Below, in pieces: positions 1 through 64,000 of a stretch of 64,000 nucleotides of DNA (position 1 is its first letter; every line of letters begins with the position of its first letter). A program made the translations under genes and the position numbers. Where the stretch lies: positions 1,280,001 through 1,344,000 of the forward strand of contig CBDESU010000002.1 in assembly GCA_965242695.1 (NCBI GenBank), given 5' to 3'. Source of the DNA: Cenarchaeum sp. (GTDB lineage: Archaea > Thermoproteota > Nitrososphaeria > Nitrososphaerales > Nitrosopumilaceae). Under the pieces are notes generated by a model, which was not told the DNA's origin, did not search any database, and worked only from the letters and a program-made list of their open reading frames with translations.

Positions 1-2
1 AC

Positions 3-3000
3 GCAACGGCCGGCCTGTACGCGGGCCTGTCGCTCGAGCAGGGCGGCCGCCGGGCAGTAGAGGCCGTGCGCGGCGCCGGCAGCGCGGTGCACATACTCGA
101 GATCGACCGCGCCGGCGCCCGGCTGCCGCCCGACGCATCCGGCTCGCTCGAGGTCCGGCGCCTGCCCGACCTGGGATCGCGCTCTGCGTTCGACGGAGCG
201 GAAGCGGCCCCCGTGTCCGACGCGCAGCGCCCGTCCGTCCGGTCGGCAGTCGTAGTCGACAACGCGTCCGTCGCCGTGTTTTTCGACGAGCCCGTGTCGG
301 GCGTCGAGGCGGCCGACTTTGGGGCGCTCACGGTCGGCGCGCAGGCCGACCCTCCCGTGTTCGAGGTCGCGCGCGTGTCGGGGTCTGGATCGTACCGCCT
401 CCTCCATGTGGCCGACGCCTCGCCTCCCGTGCCGCGCAACGCGCACGGCTCGCTTGCCATGGCGCCGGGATCGTTCGAGGACCTTGCGGGAAACCCGGGC
501 GCCGGCACGGGCGAGCCGGTATATGTGATACCGGGGCGCCTGACTGCCACGACGGACGGCCGGGCGCCCGTGCCGGCCACGCCCGGCATGTATGCAAGGG
601 CGATAGTGGCCGAAAAAGCCCTTGGCGTATCGCTCGACCTCTCGCCGCTCGGCGGGCTGCCGCTGCCGGCAGATGATCCCCTGACCCTGGACGCGTTTGA
701 TGCCGCCGTCATACTGCCGCCGGGCGCGTCCGTCGTCGGGGGAATGCCGGCCGACGGCATCGTGCGCGTGTCGGGGTCGCAGGCGGAGGCCGGCCCGCGC
801 GCATCGATCGGCGGCGGCCGCATCCTGGCCATGGCCGACACGGGGGGAGCCGGCGGCGCGCCGGTGCAATTTGATGCGCCGGCGGCAATAGTCGTACCGG
901 GCGCCGGCGGCGGCATCGCGTTCCTGCAGGAGCCGGGCGGCGCGCCGGCGGCGGTGCACGGCTCGTGCGGCGAGGCGGCCGGCTCGGCCGTGCGGCCCGT
1001 AGAACTGCGCGCCGCGGCAGAGGCGCACCTGAACGGGTCGGGCTCGTGCGCGGCCGACCTGGCCGGCGACAAGATCGTCGTATCCTTCGTCCTCACTACG
1101 GTCGGCGTCGCGGCGCGCGCAGAGGCCGGCGTGGCCGATCCAACAGTCGCCGCCGTGTGCGGGGGCGCCGCAGGGGCCGCCGGCGGCGAGGGAGCCGCCG
1201 GCCCTGCCGAATGCGCGCCTCCATACGCGGCAGTCCTCGACACCGGCGGGCTTGATGCCGCGGCGGTGGCCGTGTCCGCCGCACCCGGCCCACACGCGAC
1301 GGTCTTTGTCGCCGCCTCGAGCCCTGCCGGCCGCGTCGGAGACAGCGCCGCCGGCGAAGGGCCGTCCATACTCGTGTACGATGCGGGCGCCGGCTTGTCG
1401 CCTGCCGCCTCGTCGAGCCTTGGAGCCGGGCGTAAAGTCCTTGCGCTGGAGGCGGCCGCCGGCGGGGAGGCGGGAGGCGGCGGCCGGCCTGCCGCCGCCG
1501 CGTATGCTGTCGTTGCCACCCCGCCGGCCTCGGCTCCCGGCGGCGGCGAGGGGGCGCCGCCGGCGCCTCCTGCCGTGCTCGCGCGCATCAATGCAAGCGG
1601 CGCGGCCGGGCCGGGCGCCGTCCCCTTAGAGTACGTCGACGCCCGCGGGCTCGCCGCGCGCGTTGGGGCATCCGACAGGATACCGGCGCTGCACATCGAC
1701 GCGGCGGCGGGCCGGGCATACGTGGCCGTACTGGCGAACGCGAGCGCCCGCGGCGGCCTGGGAGGCGACGGCCCGATACTTGCAGTCGACACGGCGGCCG
1801 ATCCGGACAGGCTCCTGCGCCAGTACGCAGGCCCGTACGACACGCGGGCGGCGGCGGCCGCCGCCGGCTCGTACTACTACCCTGCCGAGGCATGGCGGCC
1901 GACGGCCCTTGCCGTGGCCGGCGGCGATCCTGCACTTGCGTACGCCGTCGGCGCCAGGCTGCCCGCGGGCGGATCCCCCGATGTCGGCGCGCCGCAGGGA
2001 ACAGAGTCGTACGGCATACAGGCCGTCTCGTTTGCAGGCGGCGGCGATCCGCCGGCATTCACGCCCAACTATACGCTGCGGGCGGAACTAGAGATCGCGT
2101 GGCCGCCGTCAACCATCCACGGCGCAGAGGTTCCCGGCCTGCCTGCGATCGGCGCCGTGCTCGACGCCGCCGGCGAAAAGCTGTACGTGCTGTACGGGAA
2201 CGGGACGCTGTCCGCGTACGATGCGGGCTCTGTCCGCGGCCAGGCCTCGCCGACCCCGCTCCTGCGCCAGCTGTACGTCCTTGACGAGATCGGCGGCCCG
2301 TCCGCCCTGGCCTCCTACGCGCCCTCCTCGGACGGTAGCGGCGGCATACTGTACGCGGCCGGCTCGGCAGGCATAAGGGCGTACGACATGCGCGCCGACA
2401 TGCTGATCGGCTCGGCCGCGATAGGCGGCATCGTCGACATGGACGCCGCGGCCGGCGGCACCCTGTACGCCGTGGGCCGCAACGGTACGGCCGTCGCAGT
2501 CGGGGATGCCGCGGCTCCCCCCGGCCTCCGCCCGTCCGCGCTCGAGTCCCTCGTGGCGGCCACGCCCGACGGCGGCACGGCACTCGCCGCGCCGGGCAGG
2601 TACGACAACGTCTCGCTCGTCCTGGACAGGCCGGTCAGGCTGGCGGCCGACCCGCCGGGGTCTGCCGTGCTCGGGCCCGGCTCGCGCATCGCCATTCTGG
2701 TGCCGCCGTCCGGCATCGTCGCGGTGGAGGGCATTGCGTTTGACGGCACGCGGTGCCCCGCGGGCTCGGATCCTTCCGATCCAGAGTCTGCCGCCATACG
2801 CGTCTCGGACGGGGCGTGGGCCGCCGAACGGCAGCCGCCGCAGCTGGGCGGCAGCGTAGCGATACTGTCCAACTCGTTTGCGGGCACGTGCGGCGCCGCG
2901 GTCGCCTCGAACGCGACGGCCGCCACGGGCCTTGCCGTCCGCTCAAACACGATCGAGTCCGCCGGCGCCGGGTACTACGGCGCGGCCATCGCGGTATCGG

Positions 3001-5675
3001 GGCTCGCCGGCGCCGCATCGGTCGAGTCGAACCGCGTGATCGGCGCGGCCGGGCACGCCGTGTCCGTGCACAACGCTTCGGGCGCGGTCGTATCGGAAAA
3101 CCGCATAGAGGATGCGTCGGGCGGCGGGATAGCCGTCTCGTCGTCGTCGGCCGTGCGCATTGCGGGAAACACGCTCGCCGGGCTCGCCGGCCCGGCCGTC
3201 CTTGTGCGCGATGCGCGGCCGGCTGATGAGGCTGCCGGCACGGCAGGCATCTTCTCGGACGGCGTGGCCGCCACCCTCAACGCCGTCTACGGGACGGACG
3301 TCGCACTGAGCGTCGAGGGTGGGGCCGGGCCGCGGAACGGATCGGGCGCCGCCTCTTCCCCGCCTCCGGTCCGCTTCAACTTCAACGCGCTGCACGCCCA
3401 CGGGGGCCTGGCCCCGTCGGTATCCATCTCGGCGGCCGGCGTGCCGGTCGACGCGCGCAGCAACTACTATCCGGGACTAGAGCCCGGCTCGTACCCACGC
3501 CTGGCCGGCTCGGCGGCGGAATACGCCCTGTCCGAGCCCGCCGCGGCGCCCCCGGGAGGGCCCCTGCGCATAGGGGTCCTGCTCGATGCCGCGCACCTCC
3601 CGCACGTCGACGGGCCCGCGCTAGAGGCGGCGCGGGCAGCGGCAGACGAGGCCAACCGGCGCACCGCCGGGCATGCAGGCCTCACGCCCGTCGAGCTGCA
3701 CGAGGCGCGCGGCGCCGCCAGCGACATGCCCGCCGCCGCCGAGGCCCTTGCATCCGGCGCCGCATACGACGCGCGCTACGAGCCCGTCCTTCTCGGGAGC
3801 ATCGCCGACGCCGCGTCGTGGCATGCCGCATCGCCGGGCGATGCGCTCGCCAGGATCGCCGCGGTCCCCTACAGGGGCCATGTGCTGTTCGCGGCCGACG
3901 CGTCGGGTACGGTCCTTGCCGCCTCGGATGCGGGCGCTAGCGCTGCGCGCATGGAACCGGGCCGGCCCCTGCCAGCCGCCGCGGCCAACCCGGCCGCGTT
4001 CGCCGCCACAGTCGGCCGGCTCGGCAATGCGAGCGCCGCGGGCGGCGGTACCGCCGCCGGAACGGCCTGGCTCGGCCATGCGTTGCCCGACGGTCGCATA
4101 GTGCGCACCCTGCTGATGGCCGCCTCGGGCGGAACCCTCCTCGGCGCCTCGTACGATGCGGGCGCGCCGCCGCGCGCATACGTGGGCCCCGTCTCGTCGG
4201 CCGGCTTGGCCGCCGCGGCGGCGGCACTGCCGGCCGGCACGCCGATCGTCTCGCCGGGCGCGGTCGATGGCAGCATCGTCGCCGCCGCCGGGCCGGCGGT
4301 GTTCAGCATGGCCCCCACCTCGGACAATGCGGCGGCGCCCGTGGCCGGGCAGGTAATGTCCGAGGAGCGCGTGGCCGCCGTCATACCGGTGGTCCAGGCC
4401 GACGACTACTCGCTCCGGTTCGCCGCCGCCGCCCTTGCCGAGTACGCGGACAGGTCGGAAGGCAACGACGGCGGCGGCACGGTCCTCCACTCCGTCTCGT
4501 TCGCGCCGTCCGAGGAGTCGGCCGAGTTCTGGTCGTCCGCGGCAGACGGCATGGAAGAGGCCGCGGCCGGCCTGGCCCGGCGCGGCCTGGACCCGTACGA
4601 GGTCGCCGTCTTGTACGTCGGCGGCGGCGGCCCCTTCGAGGCGCTCGCCGGGCAGGCCCTTGCCCGCCCCGCCCTTGCGGGCGCGCAGTGGTATGTGGGC
4701 GATGCGATCGCACAGATGTCGCAGGCGGGGGAAGGGCAGGGCGGCGTCGGCCGCTCGTCGCCGTGGTACGCCCCGGGCGCGGCCGGCCCGGGCAACGCCA
4801 CGTCGGCCGAGGCCCTCTCGCGCCGTACGGCGCTAGTCGCGTTCGCGCTAGAGCCCGCCCGCGGCATCGGCATCGACACGGCAGCCGGGGCGGCCGCCGA
4901 GTCCGTCCTAGGCGAGATCCGCCTAAGGCAGGCCGCGTCGGCATCGGCGGATCATCCTGCCCCGGCGGGCGGAGGATCCGGCGAGACGCCCGCCACCGCG
5001 TACGCATACCTTGCGTACGATGCAGTCCTTGCGCTGGCCATGGCCGTGCCGGCAGCCGAGGCGGCCGATCCGGCGGCGCCCGACTACGGCGCGGCGATCC
5101 GGCAGGCCGCATCGGCCCCGGCGGACCTGCGCGGCGGAATCGTCCGCGGCGCCGCATTCGATGCGGGCGGCTCGCTGGCGCACCCCTCCCCGTACGCGCT
5201 CTGGGCGTCGGCGCCGTCGGGGCCGCCCGTCCGCGCCGGCACTGTGGCCAGCCCGCCGCCCCTGTGCGGAATCGCGCTTTCCGACGGGCGGCTCGACTTC
5301 GGCGGCGTGCGGCCCGGTGGGGCATCGGACCCCGTCCCGCAGCGCGTTGCAAACGCGGGCACGGCCCCGCTCGAGGCGGTCGAAATTGAGGCGACGGGAT
5401 GGACGGCGGCCGCGGCCGAGTCGGGCAGCGCCGCCCCTGTCCTCCTCCCCGCGGGCCTCACCGAGGTGGCCGCCGGCCGGCTCCCGCCGGGCGCGCCGCC
5501 CACAGCCGTGCCGCCGGGCGAGTTCTCGCCGGTCTCGGAGGTAGGCGGCATGCTCGCGGGCCTGGCGCCGGGCAACTCGGCGCGGCTCCAGTTCGTGCTG
5601 AACATGACGTCCGTCCAAGATGCCCCCGACGTCCCCGTCGAGCAGCGCGTGACGTACACCGCGGCCTGCGGATGA
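3..5675 (+). CDS. Giant Ala/Gly-rich multidomain surface protein (5'-partial): beta-propeller-like region, right-handed beta-helix repeats, periplasmic-binding-protein-like region, C-terminal Ig-like domain
   Basis: Frame is open from position 3, so the gene starts upstream of the window. PbH1-like repeats (VESNRVIG, VSENRIED, IAGNTLAG). PBP1-like motifs 'LRIGVLL..AADEAN', 'YVGPVSS', 'YAYLAYDAV'. C-terminal 'LDFGGVRPG..QRVANAGTAPL..VTYTAACG'. Confidence 0.75.
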   Translation, partial: ATAGLYAGLSLEQGGRRAVEAVRGAGSAVHILEIDRAGARLPPDASGSLEVRRLPDLGSRSAFDGAEAAPVSDAQRPSVRSAVVVDNASVAVFFDEPVSGVEAADFGALTVGAQADPPVFEVARVSGSGSYRLLHVADASPPVPRNAHGSLAMAPGSFEDLAGNPGAGTGEPVYVIPGRLTATTDGRAPVPATPGMYARAIVAEKALGVSLDLSPLGGLPLPADDPLTLDAFDAAVILPPGASVVGGMPADGIVRVSGSQAEAGPRASIGGGRILAMADTGGAGGAPVQFDAPAAIVVPGAGGGIAFLQEPGGAPAAVHGSCGEAAGSAVRPVELRAAAEAHLNGSGSCAADLAGDKIVVSFVLTTVGVAARAEAGVADPTVAAVCGGAAGAAGGEGAAGPAECAPPYAAVLDTGGLDAAAVAVSAAPGPHATVFVAASSPAGRVGDSAAGEGPSILVYDAGAGLSPAASSSLGAGRKVLALEAAAGGEAGGGGRPAAAAYAVVATPPASAPGGGEGAPPAPPAVLARINASGAAGPGAVPLEYVDARGLAARVGASDRIPALHIDAAAGRAYVAVLANASARGGLGGDGPILAVDTAADPDRLLRQYAGPYDTRAAAAAAGSYYYPAEAWRPTALAVAGGDPALAYAVGARLPAGGSPDVGAPQGTESYGIQAVSFAGGGDPPAFTPNYTLRAELEIAWPPSTIHGAEVPGLPAIGAVLDAAGEKLYVLYGNGTLSAYDAGSVRGQASPTPLLRQLYVLDEIGGPSALASYAPSSDGSGGILYAAGSAGIRAYDMRADMLIGSAAIGGIVDMDAAAGGTLYAVGRNGTAVAVGDAAAPPGLRPSALESLVAATPDGGTALAAPGRYDNVSLVLDRPVRLAADPPGSAVLGPGSRIAILVPPSGIVAVEGIAFDGTRCPAGSDPSDPESAAIRVSDGAWAAERQPPQLGGSVAILSNSFAGTCGAAVASNATAATGLAVRSNTIESAGAGYYGAAIAVSGLAGAASVESNRVIGAAGHAVSVHNASGAVVSENRIEDASGGGIAVSSSSAVRIAGNTLAGLAGPAVLVRDARPADEAAGTAGIFSDGVAATLNAVYGTDVALSVEGGAGPRNGSGAASSPPPVRFNFNALHAHGGLAPSVSISAAGVPVDARSNYYPGLEPGSYPRLAGSAAEYALSEPAAAPPGGPLRIGVLLDAAHLPHVDGPALEAARAAADEANRRTAGHAGLTPVELHEARGAASDMPAAAEALASGAAYDARYEPVLLGSIADAASWHAASPGDALARIAAVPYRGHVLFAADASGTVLAASDAGASAARMEPGRPLPAAAANPAAFAATVGRLGNASAAGGGTAAGTAWLGHALPDGRIVRTLLMAASGGTLLGASYDAGAPPRAYVGPVSSAGLAAAAAALPAGTPIVSPGAVDGSIVAAAGPAVFSMAPTSDNAAAPVAGQVMSEERVAAVIPVVQADDYSLRFAAAALAEYADRSEGNDGGGTVLHSVSFAPSEESAEFWSSAADGMEEAAAGLARRGLDPYEVAVLYVGGGGPFEALAGQALARPALAGAQWYVGDAIAQMSQAGEGQGGVGRSSPWYAPGAAGPGNATSAEALSRRTALVAFALEPARGIGIDTAAGAAAESVLGEIRLRQAASASADHPAPAGGGSGETPATAYAYLAYDAVLALAMAVPAAEAADPAAPDYGAAIRQAASAPADLRGGIVRGAAFDAGGSLAHPSPYALWASAPSGPPVRAGTVASPPPLCGIALSDGRLDFGGVRPGGASDPVPQRVANAGTAPLEAVEIEATGWTAAAAESGSAAPVLLPAGLTEVAAGRLPPGAPPTAVPPGEFSPVSEVGGMLAGLAPGNSARLQFVLNMTSVQDAPDVPVEQRVTYTAACG

Positions 5676-5801
5676 CGACGAGGCTCCCGCCTCGCGCGGC
5701 CCGCCTCCGCGCGCCTGCCGCATCGGGCGCTAGGCCCCTCAGACGGGCAGAATGCCCGCCCCGTCCCTATCTTCATAACCCCCGCGCCGGGCGCCTCGGG
5801 C

Positions 5802-7562
5802 ATGCCCGCCGCGTCCGAGGCCGCCGCCGCCGTCGAGCGCTGCTTTGCATCGCCGCCCGAGTACGAGGAGGAGCATGCGGGCGCGCCCGCCGGCCGCCGG
5901 TCGATGACGCGCGTCGGCGACCTGCTCGAGGCGCGCTACCGGGTGGTGCCCGCGCGCGCCCAGATCCGCCGCAACCTTGCGGCCCGCCGCGCGGCCGGAC
6001 TCCCCCCGTACCCCGGCATAGTCGGGTTCGGCGGGACGGTCGAGCCGGCCGTCGACAGGGCCCTGCTGGCCGGCCACGACATGCTGCTAGTCGGCCAGGT
6101 CGGCCAGGCAAAGACGATGCTTGCGCGGGCGATCGCCGAGACGCTGCTCTCGGAGATGCCGGTCGTGCGCGGCAGCGCCACGAGCGACTGCCCGCTGGAC
6201 CTGCCGCCGGCCGAGCTTGCCGCCGCGCTGGAGGGGCGCGAGCCCGCATCGGACAGGCCCTCATTCCACGTCAGCCCCGACAGCCTCGAGGCGATCAGGG
6301 ACGGCGGCCTCGAGACCCGGATAGAGTGGAGGCCCGGCGCGGACAGGTTCCGCTACGTGCTGGCCACGCCGGACCTGTCGGTAAAGGACCTGGTCGGGCA
6401 CGTCGACGTGGCTAGGGTGGCCCGGCGCGGAACCGCGACGTACCGCGTCGAGTCGTACTCGCCGGGGCAGCTCATGCAGGCCAAGCACGGGCTGCTGTGC
6501 GTCGACGAGCTGCCCGTCATGGACCCGAAGAAGCAGGTGGCACTCCTCTCCGTACTGCAGGAGGGGATGTTCACGACGGGCGCCTTTCCGGTGGCGTTCG
6601 AGCCGCGCGCAGTGCTCGTCGCCACGGCAAACCCTGTCGACTATACCCACTCGGGGCGGATAGTCGAGCCGCTCTCGGACCGCCTGCGCAGCCACATCCG
6701 CACGCACTATCCGCGGACGGCCGGCGACGAGATGGCCATCGTGCTGGCCGAGGCGTGCGGACGCGCCGAGCCCGACGCGCGCGCCCTGCCGTCCGAGCCC
6801 GCAGTGCGGACAGTAGCCGCCGTGCTGGCCGGCATGCGGTCCAGCCCCCACATCGACCAGGCGCGGGGCGTGAGCACGAGGATTGGAATACACGGCCTAG
6901 AGGCGCTCGTCGCCGAGGCCGAGCGCGTGCGGGGCCTGGCCACGCCGGGCGGCGGCAGCGGGGGCGCGGCGGCAGCGGAGGCCGCCTCGCCGCGCCTGTC
7001 CGATCTGCATGCGCTCTGGCAGGCGGCAAAGTTCGACCTTGCCGAACTGGACGGGACGGACGGGAACAGGCGCGAGGTGTTTGCGGGTATAGTCGACGGG
7101 GCGGTGCGCGCGGCCGCCGCCGAGGCCCTGGGGGACGCGGGCGCCGGAGCATCGGCCGAGGGCGCACTCGAGGCGGTGCGCGCCGAGTTCGAGGGGGGCG
7201 GCGGCGCCTCTGCCGGCACTGGTGCCGCCCCGCCCGTGTTCCGCGTCTCGCAGCGCGCGCGCTGGGGAGAGGGAGGCGCCGGCAGCGGGGGAGAGGGGGA
7301 CGTCCCGTCGTACTCGGGGCAGCTGGCCCGGCTTCCAGTCCTGGCCCGGATGGTCGATGCGGCCGCGGCAGCGGCGGTGGCTCGCCACGTGCGGCTATGC
7401 GCCGCGGCCGGCCTGCCGCCCGAGGGCCGCGTCGCGGCGGGGCCGGCCGGCGAGGCGGCCGGCGACCTGCGCTGCATGGTGGCAGAGATGCTGCTGGAGG
7501 CGCTGCGGTGGTCCAAGCCCAAGGTGCTGGACAGGCGGGACGGCCGGTATGTCGCTGCTTGA
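5802..7562 (+). CDS. Magnesium chelatase ChlI/MoxR-like AAA+ ATPase
   Basis: Walker A-like 'LLVGQVGQAKT', Walker B 'LLCVDELP', 'ATANP', 'LSDRL'; paired with downstream VWA gene. Confidence 0.85.
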   Translation: MPAASEAAAAVERCFASPPEYEEEHAGAPAGRRSMTRVGDLLEARYRVVPARAQIRRNLAARRAAGLPPYPGIVGFGGTVEPAVDRALLAGHDMLLVGQVGQAKTMLARAIAETLLSEMPVVRGSATSDCPLDLPPAELAAALEGREPASDRPSFHVSPDSLEAIRDGGLETRIEWRPGADRFRYVLATPDLSVKDLVGHVDVARVARRGTATYRVESYSPGQLMQAKHGLLCVDELPVMDPKKQVALLSVLQEGMFTTGAFPVAFEPRAVLVATANPVDYTHSGRIVEPLSDRLRSHIRTHYPRTAGDEMAIVLAEACGRAEPDARALPSEPAVRTVAAVLAGMRSSPHIDQARGVSTRIGIHGLEALVAEAERVRGLATPGGGSGGAAAAEAASPRLSDLHALWQAAKFDLAELDGTDGNRREVFAGIVDGAVRAAAAEALGDAGAGASAEGALEAVRAEFEGGGGASAGTGAAPPVFRVSQRARWGEGGAGSGGEGDVPSYSGQLARLPVLARMVDAAAAAAVARHVRLCAAAGLPPEGRVAAGPAGEAAGDLRCMVAEMLLEALRWSKPKVLDRRDGRYVAA

Positions 7563-9147
7563 CGGCATGGATGCCGAGTACTATGCAAGCGCCGGCCGGG
7601 ACGGCGGGCAGGCCGAACGGGAGGGCGCGGACGGCGCGCGCCGGCCGGATGCCGAACCGCGGCCGGAGGACGGCGGGAGGTACAAGGACGGGGACGGGGA
7701 GAATGCGGCGGCCCGCGGCGGCGGGGACGGCGAGACATCCGCCGCTGCGGCCGCCGCCCGGCGGGCCTCGGCCGCCGATCTCTCTGCGATTGCGGGCGTG
7801 CTCGCCGGCCTGGCCGTCCGCGAAAGGCCGCCCGATCTTGCCGACCTTGAGCGGCTTGTCGGGGATGCGCTCTCGGGGGGAGGCGCCGGCACGACCAAGG
7901 GGGGTGCCGGAGCTGGACAAGGCGCGCCCAAGGGAGATGCCGCCGGCCCGCCGCCCTCGCAGCGTGCAACCGGCGGGGATGCCGCCGGCCCGTCGCAGCC
8001 GTTCGTCGACATGCTGCGCGGAACGGGGTACCTGAGGGACGGGCCGCCCGGGGGCGCCGGCCCGCGCTGGCTGACGCGCCGCGGCTTTGCCGCCGTCGGC
8101 GACCATATCCTGCGCGACGTCATGCGCGGCATGGATCCCCTCGGGTTCGGCCCGCACGAGACGGCGCGCCGCGGGCCGGGCTCGTCCGTGATTCCCGACC
8201 AGACGCGCCGACTCGAGCCGGGCGAGCCTGCAGACGTAGGCCGGATAGACGCGGTCCGAACTGTGCTCAACGCCGTGTCTAGGGCGGCCGGCGCCCGGCA
8301 CCGCGGCGACGATCCCTTTCCGATCGACATCACTCCCTCGGACGTCGAAGAGGCAGTGCCGGCCCGCGACGCCGGTGCGGCCGTCGTGTACTGTATCGAC
8401 CTGAGCTCTACGATGAAGTACCGCCTCGGCGGGCCTGGGGGGCCAAGCCGGATCGAGGCAGCCAAGAGGGCCCTATGGGCCCTGTGCGCGCTCGCACGCC
8501 GGAGCTTTCCGGCCGATTCGGTCTCGATTGTCGCGTTCGCCTCGCTTGCCGCGCGCGTCGCGCCCGAGGACATACCGCACCTGCGCACGTTCGAGGCCGG
8601 CGACGAGAACCTGCACTACACGAACTACCAGGCCGCCCTGCGCCTGGCCTCGCGCATACTCGACAGGGAGGCGGCCGGCAGGAACCGGCGTATAGTCCTC
8701 GTAACGGACGGCCAGCCGAGCGCGTGCCTTGTGGAGACCGAGTACCAGAGGGGCAGGGTGCTGTCGGCAAAGCCGTACGCAAACCTGTACGTGCCGGGCG
8801 CCGAGGCTGTCGGGCGCATCGGCCGCGAGAGGGCCATGGACTTTGCGGGGCTTGCAGGCGCAGCGCGGCATCCGTCGGGGCGTCCTGGCGGCGGCGCCAT
8901 GGTCTACCTGTGCTACAGGCACAAGCGCATCGACCCCGTAATCGACGAGTGCACCGTGCGCGAGGCCGTCAGGTGCGCCAAGCGCGGTGCCCGGATCGAC
9001 ACGATCGTGGTCAGCGACGAGTCCGAGCTCATCGAGTATGCCGACTCGCTAGAACGGCGGCTCGGCGGCATTGCGTACCACGTTTCCGGCCCGAACATGG
9101 GGCGCCTCGTCGTGCGCGACTACCTGAGGGGGGCGCGGCGCGGGTAG
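7549..9147 (+). CDS. von Willebrand factor A domain protein (partner of the AAA+ ATPase)
   Basis: MIDAS 'IDLSSTM', 'HYTNYQAAL', 'VLVTDGQP'. ATG at 7549 overlaps the end of the ATPase gene and is in frame with ORF 7222..9147. Confidence 0.85.
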   Translation: MSLLDGMDAEYYASAGRDGGQAEREGADGARRPDAEPRPEDGGRYKDGDGENAAARGGGDGETSAAAAAARRASAADLSAIAGVLAGLAVRERPPDLADLERLVGDALSGGGAGTTKGGAGAGQGAPKGDAAGPPPSQRATGGDAAGPSQPFVDMLRGTGYLRDGPPGGAGPRWLTRRGFAAVGDHILRDVMRGMDPLGFGPHETARRGPGSSVIPDQTRRLEPGEPADVGRIDAVRTVLNAVSRAAGARHRGDDPFPIDITPSDVEEAVPARDAGAAVVYCIDLSSTMKYRLGGPGGPSRIEAAKRALWALCALARRSFPADSVSIVAFASLAARVAPEDIPHLRTFEAGDENLHYTNYQAALRLASRILDREAAGRNRRIVLVTDGQPSACLVETEYQRGRVLSAKPYANLYVPGAEAVGRIGRERAMDFAGLAGAARHPSGRPGGGAMVYLCYRHKRIDPVIDECTVREAVRCAKRGARIDTIVVSDESELIEYADSLERRLGGIAYHVSGPNMGRLVVRDYLRGARRG

Positions 9148-9257
9148 CGCAGTCGTACCCGTAGGACTTGTACCCGTCTCGGTCGCCGGCGATCTACCTT
9201 TGCCCCACGGATGTACACGTCTGTCTCTTTTAGCATTATAGTGCGCGGCGGAGAAAA

Positions 9258-9293
9258 GACGTGTTGTACCTCGGCCCCCGACGTGTTGTACCT
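9258..9293. repeat. 14-bp direct repeat GACGTGTTGTACCT x2 (9258-9271, 9280-9293)
   Basis: Read directly from the sequence; 22-bp periodicity, at the left edge of the low-GC island. Confidence 0.8.
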
Positions 9294-9355
9294 GCCCGAT
9301 CCTGCACACGCGGCGCGCTGGGTTTTGGCGGCACATTCGTACACATGATATGTAA

Positions 9356-10286
9356 TTAGCCAATCTTAAACTCTGAGCGGAGTTTTTTGATGTAATCTTT
9401 CTTGTTGAACTTGAGATATCCTTTTGAGGTTGGACTTCGGAGCGTCAATTCGGTCACTGCGTTTATCTCTATGCTTTGGGGGACGACACCGTGGTATCGC
9501 TCTGGCGGTTGCACTGTGCCGAGTCCGTAGGGACGATCTACGGTTACATATCTTTCTATCACCTCTTTCGACGTAAGCCAATTGACAAGTCTGATAAAGG
9601 CGTTGGCATCATAGTTTGGTAAAATGCGGCTTTGGGCCCTATAGTCACGCATTGAGCGAAACCACTCTTGTCTGTCCATGTGTGATGCGGCACGGATAAT
9701 TTTTCCTATAGACTCTGCTTGCGCTTTGATTTCGGGAGGTATTGTCAACCCGAATATTTTATCAATGCTCACATCTACTCCAAAATTTACTTCGTCAATC
9801 TCCAAGTCGGTGTAGATGCTTTCTAACATTTTTAGGTTTCGAAGCCCCGACTCAAGCCAGTAATTCTCGACATCTTCATTTCTAACAGGGTTCGCCGCAG
9901 GTTTTATATATACAAGCTGGTCCAACGCACCCTTGCTGACTTTCCCTTCCATGGTCACAAGATATGTTTCAGAAAATGGCAATTTGTTAGCATCAAGAAC
10001 ATACTCTGATCCGATTCGTTTCCACTCATGCCTGTGCTGGTTGAATGCGCTATCGAACATCTTGGTGACTACAAAGTTTTCATGTGCTGGCACGACTATT
10101 TTCCTTTGCCTTTTTCTCCAGCCATCGGGAATACTAATCTTAAATGATATCTCGCAGGTGTGCTTGGCAAAATTTATTGAGACTTTGAGTCTCTGGCCTG
10201 AAATCCGAAAAAAATTGCTTGAGCCGGGCGCAAACGTCGATTAGCGTATTTGCAGCATTTATACTGTCATTTATTGTGGGATCCAA
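9356..10286 (-). CDS. Hypothetical protein of low-GC island, probably frameshifted at A7 tract 10208-10214
   Basis: The frame of ORF 9356..10093 stays open up to 10240. A TTG at 10286 overlapping the upstream gene end reads LDPTINDSINAANTLIDVCARLKQFF and joins that frame if one base is removed from the A7 run. Confidence 0.6.
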
Positions 10287-11355
10287 TGTCCATAACCTCC
10301 GATCCTCTATATGCACCAGACTCGTCAACATCTATGGAGAGGGGCATGCCAAAGTTTATGTCGGTTTTACTGCTACGTTGATCCACGATCTTAATGGTTT
10401 TGCTAATCGGAGCGTATTCGTTCCCGAGGACATCGGAATACCGAAATTCTACTACAAGTTCATCGATGGGTATTTCGACCGGCATCACTACTGCCGTTTT
10501 TGAATCCAACTGCACGTTTTCGCCCACCGTCCTGGCTTGTATGTCCGAAAGGATGCCCACGATCATGGTTGACATAGTCCTATGTATATAGCTCATAAGC
10601 AGCTCCTTGTCCGAATCCGCAAGCCTGCGCAGTGTCTCCGCTGTGTCCTGATCTATCTTGCCAGCGTTAAGCATGCTCCTTATGGATACATCCGACAAGA
10701 TCCTTTTCTTAAATTCCTCTGCAACAAGCCGAACTTTTCCTGGATCGACCTCTGCGCCATCTTCGACGTTGTGGCCATTTTCATGATACAGCATTTTGTC
10801 ACGAACGAGCATCTCTAGGACATCGTTAATGAGTGATGATCCATGTGACACTATGTGACCACCGATCGTACACTTGCAGCTTAATGTGACGTCTCCAAAG
10901 CCCGAAAATTTTAGGCATATGGGAATAGCTTGGTCACTAGGCTTGCTATCTGTCAGCACGATATGTTCAGGAGCGCTCACAAACTCCAACCGCGGCCGAA
11001 ATATTCTGACAGGGGTGACTAGTGAGTCTACGGACCCATTTTTCATGCAAAATGCCGCTCTGACCGGAAGTTCCGTCTTGAGGTTGTCAAATACCTCGCT
11101 TGCAGCAACAACGACTCCAAAATAGTCATACTCGCTAAGCCTCGCTTTGTTTATGTCCTTGACAACAATGCGACCATCTGTGACCGAGTACTCTGCGACG
11201 TTGATCGTGTCGACTAAGCACATGCCAGGGGGGATGCTGAGCACGATCTGATCAACGTCGTCTGTAACCGTCTTTTCGATTTTAATCTGTATGGGCACCT
11301 CCTCCCTAGGCAAGGCCCACTGCGGGCACCTGACATCAAACTTCGCTACTTGCAC
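10267..11355 (-). CDS. Hypothetical protein (beta-rich with helical insertion), low-GC island
   Basis: 362-aa ORF with protein-like composition in an AT-richer region; TATA-like element ~25-30 nt upstream. Confidence 0.8.
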   Translation of the reverse strand: MQVAKFDVRCPQWALPREEVPIQIKIEKTVTDDVDQIVLSIPPGMCLVDTINVAEYSVTDGRIVVKDINKARLSEYDYFGVVVAASEVFDNLKTELPVRAAFCMKNGSVDSLVTPVRIFRPRLEFVSAPEHIVLTDSKPSDQAIPICLKFSGFGDVTLSCKCTIGGHIVSHGSSLINDVLEMLVRDKMLYHENGHNVEDGAEVDPGKVRLVAEEFKKRILSDVSIRSMLNAGKIDQDTAETLRRLADSDKELLMSYIHRTMSTMIVGILSDIQARTVGENVQLDSKTAVVMPVEIPIDELVVEFRYSDVLGNEYAPISKTIKIVDQRSSKTDINFGMPLSIDVDESGAYRGSEVMDIGSHNK

Positions 11356-11376
11356 AGCCTACGGCGATTTGGGCAT

Positions 11377-11388
11377 TATATTAAGATA
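11377..11388 (-). promoter_or_regulatory. TATA-box-like element for the two-gene island operon
   Basis: Minus strand reads TCTTAATATAAT ~25-30 nt upstream of the GTG at 11355. Confidence 0.5.
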
Positions 11389-11540
11389 TGCCTTATGTAG
11401 AGTGGATCCTGTCGCCGCGCCCATGTTCGAGCCGGCTTTGCACCTGCCTCGCCGCCGGCCTGCCAGCACCGTATCCAGATCGCGCGTGGCTTGCTACGCG
11501 GGCAGCCGGCTGGTTGGCGTCTATCGCTTAGTCTACCATT

Positions 11541-11569
11541 ATGCAGATCTGCATTATGCAGATCTGCAT
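11541..11569. promoter_or_regulatory. Tandem perfect palindrome ATGCAGATCTGCAT-T-ATGCAGATCTGCAT, candidate operator
   Basis: Two 14-bp perfect palindromes (11541-11554, 11556-11569) just upstream of TATA-like GTATAAAT (11581-11588) of the ATPase gene. Confidence 0.6.
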
Positions 11570-11611
11570 TATTCTTTAATGTATAAATAATGCCCCGGCC
11601 CCGATCCACCA

Positions 11612-12799
11612 ATGGCGGCAGTCCCGTTCCTTGCCGGCAAGCCCGTGAGCGGCCACTACTTTGTAGGCCGCGACCGAATTCTCCGGACAATCGACACGAT
11701 CATGGCCGGAACGGCCGACGGCGCCATCAACAACGTCATGCTACTCGGCCCGCGGAGGATAGGAAAGACCTCCATACTCCTCAACGTCAAGAAGCGGCAG
11801 GATCGTAACCCGCGGATAGCGACCGTTATGGTGAACGCAGAGGGCATGTCGACAAAGCTCCGCTTTGCCGATGCGTACATGAAGGCGGTCCTTGCAGCCT
11901 ATGAGGAGCGCGCACAGGGAGGGGCTCGGAGGGCACGAATTGCCCGCGCCCTGTCATCCGAATTGAGAGATGTGCGAGGGAGAGTATCAGAGGTAGACTT
12001 GTCAATTCTTGAGTGTGTGAAGTTTGGTCTAAAAATAAACAACAGGACGCCGGACCAGGACGATCTACTCGAGCATGCACTAAACTACCCTGAAAGGCTT
12101 GGCGCAGAAAAAGGCATAGCATTTATTGTTGTAATGGACGAATTTCAAAGCCTTCTAAAATGGGGCGCCCCATTCCTACACCTTTTTCGCAGAATAGTGC
12201 AGGAGCAGTCACATGTTGGCTACATTCTCGCTGGCTCCTCGCCGTCCCTGATGAAGGGAATCACAGACGACGCCAATTCTCCGTTCTACAGACAGCTGCA
12301 CGAAGTAAGGGTTGATCCCCTCCAAGACGGCGTTTTGCTGCCGTTCTTGCACCGCCGCTTTCGATCTGCGGGGGTTTCGGTCGAAGCGGGGGCGGCGGAA
12401 AAAATATGCCGCCTGAGCCGAGGAATCCCGGACTACCTGCAGAGGCTTGGGATGCTTTCCTATACGGCATGCTCCGTACGCGGCGGACGAGCCATCACGC
12501 TGGATAATGTAGAGTCGTCGTACTCTGACATGCTGGCACACCTTGACCCCGTGTTTATGGCGCAGTTCGACTCGCTGAGCGACCACGAAAAGGAGGCGCT
12601 GCACGCCATTTCGCGCTCGCACAACACCGTGACAGGCATGGCGGACTACATCAAAGTGCAGCCAACGTCAATGTCGCGCGCCTTGGCTAGGCTGGTCAGC
12701 ACGGATGTTGTCGAAAAGTATGAGAGGGGCAAATATGCAATAGTCGACGGCGTATTTTCCGACTGGCTCACTGGCCGGTATGACTTTTTGGATCTATAG
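11612..12799 (+). CDS. Archaeal ATPase (ATPase_2 / AAA-like) with C-terminal winged helix-turn-helix
   Basis: 'FVGRD', Walker A 'GPRRIGKTS', Walker B 'IVVMDEFQ', 'ILAGSS', 'GIP'; C-terminal 'MSRALARLVSTDVVEK..GKYAIVDGVFSDWL'. Confidence 0.85.
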   Translation: MAAVPFLAGKPVSGHYFVGRDRILRTIDTIMAGTADGAINNVMLLGPRRIGKTSILLNVKKRQDRNPRIATVMVNAEGMSTKLRFADAYMKAVLAAYEERAQGGARRARIARALSSELRDVRGRVSEVDLSILECVKFGLKINNRTPDQDDLLEHALNYPERLGAEKGIAFIVVMDEFQSLLKWGAPFLHLFRRIVQEQSHVGYILAGSSPSLMKGITDDANSPFYRQLHEVRVDPLQDGVLLPFLHRRFRSAGVSVEAGAAEKICRLSRGIPDYLQRLGMLSYTACSVRGGRAITLDNVESSYSDMLAHLDPVFMAQFDSLSDHEKEALHAISRSHNTVTGMADYIKVQPTSMSRALARLVSTDVVEKYERGKYAIVDGVFSDWLTGRYDFLDL

Positions 12800-12841
12800 G
12801 CGCCGAAGCGCCCCCTTGATGCGGGAGCTCCTGTAGGGCGC

Positions 12842-15580
12842 CTACTGCCCCGCGTCGGGGTCGACTTGGCATATGCCGTCTTTGAGGACTGTTCCGGAGC
12901 CGCACTCGCCGTACGGCCTGTCGATGGTGCCGACGATCTCTGCTAGCGTCCTGCCGAAAAAGTACGAGTCGAACCATGCTCGGTACGGCGCCTCGCTGTC
13001 GTACCTGTCCTTGTAGTACTGTAGGCGGTCGGGCGCCTCGGGCGGGGGTGGCGCCTCGGGCTCGCCCACTACGTCGACGATGTCGTACTCGGGGAAGACC
13101 TCATCGAACCACTCCCTGAACTCGGCGTCTGCCTCGTACCGGTCGACGTACTCGCGCGCGCTTGTCGCGGGATCGGGAAAGCCCGGCACGCGGTCGCGCG
13201 GGTCGACGCCGGCTCCCTGCCCGGCGGATGCGCCGACCACCTCGGCCACCGTGGACCCCGGGTACGTCTCGTCAAACCACCCCCTAAAGCCCGCGTCGGT
13301 CTCGTACAGGTCGACGTAAATGCTGGGGCTGACGCTGGGATCGGGGAACAAAAATTCCCCGGATCCCGCTTGGCTGCCAGGCTCGACAGCAACGTCGGCA
13401 CTGTCATACTCGGTGGACGCCTCTGCACCCGTCTCGGAATCCGGAGGGCTCGACACGCGGTCGTCTGCGGCCGCGCCCGCGGTCGCCGCCACCTTTGCCG
13501 TATTCGATGCGCGGCTCTGCCCGTTCTCGTTCACCGCGTACAGCTTGTATGTGTATGACGAGGCGGGGGCAACGCCCGTGTGCGAGTACGACGTGTCGCC
13601 GGACTCTGGCTCTGTGAGTATCTCGTAGGGTCCGTCGTCCGTCTTGTACTCCATCCTGTACGACAGGATGCCGTCGGCGCCGGTGGGCGGCTCCGACCAC
13701 GACAGGTCTATCCGCTGATCCGAGACCCTGTCCCCGTAAAGGTCGCGGGGCGGCGCCGGCTTGGGACCCTTTGTCGAGCCTTGGGCGGCGGCCGACCCCG
13801 ACTGGCCCGACGACCCCGACTGGCCCGACGACCCCGACTGGCCGGCCGAGGTCGCGGCCGAAGCGGCAGCTGCCGATCCTGCCTCCTTGTCGAGGGTGGT
13901 AGCCGGCGCATCGTCCGACGGCGGCCCGACAATCTGCCCACTGATCGCGCTTACCTTGTACGTGTATTTTGTCTCCGGGTCTAGACCTACATGCGAGTAC
14001 GATCTTGTGGGGCTTCCGCTGTCGGACTCGGCCGTCTCGAACCGCCCGGCGTCGCCTACCTTGAACTCGATCCTGTACCCCGTGACGGGCGACCCTCCGC
14101 TAGAGCCCGGGTAGCTCCAAGTCAGGTCGATCCGCTCGTGCGACGCAGCCGAGGCCTTTACGCTGCCCGGCTTGCCGGGCGGGTTTTGTGCCACTACGGC
14201 CTTAACCCCTGTCGCCCCGCCCTTGCCCGACTCGTCGGTCAACGTTATCGTGACGGTTTCAGACTCAGGCGACTGGGTGGCGCCGAGCTTTGCCCTGACG
14301 GCAAATCTGTACTCGCGGTCGGTGTCCAGATCCTTGATAGTGTACGATGTCTCCCTGCCGCTAACACTGTCATGCTTATCAAACGCACCGGTGCTGAAGA
14401 TCTTCAGTATCTCGAACTGCGTTATTGTCTGCCTAAACGTCTGGGATGGGGGCAGCCATTCTAGGCGCGCGGTTGTCGGCGACAGCGCCGTTATCGTAAC
14501 CTGGGTCGGCCTGTCAGTATGCTCCGGCTTTACAAAGTCGCTGGCTCCCGACGGCGCGCCGAGGCCAACCTCGTTGCGCGCCGTCACCCTGTACGAGTAG
14601 CTTGTCTTCGGGTTGGGCACGTCGTGGACGAACGCGCCGACCTCGCCGCCGACCTCTGCCGCAATCTCCCACTCGCCCGACTTTTGCTTGTACTCGATCA
14701 GGTACGCAGACACCTCTGGTCCTCGGTTGCTTGCAGGCGCGGACCACCCTACGTGCAGGCGGGTGTCCGACGCTGGCACCGCTTTGACTTGCCTCGGCGG
14801 GCCGGGCTTTGTGGCCTTTGTATCGGCGGTCGATTCGTCGGACGGCGTCGCCCTTGCCTCCCCCGACGGATCCCCCGTCCCGACCGAGTTTATCGCGCTG
14901 ACGCGGAACACGTACTCTGTATCCTCTTCCAGGTCGTCGACGGTGTACTCCGTCCCTGTGCTCCTCGTGTCCGCCTTTGCTACCTCGTACTCGTCGTCGC
15001 CCTTGCCGGCCTCCTTGTACTCGATCTTGTAGCCAGTGACGGGAGGCGAGCCGTTGCCGTCCGGCGCTTCCCACTCGAGGCGGACCTCGCTGTCGGATAT
15101 GTCGTCGGCCGTGAGCGACCCTGGCTTATCGGGCACTATCTGCTCGTACCCCTTTGACGAGTCGGTCGTCTTGGCCGTATCCTCTGCGGACGGCTTGCCC
15201 TCGCCGTCGTCGTTGATCGCCGAGACCCTGTACACGTACGTGGTGCCCGTCTCGATGCCCTTCCTGTCCTCGTATGTCGTAGACGCGCTTCTCGTGTCTG
15301 CCTTTATGGTCGAGTACCTTGTCTCGGTTGCCTCCTTCCTCTCGATCTTGTACCCCGTGATATCCTCGCCCCCGTCGTCGTCGGGGGCGCTCCACGACAG
15401 GTCTATCCCCGTCGGCGAGACGTCGACTGCCTTGAGGTTGGTGGGGCTGCCCGGCTCGCCGGCCGCCGCCTCCTGCACCGCGTACGGCGCCAGCGCCAGG
15501 GCGGCGGCCGCCACCACCACGGCTACGGCTAGGCCGGTATTGCGGCCTTGCCTGCTCGTCCTGCCAGCGCTGCGCCCCAT
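12842..15580 (-). CDS. Secreted fibronectin type III repeat protein (about 6 FN3 domains) with C-terminal repeats
   Basis: Signal peptide (LAVAVVVAAAALALA); repeated 'LSWSAP..GG..ITGYKIE..TTYVYRVSAIN..G' FN3 motifs; start moved to ATG at 15580. Confidence 0.9.
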   Translation of the reverse strand: MGRSAGRTSRQGRNTGLAVAVVVAAAALALAPYAVQEAAAGEPGSPTNLKAVDVSPTGIDLSWSAPDDDGGEDITGYKIERKEATETRYSTIKADTRSASTTYEDRKGIETGTTYVYRVSAINDDGEGKPSAEDTAKTTDSSKGYEQIVPDKPGSLTADDISDSEVRLEWEAPDGNGSPPVTGYKIEYKEAGKGDDEYEVAKADTRSTGTEYTVDDLEEDTEYVFRVSAINSVGTGDPSGEARATPSDESTADTKATKPGPPRQVKAVPASDTRLHVGWSAPASNRGPEVSAYLIEYKQKSGEWEIAAEVGGEVGAFVHDVPNPKTSYSYRVTARNEVGLGAPSGASDFVKPEHTDRPTQVTITALSPTTARLEWLPPSQTFRQTITQFEILKIFSTGAFDKHDSVSGRETSYTIKDLDTDREYRFAVRAKLGATQSPESETVTITLTDESGKGGATGVKAVVAQNPPGKPGSVKASAASHERIDLTWSYPGSSGGSPVTGYRIEFKVGDAGRFETAESDSGSPTRSYSHVGLDPETKYTYKVSAISGQIVGPPSDDAPATTLDKEAGSAAAASAATSAGQSGSSGQSGSSGQSGSAAAQGSTKGPKPAPPRDLYGDRVSDQRIDLSWSEPPTGADGILSYRMEYKTDDGPYEILTEPESGDTSYSHTGVAPASSYTYKLYAVNENGQSRASNTAKVAATAGAAADDRVSSPPDSETGAEASTEYDSADVAVEPGSQAGSGEFLFPDPSVSPSIYVDLYETDAGFRGWFDETYPGSTVAEVVGASAGQGAGVDPRDRVPGFPDPATSAREYVDRYEADAEFREWFDEVFPEYDIVDVVGEPEAPPPPEAPDRLQYYKDRYDSEAPYRAWFDSYFFGRTLAEIVGTIDRPYGECGSGTVLKDGICQVDPDAGQ
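13793..13845. repeat. 18-bp tandem repeat (about 3 copies) encoding a GQSGSS linker in the FN3 protein
   Basis: GACCCCGACTGGCCCGAC units seen in the sequence. Confidence 0.8.
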
Positions 15581-15644
15581 GCCGCCCAGCCTCCGCCGCC
15601 CCCTAATACGCCTTGGCTCAACAAATCTTGGCCCCTGCTCAACT

Positions 15645-18600
15645 TTACTCGATAAACAGGGCGGGCCTGAGCGGCCTGGCATGGCGCGACCTGCCGGCCG
15701 GATCGTCGATGCCCTCGTCATCCTCGGAAAAGACCCTGACCTGGACGCCCTCGCCGAACTCGGCTGCCGCTAGCGCGCCCAGGTCTGCCTCTAGGACGGC
15801 CCGCTCGTCTAGCCCGCCGCCGCCCCGCAGCCTGGCCTCCCTGGTGCGCGCAGGCTCGGCCAGGGCGTCCTTTATGGCGCGCTGCACAAAGCCGGGGTCG
15901 GACTTTATGCCGGCCGTCTCGGGGTCGGCGATGAGCGCCTGCATGACGGCGCCCATGCTGGCGCCGGCGGCGCCCTTCTTGCTTCCCTGCGGAGCCTTCC
16001 CCCCGCCGCTTCCCCCCGCCGCTCCTTCCCCTTCCATCATCCCGAGTATGGTCCTGTACGCCCTGGCCTTGAGGCCGCCTGCCACGTACGCCGTGATCCT
16101 CTTGGGGGCGCTCTTCATCTTCGTGACCCTCTTGATGCTCGCGACGTCGTCGATGACGCGGCCGAGAAGGTCCTCGGCCTGCGCTGCCGCGGGGTCGTCC
16201 CATTCGGCTGGCGGCTCGGGCCACCGCGCCGCCGAGGCCGTCCCCTCCATGCCGAGCCTCTCCCACATCTCGTCGGCCGCATGCGGGGCGAACGGCGAGA
16301 GCAGCAGCACGCGCACGGCGTACACCTCGCGGAGGATGGCGTCTTGATCGCCGCCTGTTGCGCCTCCCCCGTGCGCCTCCCTTGCCGCCCTCCTCTTGCG
16401 GTGCCACTGCAGGTCTGATTCGAAGGAAAACAGGGCCGTGTGGAGCGCCTCGCGAAGCCTCATCTTCTCGATCGAAGACGTCACGTCGAGGGCTAGGCCG
16501 CGCGCGCGAGAGAGCAGCCAGCGGTCCTCGGCGGTCCTCGGAGCGCCGTCCCTGCCAGGCCCGCCCCTGCCGCCGAGCCTCCCGCACTCGGCCATCATGG
16601 CGCCGAGCCTCGAGGCGACGCCGGACACGGCCTCCTGCCCAAAGTCGGCATCCTGCAGGAGCTCGGCCGAGACTAGTATGGCCAGGCGTATAGTGTCGGC
16701 GCCGTGCTCGGCGATGGCCCTGCGGAGGGGTATGATGTTTCCCATGCTCTTTGACATCTTCTTGCCGTCCATGAGGACGGACCCGTTCACGACGATCCCG
16801 CGCGGCCAGCTGTCGCGCCCGAATATCGCCGTGTGGTTCATGACGAAGAACGTCAGGTGGTTCGGGACGAGGTCCCTGCCAGAGTGCCTCGCGTCGACGG
16901 GGTAAAAGTAGGCAAACTCGGCCCTCGCACGGCGCACGGCGCCGGCGTCGGCCCCGGTCTCGCGCGCAATCCTCTCGGCCGGGTCGCCCCCTCCCCCTCC
17001 GCCTGCCCCTATTCCCAGGAACACGTAGTCGAAGAACGCCGGGGTGAGGTGCTCGGCGCGCAGCGCCCCCGACCCGACCAGCCCCGCTATCGTATAGAAC
17101 GCCATGTACACGACCGAGTCGGACAGGCTCTCGACTATCCACCCGTCGTCCCACGGCAGGTTCGTTCCCAGCCCGTGCTGCCTGGCGCACGCCCTCTCGC
17201 GCAGCCAGTCGACGACGTTGTCGAACTCGCCGCGCAGGTCGGCAGGGAGGATGCGCATGCGCGAGAGGCACTCGTGGGCGTTGGCCTTCCACGCCGCGTT
17301 GCCGTAGTCGAGGAACCACTGGTCGGAGAGCATCCTGACGACGCACTCTGCGCCGCACCTGCACCTGACGGGCCCCCCGCTGATCTCGAGGAACGGCTCC
17401 GAGGCGTCCTGGCCGGCCGGCAGCCCGTCGGACAGCCACTTGCCCACCGCATCCCTGGCGTCGGGCACCTTCATGCCCGCGAACCTGGCCGGCACGGGGG
17501 ATGCGGCGCCCCCGCCCGCGCCGATCATCGCCCCGCCGTAGAACTCCTTGCCGTACACTTCGTCGGTCGCCTTGTCCAGGAGATCGGTCTCTTCCTGGCC
17601 CCTGATGCCGAGCCGTCCGCACGCCTCGGCCGCCGGGCACTCGGCTTCTCCGTACTCCTTGGACTCGATGATCCTGACGGGGCGGGGCGCGCCGAGGGCC
17701 GCCGCATCGCCGGCCTCCCTGAGGTCCTCTAGGGCGCGCCAGTCGTACGGCGCGTGCGCCGGTACCGACATGACCATTCCGGTGCCCGTCCCCTGCTTGA
17801 CAAACTTTGCCGGCAGGATCGGCAGGCCCGCCGCGCCGGTGCCGGGCGCGGCCGCCGTGCGCCCGACAAGGTCGGCGCCGCGCACCGTCCCCGTCCGCTC
17901 GACCCTCCTGCCGAGGAACTCTAGCTTGCGCGCGCACTCGGCCGAGACGATCCACTCCTCGGCCTCCTCGCCGCCGTCCTCCCCGGCCCCTGCCCCCGGG
18001 CGGCGTGGACCGCCAGACACGGAGGCCCTGACGTACTCTGCATTCGGGTCTACCCACAGGTTTGTCACGCCGAACAGCGTCTCGGGGCGCAGCGTCGCCG
18101 CCGGGATCACGGACCCGCCGGCATCGCCGCCCCCGTCCAGCCTGAACTTGACTAGCGTGTACTCGGTAAAGCCCGGCTCTACGTCGCCGAGCGTGTCGTG
18201 CTGCGAGACGGGGTTTTGGTCCTTTGGGCACCACCCGACGGGGTGCGAGCCCTGCACGACGAGCCCCATTCCGCGCAGCGTCCCTATCTGCCACTCGACG
18301 AACCTCTTGTACGCGGGATCGATCGTCGTAAACTCGCGCCGCCAGTCTATCGAGTAGCCCATCTCGATCATGCCGGCCTTGATCTCCTCGTGGAAGTAGT
18401 CGGCGATCCTCACGGGGTCCGAAAACTCCCGGACCGCCTCGTCGGGCACCCCGTACAGTCCCTTCAGCCCGGCAAGCAGCTCGGCATCCCCGTCCTGCAC
18501 GCGCCTTGCCATGCCGAGTATGGGGGTGCCCGTGTAGTGGAACCCCATCGGGAACAGCACGTTGTGCCCCCGCATGCGCAGGTACCTCGCATGCGCGTCG

Positions 18601-18824
18601 GCTATTGTATACGTGCGGCCGTGCCCCACGTGCTGCGGCGAGTTCGGGTAGGGGTACGCGACCGTGACGAACCTCTTGGGCCTGGACGGGTCGGCGTCGG
18701 CCTCGTGGGCCTTGGACTCCTCCCACCTCTTCCTCCACTTGGCCTCGATCGGGGCCCAGTCTATGCGGGCGCCCCCCGCGCCGCCCTCCGAGCCTCCCGC
18801 GCCGGGATCGTGCGCCCGGCTCAC
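15645..18824 (-). CDS. leuS: Leucine--tRNA ligase (archaeal type)
   Basis: 'VAYPYPNSPQHVGH' (HIGH), 'ATLRPET', editing 'GTGMVMSVPAHAPYD', 'IVESLSDS', 'KMSKS'. Start GTG at 18824 overlaps the upstream TGA (GTGA); the ORF-track 5' extension is a shadow. Confidence 0.97.
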   Translation of the reverse strand: MSRAHDPGAGGSEGGAGGARIDWAPIEAKWRKRWEESKAHEADADPSRPKRFVTVAYPYPNSPQHVGHGRTYTIADAHARYLRMRGHNVLFPMGFHYTGTPILGMARRVQDGDAELLAGLKGLYGVPDEAVREFSDPVRIADYFHEEIKAGMIEMGYSIDWRREFTTIDPAYKRFVEWQIGTLRGMGLVVQGSHPVGWCPKDQNPVSQHDTLGDVEPGFTEYTLVKFRLDGGGDAGGSVIPAATLRPETLFGVTNLWVDPNAEYVRASVSGGPRRPGAGAGEDGGEEAEEWIVSAECARKLEFLGRRVERTGTVRGADLVGRTAAAPGTGAAGLPILPAKFVKQGTGTGMVMSVPAHAPYDWRALEDLREAGDAAALGAPRPVRIIESKEYGEAECPAAEACGRLGIRGQEETDLLDKATDEVYGKEFYGGAMIGAGGGAASPVPARFAGMKVPDARDAVGKWLSDGLPAGQDASEPFLEISGGPVRCRCGAECVVRMLSDQWFLDYGNAAWKANAHECLSRMRILPADLRGEFDNVVDWLRERACARQHGLGTNLPWDDGWIVESLSDSVVYMAFYTIAGLVGSGALRAEHLTPAFFDYVFLGIGAGGGGGGDPAERIARETGADAGAVRRARAEFAYFYPVDARHSGRDLVPNHLTFFVMNHTAIFGRDSWPRGIVVNGSVLMDGKKMSKSMGNIIPLRRAIAEHGADTIRLAILVSAELLQDADFGQEAVSGVASRLGAMMAECGRLGGRGGPGRDGAPRTAEDRWLLSRARGLALDVTSSIEKMRLREALHTALFSFESDLQWHRKRRAAREAHGGGATGGDQDAILREVYAVRVLLLSPFAPHAADEMWERLGMEGTASAARWPEPPAEWDDPAAAQAEDLLGRVIDDVASIKRVTKMKSAPKRITAYVAGGLKARAYRTILGMMEGEGAAGGSGGGKAPQGSKKGAAGASMGAVMQALIADPETAGIKSDPGFVQRAIKDALAEPARTREARLRGGGGLDERAVLEADLGALAAAEFGEGVQVRVFSEDDEGIDDPAGRSRHARPLRPALFIE

Positions 18825-19453
18825 TTCGTCAGCACCTCCAGCGCCGCAGTTCTGACCTTTTCCGCCCTCGACTCGTCCAGGCCGCTGGCCTGCGCAAACG
18901 ATGCGCCGCCGCCCTTGTCGGGCCGGCCGCCGCCGGCCTTGGCCACCTTGCGCATGAACTGGTATGCGTCCTCGCCGGACCATGGGCCCGCGTACGCGAC
19001 GGCCCCGAGCGCCAGGCCGCCCGTGAATGTGCCGCAGTACAGCGCGGCGGGATCCCTTGCGACAAGCTTCCTGCCGAACCTGTCGTGGAACGTCCTGTCG
19101 AGATCGTCGCTGCCGATGCACATGCGGCGCCCGTCGAGCGTCTTGACGGCAAACCCGCTGAATCCGACCACGCACCCGTCCGGCGCGGTCATGACCCTCC
19201 TGAGGATGCGGCGCCCGGTGATCGTTTCCGCCACGCCCTGCCCCCCCTCGCCCGTCGAGACGGTCCTTTCCCTGTCCCAGAAGGACGGCCTGCCGCCGTC
19301 CCCCTCCACCAGCCTCCGCCCCGCGCGCCGCCTGTCGGCCAGGTTTGCCGACCTTGTATCGCTGTCCCACTTTTCGGCCGCCGCCTGTATCTCTTCGTGC
19401 GTCGGCCCGCGTGACTCGGCGGCATCCCCGCCCCTCTGCCATGGAAACCTCAA
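18821..19453 (-). CDS. Stand-alone C-Ala/DHHA1-like protein, paralogous to the C-terminus of the adjacent AlaRS
   Basis: Aligns by eye to the AlaRS C-terminus: DGRRMC/DGRRAC, TFHDRFGRKLVARDP/TFHVEFGRRLVEADP, YCGTF/YCGVF, VAYAGPWSG/VAYAGPESG, GGGASFAQ/GGGARFAQ. TTGA and GTGA overlaps with both neighbours. Confidence 0.85.
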   Translation of the reverse strand: MRFPWQRGGDAAESRGPTHEEIQAAAEKWDSDTRSANLADRRRAGRRLVEGDGGRPSFWDRERTVSTGEGGQGVAETITGRRILRRVMTAPDGCVVGFSGFAVKTLDGRRMCIGSDDLDRTFHDRFGRKLVARDPAALYCGTFTGGLALGAVAYAGPWSGEDAYQFMRKVAKAGGGRPDKGGGASFAQASGLDESRAEKVRTAALEVLTK

Positions 19454-22293
19454 CGCAGCACCGCCTCCCTTGCTGCATCGACGGCCTCTTTTTTCCTAGA
19501 GGCGTCCTTGCAGCCGCCCTGCGCGAACCGCGCGCCGCCGCCCCCTGACCCGCCGGCGGCCCCTGCCACGTCCCGCACGATCCCGGACGCGTCCCTGCCC
19601 GACTCGGGCCCCGCGTACGCGACGATCCTGACCGTGCGGCCCTCGCCGAACACGCCGCAGTACGACGCGCCTGGGTCGGCCTCTACGAGGCGCCTCCCGA
19701 ACTCTACATGGAACGTCTCGCCCAGGCCGTCCCCCCCGGCCACGCATGCCCTGCGCCCGTCCCGCACCCGCACCTCGATCCCGTCCAGCCTCGACGACTC
19801 CCCCTCGGGGACGGCCATCGCCTCCTCCAGCATGCCGGGCACGCGCCGCTTGTCGGCCTGCCGGGCCTCGGCCCTGGCCCTGTCGCGCTCGGCCTTTGCC
19901 TCCTCGGCCTTTGCCTCCTCGGCCCTTGCGGCCTCCGTCTCTTCCTCTTCTCCGCCCCCTGCCCCGGGGCCTGTCACGAACTCGAGTCGGACGACCCCGT
20001 CCTGTATGCGCTTGGCCCTCGTGATCCTCAGGGCCTCGACCTGGCCGGTCCGCCCGACATGGGTGCCGCCGCACGCCTCAGAGTCTATGTCGCCTATCGA
20101 GACGATCCGCACCGAGCTGACGGGGACGACGCCTCCCTGGTATATGCGAAAGCCGTACTCGCGCTCGGCCGCGCCCCTGTCCAGGCTGCGTATTGCGACG
20201 GCGTAGTCGGCCCGTATGATCGAGTTTGCCGCGTCCTGGATGCGCCCGACCTCTTCGGGCGTCAGCGGCGAGTGGTGCGTCACGTCGAGCCTGGCGTGGT
20301 CCTCGTCCTTGAACGCCGAGTGCTGCCACACCCAGGAGCCGAGGATGGAGCGGGCCGACGCGTTGAGTATGTGCGTGCCGGTGTGGTTGCGCGTTATGGC
20401 GGCCCGCCTTTCGACGTCGACCGTACAGCGGACGGTCCCGCCCCTTCCCCACCCCTTGATATCCTCGTAGCCTGGCAGGAACCTGGCCGTGCCGCACGGC
20501 CTCGCGTCCTCGTCGGCCAGCGCCCCGGCGTTCCCCTCGACGGTATGCACGACGATGCCGCCGTGCCTTGACACGTCCGTCACGCGGAGGCCCCCGATCG
20601 CGCCGCGGTCGGGCTCCTGCCCGCCGCCCCTTGCGTAGAACGACGTCCTGTCGAGCACGACGCTGGATCCGCCTGCCCACAGCACCTGCGCGTCAAACTC
20701 CATGGGGTCGTCGCCGTAGAAGAGCAGCTCTGTATCGGGCAGCGAGGCGACGGGCACGCCGTACGGCGCCTCTTTCCCGCCGCCGGCCCCCTGCGCGCCG
20801 CGCCGGCCGGGCCCCCGCAGCTCGGCGAGCCTCGTGTAGAACGCGGGCGGCACCTCGGCTATGACGCCGGCCTCCAGCAGGTAGTCGGGCGTGACGCCGT
20901 CGGACTCGTACAGGGTGATCAGCTCGGACACGGACGGCTGCCTAGCCTTGACCCCTTCCGCCCCATTCCCGCCGGACATCTTGGCCGCAATCTTCTCGAT
21001 GCGCCGCCGCGACTGCCCGTACCGCCCCACCTCTATGCCGAGTATGCGCTTTACGTCGCCGCCGGCCTCGGCCAGCTCGGGGTACGTGCGCGACAGGTAG
21101 CCGACGTGCAGGTCGACCATCTCGTCGATGTCGAGCGCGCCGCCCGTACCGCCCCGCCCCCCGAGCCTGCCGGCCGTGTCGACGATGCGGCGCAGCATCA
21201 TGCGCAGGTTGTACCCGCCGCCGACGTTGCTCGGCAGGGCGCCGTCGGCGATGGCAAAGACGAGCGTCCGGATATGGTCGGCGATCATGTATGCGGCCTC
21301 TAGCGGCGCGATGCTCCTGCGCACGTCGGCCTCGGACAGGCCGGCGGCCCGGGCCGCCGCAAGCCTTGCCTTTTGCAGGTCGCCTCCGTGCTCGTCGGCC
21401 GCCCGGGCGACGGCGGCAAAGTACGCGCGGGCCGCCTCCGATCCGGCGTCGGCGCCTAGGGCCTCGGCGGCGCGCGCCGCGACCGGACCAAAGCAGCAGT
21501 CGTACGCCGTCGGCGTGCCCATCGTTATCCACGAGAGGCGCTCCAGGCCGGCGCCCATGTCGATGACCCTGCGGTCGAGCTGCTCGTGCTCGCCGAGGCG
21601 GCCCTGGAACTCGGTGAATACGGCGTTGCCGAGCTCTAGGCCCCTCACAAAGTACTCTAGGGACGGGCCGAACGAGCCGCCGCCCTCCCACACGTCCTCT
21701 ACGTACACGATCTCGTCGCGGGGTATGCCGAACGGGCCGGTCAGCATCGCGTGGTCGAGGCGGACGCACTCGTCCTTCCAGTACCCGCCCGGCTCGTCCG
21801 GGACGGCGTGCTGGCCGACCATGCAGAACGACGAAAAGTGCCTTCCCGTGACCCCAACGTTCTCTAGGTCCTTGAAGCGCAGGCACGTCTGCGGGACGAC
21901 GAGCGGGTTTGCGGGGAACTCGAAGACGACCCTTGATCCCATCACGCGCTGAAAGTCGACGATGCTAGCGATCGTAAAGTGCAGGTCCTCGCGCCACCTG
22001 CACACGACGGGGTAGCGCTGGACTGGCGTGTGGCCGTTTGACGAGAAGAACGACTCGATCTCGGACCACGCGGCGGCGTAGTCGAGGCGCCTTGCCGTCG
22101 GCGGGTCGCCGATGAACGAGTACGCCGAGGCGCGGTCGTGGTCGGGGCACAGGTCCCTCGGCGTGGCGGACCAGAAGAACCGACCGCACCTGGCGCAGGC
22201 GGCGCGCGCAAACCCCTCGTCCCCGAACAGGCCCACCCTGTAGTACCTGTCCGGCTCTGACGAGAACTCGGCGAGCAGCTCGGACTTTTCCAC
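19450..22293 (-). CDS. alaS: Alanine--tRNA ligase
   Basis: 'RYPVVCRWR..FTIASIVDFQ', 'GLELGNAVF', 'DMGAGLERL', 'ADHIRTL', editing 'NHTGTH' and 'EACGGTH', C-terminal 'GGGARFAQGG'. Confidence 0.97.
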   Translation of the reverse strand: MEKSELLAEFSSEPDRYYRVGLFGDEGFARAACARCGRFFWSATPRDLCPDHDRASAYSFIGDPPTARRLDYAAAWSEIESFFSSNGHTPVQRYPVVCRWREDLHFTIASIVDFQRVMGSRVVFEFPANPLVVPQTCLRFKDLENVGVTGRHFSSFCMVGQHAVPDEPGGYWKDECVRLDHAMLTGPFGIPRDEIVYVEDVWEGGGSFGPSLEYFVRGLELGNAVFTEFQGRLGEHEQLDRRVIDMGAGLERLSWITMGTPTAYDCCFGPVAARAAEALGADAGSEAARAYFAAVARAADEHGGDLQKARLAAARAAGLSEADVRRSIAPLEAAYMIADHIRTLVFAIADGALPSNVGGGYNLRMMLRRIVDTAGRLGGRGGTGGALDIDEMVDLHVGYLSRTYPELAEAGGDVKRILGIEVGRYGQSRRRIEKIAAKMSGGNGAEGVKARQPSVSELITLYESDGVTPDYLLEAGVIAEVPPAFYTRLAELRGPGRRGAQGAGGGKEAPYGVPVASLPDTELLFYGDDPMEFDAQVLWAGGSSVVLDRTSFYARGGGQEPDRGAIGGLRVTDVSRHGGIVVHTVEGNAGALADEDARPCGTARFLPGYEDIKGWGRGGTVRCTVDVERRAAITRNHTGTHILNASARSILGSWVWQHSAFKDEDHARLDVTHHSPLTPEEVGRIQDAANSIIRADYAVAIRSLDRGAAEREYGFRIYQGGVVPVSSVRIVSIGDIDSEACGGTHVGRTGQVEALRITRAKRIQDGVVRLEFVTGPGAGGGEEEETEAARAEEAKAEEAKAERDRARAEARQADKRRVPGMLEEAMAVPEGESSRLDGIEVRVRDGRRACVAGGDGLGETFHVEFGRRLVEADPGASYCGVFGEGRTVRIVAYAGPESGRDASGIVRDVAGAAGGSGGGGARFAQGGCKDASRKKEAVDAAREAVLR

Positions 22294-22416
22294 GCCGCCG
22301 CCGCCCCGGGCCGGGGGTTAAAAGATAACCGCCGGCGCGGCCCCGTTGCGGGGCCGCCGCGCGGCGCGCTGCCCTGAATCTTGATATTGGGCCGGCGCGG
22401 CGGCCGGCCCGCAGCG

Positions 22417-22623
22417 TTGCCGGTAAAGATATTCAGCGGGGTCGACTATATCGTCGAAAAGTCGGTGAACCGCTTTGTAAAGGACGTCCGCGTCCTCGAC
22501 GTGCGCGTGTCCTCGCACGCGCACAAGGACTCGTCGCGCGTCACGGTCCTGATCCTGTACGAGGGAGGCGAGAACCTGCCGGCCCACGCGTCGGGGCCGG
22601 GGCTGGGCGGCCCGACGGTGTAG
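22417..22623 (+). CDS. Small hypothetical protein
   Basis: MPVKIFSGVDYIVEKSVNRF... has protein-like composition and host codon bias; TTG start inferred. Confidence 0.6.
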   Translation: MPVKIFSGVDYIVEKSVNRFVKDVRVLDVRVSSHAHKDSSRVTVLILYEGGENLPAHASGPGLGGPTV

Positions 22624-23049
22624 GCGCGATGCAGGCGCGGCGGCCTCTGCCTCTACCGCTGTCCTTGCGGCGGGACTGCAGTGGGAGCGCGCCGCCGCCT
22701 ACGCCGGGCCCGCCTGGCCGCATCCGCGCCTGCGCCGAGCCGCGCATTAGGCTCCGGGCGCCGCTCCTGCACCCGCGCATCTGCCGCCGATCGGGCCGTT
22801 GGATGCCATGGCGCCATCGGCCGTGGCCGTTTGACGCATGCGGCATGCCGGGGCGCCTTGGCCCTGCAAGGATGTGGCCCAGCCTGCGCGCCTGGCCGCC
22901 GCCTGCGCGTCCCGGGCGGCTCCCGCGCCGCGCATCTGTCCGCGTCCGGCAGGGGCGCATCCTGCATGGCACTCGCTGCTCGAATCGGCGCGCCGCGCGG
23001 CCAAGATGTCGCCTCGCAGGTTTTATAACCCCCCTGCGGGTGGGCAGGT

Positions 23050-23142
23050 CGGCGACGGCGGGAGTCGAACCCGCATAGCACTTGGTGTGTCAAGTGCCGG
23101 CGTGCTCTGAACACGCTGGGCTACCGATTGCCCATCGTCGCC
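23050..23142 (-). tRNA. Atypical type II tRNA, anticodon CAG (nominally Leu), G73 discriminator, long variable arm
   Basis: Hand-folded cloverleaf: GGCGACG/CGTCGCC acceptor, GGGC/GCCC D-stem, GCGTG-TTCAGAG-CACGC anticodon arm, GGCACTTG/CAAGTGCT variable stem, GCGGG-TTCGACT-CCCGC T-arm. Confidence 0.85.
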
Positions 23143-23516
23143 ATTTCTAATGAAAAGTGCAGTCTAATGTACCTTCATAGCAGGTAATATGCGGTCTATT
23201 GTACAGTCCATCGCACCTGGGTTCACGGGTTGCGTGCCCCCGCCTGCCTCGTCCGCGCCGGCACCCCCGTCTGCCGATGCGGATGCACGGCTGGTCGCCC
23301 CCCCCGTCGCGGTTGCACCTCGCGGCTCGCCATGCGCGGACATGCGCGCGCTTGCTACCGCTCCGCACGCGGGCTAGGATGCCCCCGCCGCGCATCTCCG
23401 AACTCCCTCCGGATGTGCCGCGTCGCGCCGCATCCACCATTCCTGGGACGCCGCCGGGCCGGCAGTCCATGTAAGGCGCCCCCTATCAATAAATACCGCG
23501 GCCGTCCCGCAACGCC

Positions 23517-24041
23517 GTGTTTGGCCGCAAGCCGTCGGGGTGGCGCGAGGGCGTCCACGTGTTCACTACGAGGCCCAACGGGGACTACAGCGACTTTGTG
23601 TTCGGGATGGTCACCGGGGTCGACGGCGACCGCCTCGGGATCAACGGCGTCGCCGTAAGCCCCGTCGGGCTGCGCAACAAGGTCGAGCAGGGCAAGGCGG
23701 GCCCCAGGTCTGGCGAGATACTCGCGCACCCGACGGCCGACAACTGCATATTCGCGCTCATCTACCGCGTCGAGCAGGACGACTTTACAGAGGTCGTCGA
23801 CGCGTCAAAGTCGCGCGTCGAGATGATCTCCCCAAAGGCGTACGCCGTCCTCGACGGCTGGGTGCGCGAGGAGCTGCCCGAGATGATCAACCGCGTGCTG
23901 TCGCTGCCGCCGGGGCCCGAACGCGAGGCGGCAAGGCGCACCCTCAAGCAAAAGAGCGACACGCTGCTCGACAAGGACCTCAGGCGCAGCCTGTACTCGG
24001 TGTGCCGGAGCCTCAAGATACTCGACGGGCAGGGGGGGTAG
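23517..24041 (+). CDS. Hypothetical protein
   Basis: 174-aa ORF with host codon bias; TATA-like AATAAATA ~25 nt upstream. Confidence 0.8.
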   Translation: MFGRKPSGWREGVHVFTTRPNGDYSDFVFGMVTGVDGDRLGINGVAVSPVGLRNKVEQGKAGPRSGEILAHPTADNCIFALIYRVEQDDFTEVVDASKSRVEMISPKAYAVLDGWVREELPEMINRVLSLPPGPEREAARRTLKQKSDTLLDKDLRRSLYSVCRSLKILDGQGG

Positions 24042-24102
24042 GCGGTGCGGCGAGCCGCGCCGCGGCGCCGCTCCGGCGAGCCGCGCCGCACTGCGCGGGG
24101 CG

Positions 24103-26899
24103 GTGGCGCAATTGGCGGTACTTGAGGACGGCGTCGCGCGCAGGCTGCGCGATTTGCTGCGCTCAAGGGGACTTGATGCCGACTTGCAGGCGGGGGAGGG
24201 CCCGGGGCGCGCAGGCCTGCTCGTCACCCATGATCGCAGGAAGATTGCCATAGAGTGCGAGATGGACGGGCCTGGCAAGAAGAGGCAGGCCGTCGGGGAT
24301 GCGGCCAGAATACTCGCGCCTGTGAGGCGCGCCGACGCGGCGTTTGCCGTCATCTTCCCGCCAAAGTGCTCCGAAAAGACGCTGTTCCACGACACGGTGC
24401 TGGGGGCCAGCGTTGTGGACGACTACGTGGCAGGGGCCTGGCAGGACTGCCCCGCACCCGGAGCAGGAGGTCCCGGGGAGCAGGGCGGCGCCCCTGCGCG
24501 GGTCCGGTGGTCCAAATGCACCGTGGCAGAGCTGGCCGACCGCATACGCGACGTGCACAACGACATGGGAGATCCGGACACGATCGCCGGCAGGCTCCGC
24601 GACGCGGTCGACGATGCCGCCGGCCTGCTCTCGGACGACGAGTGCTGGGGTCTTGGCTCGGGCGCCGGGTTCAAGCCGCGCAAGGACGACTGGCGGCCGG
24701 CCGCGCGCCGGGCCCTGCTCGCAATCGCGTCGGCCTCGCTACTGCATGCCTGGCTCGACCCGCGCCTCCAGGACATGAGGCCCACGACCGACGCGCGCAC
24801 GGGCAGAAGGTTCAGGGGCCCGTGGAACCCCGAAAGCCTCGACGAATGCTACCGCTCCGGCGACGCACGGGAGAGCCTGTCCGAAGCGTGGTCGCTGATC
24901 CTGGCCATCGACTACAAGCCGATATTCGAGATGGGCTTGGCGGCGCTTGCGTCGCTTTACGGCGAGTCGTTTGAGCGTGCCGTGAGAATCGTCGTGAACT
25001 GGTCCCGGTATGCGGCCGGCCAGGCCGTCGAGAGGCGCCACGACATTCTCGGCCGCGTATTCGGCGCACTGCTGGACGATGCGCAGTTCGACGGCTCGTT
25101 CTACACCTCCGTTCCCGCTGCAACGCTGCTGGCCGGCCTTGCCATCCCCAGCGCGCCGGCCCGAAAGGATCTCAAGTCGCTTCGCGTCCTGGATCCCGCA
25201 TGCGGCACGGGGACGCTGCTCATGGCCGCGGCCGAAAGGCTCCGCGGCGCGTCCGGCGGTGATGACGGCCGCATGCGCCTGATCGTGAATGCACTGGAGG
25301 GACTGGACATCAACACGACAGCCCTGAAAATTGCGACCACGACGCTTGGGATGCTGTTGGCTACGGCCAAGTTCGACGACATGAACCTGTACCAGATGCC
25401 CCTCGGCGTGGTAGAGGGGACATCCAAGGTGGCCACCGGATCGCTCGAGCTGTACGCGCACGGGGGCCTGCTTCCGTTCATCGAATGGCCCAATGCGAGG
25501 CCGCCGGGCCGGATCGACGCGGATGCGGGGACGATCGAGCACCGGTACGCGTACTCGGCGGACCTCGTCATCATGAACCCTCCGTACACCCGCAACGACA
25601 AGAGGCACGACCAGCTAGGCGAGGACGTCGAGGCGCGCGTCAAGAAGAGGGAGTCGGAGATACTGGCCATGTCGCCTGTCCGGCTGGACAGGACCAGGGG
25701 CTGATGTTCCTAGTGCTCGGCGAGTACCTCTGCAGCAGGACGGGGACGCTGGCCTGCGTCTTCCCCCTCTCGTCGGCGACGGCGCCGTCGGCGCGAGGCG
25801 TCCGCGCGTTCCTGGCCGAGCGCTTTGACATAGAGTACCTGGTCGCATCGCACGATCCCGACAGGGAGTACTTTTCGGAGAATACGACCATTGCCGAGCT
25901 GCTCCTGGTAATGAGGCGGAAGGGGCGCAGGGGCGGCGGCGGAGGCGCGGCGGCGGAGGCGCGGCGGCGGCGGGGGGTGCCCGCGCCCGCAAGCCGACCG
26001 TCGTCATCAACCTGCTTGAAAATCCGTCCACGGCCGGCGGGGCGGCCGCCCTAGCGGCCGACATCGCCGCCGGCCGGCCGAGCCCGCTCGCGGCGATCGA
26101 CACCGTGTCTGCCGAGCCTGCCGCCGCAGGCGACTGGGGAAGAGTGCTGTTCGTATCACCGCTCCTGCACCGCGTGAGCGAGGACATGGAGGCGGGGCGC
26201 CTCTTCGAGATGGCCAGGCTCGGAGACTTGGCCGACATCGGGTGCGGCAGGGGCGTGCGGGGGTGCTTTGACTCCCGCCAGAGCCCCGACAAGGGCGCGC
26301 GCGCCTCGATGTACGGCCACGACACGTCAAGGGTCGTGAGCATCGAGAACAGGCCGTACTCCTACCTGATTCCCAAGAAGGGCATGGAGGCCAGCGCGGA
26401 CAGGGTCTGGTCCGGGGCGTCGCACCTGCTCTTTCCGGAAAAGCTTCGCCTCAACCTGTCCCACGTGACGGCGGTGTGCTCGCCGGACGAGACTGTGGGA
26501 ACCTCGTGGTACAACGTGCGGCCGCGGGCGGGAGGCGCCGCCGAGCGCCTGCGGTGGTCAAAGGCCATGGCCGTGTTCCTCAACTCGACGCCCGGCATCG
26601 TCGCGGTCCTGGGCATGCGCATACCGACGGTCCTGTCTAGGCCGAGGTTTTCGAGCGCCGGCGCAAAGGGCATGCGGGTGCCGCTCCTCTCGGACGGGCA
26701 GGCCGGGGCGCTGGCGGGAGCGTACAAGAGGCATGCTAGCAGGCCGATCGGACGGTTTGCCGAGCCGGACGACCCCGTCCGGCGCGGCATCGACGATGCC
26801 GTCTCGTCCGCACTGGACATCCCGGGCGGGACGGTGGGGCGCATGAGGTGCGAGCTGGCAAAAGAGCCGATGTGCACCGGCAGGCGGTACGGGGCGTAG
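24103..26899 (+). pseudogene. Type IIG-like fused restriction endonuclease/N6-adenine methyltransferase, split by two frameshifts
   Basis: N-terminal nuclease-like 'IAIECE', 'GSFYT', motif I 'VLDPACGTGTLL', motif IV 'IMNPPY'. Continues in a second frame ('GTLACVFP..FSENTTIAELLLVMRR') from ~25700 and a third frame ('PTVVINL...') from ~25990 to the stop at 26899. Confidence 0.8.
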
Positions 26900-27007
26900 G
26901 ATCCGCCGCCCTGCACGGCTCTGGCCCGTGAGAATGCCCGCCTCGCACTCCCCCGGATCGCGCCCCCGCCTCCACGGTTTAAAGCGGCCCGCGCCGCGAG
27001 CGCATGC

Positions 27008-28162
27008 GTGGACGGAGGCGCATCGAGTGGCGCCAGCGGCGGCGACTTTACGGTCACCCCGTGGGGCGTGAGCGGCGAGATCGACTACGACCGCCTGATC
27101 GAGCGGTTCGGGACGGAGCGCATGACGGACGGGCTGAGGGGCCGCGTGCGCCGCGCCGCCGGCGAGGACCACTTCATGCTGCGCCGCGGCGTCTTCTTCT
27201 CGCACCGCGACCTCGGGCGCATCCTCGACGTGCACGAGTCCGGCGGCCGGTTCTTCCTGTACACGGGGCGCGGCCCGTCGGGGCGCACGCACGTGGGCCA
27301 CCTCCTGCCGTGGGTGTTTGCAAAGTGGCTGCAGGACAGGTTCGGCGTGCGCATGTACTTTCAGCTGACCGACGACGAAAAGTTCTTCTCAAAGCCGGGC
27401 CTGTCGCTCGAGCAGACGACCTCTCTCGCCTACGAGAACGCGCTCGACTTTGCCGCCCTCGGGTTCGATCCCGCCCGCACGCGCATCATAGTGGACACGC
27501 GCGACATCGCCCGCCTGTACCCCATTGCGGCGCAGGTCGCAAAGCGCATCAACTACTCGAACACAAGGGCCGTGTTCGGGTTTACGGGCGAGACCAACGT
27601 CGGCATGATATTCTACACGTCGCTGCAGTCTGCGCCGTGCTTTGTCGAGGACGCGCCGGTCCTCATACCGCTCGGCGTCGACCAGGATCCCCACTTTAGG
27701 CTCACGCGGGACGTGGCGCCGAGGATCGGCAGGCCCAAGCCGGCCCTCGTCCACAATATGATGATGCCGGCCCTGCAGGGGCCAGGCGGCAAGATGTCCG
27801 CGTCCGACGAGAACGGGGCCGTGTACACGACGGACGCGCCGGCGGCGGTCAGAAAGAAGATCAACAAGCATGCGTTCTCCGGCGGGCAGCCGGACATCGA
27901 GGCGCACCGCCGGCTCGGAGGCAACCCCGACGTGGACGTGTCGTACCAGTACCTGCGCATGTTCTTCGAGCCGTCGGACGCGCGCCTCGAAAAGATCAGG
28001 GACGGGTACGTGTCGGGGGCGCTCACGACGGGCGAGCTAAAGGCCGAGCTGATCGACCGGATAAACCGGTTTGCCGAGGCGCACGCCGAGCGGCGCGAGG
28101 CGGCGCGGGACCGCCTCGGCGAGTACATGCCCGAAGAGGGATCAAAGGAGTGGTGGCCGTGA
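27008..28162 (+). CDS. trpS: Tryptophan--tRNA ligase
   Basis: 'FTVTPW', 'LYTGRGPSG..HVGH', 'GVDQDPHFRLTRD', 'KMSAS', 'AFSGGQ'. Confidence 0.97.
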   Translation: MDGGASSGASGGDFTVTPWGVSGEIDYDRLIERFGTERMTDGLRGRVRRAAGEDHFMLRRGVFFSHRDLGRILDVHESGGRFFLYTGRGPSGRTHVGHLLPWVFAKWLQDRFGVRMYFQLTDDEKFFSKPGLSLEQTTSLAYENALDFAALGFDPARTRIIVDTRDIARLYPIAAQVAKRINYSNTRAVFGFTGETNVGMIFYTSLQSAPCFVEDAPVLIPLGVDQDPHFRLTRDVAPRIGRPKPALVHNMMMPALQGPGGKMSASDENGAVYTTDAPAAVRKKINKHAFSGGQPDIEAHRRLGGNPDVDVSYQYLRMFFEPSDARLEKIRDGYVSGALTTGELKAELIDRINRFAEAHAERREAARDRLGEYMPEEGSKEWWP

Positions 28163-28539
28163 ACGGGGACGGCGATGCTGCGGATGCGGCCGCCGCCGGC
28201 ATCGCGGTCAGGGTACGGTGCCGCGACGCGTACGAGGCCCTCAAGCTAGCGAGCCTTGCGTACCCGCACGACGGGCGCGCGCGGGAGGGCGGCGCGTTTG
28301 CCACAGAGGTCGTCTCGGCGTACGGCGAGGAGATCGTGCTGTCGCTGCGCGACGGGTCGGCGCACAGCGTAATGCTCGCCGACGCCGGGCAGGTCGAGAT
28401 GCTCGCCGACTTTATGCAGTCGGTCTCGGACGGCGAGCACGCGATCGCCGGCGCCGAGGCGGCCGGCGCGTCCGTCTCGCTTGCAAAGTCGGCCCAGCCG
28501 GGAGCCGGCCCCGCGCCCGCGGGCGGCGGCGGGGCGTAG
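28150..28539 (+). CDS. Hypothetical protein
   Basis: ORF overlaps the trpS end (alternative GTG at 28159); host codon bias. Confidence 0.7.
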   Translation: MVAVNGDGDAADAAAAGIAVRVRCRDAYEALKLASLAYPHDGRAREGGAFATEVVSAYGEEIVLSLRDGSAHSVMLADAGQVEMLADFMQSVSDGEHAIAGAEAAGASVSLAKSAQPGAGPAPAGGGGA

Positions 28540-28586
28540 GCGCGGCAGGCCGGGAAGGGCCGGCGCCTGCGCGGCGCCCCCGCCGG

Positions 28587-28931
28587 CTAGACGAGGCCCC
28601 TGTCGACCTCGGACTCGACAGACTCCTGCACCTTCAAAAAGTACAGGCGCGTCGAGTAGGGCATCTGGTCCATGCGGTTGTCGATGGCGACCATCAGGTA
28701 CCTGACGGCCCTCTTGGACACCCTCAGGTGGAACTGCAGCGTCATTATCGGGTCGCGCCTGACCGATATCTTGTCCTGCAGCCACGGCGGGGCCATCTCG
28801 ACGGCGTCGGCGACGACCGTGTCGTACCATGACGCGATGTTGTCCGGATCAAGGCCCTCCTTGAGGGCGCCGACCTCCCCGTCGAGCCTCCTGAGCATGC
28901 GCGCTGACAGGTCCCAGTCCACGACTGGCAT
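28587..28931 (-). CDS. Hypothetical protein
   Basis: 114-aa ORF with normal composition, co-oriented with the upstream gene run. Confidence 0.75.
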   Translation of the reverse strand: MPVVDWDLSARMLRRLDGEVGALKEGLDPDNIASWYDTVVADAVEMAPPWLQDKISVRRDPIMTLQFHLRVSKRAVRYLMVAIDNRMDQMPYSTRLYFLKVQESVESEVDRGLV

Positions 28932-28958
28932 GCGCGCTCCGCGCCACTACGCGCCTTG

Positions 28959-29453
28959 TCAGATCCGGCTGCCCTGCTTGTCAAGTATTCTGCCCTCGCG
29001 GTCGATCTCGCCGGCGCGTATGCGGGTGGTCGAGATGCGCGCGCCGTCGCGCGCCCTTACCATCGGGACGACGACGACCTCGACGGGCGGCAGGCCGGCC
29101 TCGGCGCGCAGCCCGTTGAGGACGGCCCCCTGCGGCTCGGTCTCGGCGCTCACGACGAGCGCGCCGACGCGCCGCTCGAGGACGGCCGGCCCGAACACGT
29201 CGTCGAGCCGGCTGATCTCGCACCGCCTGCCGGGGTACCTAGAGGACGCGAGGGCCCCGACGGCGGCGCTCCTCTCGGCGTACGTCAGGGCCGGCGACTT
29301 GCCCCGCCTGGAGGCGAGCCCGTCGCCGGCCACCCCGACTATGACGCGCCCGGCGACCCCGAAGGCGCGGTCGAGCAGGGCCGTGTGGCCCCTGTGTATG
29401 ACGTCGAATGTGCCGCCGGTTGCGGCAGTGTCGAACCGCGGCGCGGCCCCCAT
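28959..29453 (-). CDS. coaD: Phosphopantetheine adenylyltransferase (archaeal type)
   Basis: 'GGTFDVIHRGH', 'LVVSAET', 'ISTTRIRAGEID'. Confidence 0.9.
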   Translation of the reverse strand: MGAAPRFDTAATGGTFDVIHRGHTALLDRAFGVAGRVIVGVAGDGLASRRGKSPALTYAERSAAVGALASSRYPGRRCEISRLDDVFGPAVLERRVGALVVSAETEPQGAVLNGLRAEAGLPPVEVVVVPMVRARDGARISTTRIRAGEIDREGRILDKQGSRI

Positions 29454-29489
29454 CCGTCGTCTCCTCCCAGCTGGGGCCCACGGGCGCCG

Positions 29490-30722
29490 TCAGCCGCCCG
29501 AGACGAGGACGAGCACGACGGGTCCCCTCGATGCGAGCGGCGAGTTGTCGCTGTCCCACACGAACGTCTCGACAAAGTACAGGCCCTCCTCGTCCGGAGT
29601 CCACTCGACGGACGGCGACGCCGTCCCCGGCCCGTCGAACCTGCCGCCGCTGGACCCGAGGAACTCGACGGACGGCGAGTCGCCCGACCTCTTTACCTGG
29701 ACGTAAAAGGTGTACTCCTGCGCGCCCTCCTGCGCCGACGGCAGGGACTCGAGGGACAGGTCGCCGGCGACGACGAGCGGCGATCCCTCCCTGCCGCCCT
29801 GCACGCGGTTGCCGTCGGCGTCGGACAGGTGGGCGCCGCCGATTGTGACGCGGCGCGACACGGGGTCGGCCTGCGCAATGGGCACGTCGGCGGTGTTCGA
29901 GCTGGCGCCGGGCGACTCGGCGAACAGGTGCACGCCGTCGGCGCGCACGAGCAGCGCATCGTCGATGGAGAACTCGGCCGATGCGCCGGCCTCCAGGGGG
30001 CCCTCCAGGGCGGCCGATGCGTGGCGGAGCAGCCGCGGCGGGTCGAACGCGTCGTACTGGAGCATGTGGATTGTGACGTGGCCCTCGGCGGGCGAGCCGG
30101 GGGGCGCTGCGTTCGAGATCGTCCCTGCCACGGCGAGCCTGTCGGCGCGCGGGCCCTCTTCGTCCCCGCCGCCCTGCGCCGCGACGGCCGCAGTTCCACC
30201 GACTGCCAGCGTGCGCGGCTTTTCGTCGGCATAGTTGAAGCCGAGGATCGTCACTGTGGCGTCGGTAATGGCCGCGCTCGGACTCTCCGAGGATATCGCA
30301 AAGGGAGCGGTCCCGCCGGCGGGCACGACGCCTGCCAGGGTCGTGCCGATCGCCGTCTCGACCGGCTCGTCGCCGGATGCGCCGTAAAAGCCGACCCTGA
30401 CCTTTACGCCCGAGACGGCAAACGAGTTGGTGTTGACGACCTGCCCGACGACGGATGTCCGGCCCTCGCTGTCCTTGTAGTGGTGCGGCGGCGTGTCCGC
30501 AAGGCGGACGCCGAGGGTAGGCAGCGTGTCGGCGGCCTGCGCCCAGGCGCCGGCGATTGCGCCGGGCCCGCCGGCCGCAAAGCCGTCCCCCGTGCCGGCG
30601 CCCGGCGCGGGCGCCTCCCACGCCGCCGGCGCCCACGCGCCGGCCAGTGCCGCCGCGGCGCAGCCTGCGGCAAGGACCGCCGCGAGCGGGATCCGCCGGC
30701 CTGTGTGCGCGCCTCCCACCAT
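29490..30722 (-). CDS. Secreted protein with FxLYD-like Ig domains
   Basis: Signal peptide; 'VVGQVVN..VKVRVGFYG..VPAGGTAPF'; C-terminal 'WTPDEEGLYFVETFVW'. Confidence 0.75.
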   Translation of the reverse strand: MVGGAHTGRRIPLAAVLAAGCAAAALAGAWAPAAWEAPAPGAGTGDGFAAGGPGAIAGAWAQAADTLPTLGVRLADTPPHHYKDSEGRTSVVGQVVNTNSFAVSGVKVRVGFYGASGDEPVETAIGTTLAGVVPAGGTAPFAISSESPSAAITDATVTILGFNYADEKPRTLAVGGTAAVAAQGGGDEEGPRADRLAVAGTISNAAPPGSPAEGHVTIHMLQYDAFDPPRLLRHASAALEGPLEAGASAEFSIDDALLVRADGVHLFAESPGASSNTADVPIAQADPVSRRVTIGGAHLSDADGNRVQGGREGSPLVVAGDLSLESLPSAQEGAQEYTFYVQVKRSGDSPSVEFLGSSGGRFDGPGTASPSVEWTPDEEGLYFVETFVWDSDNSPLASRGPVVLVLVSGG

Positions 30723-30803
30723 GGCCCCGCCAGTGCGCGGTGGTTAATTTGTATAGCGCACCCCGGGCGGGCCCAGGCCCCCAAACCGCGCCGCCCGCCG
30801 GCG

Positions 30804-31550
30804 TCACCTGCCAGGCGCCCGGGGCGCCGCGCCGATGCCGAGCTCGGCGCGCCAGTTGGCGTAGAACATCTCCATGTTCCGCCCGATGTCCGCCTCGGCC
30901 GCCGCCTCGCCGGCCCCGCCTCGGCCCCCCTCGGCGGCAAGCCATCCGCGCGCCGTCGGGCCGTCTGCCTCTAGGTGGAACTGCACCCCGACTGCGCTGC
31001 CAACGCGCAGCGCCTGGTTTGCGTACGATTCGGACCGGGCCAGCCGCACCGCGCCGTCCGGCAGGTCGAACGTCTCGCCGTGCAGGTGCAGGGCGCGGAA
31101 CGGATCGCCCATGCCGGCGAACATGCGCCTGCCCTCGAGGCCGACGGGGCGGAGGTCGCCGTAGTATCCTGCCTCCCGCACGCGCCCCCTGCGCACGGCG
31201 CCCCCGAACGCCCTTGCGATCAGCTGCGCGCCCAGGCACACGCCGAGCACGGGAATGCCGGCCCGCACGCACCCCCTGATCATTTCCTCCTCGGCGCGCA
31301 GGGCGGGCAGCGGATCGTTTGCGCTCTCCGGCGCGCCGAGCACGACGAGGACGTCGCCCCAGCCCAGGTCTCCGGCGCCCCCGCCGGCCGCTGCTGTTGC
31401 TGCCGCCGCCGCCAGGCCCGCAAGCCTCCCGTCATTCTCCCATGCGCGCACGACATCGATGCTGTACCCGTCGGCGCCGAGCAGGGCGGTCAGGCGGCCG
31501 GGGCCCTCGGCGGCCGAGTTTTGCAGCACGACGGCCCTGCGGGGATGCAC
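30804..31550 (-). CDS. Type 1 glutamine amidotransferase domain protein
   Basis: 'PVLGVCLGAQL' nucleophile elbow; 'GVQFHLE' His-Glu. Confidence 0.9.
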   Translation of the reverse strand: MHPRRAVVLQNSAAEGPGRLTALLGADGYSIDVVRAWENDGRLAGLAAAAATAAAGGGAGDLGWGDVLVVLGAPESANDPLPALRAEEEMIRGCVRAGIPVLGVCLGAQLIARAFGGAVRRGRVREAGYYGDLRPVGLEGRRMFAGMGDPFRALHLHGETFDLPDGAVRLARSESYANQALRVGSAVGVQFHLEADGPTARGWLAAEGGRGGAGEAAAEADIGRNMEMFYANWRAELGIGAAPRAPGR

Positions 31551-31631
31551 GCCAGTGCCCGCCGCCTGGCAGATAAAAGCGCCCGCATGCGCCGGCAGTA
31601 GCAGCGTCGGCGGGCGCCGCCGCGTAACTCC

Positions 31632-32906
31632 CTACGGCCAGACTCCCTTGTGCCTGTGCGCCTCTACGACGCTCTCGACGGCGACGACCATCGCGGCGCG
31701 CCTCATGTCGATCTTCTTGCCCTCGCACACCTTGTGGACCCCGTGGAAGCCGCCGGTAATATGCTCCTCCATCTTTTTTGCCACCTCGTCGAACCCCCAG
31801 TAGTAGCGCATGTTGTTCTGCACCCACTCTAGGTACGATATGCACACGCCGCCCGAGTTTGCAAGTATGTCGGGTATGTCGATAATGCCCTTTTCGTAGA
31901 TGATCGGGTCGGCCTCTGGCAGGACGGGCCCGTTGGCCGCCTCGGCGACGATCTTGCACCTGAGGTTCTCGGCGATCTTTGCGTCGATCTGGTTCTCTAG
32001 CGCGCCCGGCACGAGCACGTCGCAGTCGTACGTGAGGAGCTCTTCGGTGCTGATCTGCGAGCTGGACCCGTACCCGACGACCGTCCCCGTCCTCTTCTTG
32101 TGCTCTAGAATGTCGTCGACCCTGGCGCCGCCGGGGATCGATATCGACCCCTTCGAGTCGCTCGCGGCGACGACCGTCGCGCCCTCCTTCTCGAGGTACT
32201 TGCCGGCGTATATGGACGCGTTGCCGAACCCCTGCAGGGCCACCTTTGCGCCGCTCAGGCCGATGCCGCGGACCCTTGCCGCCTCCCTTACGCAGTACGC
32301 GGTGCCGAGGCCCGTCGCGACGTTCCTCGCAAGCGAGCCGCCCATGTCGATGAGCTTGCCCGTGATCACGCCGGGCATCTGCCTCTTGCCGTTGAGCTTG
32401 TTGTACACGTCCATGATCTGCACCATCTCGGTGCCCGTCGTGTACACGTCGGGGGCCGGAATGTCCTTTTCGGGGCCGATGATCTCGGCGATCTCGAACG
32501 CAAACCGCCTAGTGATCCGCTCCTTCTCGCCGGCGCTCAGGTTCTCCTTCTTGGGGTTGACGTACACGCCGCCCTTGCCGCCGCCGAGCGGGACGTCGAC
32601 TACGGCGCACTTCCACGTCATCCACGACGACAGGGCCATGACCTCGCGTTCCATGTAGGCGGGGCCGCCCTCTGGGTCAAAGTACCGTATGCCGCCCTTG
32701 TAGGGGCCGCGGTCGTTGTTGTGCTGGCTGCGGAACCCGATGAACATGCGCAACGTCCCGTCGTCCATCCTGACGGGTATCTTTACGCGCAGGATGCGGT
32801 TGGGCAGGGCAAGATAGTCGCGCGTCCCCTGGTCCTGGATGCCGAGTATGTCGCACGCGTCGTTGACCTGCTTTGTCGCGTTGTCAAACGGGTCGTTCCC
32901 TGCCAT
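31632..32906 (-). CDS. gdhA: Glutamate dehydrogenase (Glu/Leu/Phe/Val family)
   Basis: 'GPYKGGIR', 'MTWKCA..GGGKGG', 'DIPAPDV', 'QGFGN', 'EAANGP', 'SYLEWVQN'. Confidence 0.95.
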   Translation of the reverse strand: MAGNDPFDNATKQVNDACDILGIQDQGTRDYLALPNRILRVKIPVRMDDGTLRMFIGFRSQHNNDRGPYKGGIRYFDPEGGPAYMEREVMALSSWMTWKCAVVDVPLGGGKGGVYVNPKKENLSAGEKERITRRFAFEIAEIIGPEKDIPAPDVYTTGTEMVQIMDVYNKLNGKRQMPGVITGKLIDMGGSLARNVATGLGTAYCVREAARVRGIGLSGAKVALQGFGNASIYAGKYLEKEGATVVAASDSKGSISIPGGARVDDILEHKKRTGTVVGYGSSSQISTEELLTYDCDVLVPGALENQIDAKIAENLRCKIVAEAANGPVLPEADPIIYEKGIIDIPDILANSGGVCISYLEWVQNNMRYYWGFDEVAKKMEEHITGGFHGVHKVCEGKKIDMRRAAMVVAVESVVEAHRHKGVWP

Positions 32907-33078
32907 ATGCCGGCGCGCCTAACATGGCGGTTATAAGTGATCCTATGGGGGGATCCGCCCGCGCGGGGGGGGGGGTGCGGGGAACGAGGCGCCGCCGCCG
33001 CGGGCGCCCGTCACGGCAGGGGCAGGATGGGGGGGGGGCGCGGGAGCGTGGGATGGGCAGAGGGCGGAGCCTGCCTCG

Positions 33079-33501
33079 CTAGTAGTAGACCCGGCGCACC
33101 CTTGACCGGGCCTGGAGCTTTTCGATGACTTGGTCTAGCGCGCGGATGTTGTGCTCTAGCATGTCCGAGACGCGAAAGACGGCCCCGTACCCGTCGCCGG
33201 CCCTGGCCACGAGGCTGTTCTTCCGCATGACCTGCAGGTGGCGCTGCACCGACTTGTAGTCCATGCCCATCGAGCCTGCGAGCTGGTGCGTGTTGCGCGG
33301 CGCATCGAGGAGGATCATGACGATGCGCAACCTCGTAAACCCGCCTGCGGTGCCGGCGAACAGGTGCATGAGCAGGCGCCGGACGTGCCTGTCCGTCCGC
33401 CCCTCCATGGGGTCGCCCATGCGGCCTATCCTGTCCCTGAACTCTACGAGCTGCCCAGAGTCGAGCCTAGCCGGCGAGATCAACGCCGTGTAGGACGGCA
33501 C
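33079..33501 (-). CDS. Winged helix-turn-helix (ArsR-like) transcriptional regulator
   Basis: 'GGFTRLRIV..PRNTHQLA..DYKSVQRHL..GYGAVF'. Confidence 0.8.
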   Translation of the reverse strand: MPSYTALISPARLDSGQLVEFRDRIGRMGDPMEGRTDRHVRRLLMHLFAGTAGGFTRLRIVMILLDAPRNTHQLAGSMGMDYKSVQRHLQVMRKNSLVARAGDGYGAVFRVSDMLEHNIRALDQVIEKLQARSRVRRVYY

Positions 33502-33596
33502 GGTTCCTTATAAGCATTTGCCCATGTCTCCGGGGCCGGCCCCCTCAGAGCATGCCCCTGCTACCCTTAAATCTGCCCGCCGGCGCGGGCCGCCGC

Positions 33597-34364
33597 ATGA
33601 TGGCGTCGCGGGGGTACGACATGACCCCGACCATGTACTCGCCCGACGGCCGGATATACCAGGTCGAGTATGCGATCGAGACCGTCAAGCGGGGCACCCT
33701 GGCAGTCGGGGCTAGGTCGAAGGAGGGCGTCGTCGTGGCAGTCGAGGAAAAGCCCCTGCGCCTGCAGACGTCAAAGACGACGCAAAAGATATTCCAGGTC
33801 GACAGGCACATCGGCATAGCGGCGGCGGGGTACACGCCCGATGCGCGCGTGCAGGTCGACAACGCGCGGTACTTTTCGCAGGGGACGCGCATGACGTACG
33901 ACGAGCCCGTAGAGGTCGAGACGGTCGCAAAGCACCTTGCCGACCAGTGCCACCAGTTCACGCAGTACTCGGGGGTGCGCCCGTACGGCGTGTCCCTCAT
34001 CGTGGCCGGGGTCGACGCAAAGGGCGAGCGCCTGTTCGTGACCGACCCGAGCGGCACGTTCGTCCCGTACTCGGCCGTCGCGATAGGAGCCGGCTCGGAC
34101 GAGGCCAACTCGTTCCTGGAGGCCAGGTACGACCCGGGCATGGGCATCGAGGACGCCTCGGTGCTCGCAGTCGCCGCCATCGCCCTCAAGGCGAAGAGGA
34201 CGGGGGCGGCGGGGCACGGCTCTAGCGAAGATGCGGCGGCGCAGGCCTCGTCCAACATTAGGATGGCGCGGGTGCGGCCTGGCGGCGACGACCTCGAGTT
34301 CATCGCCGACGGCGGCCTAGAGGGGTACGCAAAGGCGGCGCTTGAAAAGTACGGGCGCGACTAG
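33597..34364 (+). CDS. psmA: Proteasome subunit alpha
   Basis: 'GYDMTPTMYSPDGRIYQVEYA', 'VRPYGVSLI', 'TDPSG'. Confidence 0.95.
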   Translation: MMASRGYDMTPTMYSPDGRIYQVEYAIETVKRGTLAVGARSKEGVVVAVEEKPLRLQTSKTTQKIFQVDRHIGIAAAGYTPDARVQVDNARYFSQGTRMTYDEPVEVETVAKHLADQCHQFTQYSGVRPYGVSLIVAGVDAKGERLFVTDPSGTFVPYSAVAIGAGSDEANSFLEARYDPGMGIEDASVLAVAAIALKAKRTGAAGHGSSEDAAAQASSNIRMARVRPGGDDLEFIADGGLEGYAKAALEKYGRD

Positions 34365-34466
34365 CGGCAGCGCGGCCCGCGCCCTTGGCGGCGCATTGCG
34401 TGCGGCGGCGCAGGGCAAGGCAGGGCAAGGCAAGGCAAATACGGCCCGCGCGCCGGCGCGGCGCGC

Positions 34467-35183
34467 ATGGGGCTGGGGGATCAGTGGGCAGGCGTGATCG
34501 ACGTCCTCAGCCAGATCATACCCGTGTACGACCGCGTAAACTCATACATCTCGCTCGGACGCGACGCCGAGCACCGGCGGCGCGGCATATCGGGGCGCGT
34601 CTCGGCCGGCGACCGCGTGCTCGACGCGGGGTCGGGGTTTGGCAACATGTCGGCCGCGGCGTCGGCACTGTGCGGCGGCCGCATCGAGGTTACGATGTGC
34701 GATCCGCTCGTGCCGATGCTCGAGCGCGCCGGCTGCCTGGCAGGAGGGCAGGGCGCCGCGGATGCCGCCGCCCCTACACCGCGCCGCTCGTGCGGCGTGT
34801 TTGAGCACATGCCCTTCCGCAGCGGGCAGTTTGATGCCGTCCTGTGCGGCTACTCGCTGCGCGATGCGATCCGCTTGCGCGCCGCGATCGCCGAGCTCCA
34901 CCGCGTCCTCAAGGACGGCGGCCGGCTCGTCGTAGTCGACCTCGGCAAGCCGGACAACCGGCTCGTCAGGGCAGGCGTGGCGGCGTACCTGCGCCTCCTT
35001 CTCCCCGTCGTGGCCCTTGCCGCCGGCGGCCGGCTGGGCCTCAAGTTCGGCGCGCTGTACGGCACGTTCAGGCGGTGGCCGGCCAACGCGCGGCTCGAGG
35101 GGCTGCTCTTGGAGCGGTTCTCCCGCGTAGAGTTCGAGACTGACCTGATGGGCGGCGCAATAATGGTCGCCGCGTACAAGTGA
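34467..35183 (+). CDS. UbiE/MenG-family SAM methyltransferase
   Basis: 'YDRVNSYISLG', 'VLDAGSGFG', 'MPFRSGQFDAV', 'ELHRVLKDGG'. Confidence 0.85.
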   Translation: MGLGDQWAGVIDVLSQIIPVYDRVNSYISLGRDAEHRRRGISGRVSAGDRVLDAGSGFGNMSAAASALCGGRIEVTMCDPLVPMLERAGCLAGGQGAADAAAPTPRRSCGVFEHMPFRSGQFDAVLCGYSLRDAIRLRAAIAELHRVLKDGGRLVVVDLGKPDNRLVRAGVAAYLRLLLPVVALAAGGRLGLKFGALYGTFRRWPANARLEGLLLERFSRVEFETDLMGGAIMVAAYK

Positions 35184-35201
35184 GGCGCCGCGCGGGATGC
35201 G

Positions 35202-35627
35202 TCAGCAGACGCCGGCCATGACCTCGGCCAGGTCGTCGCGGTCGTACTTGACGCGGTCGCCGTCCGGCTCGGTGCACAGGTAGGCGCTCGTAGCATCGCC
35301 GGTGTCGGCGTTGTACTCGATGATGAGGCTGTCGGTCTCGAAGACGCTGCCGTCCTCGTCTATGGCGCGAAGCTCGTACTGGTAGTGGGGGGGCAGGATG
35401 CTGATCGTGTCCTCCATGTAGTCCGGGTACAGCCTCTTGAACTCGACTGACTCTGGGTACGCGCCGAGCCTTTCGGCCACCTCGTCGCTGCTCGTTTCGA
35501 CCTGCGCCGCGTCGCCGCCGAACTCGATGGTGAAGTCGAGGGCCGCCATGAGGAACGCGAGTGCCAGCGCTATTACCACCGCGATGCCGATTGCGACCCC
35601 GACGAGTATCTTTACGGCCGTTCCCAA
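35202..35627 (-). CDS. Membrane-anchored acidic hypothetical protein
   Basis: TTG start at 35627, N-terminal TM helix (ILVGVAIGIAVVIALALAFL), TATA ~25 nt upstream; the remainder of the 493-aa track ORF is a shadow. Confidence 0.7.
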   Translation of the reverse strand: MGTAVKILVGVAIGIAVVIALALAFLMAALDFTIEFGGDAAQVETSSDEVAERLGAYPESVEFKRLYPDYMEDTISILPPHYQYELRAIDEDGSVFETDSLIIEYNADTGDATSAYLCTEPDGDRVKYDRDDLAEVMAGVC

Positions 35628-36180
35628 CGGGGGCGCGCGCCGCCGGGCCGTATATAACGCTTGATTGGGGCGCGCGATCCGGGCCGCCGCCCGGCCCGGC
35701 AGTCTGGCCGCTGCCCTGCGATTCCTCCCGGTGCCGGCAAGGTGGCCAAAGGGACACGCCCTTTGCAAGCGGCGCCCCGGAGGGAGGCAGGCAGGGCCCT
35801 GTTCGGCGCAGGAACGCCGGGCGCGCTTCCAGCAACAGCGGCGACGGTGCAGATGCCGCATTGGCGGCCGCCGCCGGGCCGCGCCGGCCGGGCCGCTGCG
35901 CGCCATGGCCCGCTGCGCGCCGGCATGCGGCCAAGGGGCTGCCTGCCTGCCCGAGCCCGTGCAGGGCTGCGGCGCGGCGGCGGGTCGCGGATGCTTGGGG
36001 GACGCCGGCCGCGTGAGGATCCGGCCGCCCAGGAGTCGGGGCCGCCCGCGGGCGCGGGCGCCGGCACGGGGGCGGCCCTTCAGGGCCGGCCTCGCAGGAG
36101 GACCGGCTTGCGGAGCCGCGGCCTGGGCGTGCGGGCGCCGCGCCGGTGGGATTAATACGCCGAGCCGCCCGTTGCGCGGC

Positions 36181-36594
36181 ATGCCGTACGGGCACGCCCT
36201 CAACGTGGCAGGAACCGAGTGGATCATCATCGTGTTCGCCGTACTTGTGCTCATACTCGGCACCAACAAGCTGCCCGAGGCGGCCAAAAAGTTCGGCCGC
36301 GCCGTAAACGAGTACAACCGCGCAAAGGAGGGCGTCAGGGACCAGGTCCAGAGCATGGCTGGCGGGACGGCCGGCAGCGGCAAGGGCGGCGGCCCGGGCA
36401 CCGTCAGGGTCGCCGGCCCCGTCGGGACCGAGAGGGAAAAGCTAGAGGCCATATGCGACTCGCTCGGCATAGGGCATGCCGGCAGGACGGACGACGAGCT
36501 GCGCAGCCTTGTTGCCGAGCGCATGGGGGCCGGCACGGCAGGGGGGTCCGCGCCCCCGGCGGGCTCTGGCTCGAGCCAGGGCGGCGCGGCCTGA
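36181..36594 (+). CDS. tatA: Twin-arginine translocase TatA/E family subunit
   Basis: 'GTEWIIIVFAVLVLILGTNKLPEAAKKFGRAVNEY'. Confidence 0.9.
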   Translation: MPYGHALNVAGTEWIIIVFAVLVLILGTNKLPEAAKKFGRAVNEYNRAKEGVRDQVQSMAGGTAGSGKGGGPGTVRVAGPVGTEREKLEAICDSLGIGHAGRTDDELRSLVAERMGAGTAGGSAPPAGSGSSQGGAA

Positions 36595-37413
36595 CTAGAG
36601 CCGCTGCTGCCGGCCCCCGCCAGGCCCCCGCGCGCCGCCGGCCGCCCCGGCGCCCCCTTCTTCCTCCAGCCTGCGCCCTGCAAACTCGTAGTACTTTTTG
36701 GACACCTCGAACCCCATGTAGCGCCTGCCCATGCGCTTGGAAACGACGGCGACCTGGCCCGAACCGAGGAACGGGTCGAGCACCAGGTCCCCCTCGACGC
36801 TAGAGTAGGCGAGTATCTTGGCGACGACCTCTGTGGGCAGCTTTGTCGGCGTCTTTTCGCTGCCCCTCCAGTACTCGCGCTTTATGTCCCACACGTCCTC
36901 CTTGTCCCTGTAGTGGAGGCTCCCGCCGGACGCACTCCTCTCGCCCTTTTCGAACCTGGCGTACGGGTAGAACCTCCTCTTTGCGGGGTCCTTGCAGACG
37001 TACGGGCAGTGGTAGTGCGACGTCACGTACTTTGTCTTTGTGACGACGCCGAACTGGTACTTCCAGATTATGTGGTTGACGGTCTCGAACCCCGTGTCGT
37101 CGAGCGCGGCAAGGACGTCCTTGAGGTTATTCCACCCCGAGAATACGTACATGCTGCCCGAGTCCTTGAGCACCCTGTGCGCCTGCCGCATCCACGCCGA
37201 GGTGAAGTCGTAGTACCCGCCGGCGCTGACCTCGCCGTACCCCTCGAGCACGAGCGAGGCGGTGCGGTTGTAGTTGGCCCTTGCGGCGCCGAACCCGATG
37301 GCGAACGGCGGGTCGGTGACGATCAGGTCGACGGTCGAGTCGCCGACTGCGCCCATGCCGCGTATGCAGTCCTCGTTGTATATGGCGTCGGGCCGCGCCG
37401 GGCTCTTGGGCAC
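36595..37413 (-). CDS. Orphan DNA methyltransferase, beta class (N4-C/N6-A)
   Basis: 'EDCIRGM..VDLIVTDPPF' (motif IV) precedes 'PTKLP' and 'VLDPFLGSG' (motif I); no adjacent endonuclease gene. Confidence 0.9.
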   Translation of the reverse strand: MPKSPARPDAIYNEDCIRGMGAVGDSTVDLIVTDPPFAIGFGAARANYNRTASLVLEGYGEVSAGGYYDFTSAWMRQAHRVLKDSGSMYVFSGWNNLKDVLAALDDTGFETVNHIIWKYQFGVVTKTKYVTSHYHCPYVCKDPAKRRFYPYARFEKGERSASGGSLHYRDKEDVWDIKREYWRGSEKTPTKLPTEVVAKILAYSSVEGDLVLDPFLGSGQVAVVSKRMGRRYMGFEVSKKYYEFAGRRLEEEGGAGAAGGARGPGGGRQQRL

Positions 37414-37611
37414 GGGCGCCGCCCGGCCGCCTTCCCTAATAACCGTCGGATGCACCGCGCGGGGGGGAGGGGGGCGATGCCCGCCCGTGCGCGGCCCGGC
37501 GGGGCGGTGGTGGATCCGCGGCTGGGGGGGGGGACGGCGGCAGGGCGGGCCGCGGGCGGCCCAGCGCTGCGTCAAATAAAGGCGGCCTCGGCCGCGGGGC
37601 GGTAGCCGGAG

Positions 37612-37800
37612 CTACTTGATCTTTGCCTTTGCCTTTTCGGCCTCTGCCTTTTCTTCCTTGAGGTGGTCCTTGAGAAGCTGCTCGTGCTCCTTCTTGTGGT
37701 CGGTGTAGGCTTTGTTGGCGGCCTGCTTCGTCTTTGCGGCCTTGAGGTCGGCCTTGAACTTTTTGTGGCTTGCCGCCACTAGGGAGGTATAGCTTGCCAT
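37612..37800 (-). CDS. Small Lys/Ala-rich helical protein (62 aa)
   Basis: MASYTSLVAASHKKFKADLKAAK...; ATG at 37800, strong AAG/GCC codon bias, TATA-like TTATCTA upstream. Confidence 0.75.
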   Translation of the reverse strand: MASYTSLVAASHKKFKADLKAAKTKQAANKAYTDHKKEHEQLLKDHLKEEKAEAEKAKAKIK

Positions 37801-37897
37801 GCCGGGGGGCGCCGGGGGTTGTAGATAACTCTGCCGCCGGGCCTCGGCGGCCGCCCCGGGCCCAAGCAATAAATCGCGCCGCCCCCATGCGGCAGCG

Positions 37898-40570
37898 TTG
37901 GCACAGCGGTACCCGTGCCCCGCGTGCGACTCTTCCCTAGACATACGCCCGATGTACAACAAGAAGATCCACGTGCGGTGCCCCGGCTGCGGCCGCGCAG
38001 ACGTGATCGACCCGTGCGGCAACCTGGACGGGGTCGTGCTGGAGTTTGCCTGCAGGTGCGACGACGGGCGCATCGCGGCGCCAGGCGAGGGCGCCGGCGC
38101 CGGCGCCGGAGCCGGCATGCTGCCCGAGCGCCTCGCCGACGAGCGCCTGCTGCGCAGCCCCGCCGAGATCGACGAGATGATCGGCGGCGGCGACATCGAC
38201 GCGCTGACCGACAAAATCCTGCGCACGCAGGACGCGTACGTGTCGCACTACGAGAGGATCGAGCGGCCGGGGCCTGCGCCCGGCCCCGCCGTCGGCTCGG
38301 TCGGGCTCGGCGAGGGCATCTCCTCGCACCTTGCCTCCTCGGGCATTGCCGCGTTCCACGCGTTCCAGGCCGACGCGATCGGGCGCATCCTGGAAGGAGA
38401 GAACGTCGTAATCGAGGCGCCGACCGCGTCTGGCAAGACCGAAGCGTTCGCGGTGCCCGTGGTCGAGTCGCTGCGCCGCGGCATCGGCCCCGAAGGCCCC
38501 GGAGGCCGCGGCGGCGCGCCGCGCGGCATCTCGGCGCTGTTCGTGTACCCTACAAAGGCCCTCGCGCGCGACCAGCTGCCAAAGGTCTCGGCGCTTGCAG
38601 AGTCGGCCGGACTGCGCGCGGCCGCCTTTGACGGCGACACGCCCGAGCCCGAGAGGGCCCGCATCCTGCGCCGCCCGCCGCACGTCCTTGCGACAAACTT
38701 TGACGTCCTGCACTACCATATGATGCGCCGCACGCGCCTGTCGGCGCTCTTCTCGTCTGTGCGCCACCTCGTCGTCGACGAGGCCCACGTATACTCGGGC
38801 GTGTTCGGGTCGGCCGTCCACCACGTGGTGCGCCGCCTGGACCGGATCGCCGGGCGGCGCGTGCAGGTGGTCGCCGCCTCTGCCACGCTCGGCAACGCGG
38901 CCGAGTTCTGCGGCAGGCTGTTCGGGCGCCCGTTCTCGAGCGCGCGCGGAGCCGGCGCGGCCTCGCAGATCGAGTTTGCGATGCTGTTCCCCACGATGGC
39001 CCCGCGCAGCGCCGTCGTGGCCGGACTGGCCCGGGACATGTCGGTAGCCCACCGGAAGAAGACGATGATCTTCAGCGGCTCGCACGCCGGCGCCGAGGTG
39101 GCCGCCATAAAGGCGGGCCGGCGCGGCGTCAAGATCGGCGTGCACCGCGCCGGCCTGTCCGACAGGCACCGGAGGTCAGTCGAGGACTCGTTCAGGCGCG
39201 GCGAGCTGCGCGCCGTGTCGTGCACGCCCACGCTCGAGCTCGGCATCGACATCGGCGACGTCGACGCCGTCGTCTCCTCGCCGGCCCCGTACAACCGGCT
39301 CGTGCAGCGGATGGGCAGGGCGGCGCGCCAGCGCGGCCGGCGCGGGTACGCGGTCCTTGCGCTAGGCAACGACCCGATATCGCAGTACTACAGCAACCAC
39401 CCCGCGGACTACTTTGAGGACTCGGAGGGGCTGTACGTCGACCCGTCAAACCCCGTGGTCGTCTCGCACCAGGCGCTCGCCATGGCCTGCGACAGGGCCG
39501 TCCTGCCCGAAGAGGCCGGCGCGGACGTGAGGGCGGCGCTCGACGAGCACGTGCGGCTCGGCAACGCGGTGGTGAGGGGAGGGCGGTACGCGGCGGTCCC
39601 CGAAAGGGCGTACGAGGCCCTCTCGTCGTACAACATACGCGGCATCGGCGAGTCGCTCGACATCGTGCTCGGCGGGCGCCGCGTAGGCGAGCGCGCCTTT
39701 CCAATGGCCCTCGACGAGCTCCACCCGGACGCGGTGTACCTCTTGGCCGGCGCGCGGTACCGCGTGAGGAGCAACGACCATCCGCGAGGCGGCCGCCACG
39801 CCGTCATAGAGCCGATCCGCGGCGGCCCTCCGTACTACACGAGGGCCGTTGCAACGGTGTGGCCGCGCGTAGAGGAGGTGCTCGATGAGCGCACCGTCTT
39901 CGGCGCCGAGGTCGCCATGTGCAGGCTGCGGCTGCGCCGCGTCGTGAGCGGGTACGTCGTAGTCGACCTGGCCGACGAGGCCGGCGCTCCCGCGTCGGCC
40001 GGCGAGTCCGTGCCGCTTGCCGAGCCGCTAGAGTACTCTTACGAGACGCGGGGGATCGTGCTGCGCGCGCCGCGGCCGCTCGAGCGCATTGCGGACATGG
40101 CCGCCTCGCCCGACGAGTACTCGGCCGCCCCGGGGGCAGCCGATGCGCCGGGGCCGGCCGAGTTTGCCGCCGCCGCCTCGTTCCACGCGGCCGAGCACGT
40201 CCTGATCGAGGCGGGCAGCATGGTGACGGGAGCCGCCCCGCGCGACCTCGGCGGCATATCGCTAGGCGATACGGGGATCATATTCGTCCACGACGGGGCC
40301 GTCGGCGGCACGGGCGCGAGCCGCGCACTGTACGGCAAGCTAGAGGCAGCGGCCGAGCGGGCCGCCGCCGTGCTGCGCGAGTGCCCGTGCAGGGGCCGCG
40401 ACGGGTGCCCGCGCTGCACGTACTCGTACATGTGCGGCAACAACAACGCGATGCTCGACAAGGCAGGCGCGCTGGAGGCGCTCTCGCGCCTCGTGTCGGG
40501 CGAGGCGACCATCCTTGGCGAGGATGTCAGGGCCGGCGCCGAGCCGGCCGATGCCGCGCCCGTGGTGTGA
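37898..40570 (+). CDS. DEAH-box helicase with C-terminal DUF1998 Zn domain (Hrq1/MrfA/SftH family)
   Basis: 'APTASGKT', 'YPTKALARDQ', 'VVDEAH', 'SAT', 'TLELGIDIG', 'QRMGRAAR', 'CPC..GCPRC..CGNNN'. Confidence 0.92.
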   Translation: MAQRYPCPACDSSLDIRPMYNKKIHVRCPGCGRADVIDPCGNLDGVVLEFACRCDDGRIAAPGEGAGAGAGAGMLPERLADERLLRSPAEIDEMIGGGDIDALTDKILRTQDAYVSHYERIERPGPAPGPAVGSVGLGEGISSHLASSGIAAFHAFQADAIGRILEGENVVIEAPTASGKTEAFAVPVVESLRRGIGPEGPGGRGGAPRGISALFVYPTKALARDQLPKVSALAESAGLRAAAFDGDTPEPERARILRRPPHVLATNFDVLHYHMMRRTRLSALFSSVRHLVVDEAHVYSGVFGSAVHHVVRRLDRIAGRRVQVVAASATLGNAAEFCGRLFGRPFSSARGAGAASQIEFAMLFPTMAPRSAVVAGLARDMSVAHRKKTMIFSGSHAGAEVAAIKAGRRGVKIGVHRAGLSDRHRRSVEDSFRRGELRAVSCTPTLELGIDIGDVDAVVSSPAPYNRLVQRMGRAARQRGRRGYAVLALGNDPISQYYSNHPADYFEDSEGLYVDPSNPVVVSHQALAMACDRAVLPEEAGADVRAALDEHVRLGNAVVRGGRYAAVPERAYEALSSYNIRGIGESLDIVLGGRRVGERAFPMALDELHPDAVYLLAGARYRVRSNDHPRGGRHAVIEPIRGGPPYYTRAVATVWPRVEEVLDERTVFGAEVAMCRLRLRRVVSGYVVVDLADEAGAPASAGESVPLAEPLEYSYETRGIVLRAPRPLERIADMAASPDEYSAAPGAADAPGPAEFAAAASFHAAEHVLIEAGSMVTGAAPRDLGGISLGDTGIIFVHDGAVGGTGASRALYGKLEAAAERAAAVLRECPCRGRDGCPRCTYSYMCGNNNAMLDKAGALEALSRLVSGEATILGEDVRAGAEPADAAPVV

Positions 40571-40613
40571 TCGGCGCGCGGCGGTTATTATATGGGCCGC
40601 GCGGGGGCCGCGC

Positions 40614-41477
40614 ATGGCGGGGAACGGGAGGCGGGTGTCCGTCGTCACGGGCAGCTCGTCGGGAATAGGACTGGCCGCCTCGCTGGCCCTTGCGCGCGCG
40701 GGGCACACCGTATACGCGACGATGCGCGACACGTCTCGGGGCGGCAGCCTCGGGGATGCCGCCTCGTCCGAGGGCCTCGACGTGCGCATATCGCAGATGG
40801 ACGTCGACGACGATGCGTCCGTGGATGCGGCGGTGCGGCGCGTGCGGGAAGAGGCGGGGCGCATCGACGTCCTTGTCAACAACGCCGGCTACGGGGCGGT
40901 CGGCGCCGTCGAGGACATTCCGATGGGAGACTTCAAGGCGCAGTTCGAGACGAACCTGTTCGGGGTCGTCCGCGTGATCAAGGCGGCCGCCCCCGCGATG
41001 CGGAGGACTGCCGCGGAGGGGGGAAGTGGCCCGGGCCCGACCATCGTGAACATAAGCTCGGTCGCCGGCCGCATCGGGTTCCCGGCGACCTCGGCGTACA
41101 TTAGCTCAAAGTTTGCGCTAGAGGGGCTCAGCGAGAGCCTGTCGTACGAGCTTGCGCCGTTTGGAGTGCGCGTCGTGATCGTAGAACCAGGCGTCATAAA
41201 GACGAACTTTTTCGACTCCATGCGCACGTGCGAGGCGCCGGCCGGCTCGCCGTACGCTGACATGACGGCCAAGATGGTCGCAAACGTGCGCATGATGGTC
41301 GAGCTCGGCACCGAGGCCGGCGAGGTCGCCGATGCGATCGTGAAGGCCGCCGAGTCGGACAAGCCCCTGCCGCGGTACGTCGTCGGCAACGACGCCGTCA
41401 TGTTCATAGAGGCGCGCAGGTCGAGGACGGACGCAGAGTTCGCCGAGTACATGTCCAAGGAGCTCTTCAGCAGATAA
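40614..41477 (+). CDS. Short-chain dehydrogenase/reductase
   Basis: 'VTGSSSGIG', 'LVNNAG', 'YISSK'. Confidence 0.92.
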   Translation: MAGNGRRVSVVTGSSSGIGLAASLALARAGHTVYATMRDTSRGGSLGDAASSEGLDVRISQMDVDDDASVDAAVRRVREEAGRIDVLVNNAGYGAVGAVEDIPMGDFKAQFETNLFGVVRVIKAAAPAMRRTAAEGGSGPGPTIVNISSVAGRIGFPATSAYISSKFALEGLSESLSYELAPFGVRVVIVEPGVIKTNFFDSMRTCEAPAGSPYADMTAKMVANVRMMVELGTEAGEVADAIVKAAESDKPLPRYVVGNDAVMFIEARRSRTDAEFAEYMSKELFSR

Positions 41478-41663
41478 GCGATCGGCGCCGCCTTCGGTGC
41501 GATCCCTGCCGGACGCCCTGCGGATGCCGCGATCCCGTTGCCTGCGCCCCCTTTGCCGCGCCCGGCGGCCCGCCTGCGCAGTCCTGCGCCGGCCCCTGCG
41601 GCCCTGCCACCCGTGTTAAATTATATACGCGCCGCCGGTCGGCCGGCCGCTCCGTGTAGGAAG

Positions 41664-43670
41664 ATGGCGAAGAATAGCGACGGCAAGAGGCGCGCGCGGC
41701 CCAAGTCTGGGGCCAGAAGGGCGCCGACAGCAAAAAAGGCGGTGTGGAAGACCCTCAGGCACAACGGCATCGTCTTTCCGCCCGAGCACGAGCCGAAGGG
41801 GTTCAAGGTGCGCATACGCGGGGCCGAGTTCGCCCCGAACCCGCTGCAGGAGGAGATGCTGTACCAGTGGGCCAAGAAGAAGGACACGCCGTACGTGCAG
41901 GACTCCAAGTTCCAGGAAAACTTTGTGGACGACTTTGCAAAGACGCTCGACAAGGATCTGCGCAACATAGTCTACAGCGACATCGACTTTTCAGAGGCGT
42001 ACGCACTGGCCGACAGGGAAAAGGACGCGCGCGAGCTCTTGACAAAGGAGGAGCGCAAGGAGATCGCCAAGAGGCGCAAGGATGCTAGGGAGGAGATGAA
42101 AGCAAAGTACGGGACGGCGATGATCGACGACAAGCCCGTTGACATAGGAAACTACATGGTAGAGCCGCCCGGCATATTCATGGGCAGGGAACAACACCCG
42201 TTGCGGGGCCGCTGGAAGCGCCGCATACGACCCGAAGATGTGATACTCAACCTGGATGAGGCCGCACCGCTTCCTACGATGGAAGACGGCAGCAAGTGGG
42301 GGGGCAAGGTAGTCAACAACAACACGGCTACGTGGCTTGCCATGTGGACGACCGAGATCGATACGGGGCGTATCGATCCAAAGACCGGAAAGGAGCGTAC
42401 CGTAAAAATAACAAAGTACATCTGGCTGGCCGACACGGCCGAGATAAAGCAGAGCAAGGACAGAGCAAAGTACGACAAGGCCATGAATCTGTCGTCCCAG
42501 ATAGACAGGATCAAGTCGCAGATAATACCTGATATGTCCAGGATGGAGAAGCGCAAGGACAGGGATGATCCGCCAACGAAGGGCGAGATCGCGACTACAT
42601 GCTACCTGATCTACCGCACGTCAATGAGGGTCGGTGATGAAAAGGACAAAGAAGAGGAGACAGACACGGTGGGTGCCACGACTCTGTGCAAGAAGCATGT
42701 CAAGATCACCACCGATGCGATAGAGTTGGACTTTTATGGCAAGGACTACGTGCGTTGGCAAGAGACGATACCCATGGACAACCCCGAGGATCGGCAGCTT
42801 GGAAAGAACCTGCGCCTTCTCATAGCCGACATAAAACCGGACGAGGAGATATTCGCAGGAATCACATCGACCCGGGTCAACAGATACTATTCCAGCATAG
42901 TGGATGGCCTGTCGGCAAAGGTGTTCAGGACGTACCTTGCCTCGAAGGTGGTCGCCGAGTACCTGCGCGGGCACGACGACATCGCCGGTGAGCCGGCGCA
43001 CGTAAAGCTGCACCACGCAAAGCTGGCCAACCTGGAGGCGGCGATAAAGTGCAACCACAAGAGGACTATACCGAAGACGTTCGAGCAGTCGCTGCAAAAG
43101 AAGCGGGACGCCCTGGCGGCGGCCAAGGCAAAGCCCGTCGACATAAAGGGCGAGAAGCTCAAAAAGCAGGAAAAGATCACAAGGATGAAGGGGCAGCTGG
43201 ACAAGGCGGCCAAGTCGTTCGACGAGTCGCGCAAGAAGCGCAAGGCGGCCATCGCAAAGGCCGAGTCGCGCAAGGACAAGGACAAGAAGCAGGCGGCCTC
43301 CAGGAAGAAGAGGATCGCCGAGCTCAAGGCGCGCGACAAAAAGGCCTCGGCCTCGTACAAGGCAACGCGGACCAAGAGGCTCGCAGCCCTCGCCAAGGCC
43401 AAGGATGCGCCGACAAAGGCCGAGCGCGAGGCGGTGCGCAAGGCAGAGCGGGTCGAGAAGATGGAGCTTCAGGTGAGCCTCACCACGAAGACAAAGGACT
43501 ACAACATCGGCACGTCGCTGCGCAACTACATCGACCCGCGCCTGTTCAAGGCGTGGACGGACGAGGTCGGCGCCGAGTGGTCAAAGCTGTACACGTCGGC
43601 GCTGCAGCGCAAGTTCCTGTGGGTGCGCGACGCCAAGTTCGACTGGAAGGAGGTCTCGTCGCAGTACTAG
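41664..43670 (+). CDS. top1B: DNA topoisomerase IB (eukaryote-like)
   Basis: 'WKTLRHNG', 'EPPGIFMGR..HPLRG', 'RVGDEK', 'DTVG', 'FYGKD', 'AKVFRTY', 'CNHKR', catalytic 'NYIDPR'. Confidence 0.95.
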   Translation: MAKNSDGKRRARPKSGARRAPTAKKAVWKTLRHNGIVFPPEHEPKGFKVRIRGAEFAPNPLQEEMLYQWAKKKDTPYVQDSKFQENFVDDFAKTLDKDLRNIVYSDIDFSEAYALADREKDARELLTKEERKEIAKRRKDAREEMKAKYGTAMIDDKPVDIGNYMVEPPGIFMGREQHPLRGRWKRRIRPEDVILNLDEAAPLPTMEDGSKWGGKVVNNNTATWLAMWTTEIDTGRIDPKTGKERTVKITKYIWLADTAEIKQSKDRAKYDKAMNLSSQIDRIKSQIIPDMSRMEKRKDRDDPPTKGEIATTCYLIYRTSMRVGDEKDKEEETDTVGATTLCKKHVKITTDAIELDFYGKDYVRWQETIPMDNPEDRQLGKNLRLLIADIKPDEEIFAGITSTRVNRYYSSIVDGLSAKVFRTYLASKVVAEYLRGHDDIAGEPAHVKLHHAKLANLEAAIKCNHKRTIPKTFEQSLQKKRDALAAAKAKPVDIKGEKLKKQEKITRMKGQLDKAAKSFDESRKKRKAAIAKAESRKDKDKKQAASRKKRIAELKARDKKASASYKATRTKRLAALAKAKDAPTKAEREAVRKAERVEKMELQVSLTTKTKDYNIGTSLRNYIDPRLFKAWTDEVGAEWSKLYTSALQRKFLWVRDAKFDWKEVSSQY

Positions 43671-43716
43671 CGGCTGCGGTGGCGGCGTCCCTGCCGCCGG
43701 ACGGTGTTGCTGTGTG

Positions 43717-43808
43717 TGCCGGGGGTGGGTTTCGAACCCACGACCTCCAGATTATGAGTATCGCCTTCTTGGAGAAGCTGGCACTCTGACCCGCTGAGCT
43801 ACCCCGGC
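43717..43808 (-). tRNA. tRNA-Met(CAT), probably elongator, with 18-nt intron at position 30/31 (43760-43777)
   Basis: GCCGGGG/CCCCGGC acceptor, CTCATAA loop, TTCGAAA T-loop; bulge-helix-bulge with helix TGCC/GGCG and bulges AGC and ATA. Confidence 0.92.
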
Positions 43809-43935
43809 ACGGGCAGGCGGGCGGCGCGTAACCAATTAAGTGTTGCACGGCAGGGCGTCGCCAAGGGGCCGTGTGCCCCCGCTCCCCCCCCCCTGCCACG
43901 GTAGGGTTAAATCGGCCCCGGCGGGAGTGCGGCGC

Positions 43936-45132
43936 ATGGGCGAGCTGGAAGAGTTTGCCGAGGCCCTGCTCGGCCAGCTGTCCGTCGAGCTCGACGAGGA
44001 AAAAGAGATCGCCTCGCTGTCGCGCCGCATAGCCGACGATGCCGGCTTTGATGCGCAGTTCGAGCCGCTCGCTGACCTGTCGGAGCGCCTGATGCCCGAC
44101 ATGCGGGCCCACCTCGAGGAGTTTACCGGCCTGCCGGTGCCAGACGGCGTCCGCCTCGAGCTGACCGACCTTGCCGGCTTCAAGCGGCTCAAGGGGCAGA
44201 AGGTGGCCGCCGGGGACGGCGCCGGCCGCCGGTTCGTCGACGACCTGTTCCGGGCCGTATCCGGCGAGGACAAGGGCGCAATAGCGGCCCTGATCGGCTC
44301 GGACATGCGCCGGTACCTCGTCTACTCTACGTACGCCATACAGTACATCTCAAAGCTGACGACCACGTACGGCGACTACTTTGCCTCGGCGGTGCACCTC
44401 AACGAGTTCGTCCTGTCGAGCTACCCGCAGATCATACTGTACAAGCAGGGGCCTCCGTACGCCGAGCGCTCGGGCCGCGTAGCCGCCGGCTACGCGGGGG
44501 CCGTCAAGATGACCCTTCTTGAGGAGCTTGCACACTCGCAGCAGGGGCCCCTGCACGAGGCCAACGAGGCCGCGGCGGGGCGCGTCAACGAGCTCAACGA
44601 GGAGCTCGCCGGGATAATACTCGGACTCGGCGACGGGCCCGCTTCGGCCCTGTACGACTACCTCCAGCTCCAGACAGTCCCGGACGACTTTCCGGTCGCC
44701 AAAAAGGCAAACCTGTTCTTCATGCTCAACCCCGACAACTTCATCGTCAACGTGCTCGGGCCCGACGTAATGACGTACACCAGGATAGAGGTCGACCCCA
44801 AGATATCCGAGGCCGTCCCCGAGCTGCTCGGCGTGTACCAGCGGTGGCTGCCGCACATACAGGCGCACCACGCCGCCTTTACGTCCATGGAGGGCATGGC
44901 CGAGTTTGCCGTAGAGTCCGTCTTGGCCGGCGACCCCGACTTTGAGGCGTACCTGTCGACGTTCATGGGCACCGACATGTCGGCGTACCGCGTCCGCAAG
45001 AGCATGGGCCGCGACTTTACGAGGGCCGTGCACGGCAGGCACGGCCGGGCCGCGTTCGAGAGGATTCTCGCCTGCCCGCCGACGACGCGCGAGCTGAAGG
45101 ATCCGCAGCTGTACCTAGACAGGGCCGGCTAG
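43936..45132 (+). CDS. Hypothetical protein, zincin-like (EExxH ... EGxAE)
   Basis: 'LLEELAHSQQ' and 'SMEGMAEF' resemble gluzincin motifs; ATG at 43936 follows a TATA-like GTTAAA. Confidence 0.7.
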   Translation: MGELEEFAEALLGQLSVELDEEKEIASLSRRIADDAGFDAQFEPLADLSERLMPDMRAHLEEFTGLPVPDGVRLELTDLAGFKRLKGQKVAAGDGAGRRFVDDLFRAVSGEDKGAIAALIGSDMRRYLVYSTYAIQYISKLTTTYGDYFASAVHLNEFVLSSYPQIILYKQGPPYAERSGRVAAGYAGAVKMTLLEELAHSQQGPLHEANEAAAGRVNELNEELAGIILGLGDGPASALYDYLQLQTVPDDFPVAKKANLFFMLNPDNFIVNVLGPDVMTYTRIEVDPKISEAVPELLGVYQRWLPHIQAHHAAFTSMEGMAEFAVESVLAGDPDFEAYLSTFMGTDMSAYRVRKSMGRDFTRAVHGRHGRAAFERILACPPTTRELKDPQLYLDRAG

Positions 45133-45158
45133 CGGCGGCCACCGGCCGCCGATGCGGC

Positions 45159-45329
45159 TCACTCTATGATCGACTCGATGTCCTTGCCGTCCTTGACCTG
45201 CTTGATCTCGTGGCGGGCTATCTTGTTGCGCAGAGCCCTCTTGAGGACGTCGATCTCGGCGCGCATCGTGGCGATCTCGTCCTCGATCTTGGCGACGCGC
45301 TCGTAGATCGTCTCGGCCTCTTCGCTCAT
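45159..45329 (-). CDS. Small coiled-coil protein (56 aa), absent from the ORF track
   Basis: Hand translation: MSEEAETIYERVAKIEDEIATMRAEIDVLKRALRNKIARHEIKQVKDGKDIESIIE; upstream TTTTAAG TATA-like element. Confidence 0.8.
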   Translation of the reverse strand: MSEEAETIYERVAKIEDEIATMRAEIDVLKRALRNKIARHEIKQVKDGKDIESIIE

Positions 45330-45489
45330 GGCTGCGCGCCTAGATTTTTGCTTAAAAATCTATGGCACCCCCCTCGCGGGCATTCGGCCGCCTCAGGCGT
45401 TGCCGCGCCACAAACACTATCTGTTTTTGGATACTGTTGGGATGCGAGTTTGGGGCGACCTGGCAGCCCTGCTACCATCTACATAGATC

Positions 45490-48402
45490 ATGCTTATATG
45501 GAATGATCCGCCGAACCGTGCCATGCGTGTGGCAGGCCATGCCCGAGGGCGCCGTCGGTGCCTAGCGGTTGCAGTGTTGGCCGCCGCCGCAGCCGCCGCC
45601 GTTGCGACGCCCCTGCCCACTGCATACGCAGACACCTACGGCAGCCATGGGTTCTACACCGAGCATCCCCCGTCTTGGACCGTTGTCGACACGTGGGACT
45701 CCGACGGCAGGGTCGTGTTCAGCACCGCAGGGGGCACCGGCAGCGAGCAGGGCGTTGCCCGCGTCGTGGTGTCCCTGCTAGACGAGTACGAGGTTGCCAC
45801 GCGCGACGGCGGCACGGACGAGCTGCCTGCGGGCATTGAGGGCCAGGAACTGCTCGATGCGCTGGTGCAAAGTTCTAGGACGGCCTGCCAGCAGAACGTC
45901 TACGGCTCGTGCTGGTACTATGAGCTTGAGGACTCTCGGCTGGTAGTCATCGGAGGGGTGCAGGCGGCATCACTGCGCTTCAGCGCCACCGTCGACGATC
46001 GCGAGGTCACCGCCCGCGAGGTGGTCGTGCCAGCGGGCGACGGAATGTACTGGTCCGTGAGGGGAACAGCCGGCGACGGCGGGCCGATCGAGGAGGTCGA
46101 GTCGCTCGTTTCCGCTTTCCAGCTAGAGGACGGCGCGGACGGTGGCGGCGCAACTCGGGGCTATTCAACGGGACCTGCCGCATCTGCCGCCACGGGAGAG
46201 GTTCCGGCGCAGACTGCCGGCGGAAGCTGCGGCAGCGAGGACCGTGATCGGCATGCAGGATCCAACGTGATTCCCGCCGATGCGTCGATCGTGCTCGAAA
46301 AGGCACTCGATGTCAACCTCATACTAGTCGGTGGGGAGTGGTCTGCGTACGACATCTCGGTGCTCAAGCGCGAGCTTCCCTCGTACTGCGATCCGGTCGT
46401 CACGGAGACGGGCGAAAAGGTCGGCATTCGGTATCTCTACGAGTACGACTTTGTGTCGCGTCCCGACGCATCGGGACTTGTCGGCGTAATGGAGTCGAAC
46501 TCCGCCACGCGCCCGCTGTTCGAGGCGGGCGGGAAAGAGGCGAACACGTGGCTTGCCTGGTGGGTCTCGAAGTTCCACCGCTCGTGGATCACGGACGGGT
46601 TTGCGGGCGGCCCGCCGGGCAAGCCCGAGTACCGCCTCGTCGACGCCCTAGCGGTCGAGGAGTACCTGTACGAGGAGGTCATCGCATCCGATCCGGACCT
46701 GGCGGATCCCACATCCGCCAACCTCGTGTTCCTCACGCCGGATCCCTCCGACGTGCGCTACCTGTACAACTACCGCCTGGACGGCTTTGACAAGTCGACG
46801 GACAAGAGGTTCGAGTACGTGGGGCTCATGGGGTACGGGGGCGTCCACAACATGCAGTTCTTCGACCTGTACGCCGCGCCGTGGATCGACATCGACATCT
46901 GGACGTTCAAGTACGACGAGTGGGACCGCCTACACTCGCTGCACGACTGCGATGCGAGCTATCTCTCGTACGAAGAGTGCTTTTACGACGCCGCGTCGTT
47001 CCATGCCCGATCTGCGCTGAGCCACATAGTCACCCCGTCGTTCGTCTACCCCGTCGAGCACCACGAGCGCTACCTTGTCGACGTGCTGGTCTACGTGGCG
47101 CCCGGCGGCGCGGTCACGGTCACGCCCGCCTCCCTAAAGCACCTCATCAATGAGGATGCGGTTGTCTCCGAGCTAGAGTACCTGTACCCGCATGCGGAGT
47201 GGTCGCTGGAGACGTCGGTAGAGCGCCGCGACCTGCGCGGCCTCTCGCTGGACTTCAAGGGCGACCTGGAAAAGGGCAAGACCGCGGTGGTGGAGGAGAG
47301 CATATTCGGCCCGGAACGGCAGTACCTCATCCTCGACTCGGAAAACCTGCAGCCGCACCTCCTGCAGTGGGCGGCCGATCGGGTGTCCGACCGCGGCGCC
47401 GATTCGGGCACGCGGGTGATACCCGTCCTTGTCGTGGTGGGCACGACTCCCGCCGAGCTTGCAGTCGATGAGATCGGCGTCCTAGGGTACGCACCCTCTG
47501 TGCCAGGCAGCGACGGCGAGCCGTGCTGCGCGCTTGCGGTGACGGACGAGCCCAACGTATGGAATGACGGGATCGGCATTTCTGATCTTGTCCTGCACGA
47601 GGTAGGCCATACCCTTGGACTGCATCATCCGTTCCTGTCGTTCGACATCTACGGAGCGCCACACTACAACGGGTACTACAACTGGTATGCGAGCCCGATG
47701 ACGTACTCGATGCCGTCGCTGTCGTCTGCCTGCGGCCACCTCTACGGTATAGCGTACGACCGGCCGTGCGGCAATCCGTCCCTGTCGTTTACCGTGTTTG
47801 AGCGGGATCGGATAGCCGACGCCCGGCTCGCATCGCTGTACAAAAAGGTCGGCGATGCGCAGGACGGCGGAAGCGGGATCCGGCCGGGCGCGGTCGGCGC
47901 CCTGGTCGACGAGTCGATGGAGCGGTTCAGGATGGGCGATGTCCTGTCTGCGCGGGGGGCGCTTCAAAAGATGGCCGAGGCCCACGCTGCCGCCCTGAGG
48001 GGAACTCCTACGTCCCAGATCCCGGGCATGGCGCCCGCCGCCCCTCCCCCCGCAGCCGCGCCGGCTCCGCAGCCGGGCACGGCGCCGCCCGCTGTTCCCG
48101 AATGGGTCAAGAGCACCGCCGGCTGGTGGGCCGACGGCATGATCAGCGACTCGGACTTTGTCAACGGGATAGGCTTTCTCATCGACACCGGCGTGATCGA
48201 CATGGGCCCTGACGGGGCGGACGTCTCGCCGGCGCAGCGCGGGCAGCCTTCCGGCACCGCCGCCGGTGCTGCTGCGCCGCAGGTGCCTGGCTGGGTCAAG
48301 ATGAGCGCCGGATGGTGGGCCGACGGCATGATCAGCGAGGCCGAGTTTGTCCGCGGGATGGAGTTTCTTGTCTCCGAGGGAATCATCCGGACGGGGCGGT
48401 AG
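45490..48402 (+). CDS. Secreted metzincin-type metallopeptidase with two C-terminal thaumarchaeal surface-anchor repeats
   Basis: Signal peptide; 'HEVGHTLGLHH' (HExxHxxGxxH) followed by Met-turn 'SPMTY'; two 'PxWVKxxAGWWADGMIS..FVxG..FL' repeats. Start uncertain. Confidence 0.85.
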   Translation: MLIWNDPPNRAMRVAGHARGRRRCLAVAVLAAAAAAAVATPLPTAYADTYGSHGFYTEHPPSWTVVDTWDSDGRVVFSTAGGTGSEQGVARVVVSLLDEYEVATRDGGTDELPAGIEGQELLDALVQSSRTACQQNVYGSCWYYELEDSRLVVIGGVQAASLRFSATVDDREVTAREVVVPAGDGMYWSVRGTAGDGGPIEEVESLVSAFQLEDGADGGGATRGYSTGPAASAATGEVPAQTAGGSCGSEDRDRHAGSNVIPADASIVLEKALDVNLILVGGEWSAYDISVLKRELPSYCDPVVTETGEKVGIRYLYEYDFVSRPDASGLVGVMESNSATRPLFEAGGKEANTWLAWWVSKFHRSWITDGFAGGPPGKPEYRLVDALAVEEYLYEEVIASDPDLADPTSANLVFLTPDPSDVRYLYNYRLDGFDKSTDKRFEYVGLMGYGGVHNMQFFDLYAAPWIDIDIWTFKYDEWDRLHSLHDCDASYLSYEECFYDAASFHARSALSHIVTPSFVYPVEHHERYLVDVLVYVAPGGAVTVTPASLKHLINEDAVVSELEYLYPHAEWSLETSVERRDLRGLSLDFKGDLEKGKTAVVEESIFGPERQYLILDSENLQPHLLQWAADRVSDRGADSGTRVIPVLVVVGTTPAELAVDEIGVLGYAPSVPGSDGEPCCALAVTDEPNVWNDGIGISDLVLHEVGHTLGLHHPFLSFDIYGAPHYNGYYNWYASPMTYSMPSLSSACGHLYGIAYDRPCGNPSLSFTVFERDRIADARLASLYKKVGDAQDGGSGIRPGAVGALVDESMERFRMGDVLSARGALQKMAEAHAAALRGTPTSQIPGMAPAAPPPAAAPAPQPGTAPPAVPEWVKSTAGWWADGMISDSDFVNGIGFLIDTGVIDMGPDGADVSPAQRGQPSGTAAGAAAPQVPGWVKMSAGWWADGMISEAEFVRGMEFLVSEGIIRTGR

Positions 48403-48428
48403 CGTACGCGGCTGGCAATGATGGGTAG

Positions 48429-48515
48429 TGGCGCGGGGAGGGGGATTCGAACCCCCGTGTCCCAAGGGACATGGGATTAGCAATCCCACGCCATACCGGG
48501 CTAGGCGACCCCCGC
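48429..48515 (-). tRNA. tRNA-Ser(GCT), CCA encoded
   Basis: GCGGGGG acceptor, TGGGA-TTGCTAA-TCCCA anticodon arm, variable arm GTCCC/GGGAC, TTCGAAT T-loop, G73 + CCA. Confidence 0.95.
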
Positions 48516-48601
48516 ACACCGCGCCGTATTGCGGCGTGCTAATAAAACTGTGGGGCGCTGCCCCGCAGCGGGGCGGGATGCAGGCGCCGCCCGGCCGCCC
48601 G

Positions 48602-49360
48602 CTACGCCTGCGCCTCGCCGTACCGCGAGTACTTTGTGACAATGTCGTCGATGGGCATGCGCGGGCCGCCGACGACCTTTAGGTCGACCGAAACGGACCT
48701 GCCGGGGCCGACAGTGATCACGTTGTACGTGTTCTCGAACAGGCCGCGGACGCGCTCGGACGTGGCCGTGCCGGCGTTGACGATCTCTAGGTCGCCAAAG
48801 TTCCACACCCACGGCCTGTGCTTGTGGCCGCACAGGACGAGGTCGACCTTTGTGGCCAGTATGGTGCGCAGCACGTCGCCGGCGTCCGTGATGGTGAGCC
48901 GGTCGGCCCCCGTGTCGGGGATGCCGATGAGGTGGTGGTGCATGGCGAGTATCTTTACGCGTCCGTCGTACTTTTTCATGGTGCGCTCCAGCCACAGGTT
49001 CTGCCTGTACCCGACCTCGCCCTCGTCGCGGTCGGGCCGGGCGGTCCCGGCGGTGACGACGACCGCGTCGCCGCCGAGCTCGTTCACGGGCTCGCTCGGA
49101 AAGTACTTCTTGAAGTGGAGGTACCCCGTGTTCCTGTAGTCGTGGTTGCCGCTGACGGCGATGATCCTGCCGCAGTCGAACCTGGAGAGCAGCTCGGCGC
49201 ACCTCTCGTACTCCTTGACGAGGCCCTCGTTCGTCAGGTCGCCGGTGACGAGCATCGCGTCAGGCCTGATGCCGCCGTTGACCTCTTCGACTATGGTGTC
49301 GAACGCGTCGGGCTGGAACTGCGAGCCGACGTGCAGGTCGGACAGCTGCACTATGATCAT
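48602..49360 (-). CDS. Calcineurin-like metallophosphoesterase
   Basis: 'SDLH', 'TGDL', 'GNHD', 'MHH', 'GHKH'. Confidence 0.92.
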   Translation of the reverse strand: MIIVQLSDLHVGSQFQPDAFDTIVEEVNGGIRPDAMLVTGDLTNEGLVKEYERCAELLSRFDCGRIIAVSGNHDYRNTGYLHFKKYFPSEPVNELGGDAVVVTAGTARPDRDEGEVGYRQNLWLERTMKKYDGRVKILAMHHHLIGIPDTGADRLTITDAGDVLRTILATKVDLVLCGHKHRPWVWNFGDLEIVNAGTATSERVRGLFENTYNVITVGPGRSVSVDLKVVGGPRMPIDDIVTKYSRYGEAQA

Positions 49361-49440
49361 CGGCGCGGCGCGGCGGCCGGCGGCGTTAATAACTGATGGC
49401 CGGCGCGTAGGTTAAATACGCGCCGCGGGCGGCGCGCGCC

Positions 49441-50466
49441 GTGTCGAAAAGGGCCGCGGTAATCAACGGCGACGGGACGGGCCCCGAGCTTGTCGATGCG
49501 ATGGTGCGCGTCTTGGAGGCGTGCAACATGCAGAGCGAGCTGGTGCGGTGCGAGGCCGGCTCGGAGCAGTGGGAGCGGACGGGCGGCGCGTCGTACATAC
49601 CCGACGAGACGGCGCGCATAATGGAAGAGAGCGACGCGTGCTACAAGGGGCCGACTACGACCATCCCTTCGCCGGATGCGCCGCGCAGCGTGGCCGTCTC
49701 GACGCGCCAAAAGTTCGGGCTGTTCGCCAACGTGCGGCCGATAAGGACGTACGAGCGCCTCTCGCCGGGCAGGTCGCTCGACTTTGTATGCTTTAGGGAG
49801 GCTACCGAGGGCCTCTACTCGGGGATCGAGTTCGACACGTCAGACGACTCGGCAGTTGCGATACGCAAGATTACCCGCAAGGGGTGTCGCCGCATAGCCG
49901 ATGCGGCGTTCAAGTGGGCCGCCGAGCGCGGCCTCGGGCGCGTCACGGCGATCACAAAGCGCAACATCCTGAAGCGGACGGACGGCATATTCTGGGGCGA
50001 GATAGAGCGGGCCTCGTCCGAGACGGGGATAGCCGCCGAAGAGTACTATATCGACAACATGACGCAGCAGCTCGTAAAGAACCCCGAGAGGTTCAACGGG
50101 TCGGTCCTGGTCAGCACGAACCTGTTCATGGACATCGTATCCGAGTGCGCCTCGGGCAGCATCGGCTCGATAGGCAACGTGTACTCGGCCAACCTGGGCG
50201 AGTCGTACGCCATGTTCGAGCCTGCGCACGGCAGCGCCCCAAAGTACAAGGGCATGGACAAGGTCAACCCGACGGCGGCGATACTGTCGGGGGCGTGGAT
50301 GGCCGAGTACCTCGGGGAGCCGCATGTGCGGAATGCGGTCTTCGAGGCCGTCGAGGCCGTCATCAACGAGGGCAGGGCCGTCACGTACGACATCGGGGGT
50401 GCGGCGGGCACTAGCGACATGGCCGCGGCCGTGGCCGACAGGGCCGCCTCCCTGCTGCGAAGATAG
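49441..50466 (+). CDS. Isocitrate/isopropylmalate dehydrogenase family protein
   Basis: 'GDGTGPE', 'ANVRP', 'REATEGLY', 'NLFMDIVSE', 'FEPAHGSAP', 'NPTAAILS'. Confidence 0.92.
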   Translation: MSKRAAVINGDGTGPELVDAMVRVLEACNMQSELVRCEAGSEQWERTGGASYIPDETARIMEESDACYKGPTTTIPSPDAPRSVAVSTRQKFGLFANVRPIRTYERLSPGRSLDFVCFREATEGLYSGIEFDTSDDSAVAIRKITRKGCRRIADAAFKWAAERGLGRVTAITKRNILKRTDGIFWGEIERASSETGIAAEEYYIDNMTQQLVKNPERFNGSVLVSTNLFMDIVSECASGSIGSIGNVYSANLGESYAMFEPAHGSAPKYKGMDKVNPTAAILSGAWMAEYLGEPHVRNAVFEAVEAVINEGRAVTYDIGGAAGTSDMAAAVADRAASLLRR

Positions 50467-51066
50467 TCAGGCGGGGCGCCGCGCCTCGACAACGACGAGC
50501 TCCTCGAAGAACAGCCTTTTTCTGGCCAGCACGCCGGCTACAAGGCCGAGCCGCCCCGCCTCGGCGATCAGCGCATCGTGGCACGACAGCGACGACGTGA
50601 CGAACAGCAGCGCGCCGCCGGGGGCCACGCGCGGCGCGGCAGACCGTATGATGCGCAGCGGGACTAGCGTGCCGCGCGGCCCCCCGTCGGTGGACACGTC
50701 GTCGATGCCGTCGGTCGCCAGGTACGGCAGGTTGCACACGACAAGGTCGAACAGCCCCGACAGCGCGTCGGCGCCGTCGCAGCAGACCCGGTTGGCCCCC
50801 CTGTACGTCTGGCCCCTGAGGACCGCATGGCTGATGTCGGTGCCGACTACCGTGCCGAACGACTCTTCGAGCGACCTCGTAATGTAGCCCGACCCGCTCC
50901 CGATGTCCAGGGCCCGCCGCCCCGACCTGCCGCGCACGTGGTCGTCAAGGAAGAAGGTGTCCTCGGCCGGCTCGTACTCGGCCGCGCGCGCGACCGATGC
51001 GGCAGGCTGCGGGGACGGCTCCGGAGGGGCTGGCCCCTCTTCCCCTCCGCTCAAGGTCGCCGGCAC
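50467..51066 (-). CDS. HemK2/Mtq2-family methyltransferase
   Basis: 'YEPAEDTFFL', 'LDIGSGSG', 'NLPYL', 'DGG'. Confidence 0.88.
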   Translation of the reverse strand: MPATLSGGEEGPAPPEPSPQPAASVARAAEYEPAEDTFFLDDHVRGRSGRRALDIGSGSGYITRSLEESFGTVVGTDISHAVLRGQTYRGANRVCCDGADALSGLFDLVVCNLPYLATDGIDDVSTDGGPRGTLVPLRIIRSAAPRVAPGGALLFVTSSLSCHDALIAEAGRLGLVAGVLARKRLFFEELVVVEARRPA

Positions 51067-51884
51067 CCCTCGTCCGCCGCCGCTGCGGCGGTACGCCCCG
51101 CAATTGCATCCGCGATCCGCACGATCTCCGCCTCGTCCAGGTCGTCAAGGCGCATCCCGTCCCGCCCGCCGCCGGCGCCTCCAGCATCCTCGGCCGTCCC
51201 GCCCGCCGCGCGCACGGCGTTGCGCAGCGACTTGCGCCTGTGCGAGAACAGCGCGTTGACGCCTGCGATCGTCCAGGGCCGCACCTCTGCCCTCCTCCGC
51301 AGCTCGACGATCGACGAGTCGACGGCGGGCTCGGGCTCGAACTGCCCCCTGCCCACGCGCGCGATCTCGCGCACGCCGAACGCGTATCGGGCCACCACGC
51401 CGACGGCGCGCCTCGGCCCCCTGCCGGACAGCTTGCCTGCAAACTCCCTCTGGACCATGACGACGGCGCGGGGCACGGGCGACACGGCCAGCCACTCGAT
51501 CGCGCGGCGGCTCTGCGAGTACGGCAGGCTCGAGACAAAGACGGACGCGCTGCAGGACGCGGGGTCTGGGGCGAACCCGTCGCCGCCGACCAGGGTCAGG
51601 TTTGCAGCTCCCCGCAGCCTGGCCCTCGCCTCGGCGAGCAGCGACTCGTCGGCCTCGTACGAGACGACGCTGCCCGCCTCGCGGCACAGCGGGGCCGTCA
51701 GCGCGCCCCTGCCGGCGCCGACCTCGAGCACCGAGTCGCCCCTGCCAGGCCGCGCGGCCCCGACCATGGCGCCGATCGCCGGCGCGCCGTCCCTGAGCAG
51801 GTGCTGGCCGAGGCGCCTGCGTCTCGGGCCGGCGGCGCGATGCGGGATGCCGCCGATGCCGGCAAGGCCGGAGCCCCGCGACAT
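51051..51884 (-). CDS. rsmA: 16S rRNA adenine dimethyltransferase KsgA/RsmA
   Basis: 'LGQHLL', 'VLEVGAGRGALT', 'SLPY', 'MVQREFA', 'PAVDS', 'HRRKSLRN'. Confidence 0.9.
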   Translation of the reverse strand: MSRGSGLAGIGGIPHRAAGPRRRRLGQHLLRDGAPAIGAMVGAARPGRGDSVLEVGAGRGALTAPLCREAGSVVSYEADESLLAEARARLRGAANLTLVGGDGFAPDPASCSASVFVSSLPYSQSRRAIEWLAVSPVPRAVVMVQREFAGKLSGRGPRRAVGVVARYAFGVREIARVGRGQFEPEPAVDSSIVELRRRAEVRPWTIAGVNALFSHRRKSLRNAVRAAGGTAEDAGGAGGGRDGMRLDDLDEAEIVRIADAIAGRTAAAAADEGCRRP

Positions 51885-51889
51885 GGGCC

Positions 51890-52489
51890 TCACCTCTTGG
51901 CGAACAGGCACGTGCGGGTCTTGCCGGTGACCTCTTCGACTATGCGCTGCACGATGCACCAGCGGGGATCGTCGAGGCCCGTCCGTTCGGTGATATCCTC
52001 AAAGCTGTCGAACTTGCGCCTGCCGCGCTCCTCGAGTATGGCCTTGGTGTACGTCTTGCCGATGCCGGGGAACTGATCGAGCGCGTGCACCTTGGTCGTA
52101 AGGTGGTCGGCCTTGTTGTAGTAGTTTACGAATCGGTCCTCGTGGTCGTCGACGATCTTTTCGATTATGTCGGGTATCTGGCCGCGCGCCTGGTCGGAGA
52201 GCCTCTCGTACCTGACCTTTCCGAGGACGAGCGTGACCTTCGACTCCTGCTCCCTGTCGACGCATATGCGCTCGCCCGTCTCGAAGGTGGCGTTCTCTGC
52301 GCCGATCATCTCGAGGAGCGTAAACCTGTTCTCGCCGATCGCCGTGACTATGGTGCCGTCCCTGCCGCGCGACGTGACGGATCGGCCGCGCCTGTTCACG
52401 CCGATCACCCTGGCAAACTCCTCGTACCGCTTCGGGCCGCGCTGCGGGGCCCGCAGGGAGCGCCCTGCGCCTGATAGTACGCTGCTCAT
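51890..52489 (-). CDS. DUF655 family predicted RNA-binding protein
   Basis: 'AIGENRFTLLE', 'HALDQFPGIGK', 'FDSFEDI'; typical position between rpo4 and ksgA. Confidence 0.85.
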   Translation of the reverse strand: MSSVLSGAGRSLRAPQRGPKRYEEFARVIGVNRRGRSVTSRGRDGTIVTAIGENRFTLLEMIGAENATFETGERICVDREQESKVTLVLGKVRYERLSDQARGQIPDIIEKIVDDHEDRFVNYYNKADHLTTKVHALDQFPGIGKTYTKAILEERGRRKFDSFEDITERTGLDDPRWCIVQRIVEEVTGKTRTCLFAKR

Positions 52490-52505
52490 CGCCCAAGCGC
52501 CCCCG

Positions 52506-52832
52506 TCACGCGTGCTCCTTGACTATCTTGAGCACGTCCTCTAGCGTCTTGGGCATGATGAGCTTCTTCCACCCGAACGTAAACGCGCGCAGCTCCTGGA
52601 TCGTCATGGGGCATATGTTGATGATCTCGACTGCCTCTTCCTCGGTCAGCTCGCACTCCTTGACCAACCGCTGGCGGGCCTTCTTGGCCTCCTTGCCGTC
52701 CATGGGCGAGAACTTTGCCGCATAGTCGAACGTCCAGCGCTGTATCTGGTCCATCTCCTCGGGGTCGGACTTGCCTAGTATGTCCTTTACCTCTGCAACC
52801 GACACGGGCCTCTTGGCCTTTACCTCTTCCAT
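52506..52832 (-). CDS. rpo4: RNA polymerase subunit Rpo4 (RpoF)
   Basis: 'VSVAEVKDIL..DYAAKFS..AVEIINICP..ELRA'; follows rpl21e. Confidence 0.9.
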   Translation of the reverse strand: MEEVKAKRPVSVAEVKDILGKSDPEEMDQIQRWTFDYAAKFSPMDGKEAKKARQRLVKECELTEEEAVEIINICPMTIQELRAFTFGWKKLIMPKTLEDVLKIVKEHA

Positions 52833-52833
52833 G

Positions 52834-53133
52834 TCAAACACCAAACGGCTTGATGTGATCCATCCTTGTGATCAGCGTCTTGGTCTTGTTGCCCAGCTTC
52901 ACGCGCAGCGTCACGGCCCTCCTGCCCACCTCGGCCACCGTGCCGACCTTGCCGTGGTACCTGCGGTGGGGGAGGCCCTTGTGCTGCCGCGGGTCGATGA
53001 TGACGAGGGCGCGGTCGCCTGCCTTGTACTCCCTGAGCAGGAACGAGACGCCCCTCGGGGCCCTCTTCGTCATGACCGACCTCGACTTGTGCCTAAACCC
53101 GTGCGAGCGGCCCGACGGCTTCTTGGTCGTCAC
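52834..53133 (-). CDS. rpl21e: 50S ribosomal protein L21e
   Basis: 'SHGFRHKSR', 'KGLPHRRYHGKVGTV', 'HIKP'. Confidence 0.95.
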   Translation of the reverse strand: MTTKKPSGRSHGFRHKSRSVMTKRAPRGVSFLLREYKAGDRALVIIDPRQHKGLPHRRYHGKVGTVAEVGRRAVTLRVKLGNKTKTLITRMDHIKPFGV

Positions 53134-53498
53134 GTGCGGGCGGCGGCAAAGGCCCGGTATTAAGTTGCGCGGCGCGGCGGCGCGGCGGCGCGCGGGCCTA
53201 GAGGCGTCCAGGCCGGCGCCGGGCGCCGCGCGGGGGGCGGGCGCCGCGCGGAGGATGCGATGTCCGCCCGGCGCCCTGCCGGCGCTTCGGTCAATCGAGC
53301 CATGCGCGCGCCGGCCCCGATGCGCCCCCCTCCGCCCGGCCTTGGGGCCCATGCACAGTCGACGGCCCGCGGCAGGGCGGCGCGGCGGCCGGATGCGCGC
53401 ACTGGGGGCGGCGCACCGGATGTGGCGGCCGAGTGGTTCTGCCGCTCTCCCGCCGCATGGAAGTCTGCGGCAGGGGCGCGTGGAGATGCGCGCGCGGC

Positions 53499-53596
53499 CC
53501 GCCTGCGCCGCCCTGGATGCGAGCCCTGCGCAGGATGCTAGGGCATCGAGTGGCGCGGCAGGGGCATCCTCCGCCTGCGCCGCCCTGGATGCGAGC
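53499..53596. repeat. 26-bp direct repeat CCGCCTGCGCCGCCCTGGATGCGAGC x2
   Basis: Copies at 53499-53524 and 53571-53596 in the radA-rpl21e intergenic region. Confidence 0.75.
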
Positions 53597-53620
53597 ACGG
53601 CGCAGGGCCCCCCGCCCGCC

Positions 53621-53639
53621 TACAAAAAATGAAAAAGGG
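53621..53639 (-). terminator. Oligo-T archaeal terminator after radA
   Basis: Minus strand reads CCCTTTTTCATTTTTTGTA ~20 nt after the radA stop. Confidence 0.55.
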
Positions 53640-53659
53640 TTGGATGTGGTCCGCAGTGG

Positions 53660-54841
53660 CTACGCGTCGGGGTCGCCGCCGACCGACGGCTCGGGCGAGC
53701 CGTCGCCGGGTATGCCGGCGTCCTCCTTTGCGTCGGGGTCTGCCTTGGTCGGCAGGTTCTTTGGCTTCTTTGTTGCCTTTCCGGCCTCCTTGGCCGCCTT
53801 TTCGGCGTCCTTTTCGGCCTTTTCGGCGTCCTTTTCGGCCTTCTTGGCCTCCTTCTCGACCTGCTTGAGGAAGTCTTCGGTGTCCTGCACTCCGCGCTCG
53901 CCGAGCTCGAAGACCTGCTCGGTCGCCGCGTGGTGCGGGCTGTCGATGATCTTTGCGACCCTCTTGTTCTTGCCACCCTTGCGGAAGTAGATCCTGTACG
54001 TGCTTGCGTGGCCGACGACGTTGCCTCCCACCGGCTTTGTCGGGTCCCCGAAGAACGAGTCGGGGCTCGACGACACCTGGTTGGTGGCGACGACGGCGCA
54101 GTTGTACGTCTCGGCGATCCTGGCAAGGAGCCGGATGTACCTTCCGAGCTTCTGCTGCCTGCTTGCGAGCGTGCCGCGCCCGAGGTACTCGGCCCTGAAC
54201 AGGCCGGTCGTCGAGTCGGACACGATCAGCTTTATGTTTTCCTCCTGGATCGTCTTGCCGGCCTCCTCTAGTATGAGGACCTGGTGCGAGCTGTTGTAGG
54301 CGCGCGCGACGATGATCCTCTCGAGCGCCTTTGCGGGGTCCATGCCGTGCGCCTGCGCGATCGTCACGACCCTCTCGGGCCTGAACGTGCCCTCGGTGTC
54401 GATGTACAGGACGTTGCCGTCTAGGCCTCCCTCGTCCTTCGACCTCTGGGTCATCACGCAGAGCGTGTGGCAGAACTGCGTCTTGCCGGAGCCGAACTCG
54501 CCGAAGACCTCCGTGATGGCCTGCGTCTCGACGCCGCCGCCAAGGAGCCTGTCGAGCGACTCGGTGCTTGTCGAGATCTTGCCGATGTTCTGGCGCCTCT
54601 TGTAGATCTCCGAGGCCGTCGCAAAGTCCTTTGTGATGGCGCCGCTCTCGGCCAGGTGCGTCCTGGCAATCGTGACGATCTTCTCGCACGTCTCGGGCGT
54701 CATGCTCGAGATCTCCCCGAGCTCGACGGGCCCCCTCACGACGAGGTCCATCAGGTTGTGGATGCCTGCGTCCTCTAGCTTCTTCTTCGTTACAGGGCCT
54801 ACGCCCTCCATGTCTGACAGGTCAAAACTGTCTGCATTCAT
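53660..54841 (-). CDS. radA: DNA repair and recombination protein RadA
   Basis: N-terminal HhH 'GVGPVT', 'GEFGSGKTQ', 'YIDTEGTFRPER', 'GGNVVGHAST', 'IDSPH'. Confidence 0.97.
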   Translation of the reverse strand: MNADSFDLSDMEGVGPVTKKKLEDAGIHNLMDLVVRGPVELGEISSMTPETCEKIVTIARTHLAESGAITKDFATASEIYKRRQNIGKISTSTESLDRLLGGGVETQAITEVFGEFGSGKTQFCHTLCVMTQRSKDEGGLDGNVLYIDTEGTFRPERVVTIAQAHGMDPAKALERIIVARAYNSSHQVLILEEAGKTIQEENIKLIVSDSTTGLFRAEYLGRGTLASRQQKLGRYIRLLARIAETYNCAVVATNQVSSSPDSFFGDPTKPVGGNVVGHASTYRIYFRKGGKNKRVAKIIDSPHHAATEQVFELGERGVQDTEDFLKQVEKEAKKAEKDAEKAEKDAEKAAKEAGKATKKPKNLPTKADPDAKEDAGIPGDGSPEPSVGGDPDA

Positions 54842-54965
54842 TGGGCGGCCGTACCGTACTATACCTATTAAAGGTTGCGATTTGACGCCCAGCGCGCCCC
54901 TAGACGCAATATTTGGCACGGGTTTGCACAAAGCGTCGCCAAATAGAAAAATCTCACTGTAGTAG

Positions 54966-54997
54966 GGCATTTGTTGCCAAAAAGCGTGACAAATGCC
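54966..54997. promoter_or_regulatory. 9-bp inverted repeat GGCATTTGT-N14-ACAAATGCC, candidate operator between radA and the ABC operon
   Basis: Seen in the sequence ~35 nt upstream of TATA TTTTTAAA (55030-55037). Confidence 0.4.
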
Positions 54998-55059
54998 TGT
55001 CAGAGTCGCGCAAAGCAACCGCCACTATCTTTTTAAACCCGCCATTGGGCGGCCGGCCG

Positions 55060-58000
55060 TTGAAGGGCAGCCACATGGCAATGATCGGCATCGGCATCGC
55101 CGTTGCCATTGCCGTCGGCGTAACGGCTGCAGTCAACTCGATGGACGACGATGCCGCCACTCCGGCCGACGAGAGTGCAATGATGCCAGAGGAGCTGCCG
55201 GCCCTGTCCGGCGAGATCAGCGTCGGCTCACTCCTCCCGCTCACGGGCGACCTGGCCACGCACGGCGAGGAGAACATGGAGGGGACCAGGCTCGGAGTGG
55301 CCGACTTCAACGAGTACCTTGCAGGCAAGGGCGCCGGCTGGTCGATCCGCCTGGTCGAAGAGGACTCGCAGACCAACCCCGTCGTGGCACTTGAAAAGCT
55401 CACGGCCCTCAACGCGCGCGGCGTCTCTATCGTGATCGGCCCAGAGACGAGCTCGAACATCCGCAATATCAAGGGCTACTCTGACGAGAACAACATGCTC
55501 CTGCTCAGCTGCTGCTCGACGGCGCCAAACCTGGCCATCGAGGGCGACAGCGTGTACCGCCTCGCCCCCGACGACACGAACCAGGGCGCGGCGCTCGCCA
55601 CGCTGGCCGACGAGTCTGGCATCGAGGCGATCGTCCCGATCTGGCGCGGCGATGCATGGGGCGACGGCCTGCGCGATGCGACGCGCGACTCGTTCTCGGC
55701 AAAGGGCGGGGAAGTAGTAGACGGCGTCCGGTACAACCCAGAGGCGCCCGAGTTTTCTGCGGCAGTCTCGCTGCTCAACGACCGCGTCATGGATGCGGTC
55801 GACGAGTACGGCGCCGACAAGGTCGCCGTAATGAACATCGGGTTTGCCGAGGGCCTTCAGGTAGTACAGGGCGCGACGACCTATGACGCGCTCGGCGAGG
55901 TGCGCTGGTTTGGGTCGGACGGCAACGCAAAGGACTCTAGGCTGATCGACGATCCGATAGCCAGCGAGTTTGCCGGCAGCGTCCAGTTCATGGCCCTCCA
56001 GGTCTCGGCGGCGACCAACGAAAAGTTCCAGCATGTGGAGTCTACGATAACCGACCTGCTCGGCCGCTCGCCGAACACGTACACCCACTCGTCGTACGAT
56101 GCGGCGTGGATTGTCGGCCTGTCGATCGAAGAGGCCGGCAGCGCCGAGGTCGACGACGTGGCGGCTGTCCTGCCGGGCATCGCGTCCGAGTACGTCGGGG
56201 CCATGGGCGACATCGAGCTCAACGCGGCCGGCGACCTTGCGCAGGCCGACTATACCATATGGGGCGTCGTCGACGGCGAGTGGGCCGTGGTCGGGTCGTA
56301 CTCGCAGGCCGACGATGCCGTCACAATGGCAATGGCCGACGATGCGGCAATGGACGGGGGCGAAATGCCGGCCCTGTCCGGCGAGATCAGCGTCGGCTCA
56401 CTCCTCCCGCTCACGGGCGACCTGGCCACGCACGGCGAGGAGAACATGGAGGGAACGCGCTTGGGCGTGGCAGACTTCAACGAGTACCTTGCAGGCAAGG
56501 GCGCCGGCTGGTCGATCCGCTTGGTCGAAGAGGACTCGCAGACCAACCCCGTCGTGGCACTTGAAAAGCTCACGGCCCTCAACGCGCGCGGCGTCTCTAT
56601 CGTGATCGGCCCAGAGACGAGCTCGAACATCCGTAACATAAAGGGCTACTCTGACGAGAACAACATGCTCCTGCTCAGCTGCTGCTCGACGGCGCCAAAC
56701 CTGGCCATCGAGGGCGACAGCGTGTACCGCCTCGCCCCCGACGACACGAACCAGGGCGCGGCGCTCGCCACGCTGGCCGCCGAGTCTGGCATCGATGCGA
56801 TCGTCCCGATCTGGCGCGGCGATGCGTGGGGCGACGGCCTGCGCGATGCGACGCGCGACTCGTTTGCAGCAAAGGGCGGCACGGTCATGGACGGCGTCCG
56901 GTACAACCCAGAGGCGCCCGAGTTCTCTGCGGCGGTCTCGCTGCTCAACGACCGCGTCATGGATGCGGTCGACGAGTACGGCGCCGAAAGCGTCGCGGTG
57001 ATGAACATCGGGTTTGCCGAGGGCCTGCAGGTGGTGCAGGCGGCCACCCAGTACGACGCGCTCGGCGAGGTGCGCTGGTTTGGGTCGGACGGCAACGCAA
57101 AGGACTCTAGGCTGATCGACGATCCGATCGCCAGCGAGTTTGCCGGCAGCGTCCAGTTCATGGCGTTGCAAGTGTCCGCGGCGACCAACGAAAAGTTCCA
57201 GCATGTGGAGTCTACGATAACCGACCTGCTCGGCCGCTCGCCGAACACGTACACCCATGCATCGTACGATGCGGCGTGGATTGTCGGCCTGTCGATCGAA
57301 GAGGCCGGCAGCGCCGCGGTCGACGACGTGGCGGCTGTCCTGCCGGGCATCGCGTCCGAGTACGTCGGGGCCATGGGCGACATCGAGCTCAACGCGGCCG
57401 GCGACCTTGCGCAGGCCGACTATACCATATGGGGCGTCGTCGACGGCGAGTGGGCCGTGGTCGGGTCGTACTCGCAGGCCGACGATGCGGTCACGATGGC
57501 GGACGCGGACGCTGCGATGTCGGCATCCTCAGACCTCTCAGGCGAGGTGAGCGTCGGCTCGCTCCTCCCGCTCACGGGCGACCTGGCCACGCACGGCGAG
57601 GAGAACATGGAGGGAACGCGCCTGGGCGTGGCAAACTTCAACGAGTACCTTGCAGGCAAGGGCGCCGACTGGTCGATCCGCCTGGTCGAGGAGGACTCGC
57701 AGACCAACCCCGTCGTGGCACTTGAAAAGCTCACGGCCCTCAACGCGCGCGGCGTCTCTATCGTGATCGGACCAGAGACGAGCTCGAACATCCGCAATAT
57801 CAAGGGCTACTCGGACGAGAACAACATGCTCCTGCTCAGCTGCTGCTCGACGGCGCCAAACCTGGCCATCGAGGGCGACAGCGTGTACCGCCTCGCCCCC
57901 GACGACACGAACCAGGGCGCGGCGCTCGCCACGCTGGCCGCCGAGTCTGGCATCGATGCGATCGTCCCGATCTGGCGCGGCGATGCGTGGGGCGACGGCC

Positions 58001-58668
58001 TGCGCGATGCGACGCGCGACTCGTTTGCAGCAAAGGGCGGCACGGTCATGGACGGCGTCCGGTACAACCCAGAGGCGCCCGAGTTCTCTGCGGCGGTCTC
58101 GCTGCTCAACGACCGCGTCATGGATGCGGTCGACGAGTACGGCGCCGAAAGCGTCGCGGTGATGAACATCGGGTTTGCCGAGGGCCTGCAGGTGGTGCAG
58201 GCGGCCACCCAGTACGACGCGCTCGGCGAGGTGCGCTGGTTTGGGTCGGACGGCAACGCAAAGGACTCTAGGCTGATCGACGATCCGATCGCCAGCGAGT
58301 TTGCCGGCAGCGTCCAGTTCATGGCCCTCCAGGTCTCGGCGGCGACCAACGAAAAGTTCCAGCATGTGGAGTCTACGATAACCGACCTGCTCGGCCGCTC
58401 GCCGAACACGTACACCCATGCATCGTACGATGCGGCGTGGATTGTCGGCCTGTCGATCGAAGAGGCCGGCAGCGCCGCGGTCGACGACGTGGCGGCTGTC
58501 CTGCCGGGCATCGCGTCCGAGTACGTCGGGGCCATGGGCGACATCGAGCTCAACGCGGCCGGCGACCTTGCGCAGGCCGACTATACCATATGGGGCGTCG
58601 TCGACGGCGAGTGGGCCGTGGTCGGGTCGTACTCGCAGGCCGACGATGCGGTGACCCTGGACGCTTGA
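55060..58668 (+). CDS. Membrane-anchored ABC substrate-binding protein (Liv/PBP1 family) with three tandem binding modules
   Basis: N-terminal TM helix; three near-identical ~388-aa units 'ISVGSLLPLTGDLA..GPETSS..YRLAPDD..SYDAAW..GDL'. Start TTG at 55060 or ATG at 55075. Confidence 0.92.
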   Translation: MKGSHMAMIGIGIAVAIAVGVTAAVNSMDDDAATPADESAMMPEELPALSGEISVGSLLPLTGDLATHGEENMEGTRLGVADFNEYLAGKGAGWSIRLVEEDSQTNPVVALEKLTALNARGVSIVIGPETSSNIRNIKGYSDENNMLLLSCCSTAPNLAIEGDSVYRLAPDDTNQGAALATLADESGIEAIVPIWRGDAWGDGLRDATRDSFSAKGGEVVDGVRYNPEAPEFSAAVSLLNDRVMDAVDEYGADKVAVMNIGFAEGLQVVQGATTYDALGEVRWFGSDGNAKDSRLIDDPIASEFAGSVQFMALQVSAATNEKFQHVESTITDLLGRSPNTYTHSSYDAAWIVGLSIEEAGSAEVDDVAAVLPGIASEYVGAMGDIELNAAGDLAQADYTIWGVVDGEWAVVGSYSQADDAVTMAMADDAAMDGGEMPALSGEISVGSLLPLTGDLATHGEENMEGTRLGVADFNEYLAGKGAGWSIRLVEEDSQTNPVVALEKLTALNARGVSIVIGPETSSNIRNIKGYSDENNMLLLSCCSTAPNLAIEGDSVYRLAPDDTNQGAALATLAAESGIDAIVPIWRGDAWGDGLRDATRDSFAAKGGTVMDGVRYNPEAPEFSAAVSLLNDRVMDAVDEYGAESVAVMNIGFAEGLQVVQAATQYDALGEVRWFGSDGNAKDSRLIDDPIASEFAGSVQFMALQVSAATNEKFQHVESTITDLLGRSPNTYTHASYDAAWIVGLSIEEAGSAAVDDVAAVLPGIASEYVGAMGDIELNAAGDLAQADYTIWGVVDGEWAVVGSYSQADDAVTMADADAAMSASSDLSGEVSVGSLLPLTGDLATHGEENMEGTRLGVANFNEYLAGKGADWSIRLVEEDSQTNPVVALEKLTALNARGVSIVIGPETSSNIRNIKGYSDENNMLLLSCCSTAPNLAIEGDSVYRLAPDDTNQGAALATLAAESGIDAIVPIWRGDAWGDGLRDATRDSFAAKGGTVMDGVRYNPEAPEFSAAVSLLNDRVMDAVDEYGAESVAVMNIGFAEGLQVVQAATQYDALGEVRWFGSDGNAKDSRLIDDPIASEFAGSVQFMALQVSAATNEKFQHVESTITDLLGRSPNTYTHASYDAAWIVGLSIEEAGSAAVDDVAAVLPGIASEYVGAMGDIELNAAGDLAQADYTIWGVVDGEWAVVGSYSQADDAVTLDA
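55198..58655 (+). repeat. Three tandem near-identical units (spacing 1170 and 1161 bp)
   Basis: GGCGAG unit anchors at 55210, 56380 and 57541, with long identical nucleotide stretches. Confidence 0.95.
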
Positions 58669-58814
58669 CCGCACGCGGATGCCGACACGGGGAGCCAGCC
58701 TTGAACACGCCGCCCGCACCGGCGGCAGCGGCTGAGCCGGCCTCGGATGCCGCACCCTTCCTTTGCGTTCCCAGCCGGGCAGCCGGGGGCGGGACGGGGC
58801 GGCAGGTGGCATAG

Positions 58815-59789
58815 TTGCAGATCGACCCCATATTCTCGGACGCCGTCATATTCGCAAGCCTCCTCGCCCTGCTCAGCCTGGGGCTGACGCTCACGTACCT
58901 GACGACGCGCGTGCCCAACTTTGCGCACGCCTCGTTTGCGACCATCGGCGTGTACGTGTCCCTTGCGGCGATCCACGTATGGGAGACGACTCCGTACCTG
59001 GCCATTCCCGTCTCGTTCCTGCTGTCCGGCGCGGCGGCCCTGTCGCTGTACACGTTCATCCTAAAGCCGCTCATACGGAAGAAGGCCACGCAGGCCATCC
59101 TCATGATCTCGACGCTTGCGTTCGACCTGATCATAATCGCGATCATAAACATCGCCGCCGACTACCTGGCGCGGTCGTACCACATCGTCTCGCGCGAGTT
59201 CTCGCTGCGCAGCTACGACGCGCAGGTGTCGGGGATGCCGCTGATCGTCATTGCGGCCCCCGTCGCGATAGCGGCCCTGCTGCTGGTGCTGCACCTGGTC
59301 CTCAAGAGGACAAAGTTCGGAATCGCGATGAGGGCGTCGACCGAGAACGAGGACCTTGCCGGCACGGTCGGCATCAACGTGAGGCTCGTGTACGGCGTGG
59401 CGTGGATGCTCGGCGGCGGAGTGGCCGGCGTGGCCGGCGCCCTCATGTCGCTGTGGTTCCAGGGCGACCCCAACCTCGGCCCCCTGCTCATACCGAGCGT
59501 GTTTGCGGCTAGCATCGTGGGAGGGTTCGTGAGCATATACGGGGCGATAGCGGGCGGCATACTCGTCGGGCTCTCCGAGGTCCTCGGCACGCGCTTCCTG
59601 GCAGGCGAGCTCGGCTCGTGGCTGATCGCGTACAGGCCGCTCATACCGCTCGCGTTCATCGGGGCGACGCTGATGATCGCCCCGCGCGGCCTGGCCGGCG
59701 TCGACTGGGGCCGCCTGCTGTCGGCACTGCGGCGCGGGCGCAAGAGGCGCGGCAGGCCGGCGCAAGATAAGGGGAGGAGCGAGTCCTGA
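58815..59789 (+). CDS. livH: Branched-chain amino acid ABC transporter permease (LivH-like)
   Basis: 'LGLTL..VPNFAH', 'TKFGIAMRA..EN..LAGTVGIN', 'SIVGG'. Confidence 0.88.
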   Translation: MQIDPIFSDAVIFASLLALLSLGLTLTYLTTRVPNFAHASFATIGVYVSLAAIHVWETTPYLAIPVSFLLSGAAALSLYTFILKPLIRKKATQAILMISTLAFDLIIIAIINIAADYLARSYHIVSREFSLRSYDAQVSGMPLIVIAAPVAIAALLLVLHLVLKRTKFGIAMRASTENEDLAGTVGINVRLVYGVAWMLGGGVAGVAGALMSLWFQGDPNLGPLLIPSVFAASIVGGFVSIYGAIAGGILVGLSEVLGTRFLAGELGSWLIAYRPLIPLAFIGATLMIAPRGLAGVDWGRLLSALRRGRKRRGRPAQDKGRSES

Positions 59790-60868
59790 TGGCCTCGGGA
59801 TCGGAGTTTGTCTTCTTCGTCGACCTGCTCGCCATATTCTCCGTGTACGTCATAGTCAACCTCAGCCTCAACCTAGAGTTTGGGTACGCCGGCATCCCCA
59901 ACTTCGGCAAGGTGCTCGCCGTAGGCGCCGGCGCCTTCGTGGCCGCCGCCGTACCGGGCAGGATAATCGCCTCGGCGGCCGGCATCGACGGGGACTACGT
60001 GGCCGACAACCTGGCCATGGTGCCCCAGATCAACGCGTGGCTCGCCGACAACACGGGGATCGGGTTTGCCGTCTTCTTTGCGACGCTTGGCATGGCCGCG
60101 GCCGCCGGCGCGGGGCTGGGACTGGTCACGTCGTACCCCGCCATACGGCTGCGCGGCGACTATCTGGCCATAACGCTGCTCGCGTTCGGCGAGAGCATCC
60201 GCATCATAGGAAACAACTTTACGCCGCTCGTCGGCGGCACGCTCGGCGTCGGCGTCCCGGACCCGCTGTCGTTCCTGCCCGACGAGATGAGGTTTCCGTT
60301 CGCGACCCTGGGGCTCGTCCTCACGGCGATCGCCGTGTTCGCGTACAGCGAGCGGCTCGTGCGCTCGCCGCTCGGCCGCCTGCTCCGCTCGGTGCGCGAC
60401 AACGAGACGGCCGCCGCGGCCCTCGGCAAGGACACGGCGCGCATACGCATGCGGGCGATCATGGTGTCCGCGGCCCTTGCGGCGATCGGCGGCGCGCTGT
60501 ACGCGTTCTACACGGGCGGGACGATCGCCGTCGCGTACGACCGCGCGAGCTGGACGTTCTGGCCGTTCCTGATGATACTGATCGGCGGCCTTGCAAACAA
60601 CAAGGGCATACTGGTCGGCACGTTCATCTTCGTGGCCATCCGCAAGGTCATCATATTCTTCAAGGACTCGTTCGAGGGGCTCGTGCCGTTCGACATCGTA
60701 TGGCTCGACTTCCTGCTGCTCGGCGCGATCATGCTCGCCGTCCTGCTGTACCGCCCGCAGGGCATATTCCCAGAGCGCCCCACCCCGACAGTGCGGGGCG
60801 CCGGCGGGATGAAGTCGACGCACCGCCGGCCCGGCGCGCGCGGCATACTCGACCTGCTGTTCCGCTAG
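59789..60868 (+). CDS. livM: Branched-chain amino acid ABC transporter permease (LivM-like)
   Basis: 'SLNLEFGYAG', 'RLRGDYLAITLLAFGE', 'SPLGRLLRSVRDNE', 'RPQGI'. Confidence 0.88.
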   Translation: MASGSEFVFFVDLLAIFSVYVIVNLSLNLEFGYAGIPNFGKVLAVGAGAFVAAAVPGRIIASAAGIDGDYVADNLAMVPQINAWLADNTGIGFAVFFATLGMAAAAGAGLGLVTSYPAIRLRGDYLAITLLAFGESIRIIGNNFTPLVGGTLGVGVPDPLSFLPDEMRFPFATLGLVLTAIAVFAYSERLVRSPLGRLLRSVRDNETAAAALGKDTARIRMRAIMVSAALAAIGGALYAFYTGGTIAVAYDRASWTFWPFLMILIGGLANNKGILVGTFIFVAIRKVIIFFKDSFEGLVPFDIVWLDFLLLGAIMLAVLLYRPQGIFPERPTPTVRGAGGMKSTHRRPGARGILDLLFR

Positions 60869-61851
60869 GGGGCCGGGACGGGGCATGCGGGCGCGCCGCC
60901 GCCGAGGGCCGCGTCCACGTTGCGCACCGTAAGGCGCGCCATCTCGGCGCGCGTGCGGCCCGTCGAGCTGCCGATGTGCGGGGCCAGGACGACGTTGGGC
61001 ATGGATGCGAGCGGGCTTGACGCGGGCAGGGGCTCGGACTCGAACACATCGAGTGCGGCGCCGGCGATCGTTCCGTCCGCAAGGGCCCTTGCAAGGTCGC
61101 CCTCCTTTACTATGCGGCCGCGCGCCGTGTTGACAAGGATGGCCGTCGGCTTCATCCGGCGCAGCCTCGCAAGGTCGATCATGCCCTCGGTGTCGGCGCT
61201 GAGCGGCGCGTGGATTGTGACGACGTCGGACCGGGACAGGAGGTCGTCCAGGCCGGCCGCCTCCCAGCCGGCGGCGGCGCGAGGGGAAGGGCGCGCCCCT
61301 CCGCCCTTGCCGTTGCAGTACACGATCCGCATGCCGAACGCCTCGGCCCTCTTGGCTACCTGCTCACCTATCCTGCCCAGGCCGATTACGCCGAGGGTCG
61401 CCCCGCGCAGCTCGAACCCGACGTACTCGTCGGCGCGGTAGATGTGCGTCCACCGGCCCGACCGTATGGCGCGATCCCCCTCGCTCACCCTTCTTGCCGC
61501 ATCCAGCACGAGGGCCATGGCAAGGTCGGCCGTTGCATCGGTGAGGACGTCGGGCGTGTACCCGATGGAGATGCCGCGCCGCCGCGCCTCCTCCACATCG
61601 ACATGGTCATAGCCTACGCTGAACGTGGCGATCGCCCTCAGGCGCGGCGCGGCCGCGATAAGCTCGGCATCGATGCGGTCGTACGGAAAGCACACTATCG
61701 CGTCGGCCGCGGCGGACCGAGCGAGAAGGTCGCCCCTCGGCATCGGAGGGACGCCGTCGTACGCGTCGACGTCGTAGCGACTCCGCAGGTCGTCAAGGGC
61801 AAAGCCGTGGATCCTGCCGGTGACGAGCACCCTGTCCATTCTATCCTCCAT
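60865..61851 (-). CDS. D-2-hydroxyacid dehydrogenase (glyoxylate/hydroxypyruvate reductase type)
   Basis: 'SVGYDH', 'GLGRIG', 'NTARG', 'LDVFESEP', 'PHIGS'. Confidence 0.92.
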   Translation of the reverse strand: MEDRMDRVLVTGRIHGFALDDLRSRYDVDAYDGVPPMPRGDLLARSAAADAIVCFPYDRIDAELIAAAPRLRAIATFSVGYDHVDVEEARRRGISIGYTPDVLTDATADLAMALVLDAARRVSEGDRAIRSGRWTHIYRADEYVGFELRGATLGVIGLGRIGEQVAKRAEAFGMRIVYCNGKGGGARPSPRAAAGWEAAGLDDLLSRSDVVTIHAPLSADTEGMIDLARLRRMKPTAILVNTARGRIVKEGDLARALADGTIAGAALDVFESEPLPASSPLASMPNVVLAPHIGSSTGRTRAEMARLTVRNVDAALGGGAPACPVPAP

Positions 61852-62227
61852 TGCGACCTCCCCGCGCGCGGTGTTCCTAGCGAATATTTACGCCATCCGA
61901 TCGCCTTGCCTAGCAGCAGGCGGCGCGCTGCTGGCCGCCGCGGTTGCGAAATTGTGGGCGCTTGTGCCGCCTTGTCGCCGTGGCCGCGGCGAGGCGCGCA
62001 ACTTGCTGCCACTTGACGACTGCGGCCCCGTCTAGGCATGCCCGACGGCGATGCATCTGCCTGTCAGGCAGCTGCGTGATCGGCATCGACGCAGCGCTCT
62101 GGCGTCCCTTGCTCCCGATGATGTTCACGCTGAGGGTGCACTCTGTGCGACCAACGCTCCGCGTTGGGGTGGGTGGGGGAGGAGAGGGCGCCTCACGTTT
62201 ATATTGCTACACTCTGACGCTCCTGTG

Positions 62228-62707
62228 TTGAACCGTCAGGCCGCCGATCTCGGGTACATATTGAGGCAGTTCCCCGACTTTGACTTTGGCATGGGCGACT
62301 TCAGGCACAGGCTCAGGGTACAAAAGTTCGTGTACCTACTCCAGTCGTTCGACATCTACCTTGGGTACGACTACTCTTGGTACCTGCGCGGGCCGTACTG
62401 CACGCAGCTTGCCACGGTTGGCCATGCACTGAGCAGGTCGTACAGTCACATCCCGTACGACGAGGCGATGGTCTTCTCGAACCCCGATGTGCAGGCGCGC
62501 TTTGAGACGTTCAAAGAGTTCATCAGGGGGCGCGAAAACGACAACGACTTCCTCGAGATTGCCGCATCGATGCACATACTGCACAAGACGAGCGGCCTGG
62601 TGCGCGCCGGTATAGTCGAGAAGGTTGCAGCCAAGCAGGATCGCTTTACGACAGGCGAGTGCAACCGCATCTGGGATGTGATGGAGCAGTGGGAACTGAT
62701 AAAGTAG
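62228..62707 (+). CDS. YwgA/Panacea(DUF4065)-like protein
   Basis: 'RLRVQKFVYLLQ..YDYSWYLRGPY..L' and 'LEIAASM'; TATA TTTATATT at ~62198-62205; start GTG at 62225 or TTG at 62228. Confidence 0.65.
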   Translation: MNRQAADLGYILRQFPDFDFGMGDFRHRLRVQKFVYLLQSFDIYLGYDYSWYLRGPYCTQLATVGHALSRSYSHIPYDEAMVFSNPDVQARFETFKEFIRGRENDNDFLEIAASMHILHKTSGLVRAGIVEKVAAKQDRFTTGECNRIWDVMEQWELIK

Positions 62708-62943
62708 TGGGCGAAGCGGCCAAGTTCAAGGTCGAGGTCGGGGATCTGGATGCCCAGCGCTCGCCCGACATGGAGTACAGGCCTCGGGACGTCGCACTCT
62801 GCCATCTCTTGGAGGACGCAAGGGAGTCGGGCGACGAGATAGTCCTGATAGGCAGGAACGTCTTCAGGGAGGGGAAAAAGCGGCCCCGTATCGATGAGAT
62901 CATTGTGTCCGACGTTAGCTTGGCCGCACTGCTGCCTCCGTGA
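62707..62943 (+). CDS. Small hypothetical protein (78 aa) coupled to the YwgA-like gene
   Basis: GTG at 62707 overlaps the upstream TAG by 1 nt; protein-like composition. Confidence 0.55.
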   Translation: MGEAAKFKVEVGDLDAQRSPDMEYRPRDVALCHLLEDARESGDEIVLIGRNVFREGKKRPRIDEIIVSDVSLAALLPP

Positions 62944-63736
62944 TACGGGCCGCCTTGGCACTGCCGTCAACTGTGCAATAGGGCAAAGGCGAGAGGAGGG
63001 TAGGGGGTTGGAACCCCTTAATACCCTGCCACTCCGCCTGCCCTCATTGTCGCCGTTGTCTGCCGGTCCAGCACCAGGCAATCGCAGGGATGCCCGTACC
63101 GCAACCGGGAGGGCGGCGAGCGCGCCGGCCCTTGCGCCTGTAGCACTTCACTTGTTCGAGCTCGACATCCCCGCGCTTGCACAGCTCCTAGAGCCGGTCG
63201 CCAGCGGGCTTGTTGGGGGACTTATTGCGGGCACATTTGCCATATCTCTGTACTTGGCCAACAAGCGGTCGGCGGCAAGGGGGGAGAAGTTTGCTCGGGC
63301 TAGAGCCCTCTGCGTAGAACTTGACTACATAAGCAAGGCCCTGCCTGATGCCAGCCTTGGCCGGTTCACGATGAGCCCAACGTACCACCTCGGGAAGAAA
63401 GGGGTGCACTCGGCGCATTCAGAATTGGGCCGCCCTTCACCATCCTCGGGAATCGCCCCCGCGGGCATGCTTGGATCGGCGTACCGTGGACTGGTAAATT
63501 CAGGCGGCATATCGGTCTTTGGGGCCTCGCTACAGGAGCGACTGTACGGCTTCTATGTACACTTGGAGAGGGGCGACTACGACGTGGTACACGAGCAGGC
63601 GCTGCCGATGATGAAGGAGGTTGCCAAGTTCAGGGACGCAAACGCGCCTCTTGCGCCGCGGGCTCGCATGCGGCGCGCAGGTGAGCATCTGCATGCATCG
63701 TTGCGGCGGCAGCGCGGGGGCATGCGCAGGGCATAG
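62894..63736 (+). CDS. Hypothetical protein with one TM helix (true start probably ~63150)
   Basis: Hydrophobic 'GLVGGLIAGTFAISLYL' followed by a helical domain; lower GC than flanks. Confidence 0.5.
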   Translation: MRSLCPTLAWPHCCLRDTGRLGTAVNCAIGQRREEGRGLEPLNTLPLRLPSLSPLSAGPAPGNRRDARTATGRAASAPALAPVALHLFELDIPALAQLLEPVASGLVGGLIAGTFAISLYLANKRSAARGEKFARARALCVELDYISKALPDASLGRFTMSPTYHLGKKGVHSAHSELGRPSPSSGIAPAGMLGSAYRGLVNSGGISVFGASLQERLYGFYVHLERGDYDVVHEQALPMMKEVAKFRDANAPLAPRARMRRAGEHLHASLRRQRGGMRRA

Positions 63737-63901
63737 AGCAGGCGGCCGCGCCGACATCGGGATCGTCATGCGCACAGGGAGTGGATGCGGGCGTCAGGCG
63801 CGGGGCTTGGCCGTATGCGGCCGCCTGTCGGGGCTTTGGCGCGCGATCTCCGTGGGTTGCCGCGCGGCAAGCCATTTATAGCATGCACCCGTGGCCGAGC
63901 C

Positions 63902-64000
63902 GTGATCACGGACGAGGAGGACTTTGCCATCTGCGTCGAGTGCGGCAACCCGCTCGAGAACTGCCAGTGCGTCTGCGCGTTCTGCGGCGAGCGCGACGAG
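63902..64000 (+). CDS. Small Cys-rich (Zn-binding) protein, 3'-partial
   Basis: Hand translation: MITDEEDFAICVECGNPLENCQCVCAFCGERDE; TATA TTTATA ~25 nt upstream. Confidence 0.7.
   Translation, partial: MITDEEDFAICVECGNPLENCQCVCAFCGERDE

Follow-up and report, generated by a model that had tools for sequence, protein, structure and literature searches.

We identified, on the minus strand of a 64,000-nt stretch of a Cenarchaeum sp. genome (the whole of which we call the window), an intact class-II tRNA gene of non-canonical structure, with anticodon CAG (23142-23050), that belongs to a supernumerary, lineage-restricted family. The family comprises four copies with near-identical bodies in the window's genome (G000) and seven in its closest congener (G004), both ammonia-oxidising archaea, so that its 11 copies occupy 2 of 41 related genomes; none were found in the 39 other relatives or in 400 other genomes of the phylum. 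We give a probability of roughly 0.55 to the reading that these genes form a dispersing class-II tRNA family that is expressed and is charged regardless of anticodon, with sequence marks that favour Ser over Leu.

ARAGORN annotated minus-strand positions 23047-23143 as tRNA-Leu(cag), and 23050..23142 corresponds exactly to G1 through G73 of the tRNA body. The acceptor stem has 7 bp, all Watson-Crick, and is followed by the linker A8, U9; the D stem (GGGC/GCCC) can be extended by a U:A pair, the anticodon and T stems have 5 bp each, and position 73 is G. The anticodon loop, read directly from the sequence, is UUCAGAG (23105..23111, minus strand; U33, C34 A35 G36, A37). From the fold and the family alignment, the 25-nt variable region (23075..23099, minus strand) opens with 1 nt and closes with 2 nt; between them, an 8-bp stem containing a single G.U pair carries a 6-nt A/C-rich loop. 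The minimum free energy of the molecule is -51.3 kcal/mol, compared with -33.4 +/- 3.65 for shuffled sequences (z = -4.9), none of which (0/200) folded as stably, and the family covariance model (R1) scores it at 111.4 bits. All structural details listed in the preliminary description of this locus (the stems, A8, the D-stem extension, UUCAGAG with A37, the 8-bp variable stem and G73) agree with our re-reading of the sequence, as does its placement of the gene upstream of two genes on the same strand: alaS, the next large downstream gene (19450..22293, minus strand; Pfam tRNA-synt_2c, E = 4.5e-64), and leuS (15645..18740, minus strand; Pfam), the sole LeuRS gene of the genome, of which tblastn found one full copy. 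That description had also considered that the extra arm might be spliced out as an intron; inspection showed neither a bulge-helix-bulge nor any 3-nt bulge in the arm, and because its 8 bp, capped by a 6-nt loop, form a continuous and covarying helix, we do not regard it as one.

The body common to the family combines acceptor stem GGCGACG, A8, a D stem of 4-5 bp with an 8-nt GG loop, A15:U48, an 8-bp V stem, the T loop UUCGACU and G73. Copies differ chiefly in the anticodon and the V loop, which is different in nearly every copy, and the window copy is 82-93% identical to the other bodies. R1 gives members 99-117 bits and its next matches at most 36 bits. Standard pairs fill 98.2% of pair cells across the 11 copies, including a covarying pair at 27:43 (G:C in five copies, C:G in six) and another in the V stem (A:U in four, G:C in four, mismatched in three). 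G73 is present in 10/11 copies and a 5-bp T stem likewise in 10/11, giving an acceptor/T branch of 7/5 or 8/5. The Rfam general tRNA model placed only 3 of the 11 copies above its cut-off and did not report the window copy at gathering score, and five copies had no Rfam match at E <= 0.001. While all four G000 copies are fully paired, three in G004 look decayed, the first through a deletion in the T stem, the second through a shortened V arm and the third through C33 together with an acceptor mismatch.

Family anticodons are CAG, UAG, GAG, AAG and GAU. Position 35 is A in every copy, all four bases occur at position 34, and position 36 is restricted to G (nine copies) or U (two), a pattern in which the anticodon appears to be under constraint. 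Position 37 is A in nine copies and G in two, both of the latter in G004. The GAU copies (G000:C2:62099-62192 and G004:C1:72043-72132) are each nearest to copies of their own genome, from which they differ at 2-3 positions, and they differ from one another at five.

Conservation extends beyond the tRNA into discrete flanking blocks. Mean pairwise identity is 0.88 in the body and 0.90 in an A-rich leader (23143..23150, minus strand) that ends in U(-1) in 11/11 copies, falls to 0.39 in the spacer between TATA and leader, and is about 0.3 beyond the unit; spacers as a whole are saturated, at about 35%. A U(-1).G73 pair is drawn in the minimum-energy fold of the window copy as a candidate eighth acceptor pair, and such pairing is possible in 10/11 copies, which would allow an 8/5 (13-bp) acceptor/T helix. 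About 20-31 nt upstream of G1 lies a BRE/TATA-like putative promoter (GGTACATTAGAC; 23162..23173, minus strand; block identity 0.62), and in type and distance the BRE/TATA of family copies resembles that of the canonical tRNA genes of the same genome; we infer promoter function from this match and from its conservation. Farther upstream, the 11-copy alignment with flanks contains a conserved motif (23183..23197, minus strand), in the window a degenerate version of the palindrome TATACCGTATA of other copies, which we infer might serve as an operator. A TrmB-like protein is encoded nearby.

Downstream, the 3' trailer can form a short GC-rich hairpin (23033..23048, minus strand) that varies in sequence by copy yet is formable in each, and apart from it the 3' flank has no fold conserved across copies. 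It is followed by the block TTATAAAACCTGCGAGG (23012..23028, minus strand; identity 0.69, against about 0.3 farther out), in which TATAAA is invariant in 11/11 copies. This block is possibly an outward-facing promoter, in the window directed towards ORF 22972 and alaS. One copy (C1a) has no BRE/TATA of its own and sits 55 nt behind the TATAAA of its neighbour C1b. An additional match to TATAAAACCTGCG elsewhere in the window (9896-9908) falls within an AT-rich island and has nothing tRNA-like beside it; we judged it to be due to chance.

No family locus is syntenic between the two genomes, and the neighbouring genes differ at each locus. The entire window unit lies within an 864-nt segment (22612..23475) with no counterpart in a blastn comparison with G004, where 3.3 kb of other DNA occupies the syntenic site; at the other two of the three G000 loci, 1.24 kb and 816 nt correspond to 92 nt and 482 nt, respectively, in G004. 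Coding DNA of the two species is 81-87% identical in the same comparison. The position upstream of alaS and leuS is not ancestral, because 0 of 80 alaS loci from relatives carry a tRNA and the congener site differs. Our data suggest that family units spread independently to new intergenic sites in both genomes. The unit is not delimited by a transposase, an integrase, terminal repeats or target duplications, and the filled and empty sites do not allow its insertion borders or any target duplications to be defined, since the DNA between genes has diverged too far. Some loci adjoin genes for an MmeI-like methyltransferase, a ResIII/DEAD+HNH helicase, an AAA_15/AAA_21 ATPase or an IS66 transposase. 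An aminoacyl-tRNA synthetase gene lies within 4 kb at 3/9 family loci and is absent at 6/9, and no protein was found to be conserved downstream of family units. The dispersed 11-copy family with its NAG and GAU anticodons, the promoters of its copies and their non-syntenic sites had been overlooked in the preliminary description.

Searches farther afield recovered no relatives. A D-arm-plus-T-loop pattern had no matches in genome contigs or viral contigs (sets from which the window's genome or near records may be absent) and a single match in metagenome contigs, a chance hit in a coding-like region that is not a tRNA. The D-arm 20-mer of the family had none, in a scan that may omit own-genome or very near records, and phage and plasmid sequences gave no blastn match. 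A 24-nt string spanning the T arm and acceptor occurred in 18 bacterial stretches (Thermoleophilia, Acidobacteria and one Pseudomonadota). Of its matches, 15/19 were ordinary class-I tRNA-Cys(GCA) or tRNA-Thr(CGU) and four were uncalled fragments; we treat this 3'-half resemblance as convergence of GC-rich stems and not as homology.

The family coexists with canonical tRNAs for the codons its anticodons would read. Canonical tRNA-Leu genes with anticodons CAG, UAG, GAG and CAA are all present, all with A73 and G37, as is a canonical tRNA-Ile(GAU), which is interrupted by a 14-nt intron. The second, canonical tRNA-Leu(CAG) for which the preliminary description proposed a search lies at G000:C2:158451-158535 and is 95-98% identical in 4/4 congeners, so that the window gene is not the only CAG tRNA. 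Its 98% identity between G000 and G004 indicates that family bodies evolve faster, under weaker constraint. CTG codons have not been reassigned: at conserved AlaRS/LeuRS sites, CTG stands where the column is Leu in 36 of 49 cases, Ile in 8, another residue in 5 and Ser in none, and the earlier judgement that CTG still encodes Leu was upheld.

Which amino acid these tRNAs would carry is less straightforward. Host tRNAs follow a simple rule, with A73 and G37 in Leu (4/4) and G73 and A37 in Ser (G73 in 4/4, including the tRNA-Ser(GCU) at 48429-48515 that had been used for comparison). Against the features of canonical archaeal tRNA-Leu, the window copy shares the anticodon box but lacks A73, G37 and the host-type V arm (its variable region is 25 nt, versus 13-14 nt in host Leu). 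It shares G73 and a long variable arm with tRNA-Ser, although its 8-bp V stem exceeds the 4-5 bp of host Ser, and the Ser determinant G30:C40 is replaced by U30:A40 in 11/11 copies. The description of the window gene as a non-canonical tRNA with Ser-type marks (G73, A37 and a long V arm) therefore stood. As described in PMC9976931, A73 defines archaeal Leu identity and its change to G73 switches Leu to Ser; G73 is a strong SerRS determinant, G30:C40 is a weaker archaeal Ser determinant, and archaeal LeuRS reads specific V-loop bases. By this discriminator rule, G73 and a long variable arm would make SerRS a likelier charging enzyme than LeuRS. R1 leans weakly to host Ser (41.8, 35.8, 26.7 and 25.2 bits) over host Leu (30.5, 27.1, 26.9 and 19.7 bits), with overlapping ranges. 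With G30:C40 absent and this lean weak, the Ser identity of the family is incomplete. The discriminator itself is uncertain: the base after G73 is A in the three G000 NAG copies and C in the G004 copies, so that pairing of U(-1) with G73 as an eighth acceptor pair would leave a Leu-like A as discriminator in those three. We tentatively put the probability of charging with Ser at about 40% and with Leu at 30%, leaving 30% for no charging or another outcome. The genome encodes one SerRS (G000:C1:80701-80997, bacterial-type) and one LeuRS, and no second copy of either that might be a dedicated partner was found in it.

An origin as a tRNA-Sec relic, raised in the preliminary description, did not hold up. 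The best Rfam match of the window copy was to tRNA-Sec (RF01852) at 37.5 bits (36.9-38.5 bits in other copies), below the cut-off of 47; its anticodon is CAG and not UCA, and its D arm is of the usual kind (an 8-nt GG loop on a 4-5-bp stem, not a 4-nt loop on 6-7 bp). SepSecS (PF05889) had no match in the window's genome, which is 96% complete. The family does share with tRNA-Sec (RF01852; the bacterial 8/5 form) G73, a very long V arm, the T loop UUCGACU and the A-U linker behind the acceptor stem, and it might form an 8/5 helix; archaeal tRNA-Sec, as described in PMC7609411, has a 9/4 branch, compared with 7/5 or possibly 8/5 here.

In the reading we prefer, each copy would be transcribed from its native-type BRE/TATA promoter, with a start point within the A-rich leader a few nucleotides ahead of the tRNA, and the primary transcript would be trimmed to the tRNA. 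An anticodon-ignoring synthetase, likelier SerRS than LeuRS, would then charge it, and the serylated product could decode CUN and AUY codons as missense, at a low level or through conditional expression, or could donate its aminoacyl group off the ribosome. Ser-like marks are joined here to anticodons that read Leu and Ile codons, and deliberate mistranslation or a non-decoding role is therefore possible. As a candidate user of a non-ribosomal donor, also suggested in the preliminary description, cyclodipeptide synthase (the sole such family looked for) was not found in the genome. Ser decoding would come at a price: a serylated decoder would be costly where CUG and CUC make up 53/59 alaS Leu codons and CTG occupies conserved Leu sites. 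The anticodons, none of them more than a single step (GAG to GAU) outside the Leu box, are also more in keeping with a Leu-type amino acid than with Ser. A more specific form of this reading, which we consider improbable, is regulated ambiguous decoding in these two Nitrosopumilaceae, in which a self-dispersing family of promoter-bearing, Ser-identity tRNAs that read CUN and AUY, the most abundant Leu and Ile codons, would be switched on via the upstream palindrome, yielding a statistical proteome or poisoning translation under stress or infection.

Alternatively, the genes may be spare or back-up Leu (and Ile) decoders that LeuRS charges despite G73, or in which it reads an A on an 8-bp acceptor stem, an explanation that is possible but considerably less probable. 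Such tRNAs would help to read CUG, CUC and AUC, which dominate in this GC-rich genome, or stand in for damaged canonical tRNAs, with the GAU copies inserting Leu or being charged by an anticodon-reading IleRS. The restriction to NAG and GAU, with position 35 invariant and 34 free, is a 'synonymous' pattern, and these anticodons correspond to the codons with the highest usage (in alaS, CTG 32 and CTC 21 of 59 Leu codons, ATC 25/39 Ile codons). Also consistent with this explanation are U(-1), which can pair with G73, and the A directly 3' of G73 in three G000 NAG copies, G37 in two G004 copies, the location of the window copy upstream of leuS, and the presence of A15:U48 and G18G19, described as Leu elements in E. 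coli (PMC9976931). Nematode nev-tRNA-Ile and nev-tRNA-Gly, reported as leucylated, offer a precedent (PMC3333845). However, G73 in 10/11 copies contrasts with the A73 that is universal in Leu and, as reported, in all 115 nev-tRNAs (PMC3333845); in G004, C and not A follows G73; the V loop is unconserved, whereas archaeal LeuRS reads V-loop bases (PMC9976931); A37 in 9/11 copies departs from the G37 of host Leu; and the body is unrelated to host tRNA-Leu by R1 score (19.7-30.5 bits). Genome G002, which is equally GC-rich (72% at alaS) yet has no family copies, also argues against this explanation and led us to reject a link between the family and high GC content.

It is also unlikely, to a degree similar to regulated ambiguous decoding, that the unit is a non-decoding tRNA-like RNA or a selfish cassette (operator, promoter, tRNA-like gene, hairpin and outward TATA) acting as a regulator, a decoy or a portable promoter, for instance for alaS-leuS. 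The conserved unit does exceed the tRNA, with TATAAA invariant about 25-40 nt downstream; C1a has no BRE/TATA of its own and lies behind the TATAAA of C1b; every locus is non-syntenic between the two genomes; some lie beside variable or defence-type genes; and three of nine are near a synthetase gene. A 13-bp acceptor/T helix disfavours the elongation factor, as in tRNA-Sec biology, and the possible 8/5 helix of the family would do the same. Many allo-tRNA(UAU), described as translation-inactive and linked to transposons or toxin-antitoxin loci, provide a precedent (PMC5389517). Set against this, mobility genes, terminal repeats and target duplications do not delimit the unit (at junctions too diverged to read), no downstream protein is conserved, six of nine loci have no synthetase neighbour, and the retained G18G19, T loop, A15:U48 and anticodon pattern would be superfluous in a mere promoter carrier. 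Decay of functionless pseudogenes left by an old duplication or foreign acquisition is very improbable: stem defects in several G004 copies, the five copies with no Rfam match, faster evolution than canonical tRNAs and the narrow distribution would fit it, but the four G000 copies are fully paired, body identity far exceeds that of the spacers (0.3-0.4), two stems carry compensatory changes, promoter blocks are conserved, and the family persists in two species whose coding DNA is so diverged.

The closest analogues of the family are bacterial allo-tRNAs and nematode nev-tRNAs. As described by Mukai et al. 2017 (PMC5389517), allo-tRNAs are likewise supernumerary class-II tRNAs, first noticed as near-misses of tRNA-Sec models, with anticodons at odds with their presumed Ser identity (including Leu CUA/CUG), some degenerate copies near mobile or toxin-antitoxin genes, and a function placed between missense suppression and regulatory RNA. 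The family has the long V arm, G73/U73 and non-Ser anticodon by which they are recognized, but its 7/5 or 8/5 branch departs from the 12-bp 8/4 or 9/3 branch of the allo-tRNA definition, its D arm (4-5 bp, 8-nt loop) from their Sec-like long stem with tetraloop, and its Nitrosopumilaceae hosts from the Clostridia, Proteobacteria and Acidobacteria reported there (PMC5389517). Pattern scans found no sequence relatives.

The nev-tRNAs described by Hamashima et al. 2012 (PMC3333845; review PMC4033280) resemble the family in being multi-copy and lineage-specific and in carrying a V arm. Their nev-tRNA-Ile, with a class-II body and class-I anticodon, is the counterpart of the GAU copies, though not of the window copy itself, and they show the anticodon-blind charging and coexistence with a full canonical set that we propose here (PMC3333845). 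They are described, however, as having A73 and LeuRS V-arm determinants and being leucylated in vitro, in contrast to the G73 and unconserved V loop of the family, and their anticodons address rare codons, whereas those of the family address the commonest Leu and Ile codons (PMC3333845). They are eukaryotic, and the table of the 2014 review lists none in Archaea or Bacteria (PMC4033280). CTG-clade yeast tRNA-Ser(CAG), as described, is like the window copy a class-II tRNA with G73 and anticodon CAG that competes with Leu at CUG; there CUG is largely reassigned, whereas here CTG occupies conserved Leu sites and the canonical tRNA-Leu(CAG) is kept, and the yeast gene derives from tRNA-Ser (PMC6041473, PMC2246281), whereas the family body is unlike both the Ser and the Leu tRNAs of its host. 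Our literature search found no archaeal case of such supernumerary, mismatched class-II tRNAs.

Class-II tRNAs whose identity and anticodon disagree are already known from bacteria and nematodes, and a similar tRNA altered the genetic code of CTG-clade yeasts. New here are a cloverleaf at odds with both the allo-tRNA definition and the host tRNAs, the commonest Leu and Ile codons as targets, and promoter-bearing copies at different sites in two sister genomes. If the ambiguous-decoding reading were true, a natural tRNA system for missense decoding would be on record in Archaea for the first time, and no earlier tRNA family would be known to spread as a cassette with its own and an outward promoter. 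The family raises questions of how archaea tolerate or use mistranslation, how new tRNA genes spread, and how class-II tRNAs escape or switch between Leu and Ser identity, and its compact archaeal body, which may be foreign to the host synthetases, is a candidate orthogonal chassis.

The class-II tRNA gene with a CAG anticodon upstream of alaS-leuS folds as a complete cloverleaf. The ARAGORN calls in the window comprise three minus-strand tRNAs: this tRNA-Leu(cag) (23047-23143), a tRNA-Trp with an intron (43716-43808) and a tRNA-Ser(gct) (48429-48515). In the tRNA-Trp(CCA), 24 nt are inserted behind the anticodon loop, where archaeal tRNA-Trp usually has its intron. Re-reading the flagged gene on the minus strand and folding it bore out the preliminary description of its structure, including the limits proposed there (23050-23142), which run exactly from G1 to G73. 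Its acceptor stem has 7 bp, all Watson-Crick, and is followed by A8 and U9; the D stem (GGGC/GCCC), which a U:A pair can extend, bears an ordinary 8-nt loop with GG; the 5-bp anticodon stem carries the loop UUCAGAG with A37; the 25-nt variable region forms an 8-bp stem with one G.U pair and a 6-nt loop; and the 5-bp T stem (loop UUCGACU) precedes the discriminator G73. The minimum free energy structure is the cloverleaf, at -51.3 kcal/mol versus -33.4 +/- 3.65 for shuffled sequences (z = -4.9; 0 of 200 shuffles folded as well), and extends the acceptor stem to 8 bp by pairing the U before G1 with G73. At its gathering score, Rfam's general tRNA model missed the gene, and the best Rfam family at relaxed thresholds was tRNA-Sec (37.5 bits against a cut-off of 47).

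This gene is not the cell's tRNA-Leu(CAG). Whole-genome ARAGORN searches of the assembly (3.89 Mb, two contigs, 67-68% G+C) found canonical tRNA-Leu genes with CAG, UAG, GAG and CAA anticodons, 85-99 nt long and all with A73 and G37, and made no call for tRNA-Leu(UAA). The second, canonical tRNA-Leu(CAG) that the preliminary description had proposed to look for is therefore present, and it is 98, 96, 95 and 95% identical to those of the other four genus genomes. The four tRNA-Ser genes all have G73, with A37 in the three lacking introns, and a canonical tRNA-Ile(GAU) contains a 14-nt intron. ARAGORN's intron mode reported 108 'tRNAs' in this genome, mostly spurious; calls of 93-100 nt for Asp, Thr and Pro (C1:492108-492206, C1:1147966-1148058 and C1:1633203-1633302 on the first contig) appear to be false positives within GC-rich DNA that is probably coding. 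There is one LeuRS and one SerRS gene, and neither SepSecS nor a cyclodipeptide synthase was found in the genome. AlaRS shares 52-58% identity with 80 records from Nitrosopumilaceae or Nitrosopumilus, confirming the placement in Nitrososphaerota. In AlaRS and LeuRS, at columns with at least 80% conservation among relatives, 36 of 49 CTG codons faced L, 8 faced I, 5 faced other residues and none faced S, while CTC faced L at 31/34 and ATC faced I at 31/35; the code is standard, and the earlier claim that CTG still encodes Leu holds.

BLAST against 41 related genomes, its own included, matched the gene only in its own genome and in the closest congener, G004 (3.7 Mb; AlaRS 82% identical). The window's genome holds four copies: the window copy (CAG), a tandem pair 83 nt apart at C1:407284-407378 (CAG) and C1:407461-407555 (UAG), and a GAU copy at C2:62099-62192 on the second contig. 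The congener holds seven, two each with UAG, GAG and AAG anticodons and one with GAU, though since the family is known from two related genomes these counts are not independent. A twelfth ARAGORN call (GGC) at one locus was left out as a GC-rich false positive. The acceptor, D and T arms are near-invariant, with variation mostly in the anticodon and V loops. Standard pairs occupy 98.2% of pair cells across the 11 copies (cloverleaf including the extra U.G and U:A pairs), and shifting the 3' partners 1-3 columns out of register lowers pairing to 33-56%. Covariation support comes from two pairs only: 27:43 (G:C in five copies, C:G in six) and a V-stem pair (A:U in four, G:C in four, A.C in three). 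Some congener copies are damaged: a T-stem base is missing in one, the V arm is shortened in another, and a third combines C33 and U73 with a mismatch in the acceptor stem.

The 11 copies were used to build a covariance model, which scored members at 99-117 bits and the next best sequences, in the five genus genomes, at 33.6-35.5 bits. Within the window, three identical weak matches to this model on the plus strand (56195-56270, 57365-57440 and 58526-58601, spaced by about 1.16 kb) and a second set on the minus strand (56706/57867) suggest a tandemly repeated unit of about 1.16 kb. BLAST found no match in the other 39 relatives or in 400 further genomes sampled across the phylum (G004 lay outside this sample), and no tRNA lay within 4 kb of alaS in 80 relatives. 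A D arm plus T loop pattern had no match in 185,579 species genomes or in viral contigs and a single chance match, not a tRNA, in metagenome contigs; the D-arm 20-mer alone had none in the pattern scan, and phage and plasmid collections gave no match. As some of these collections omit near relatives of the window's genome, absence means absence within them. The string spanning T arm and acceptor also turns up in ordinary tRNA-Cys and tRNA-Thr of bacteria, which we read as convergence.

All three loci in the window's genome are segments that differ from the congener at otherwise syntenic sites. The window copy lies in 864 nt replaced by 3.3 kb of other DNA in G004, between flanks (20511-22611 and 23476-32942) syntenic at 81-87%; the tandem pair occupies 1.24 kb versus 92 nt, between a TrmB-like gene and thrS; and the GAU copy occupies 816 nt versus 482 nt. 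The congener's copies all have different neighbours, including geranylgeranyl reductase and S3Ae, Nop5, Ppx and thymidylate kinase, MetRS, a 2213-residue protein and an IS66 transposase. These non-matching sites indicate that each of the two lineages has gained, lost or moved units independently; no terminal repeats, target duplications or associated recombinase were found at the family loci. A synthetase gene lies within 4 kb at three of nine loci (alaS-leuS-trpS, thrS and metG), an adjacency that is suggestive, although the numbers are small.

Several other features lie near these loci. The 2213-residue ORF, with an EPTP-repeat match (5918-12556 of extracted stretch L106; G004:C2 ~1572.9-1579.6 kb), lies between two copies, its start about 150 nt downstream of the first, with the IS66-family transposase 2.4 kb beyond. 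Adjoining the GAU copy, a stretch of ~0.6-1.2 kb (L105:3274-4542; G000:C2 ~58.3-59.5 kb in the window's genome) recurs at more than 10 dispersed sites of G004 with 64-67% identity, as a repeated gene or element family. An ORF at 24103-25704 (+), 1 kb from the window copy, matches N6_Mtase and MmeI-type methyltransferases and lies inside the syntenic block. Between alaS and leuS, the 'X' of the preliminary description (18824-19494, minus strand) is a duplicate of ~400 nt of the alaS 3' end, matching AlaRS residues 821-947 at 44% identity within a long ORF running into leuS; it could represent either a free-standing C-Ala/DHHA1-like domain or a LeuRS N-terminal extension, and 19094-19494 has no counterpart in G004. 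An AT-rich stretch at ~9142-12837, in a window of 68% G+C, also lacks a counterpart at the syntenic G004 site and is probably a foreign island.

Aligning the copies with their flanks revealed that the conserved unit exceeds the tRNA itself. Upstream lie a TACCGTA-type motif near -65 (the perfect palindrome TATACCGTATA in several copies), an AAA(A/G)GGTATAAA-type block ~20-35 nt before the tRNA, and an A-rich leader ending in U(-1) in all 11 copies; downstream, a trailer with a short GC-rich hairpin of varying sequence precedes a block with invariant TATAAA (11/11) and then CCTGCG-like sequence. Mean pairwise identity is 0.90 for the leader, 0.88 for the tRNA body, 0.69 for the TATAAA block, 0.62 for the BRE/TATA block, 0.56 for the trailer, 0.39 for the spacer between TATA and leader, and about 0.3 beyond the unit, so that the copies must be old enough for unconstrained positions to have saturated while body and signals were kept. 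Canonical tRNA genes of the window's genome have the same type of element (e.g., CAAGG then TTAAAT or TATATAA) at an equal distance from the mature 5' end, and the family would therefore most naturally be transcribed from a native-type archaeal promoter. Motif conservation and position suggest promoter, operator and outward-promoter roles for the unit's blocks. Compared with canonical genes, the family has an AT-rich leader, no encoded CCA and no T-run after the gene.

The nearest analogues are bacterial allo-tRNAs, which according to PMC5389517 are false positives resembling tRNA-Sec; they combine a long V arm with G73 or U73 and mismatched anticodons including Leu, some copies being inactive and near mobile or toxin-antitoxin genes; the 8/4 or 9/3 branch and Sec-like D arm that define them there are absent from the family. 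Nematode nev-tRNAs (PMC3333845, PMC4033280) combine class-II bodies with Ile or Gly anticodons, are leucylated and keep A73, so that they parallel the GAU copies except in the discriminator. The tRNA-Ser(CAG) of CTG-clade yeasts is a functional parallel and nothing more, and the literature searched held no archaeal example of such tRNAs.

Serylation is the reading we favor tentatively, at roughly 40%. The family carries Ser-type marks (G73 in 10/11 copies, A37 in 9/11 and a very long V arm) in a host whose own tRNAs follow the rule A73/G37 for Leu and G73/A37 for Ser. According to PMC9976931, archaeal tRNA-Leu is defined by A73 together with particular V-loop bases, replacing A73 by G73 converts Leu to Ser identity, and G73 acts as a strong SerRS determinant, for the bacterial-type as well as the archaeal enzyme; Mukai et al. 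argue likewise for Ser identity of allo-tRNAs (PMC5389517). The family model scores host tRNA-Ser (41.8, 35.8, 26.7 and 25.2 bits) slightly higher than host tRNA-Leu (30.5, 27.1, 26.9 and 19.7 bits). Leucylation is somewhat less likely, and several features count against Ser or in favor of Leu: U30:A40 replaces the weaker Ser determinant G30:C40 in all copies, and the anticodons are confined to NAG or one step off (GAG to GAU), with position 35 invariant and all four bases at position 34. Since the anticodons match the commonest codons (53 of the 59 Leu codons of alaS are CTG or CTC), serylation would be costly. The eighth acceptor pair, if formed, would make the discriminator A in the three NAG copies of the window's genome and C in G004. 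That the tRNAs are uncharged, or carry another amino acid, we regard as about as likely as leucylation.

The GAU copies differ at 2-3 positions from the NAG copies of their own genome but at 5 from each other, a grouping that implies that they arose independently in the two genomes or else evolved in concert with their neighbors while keeping the anticodon. Both alternatives hint that the anticodon matters.
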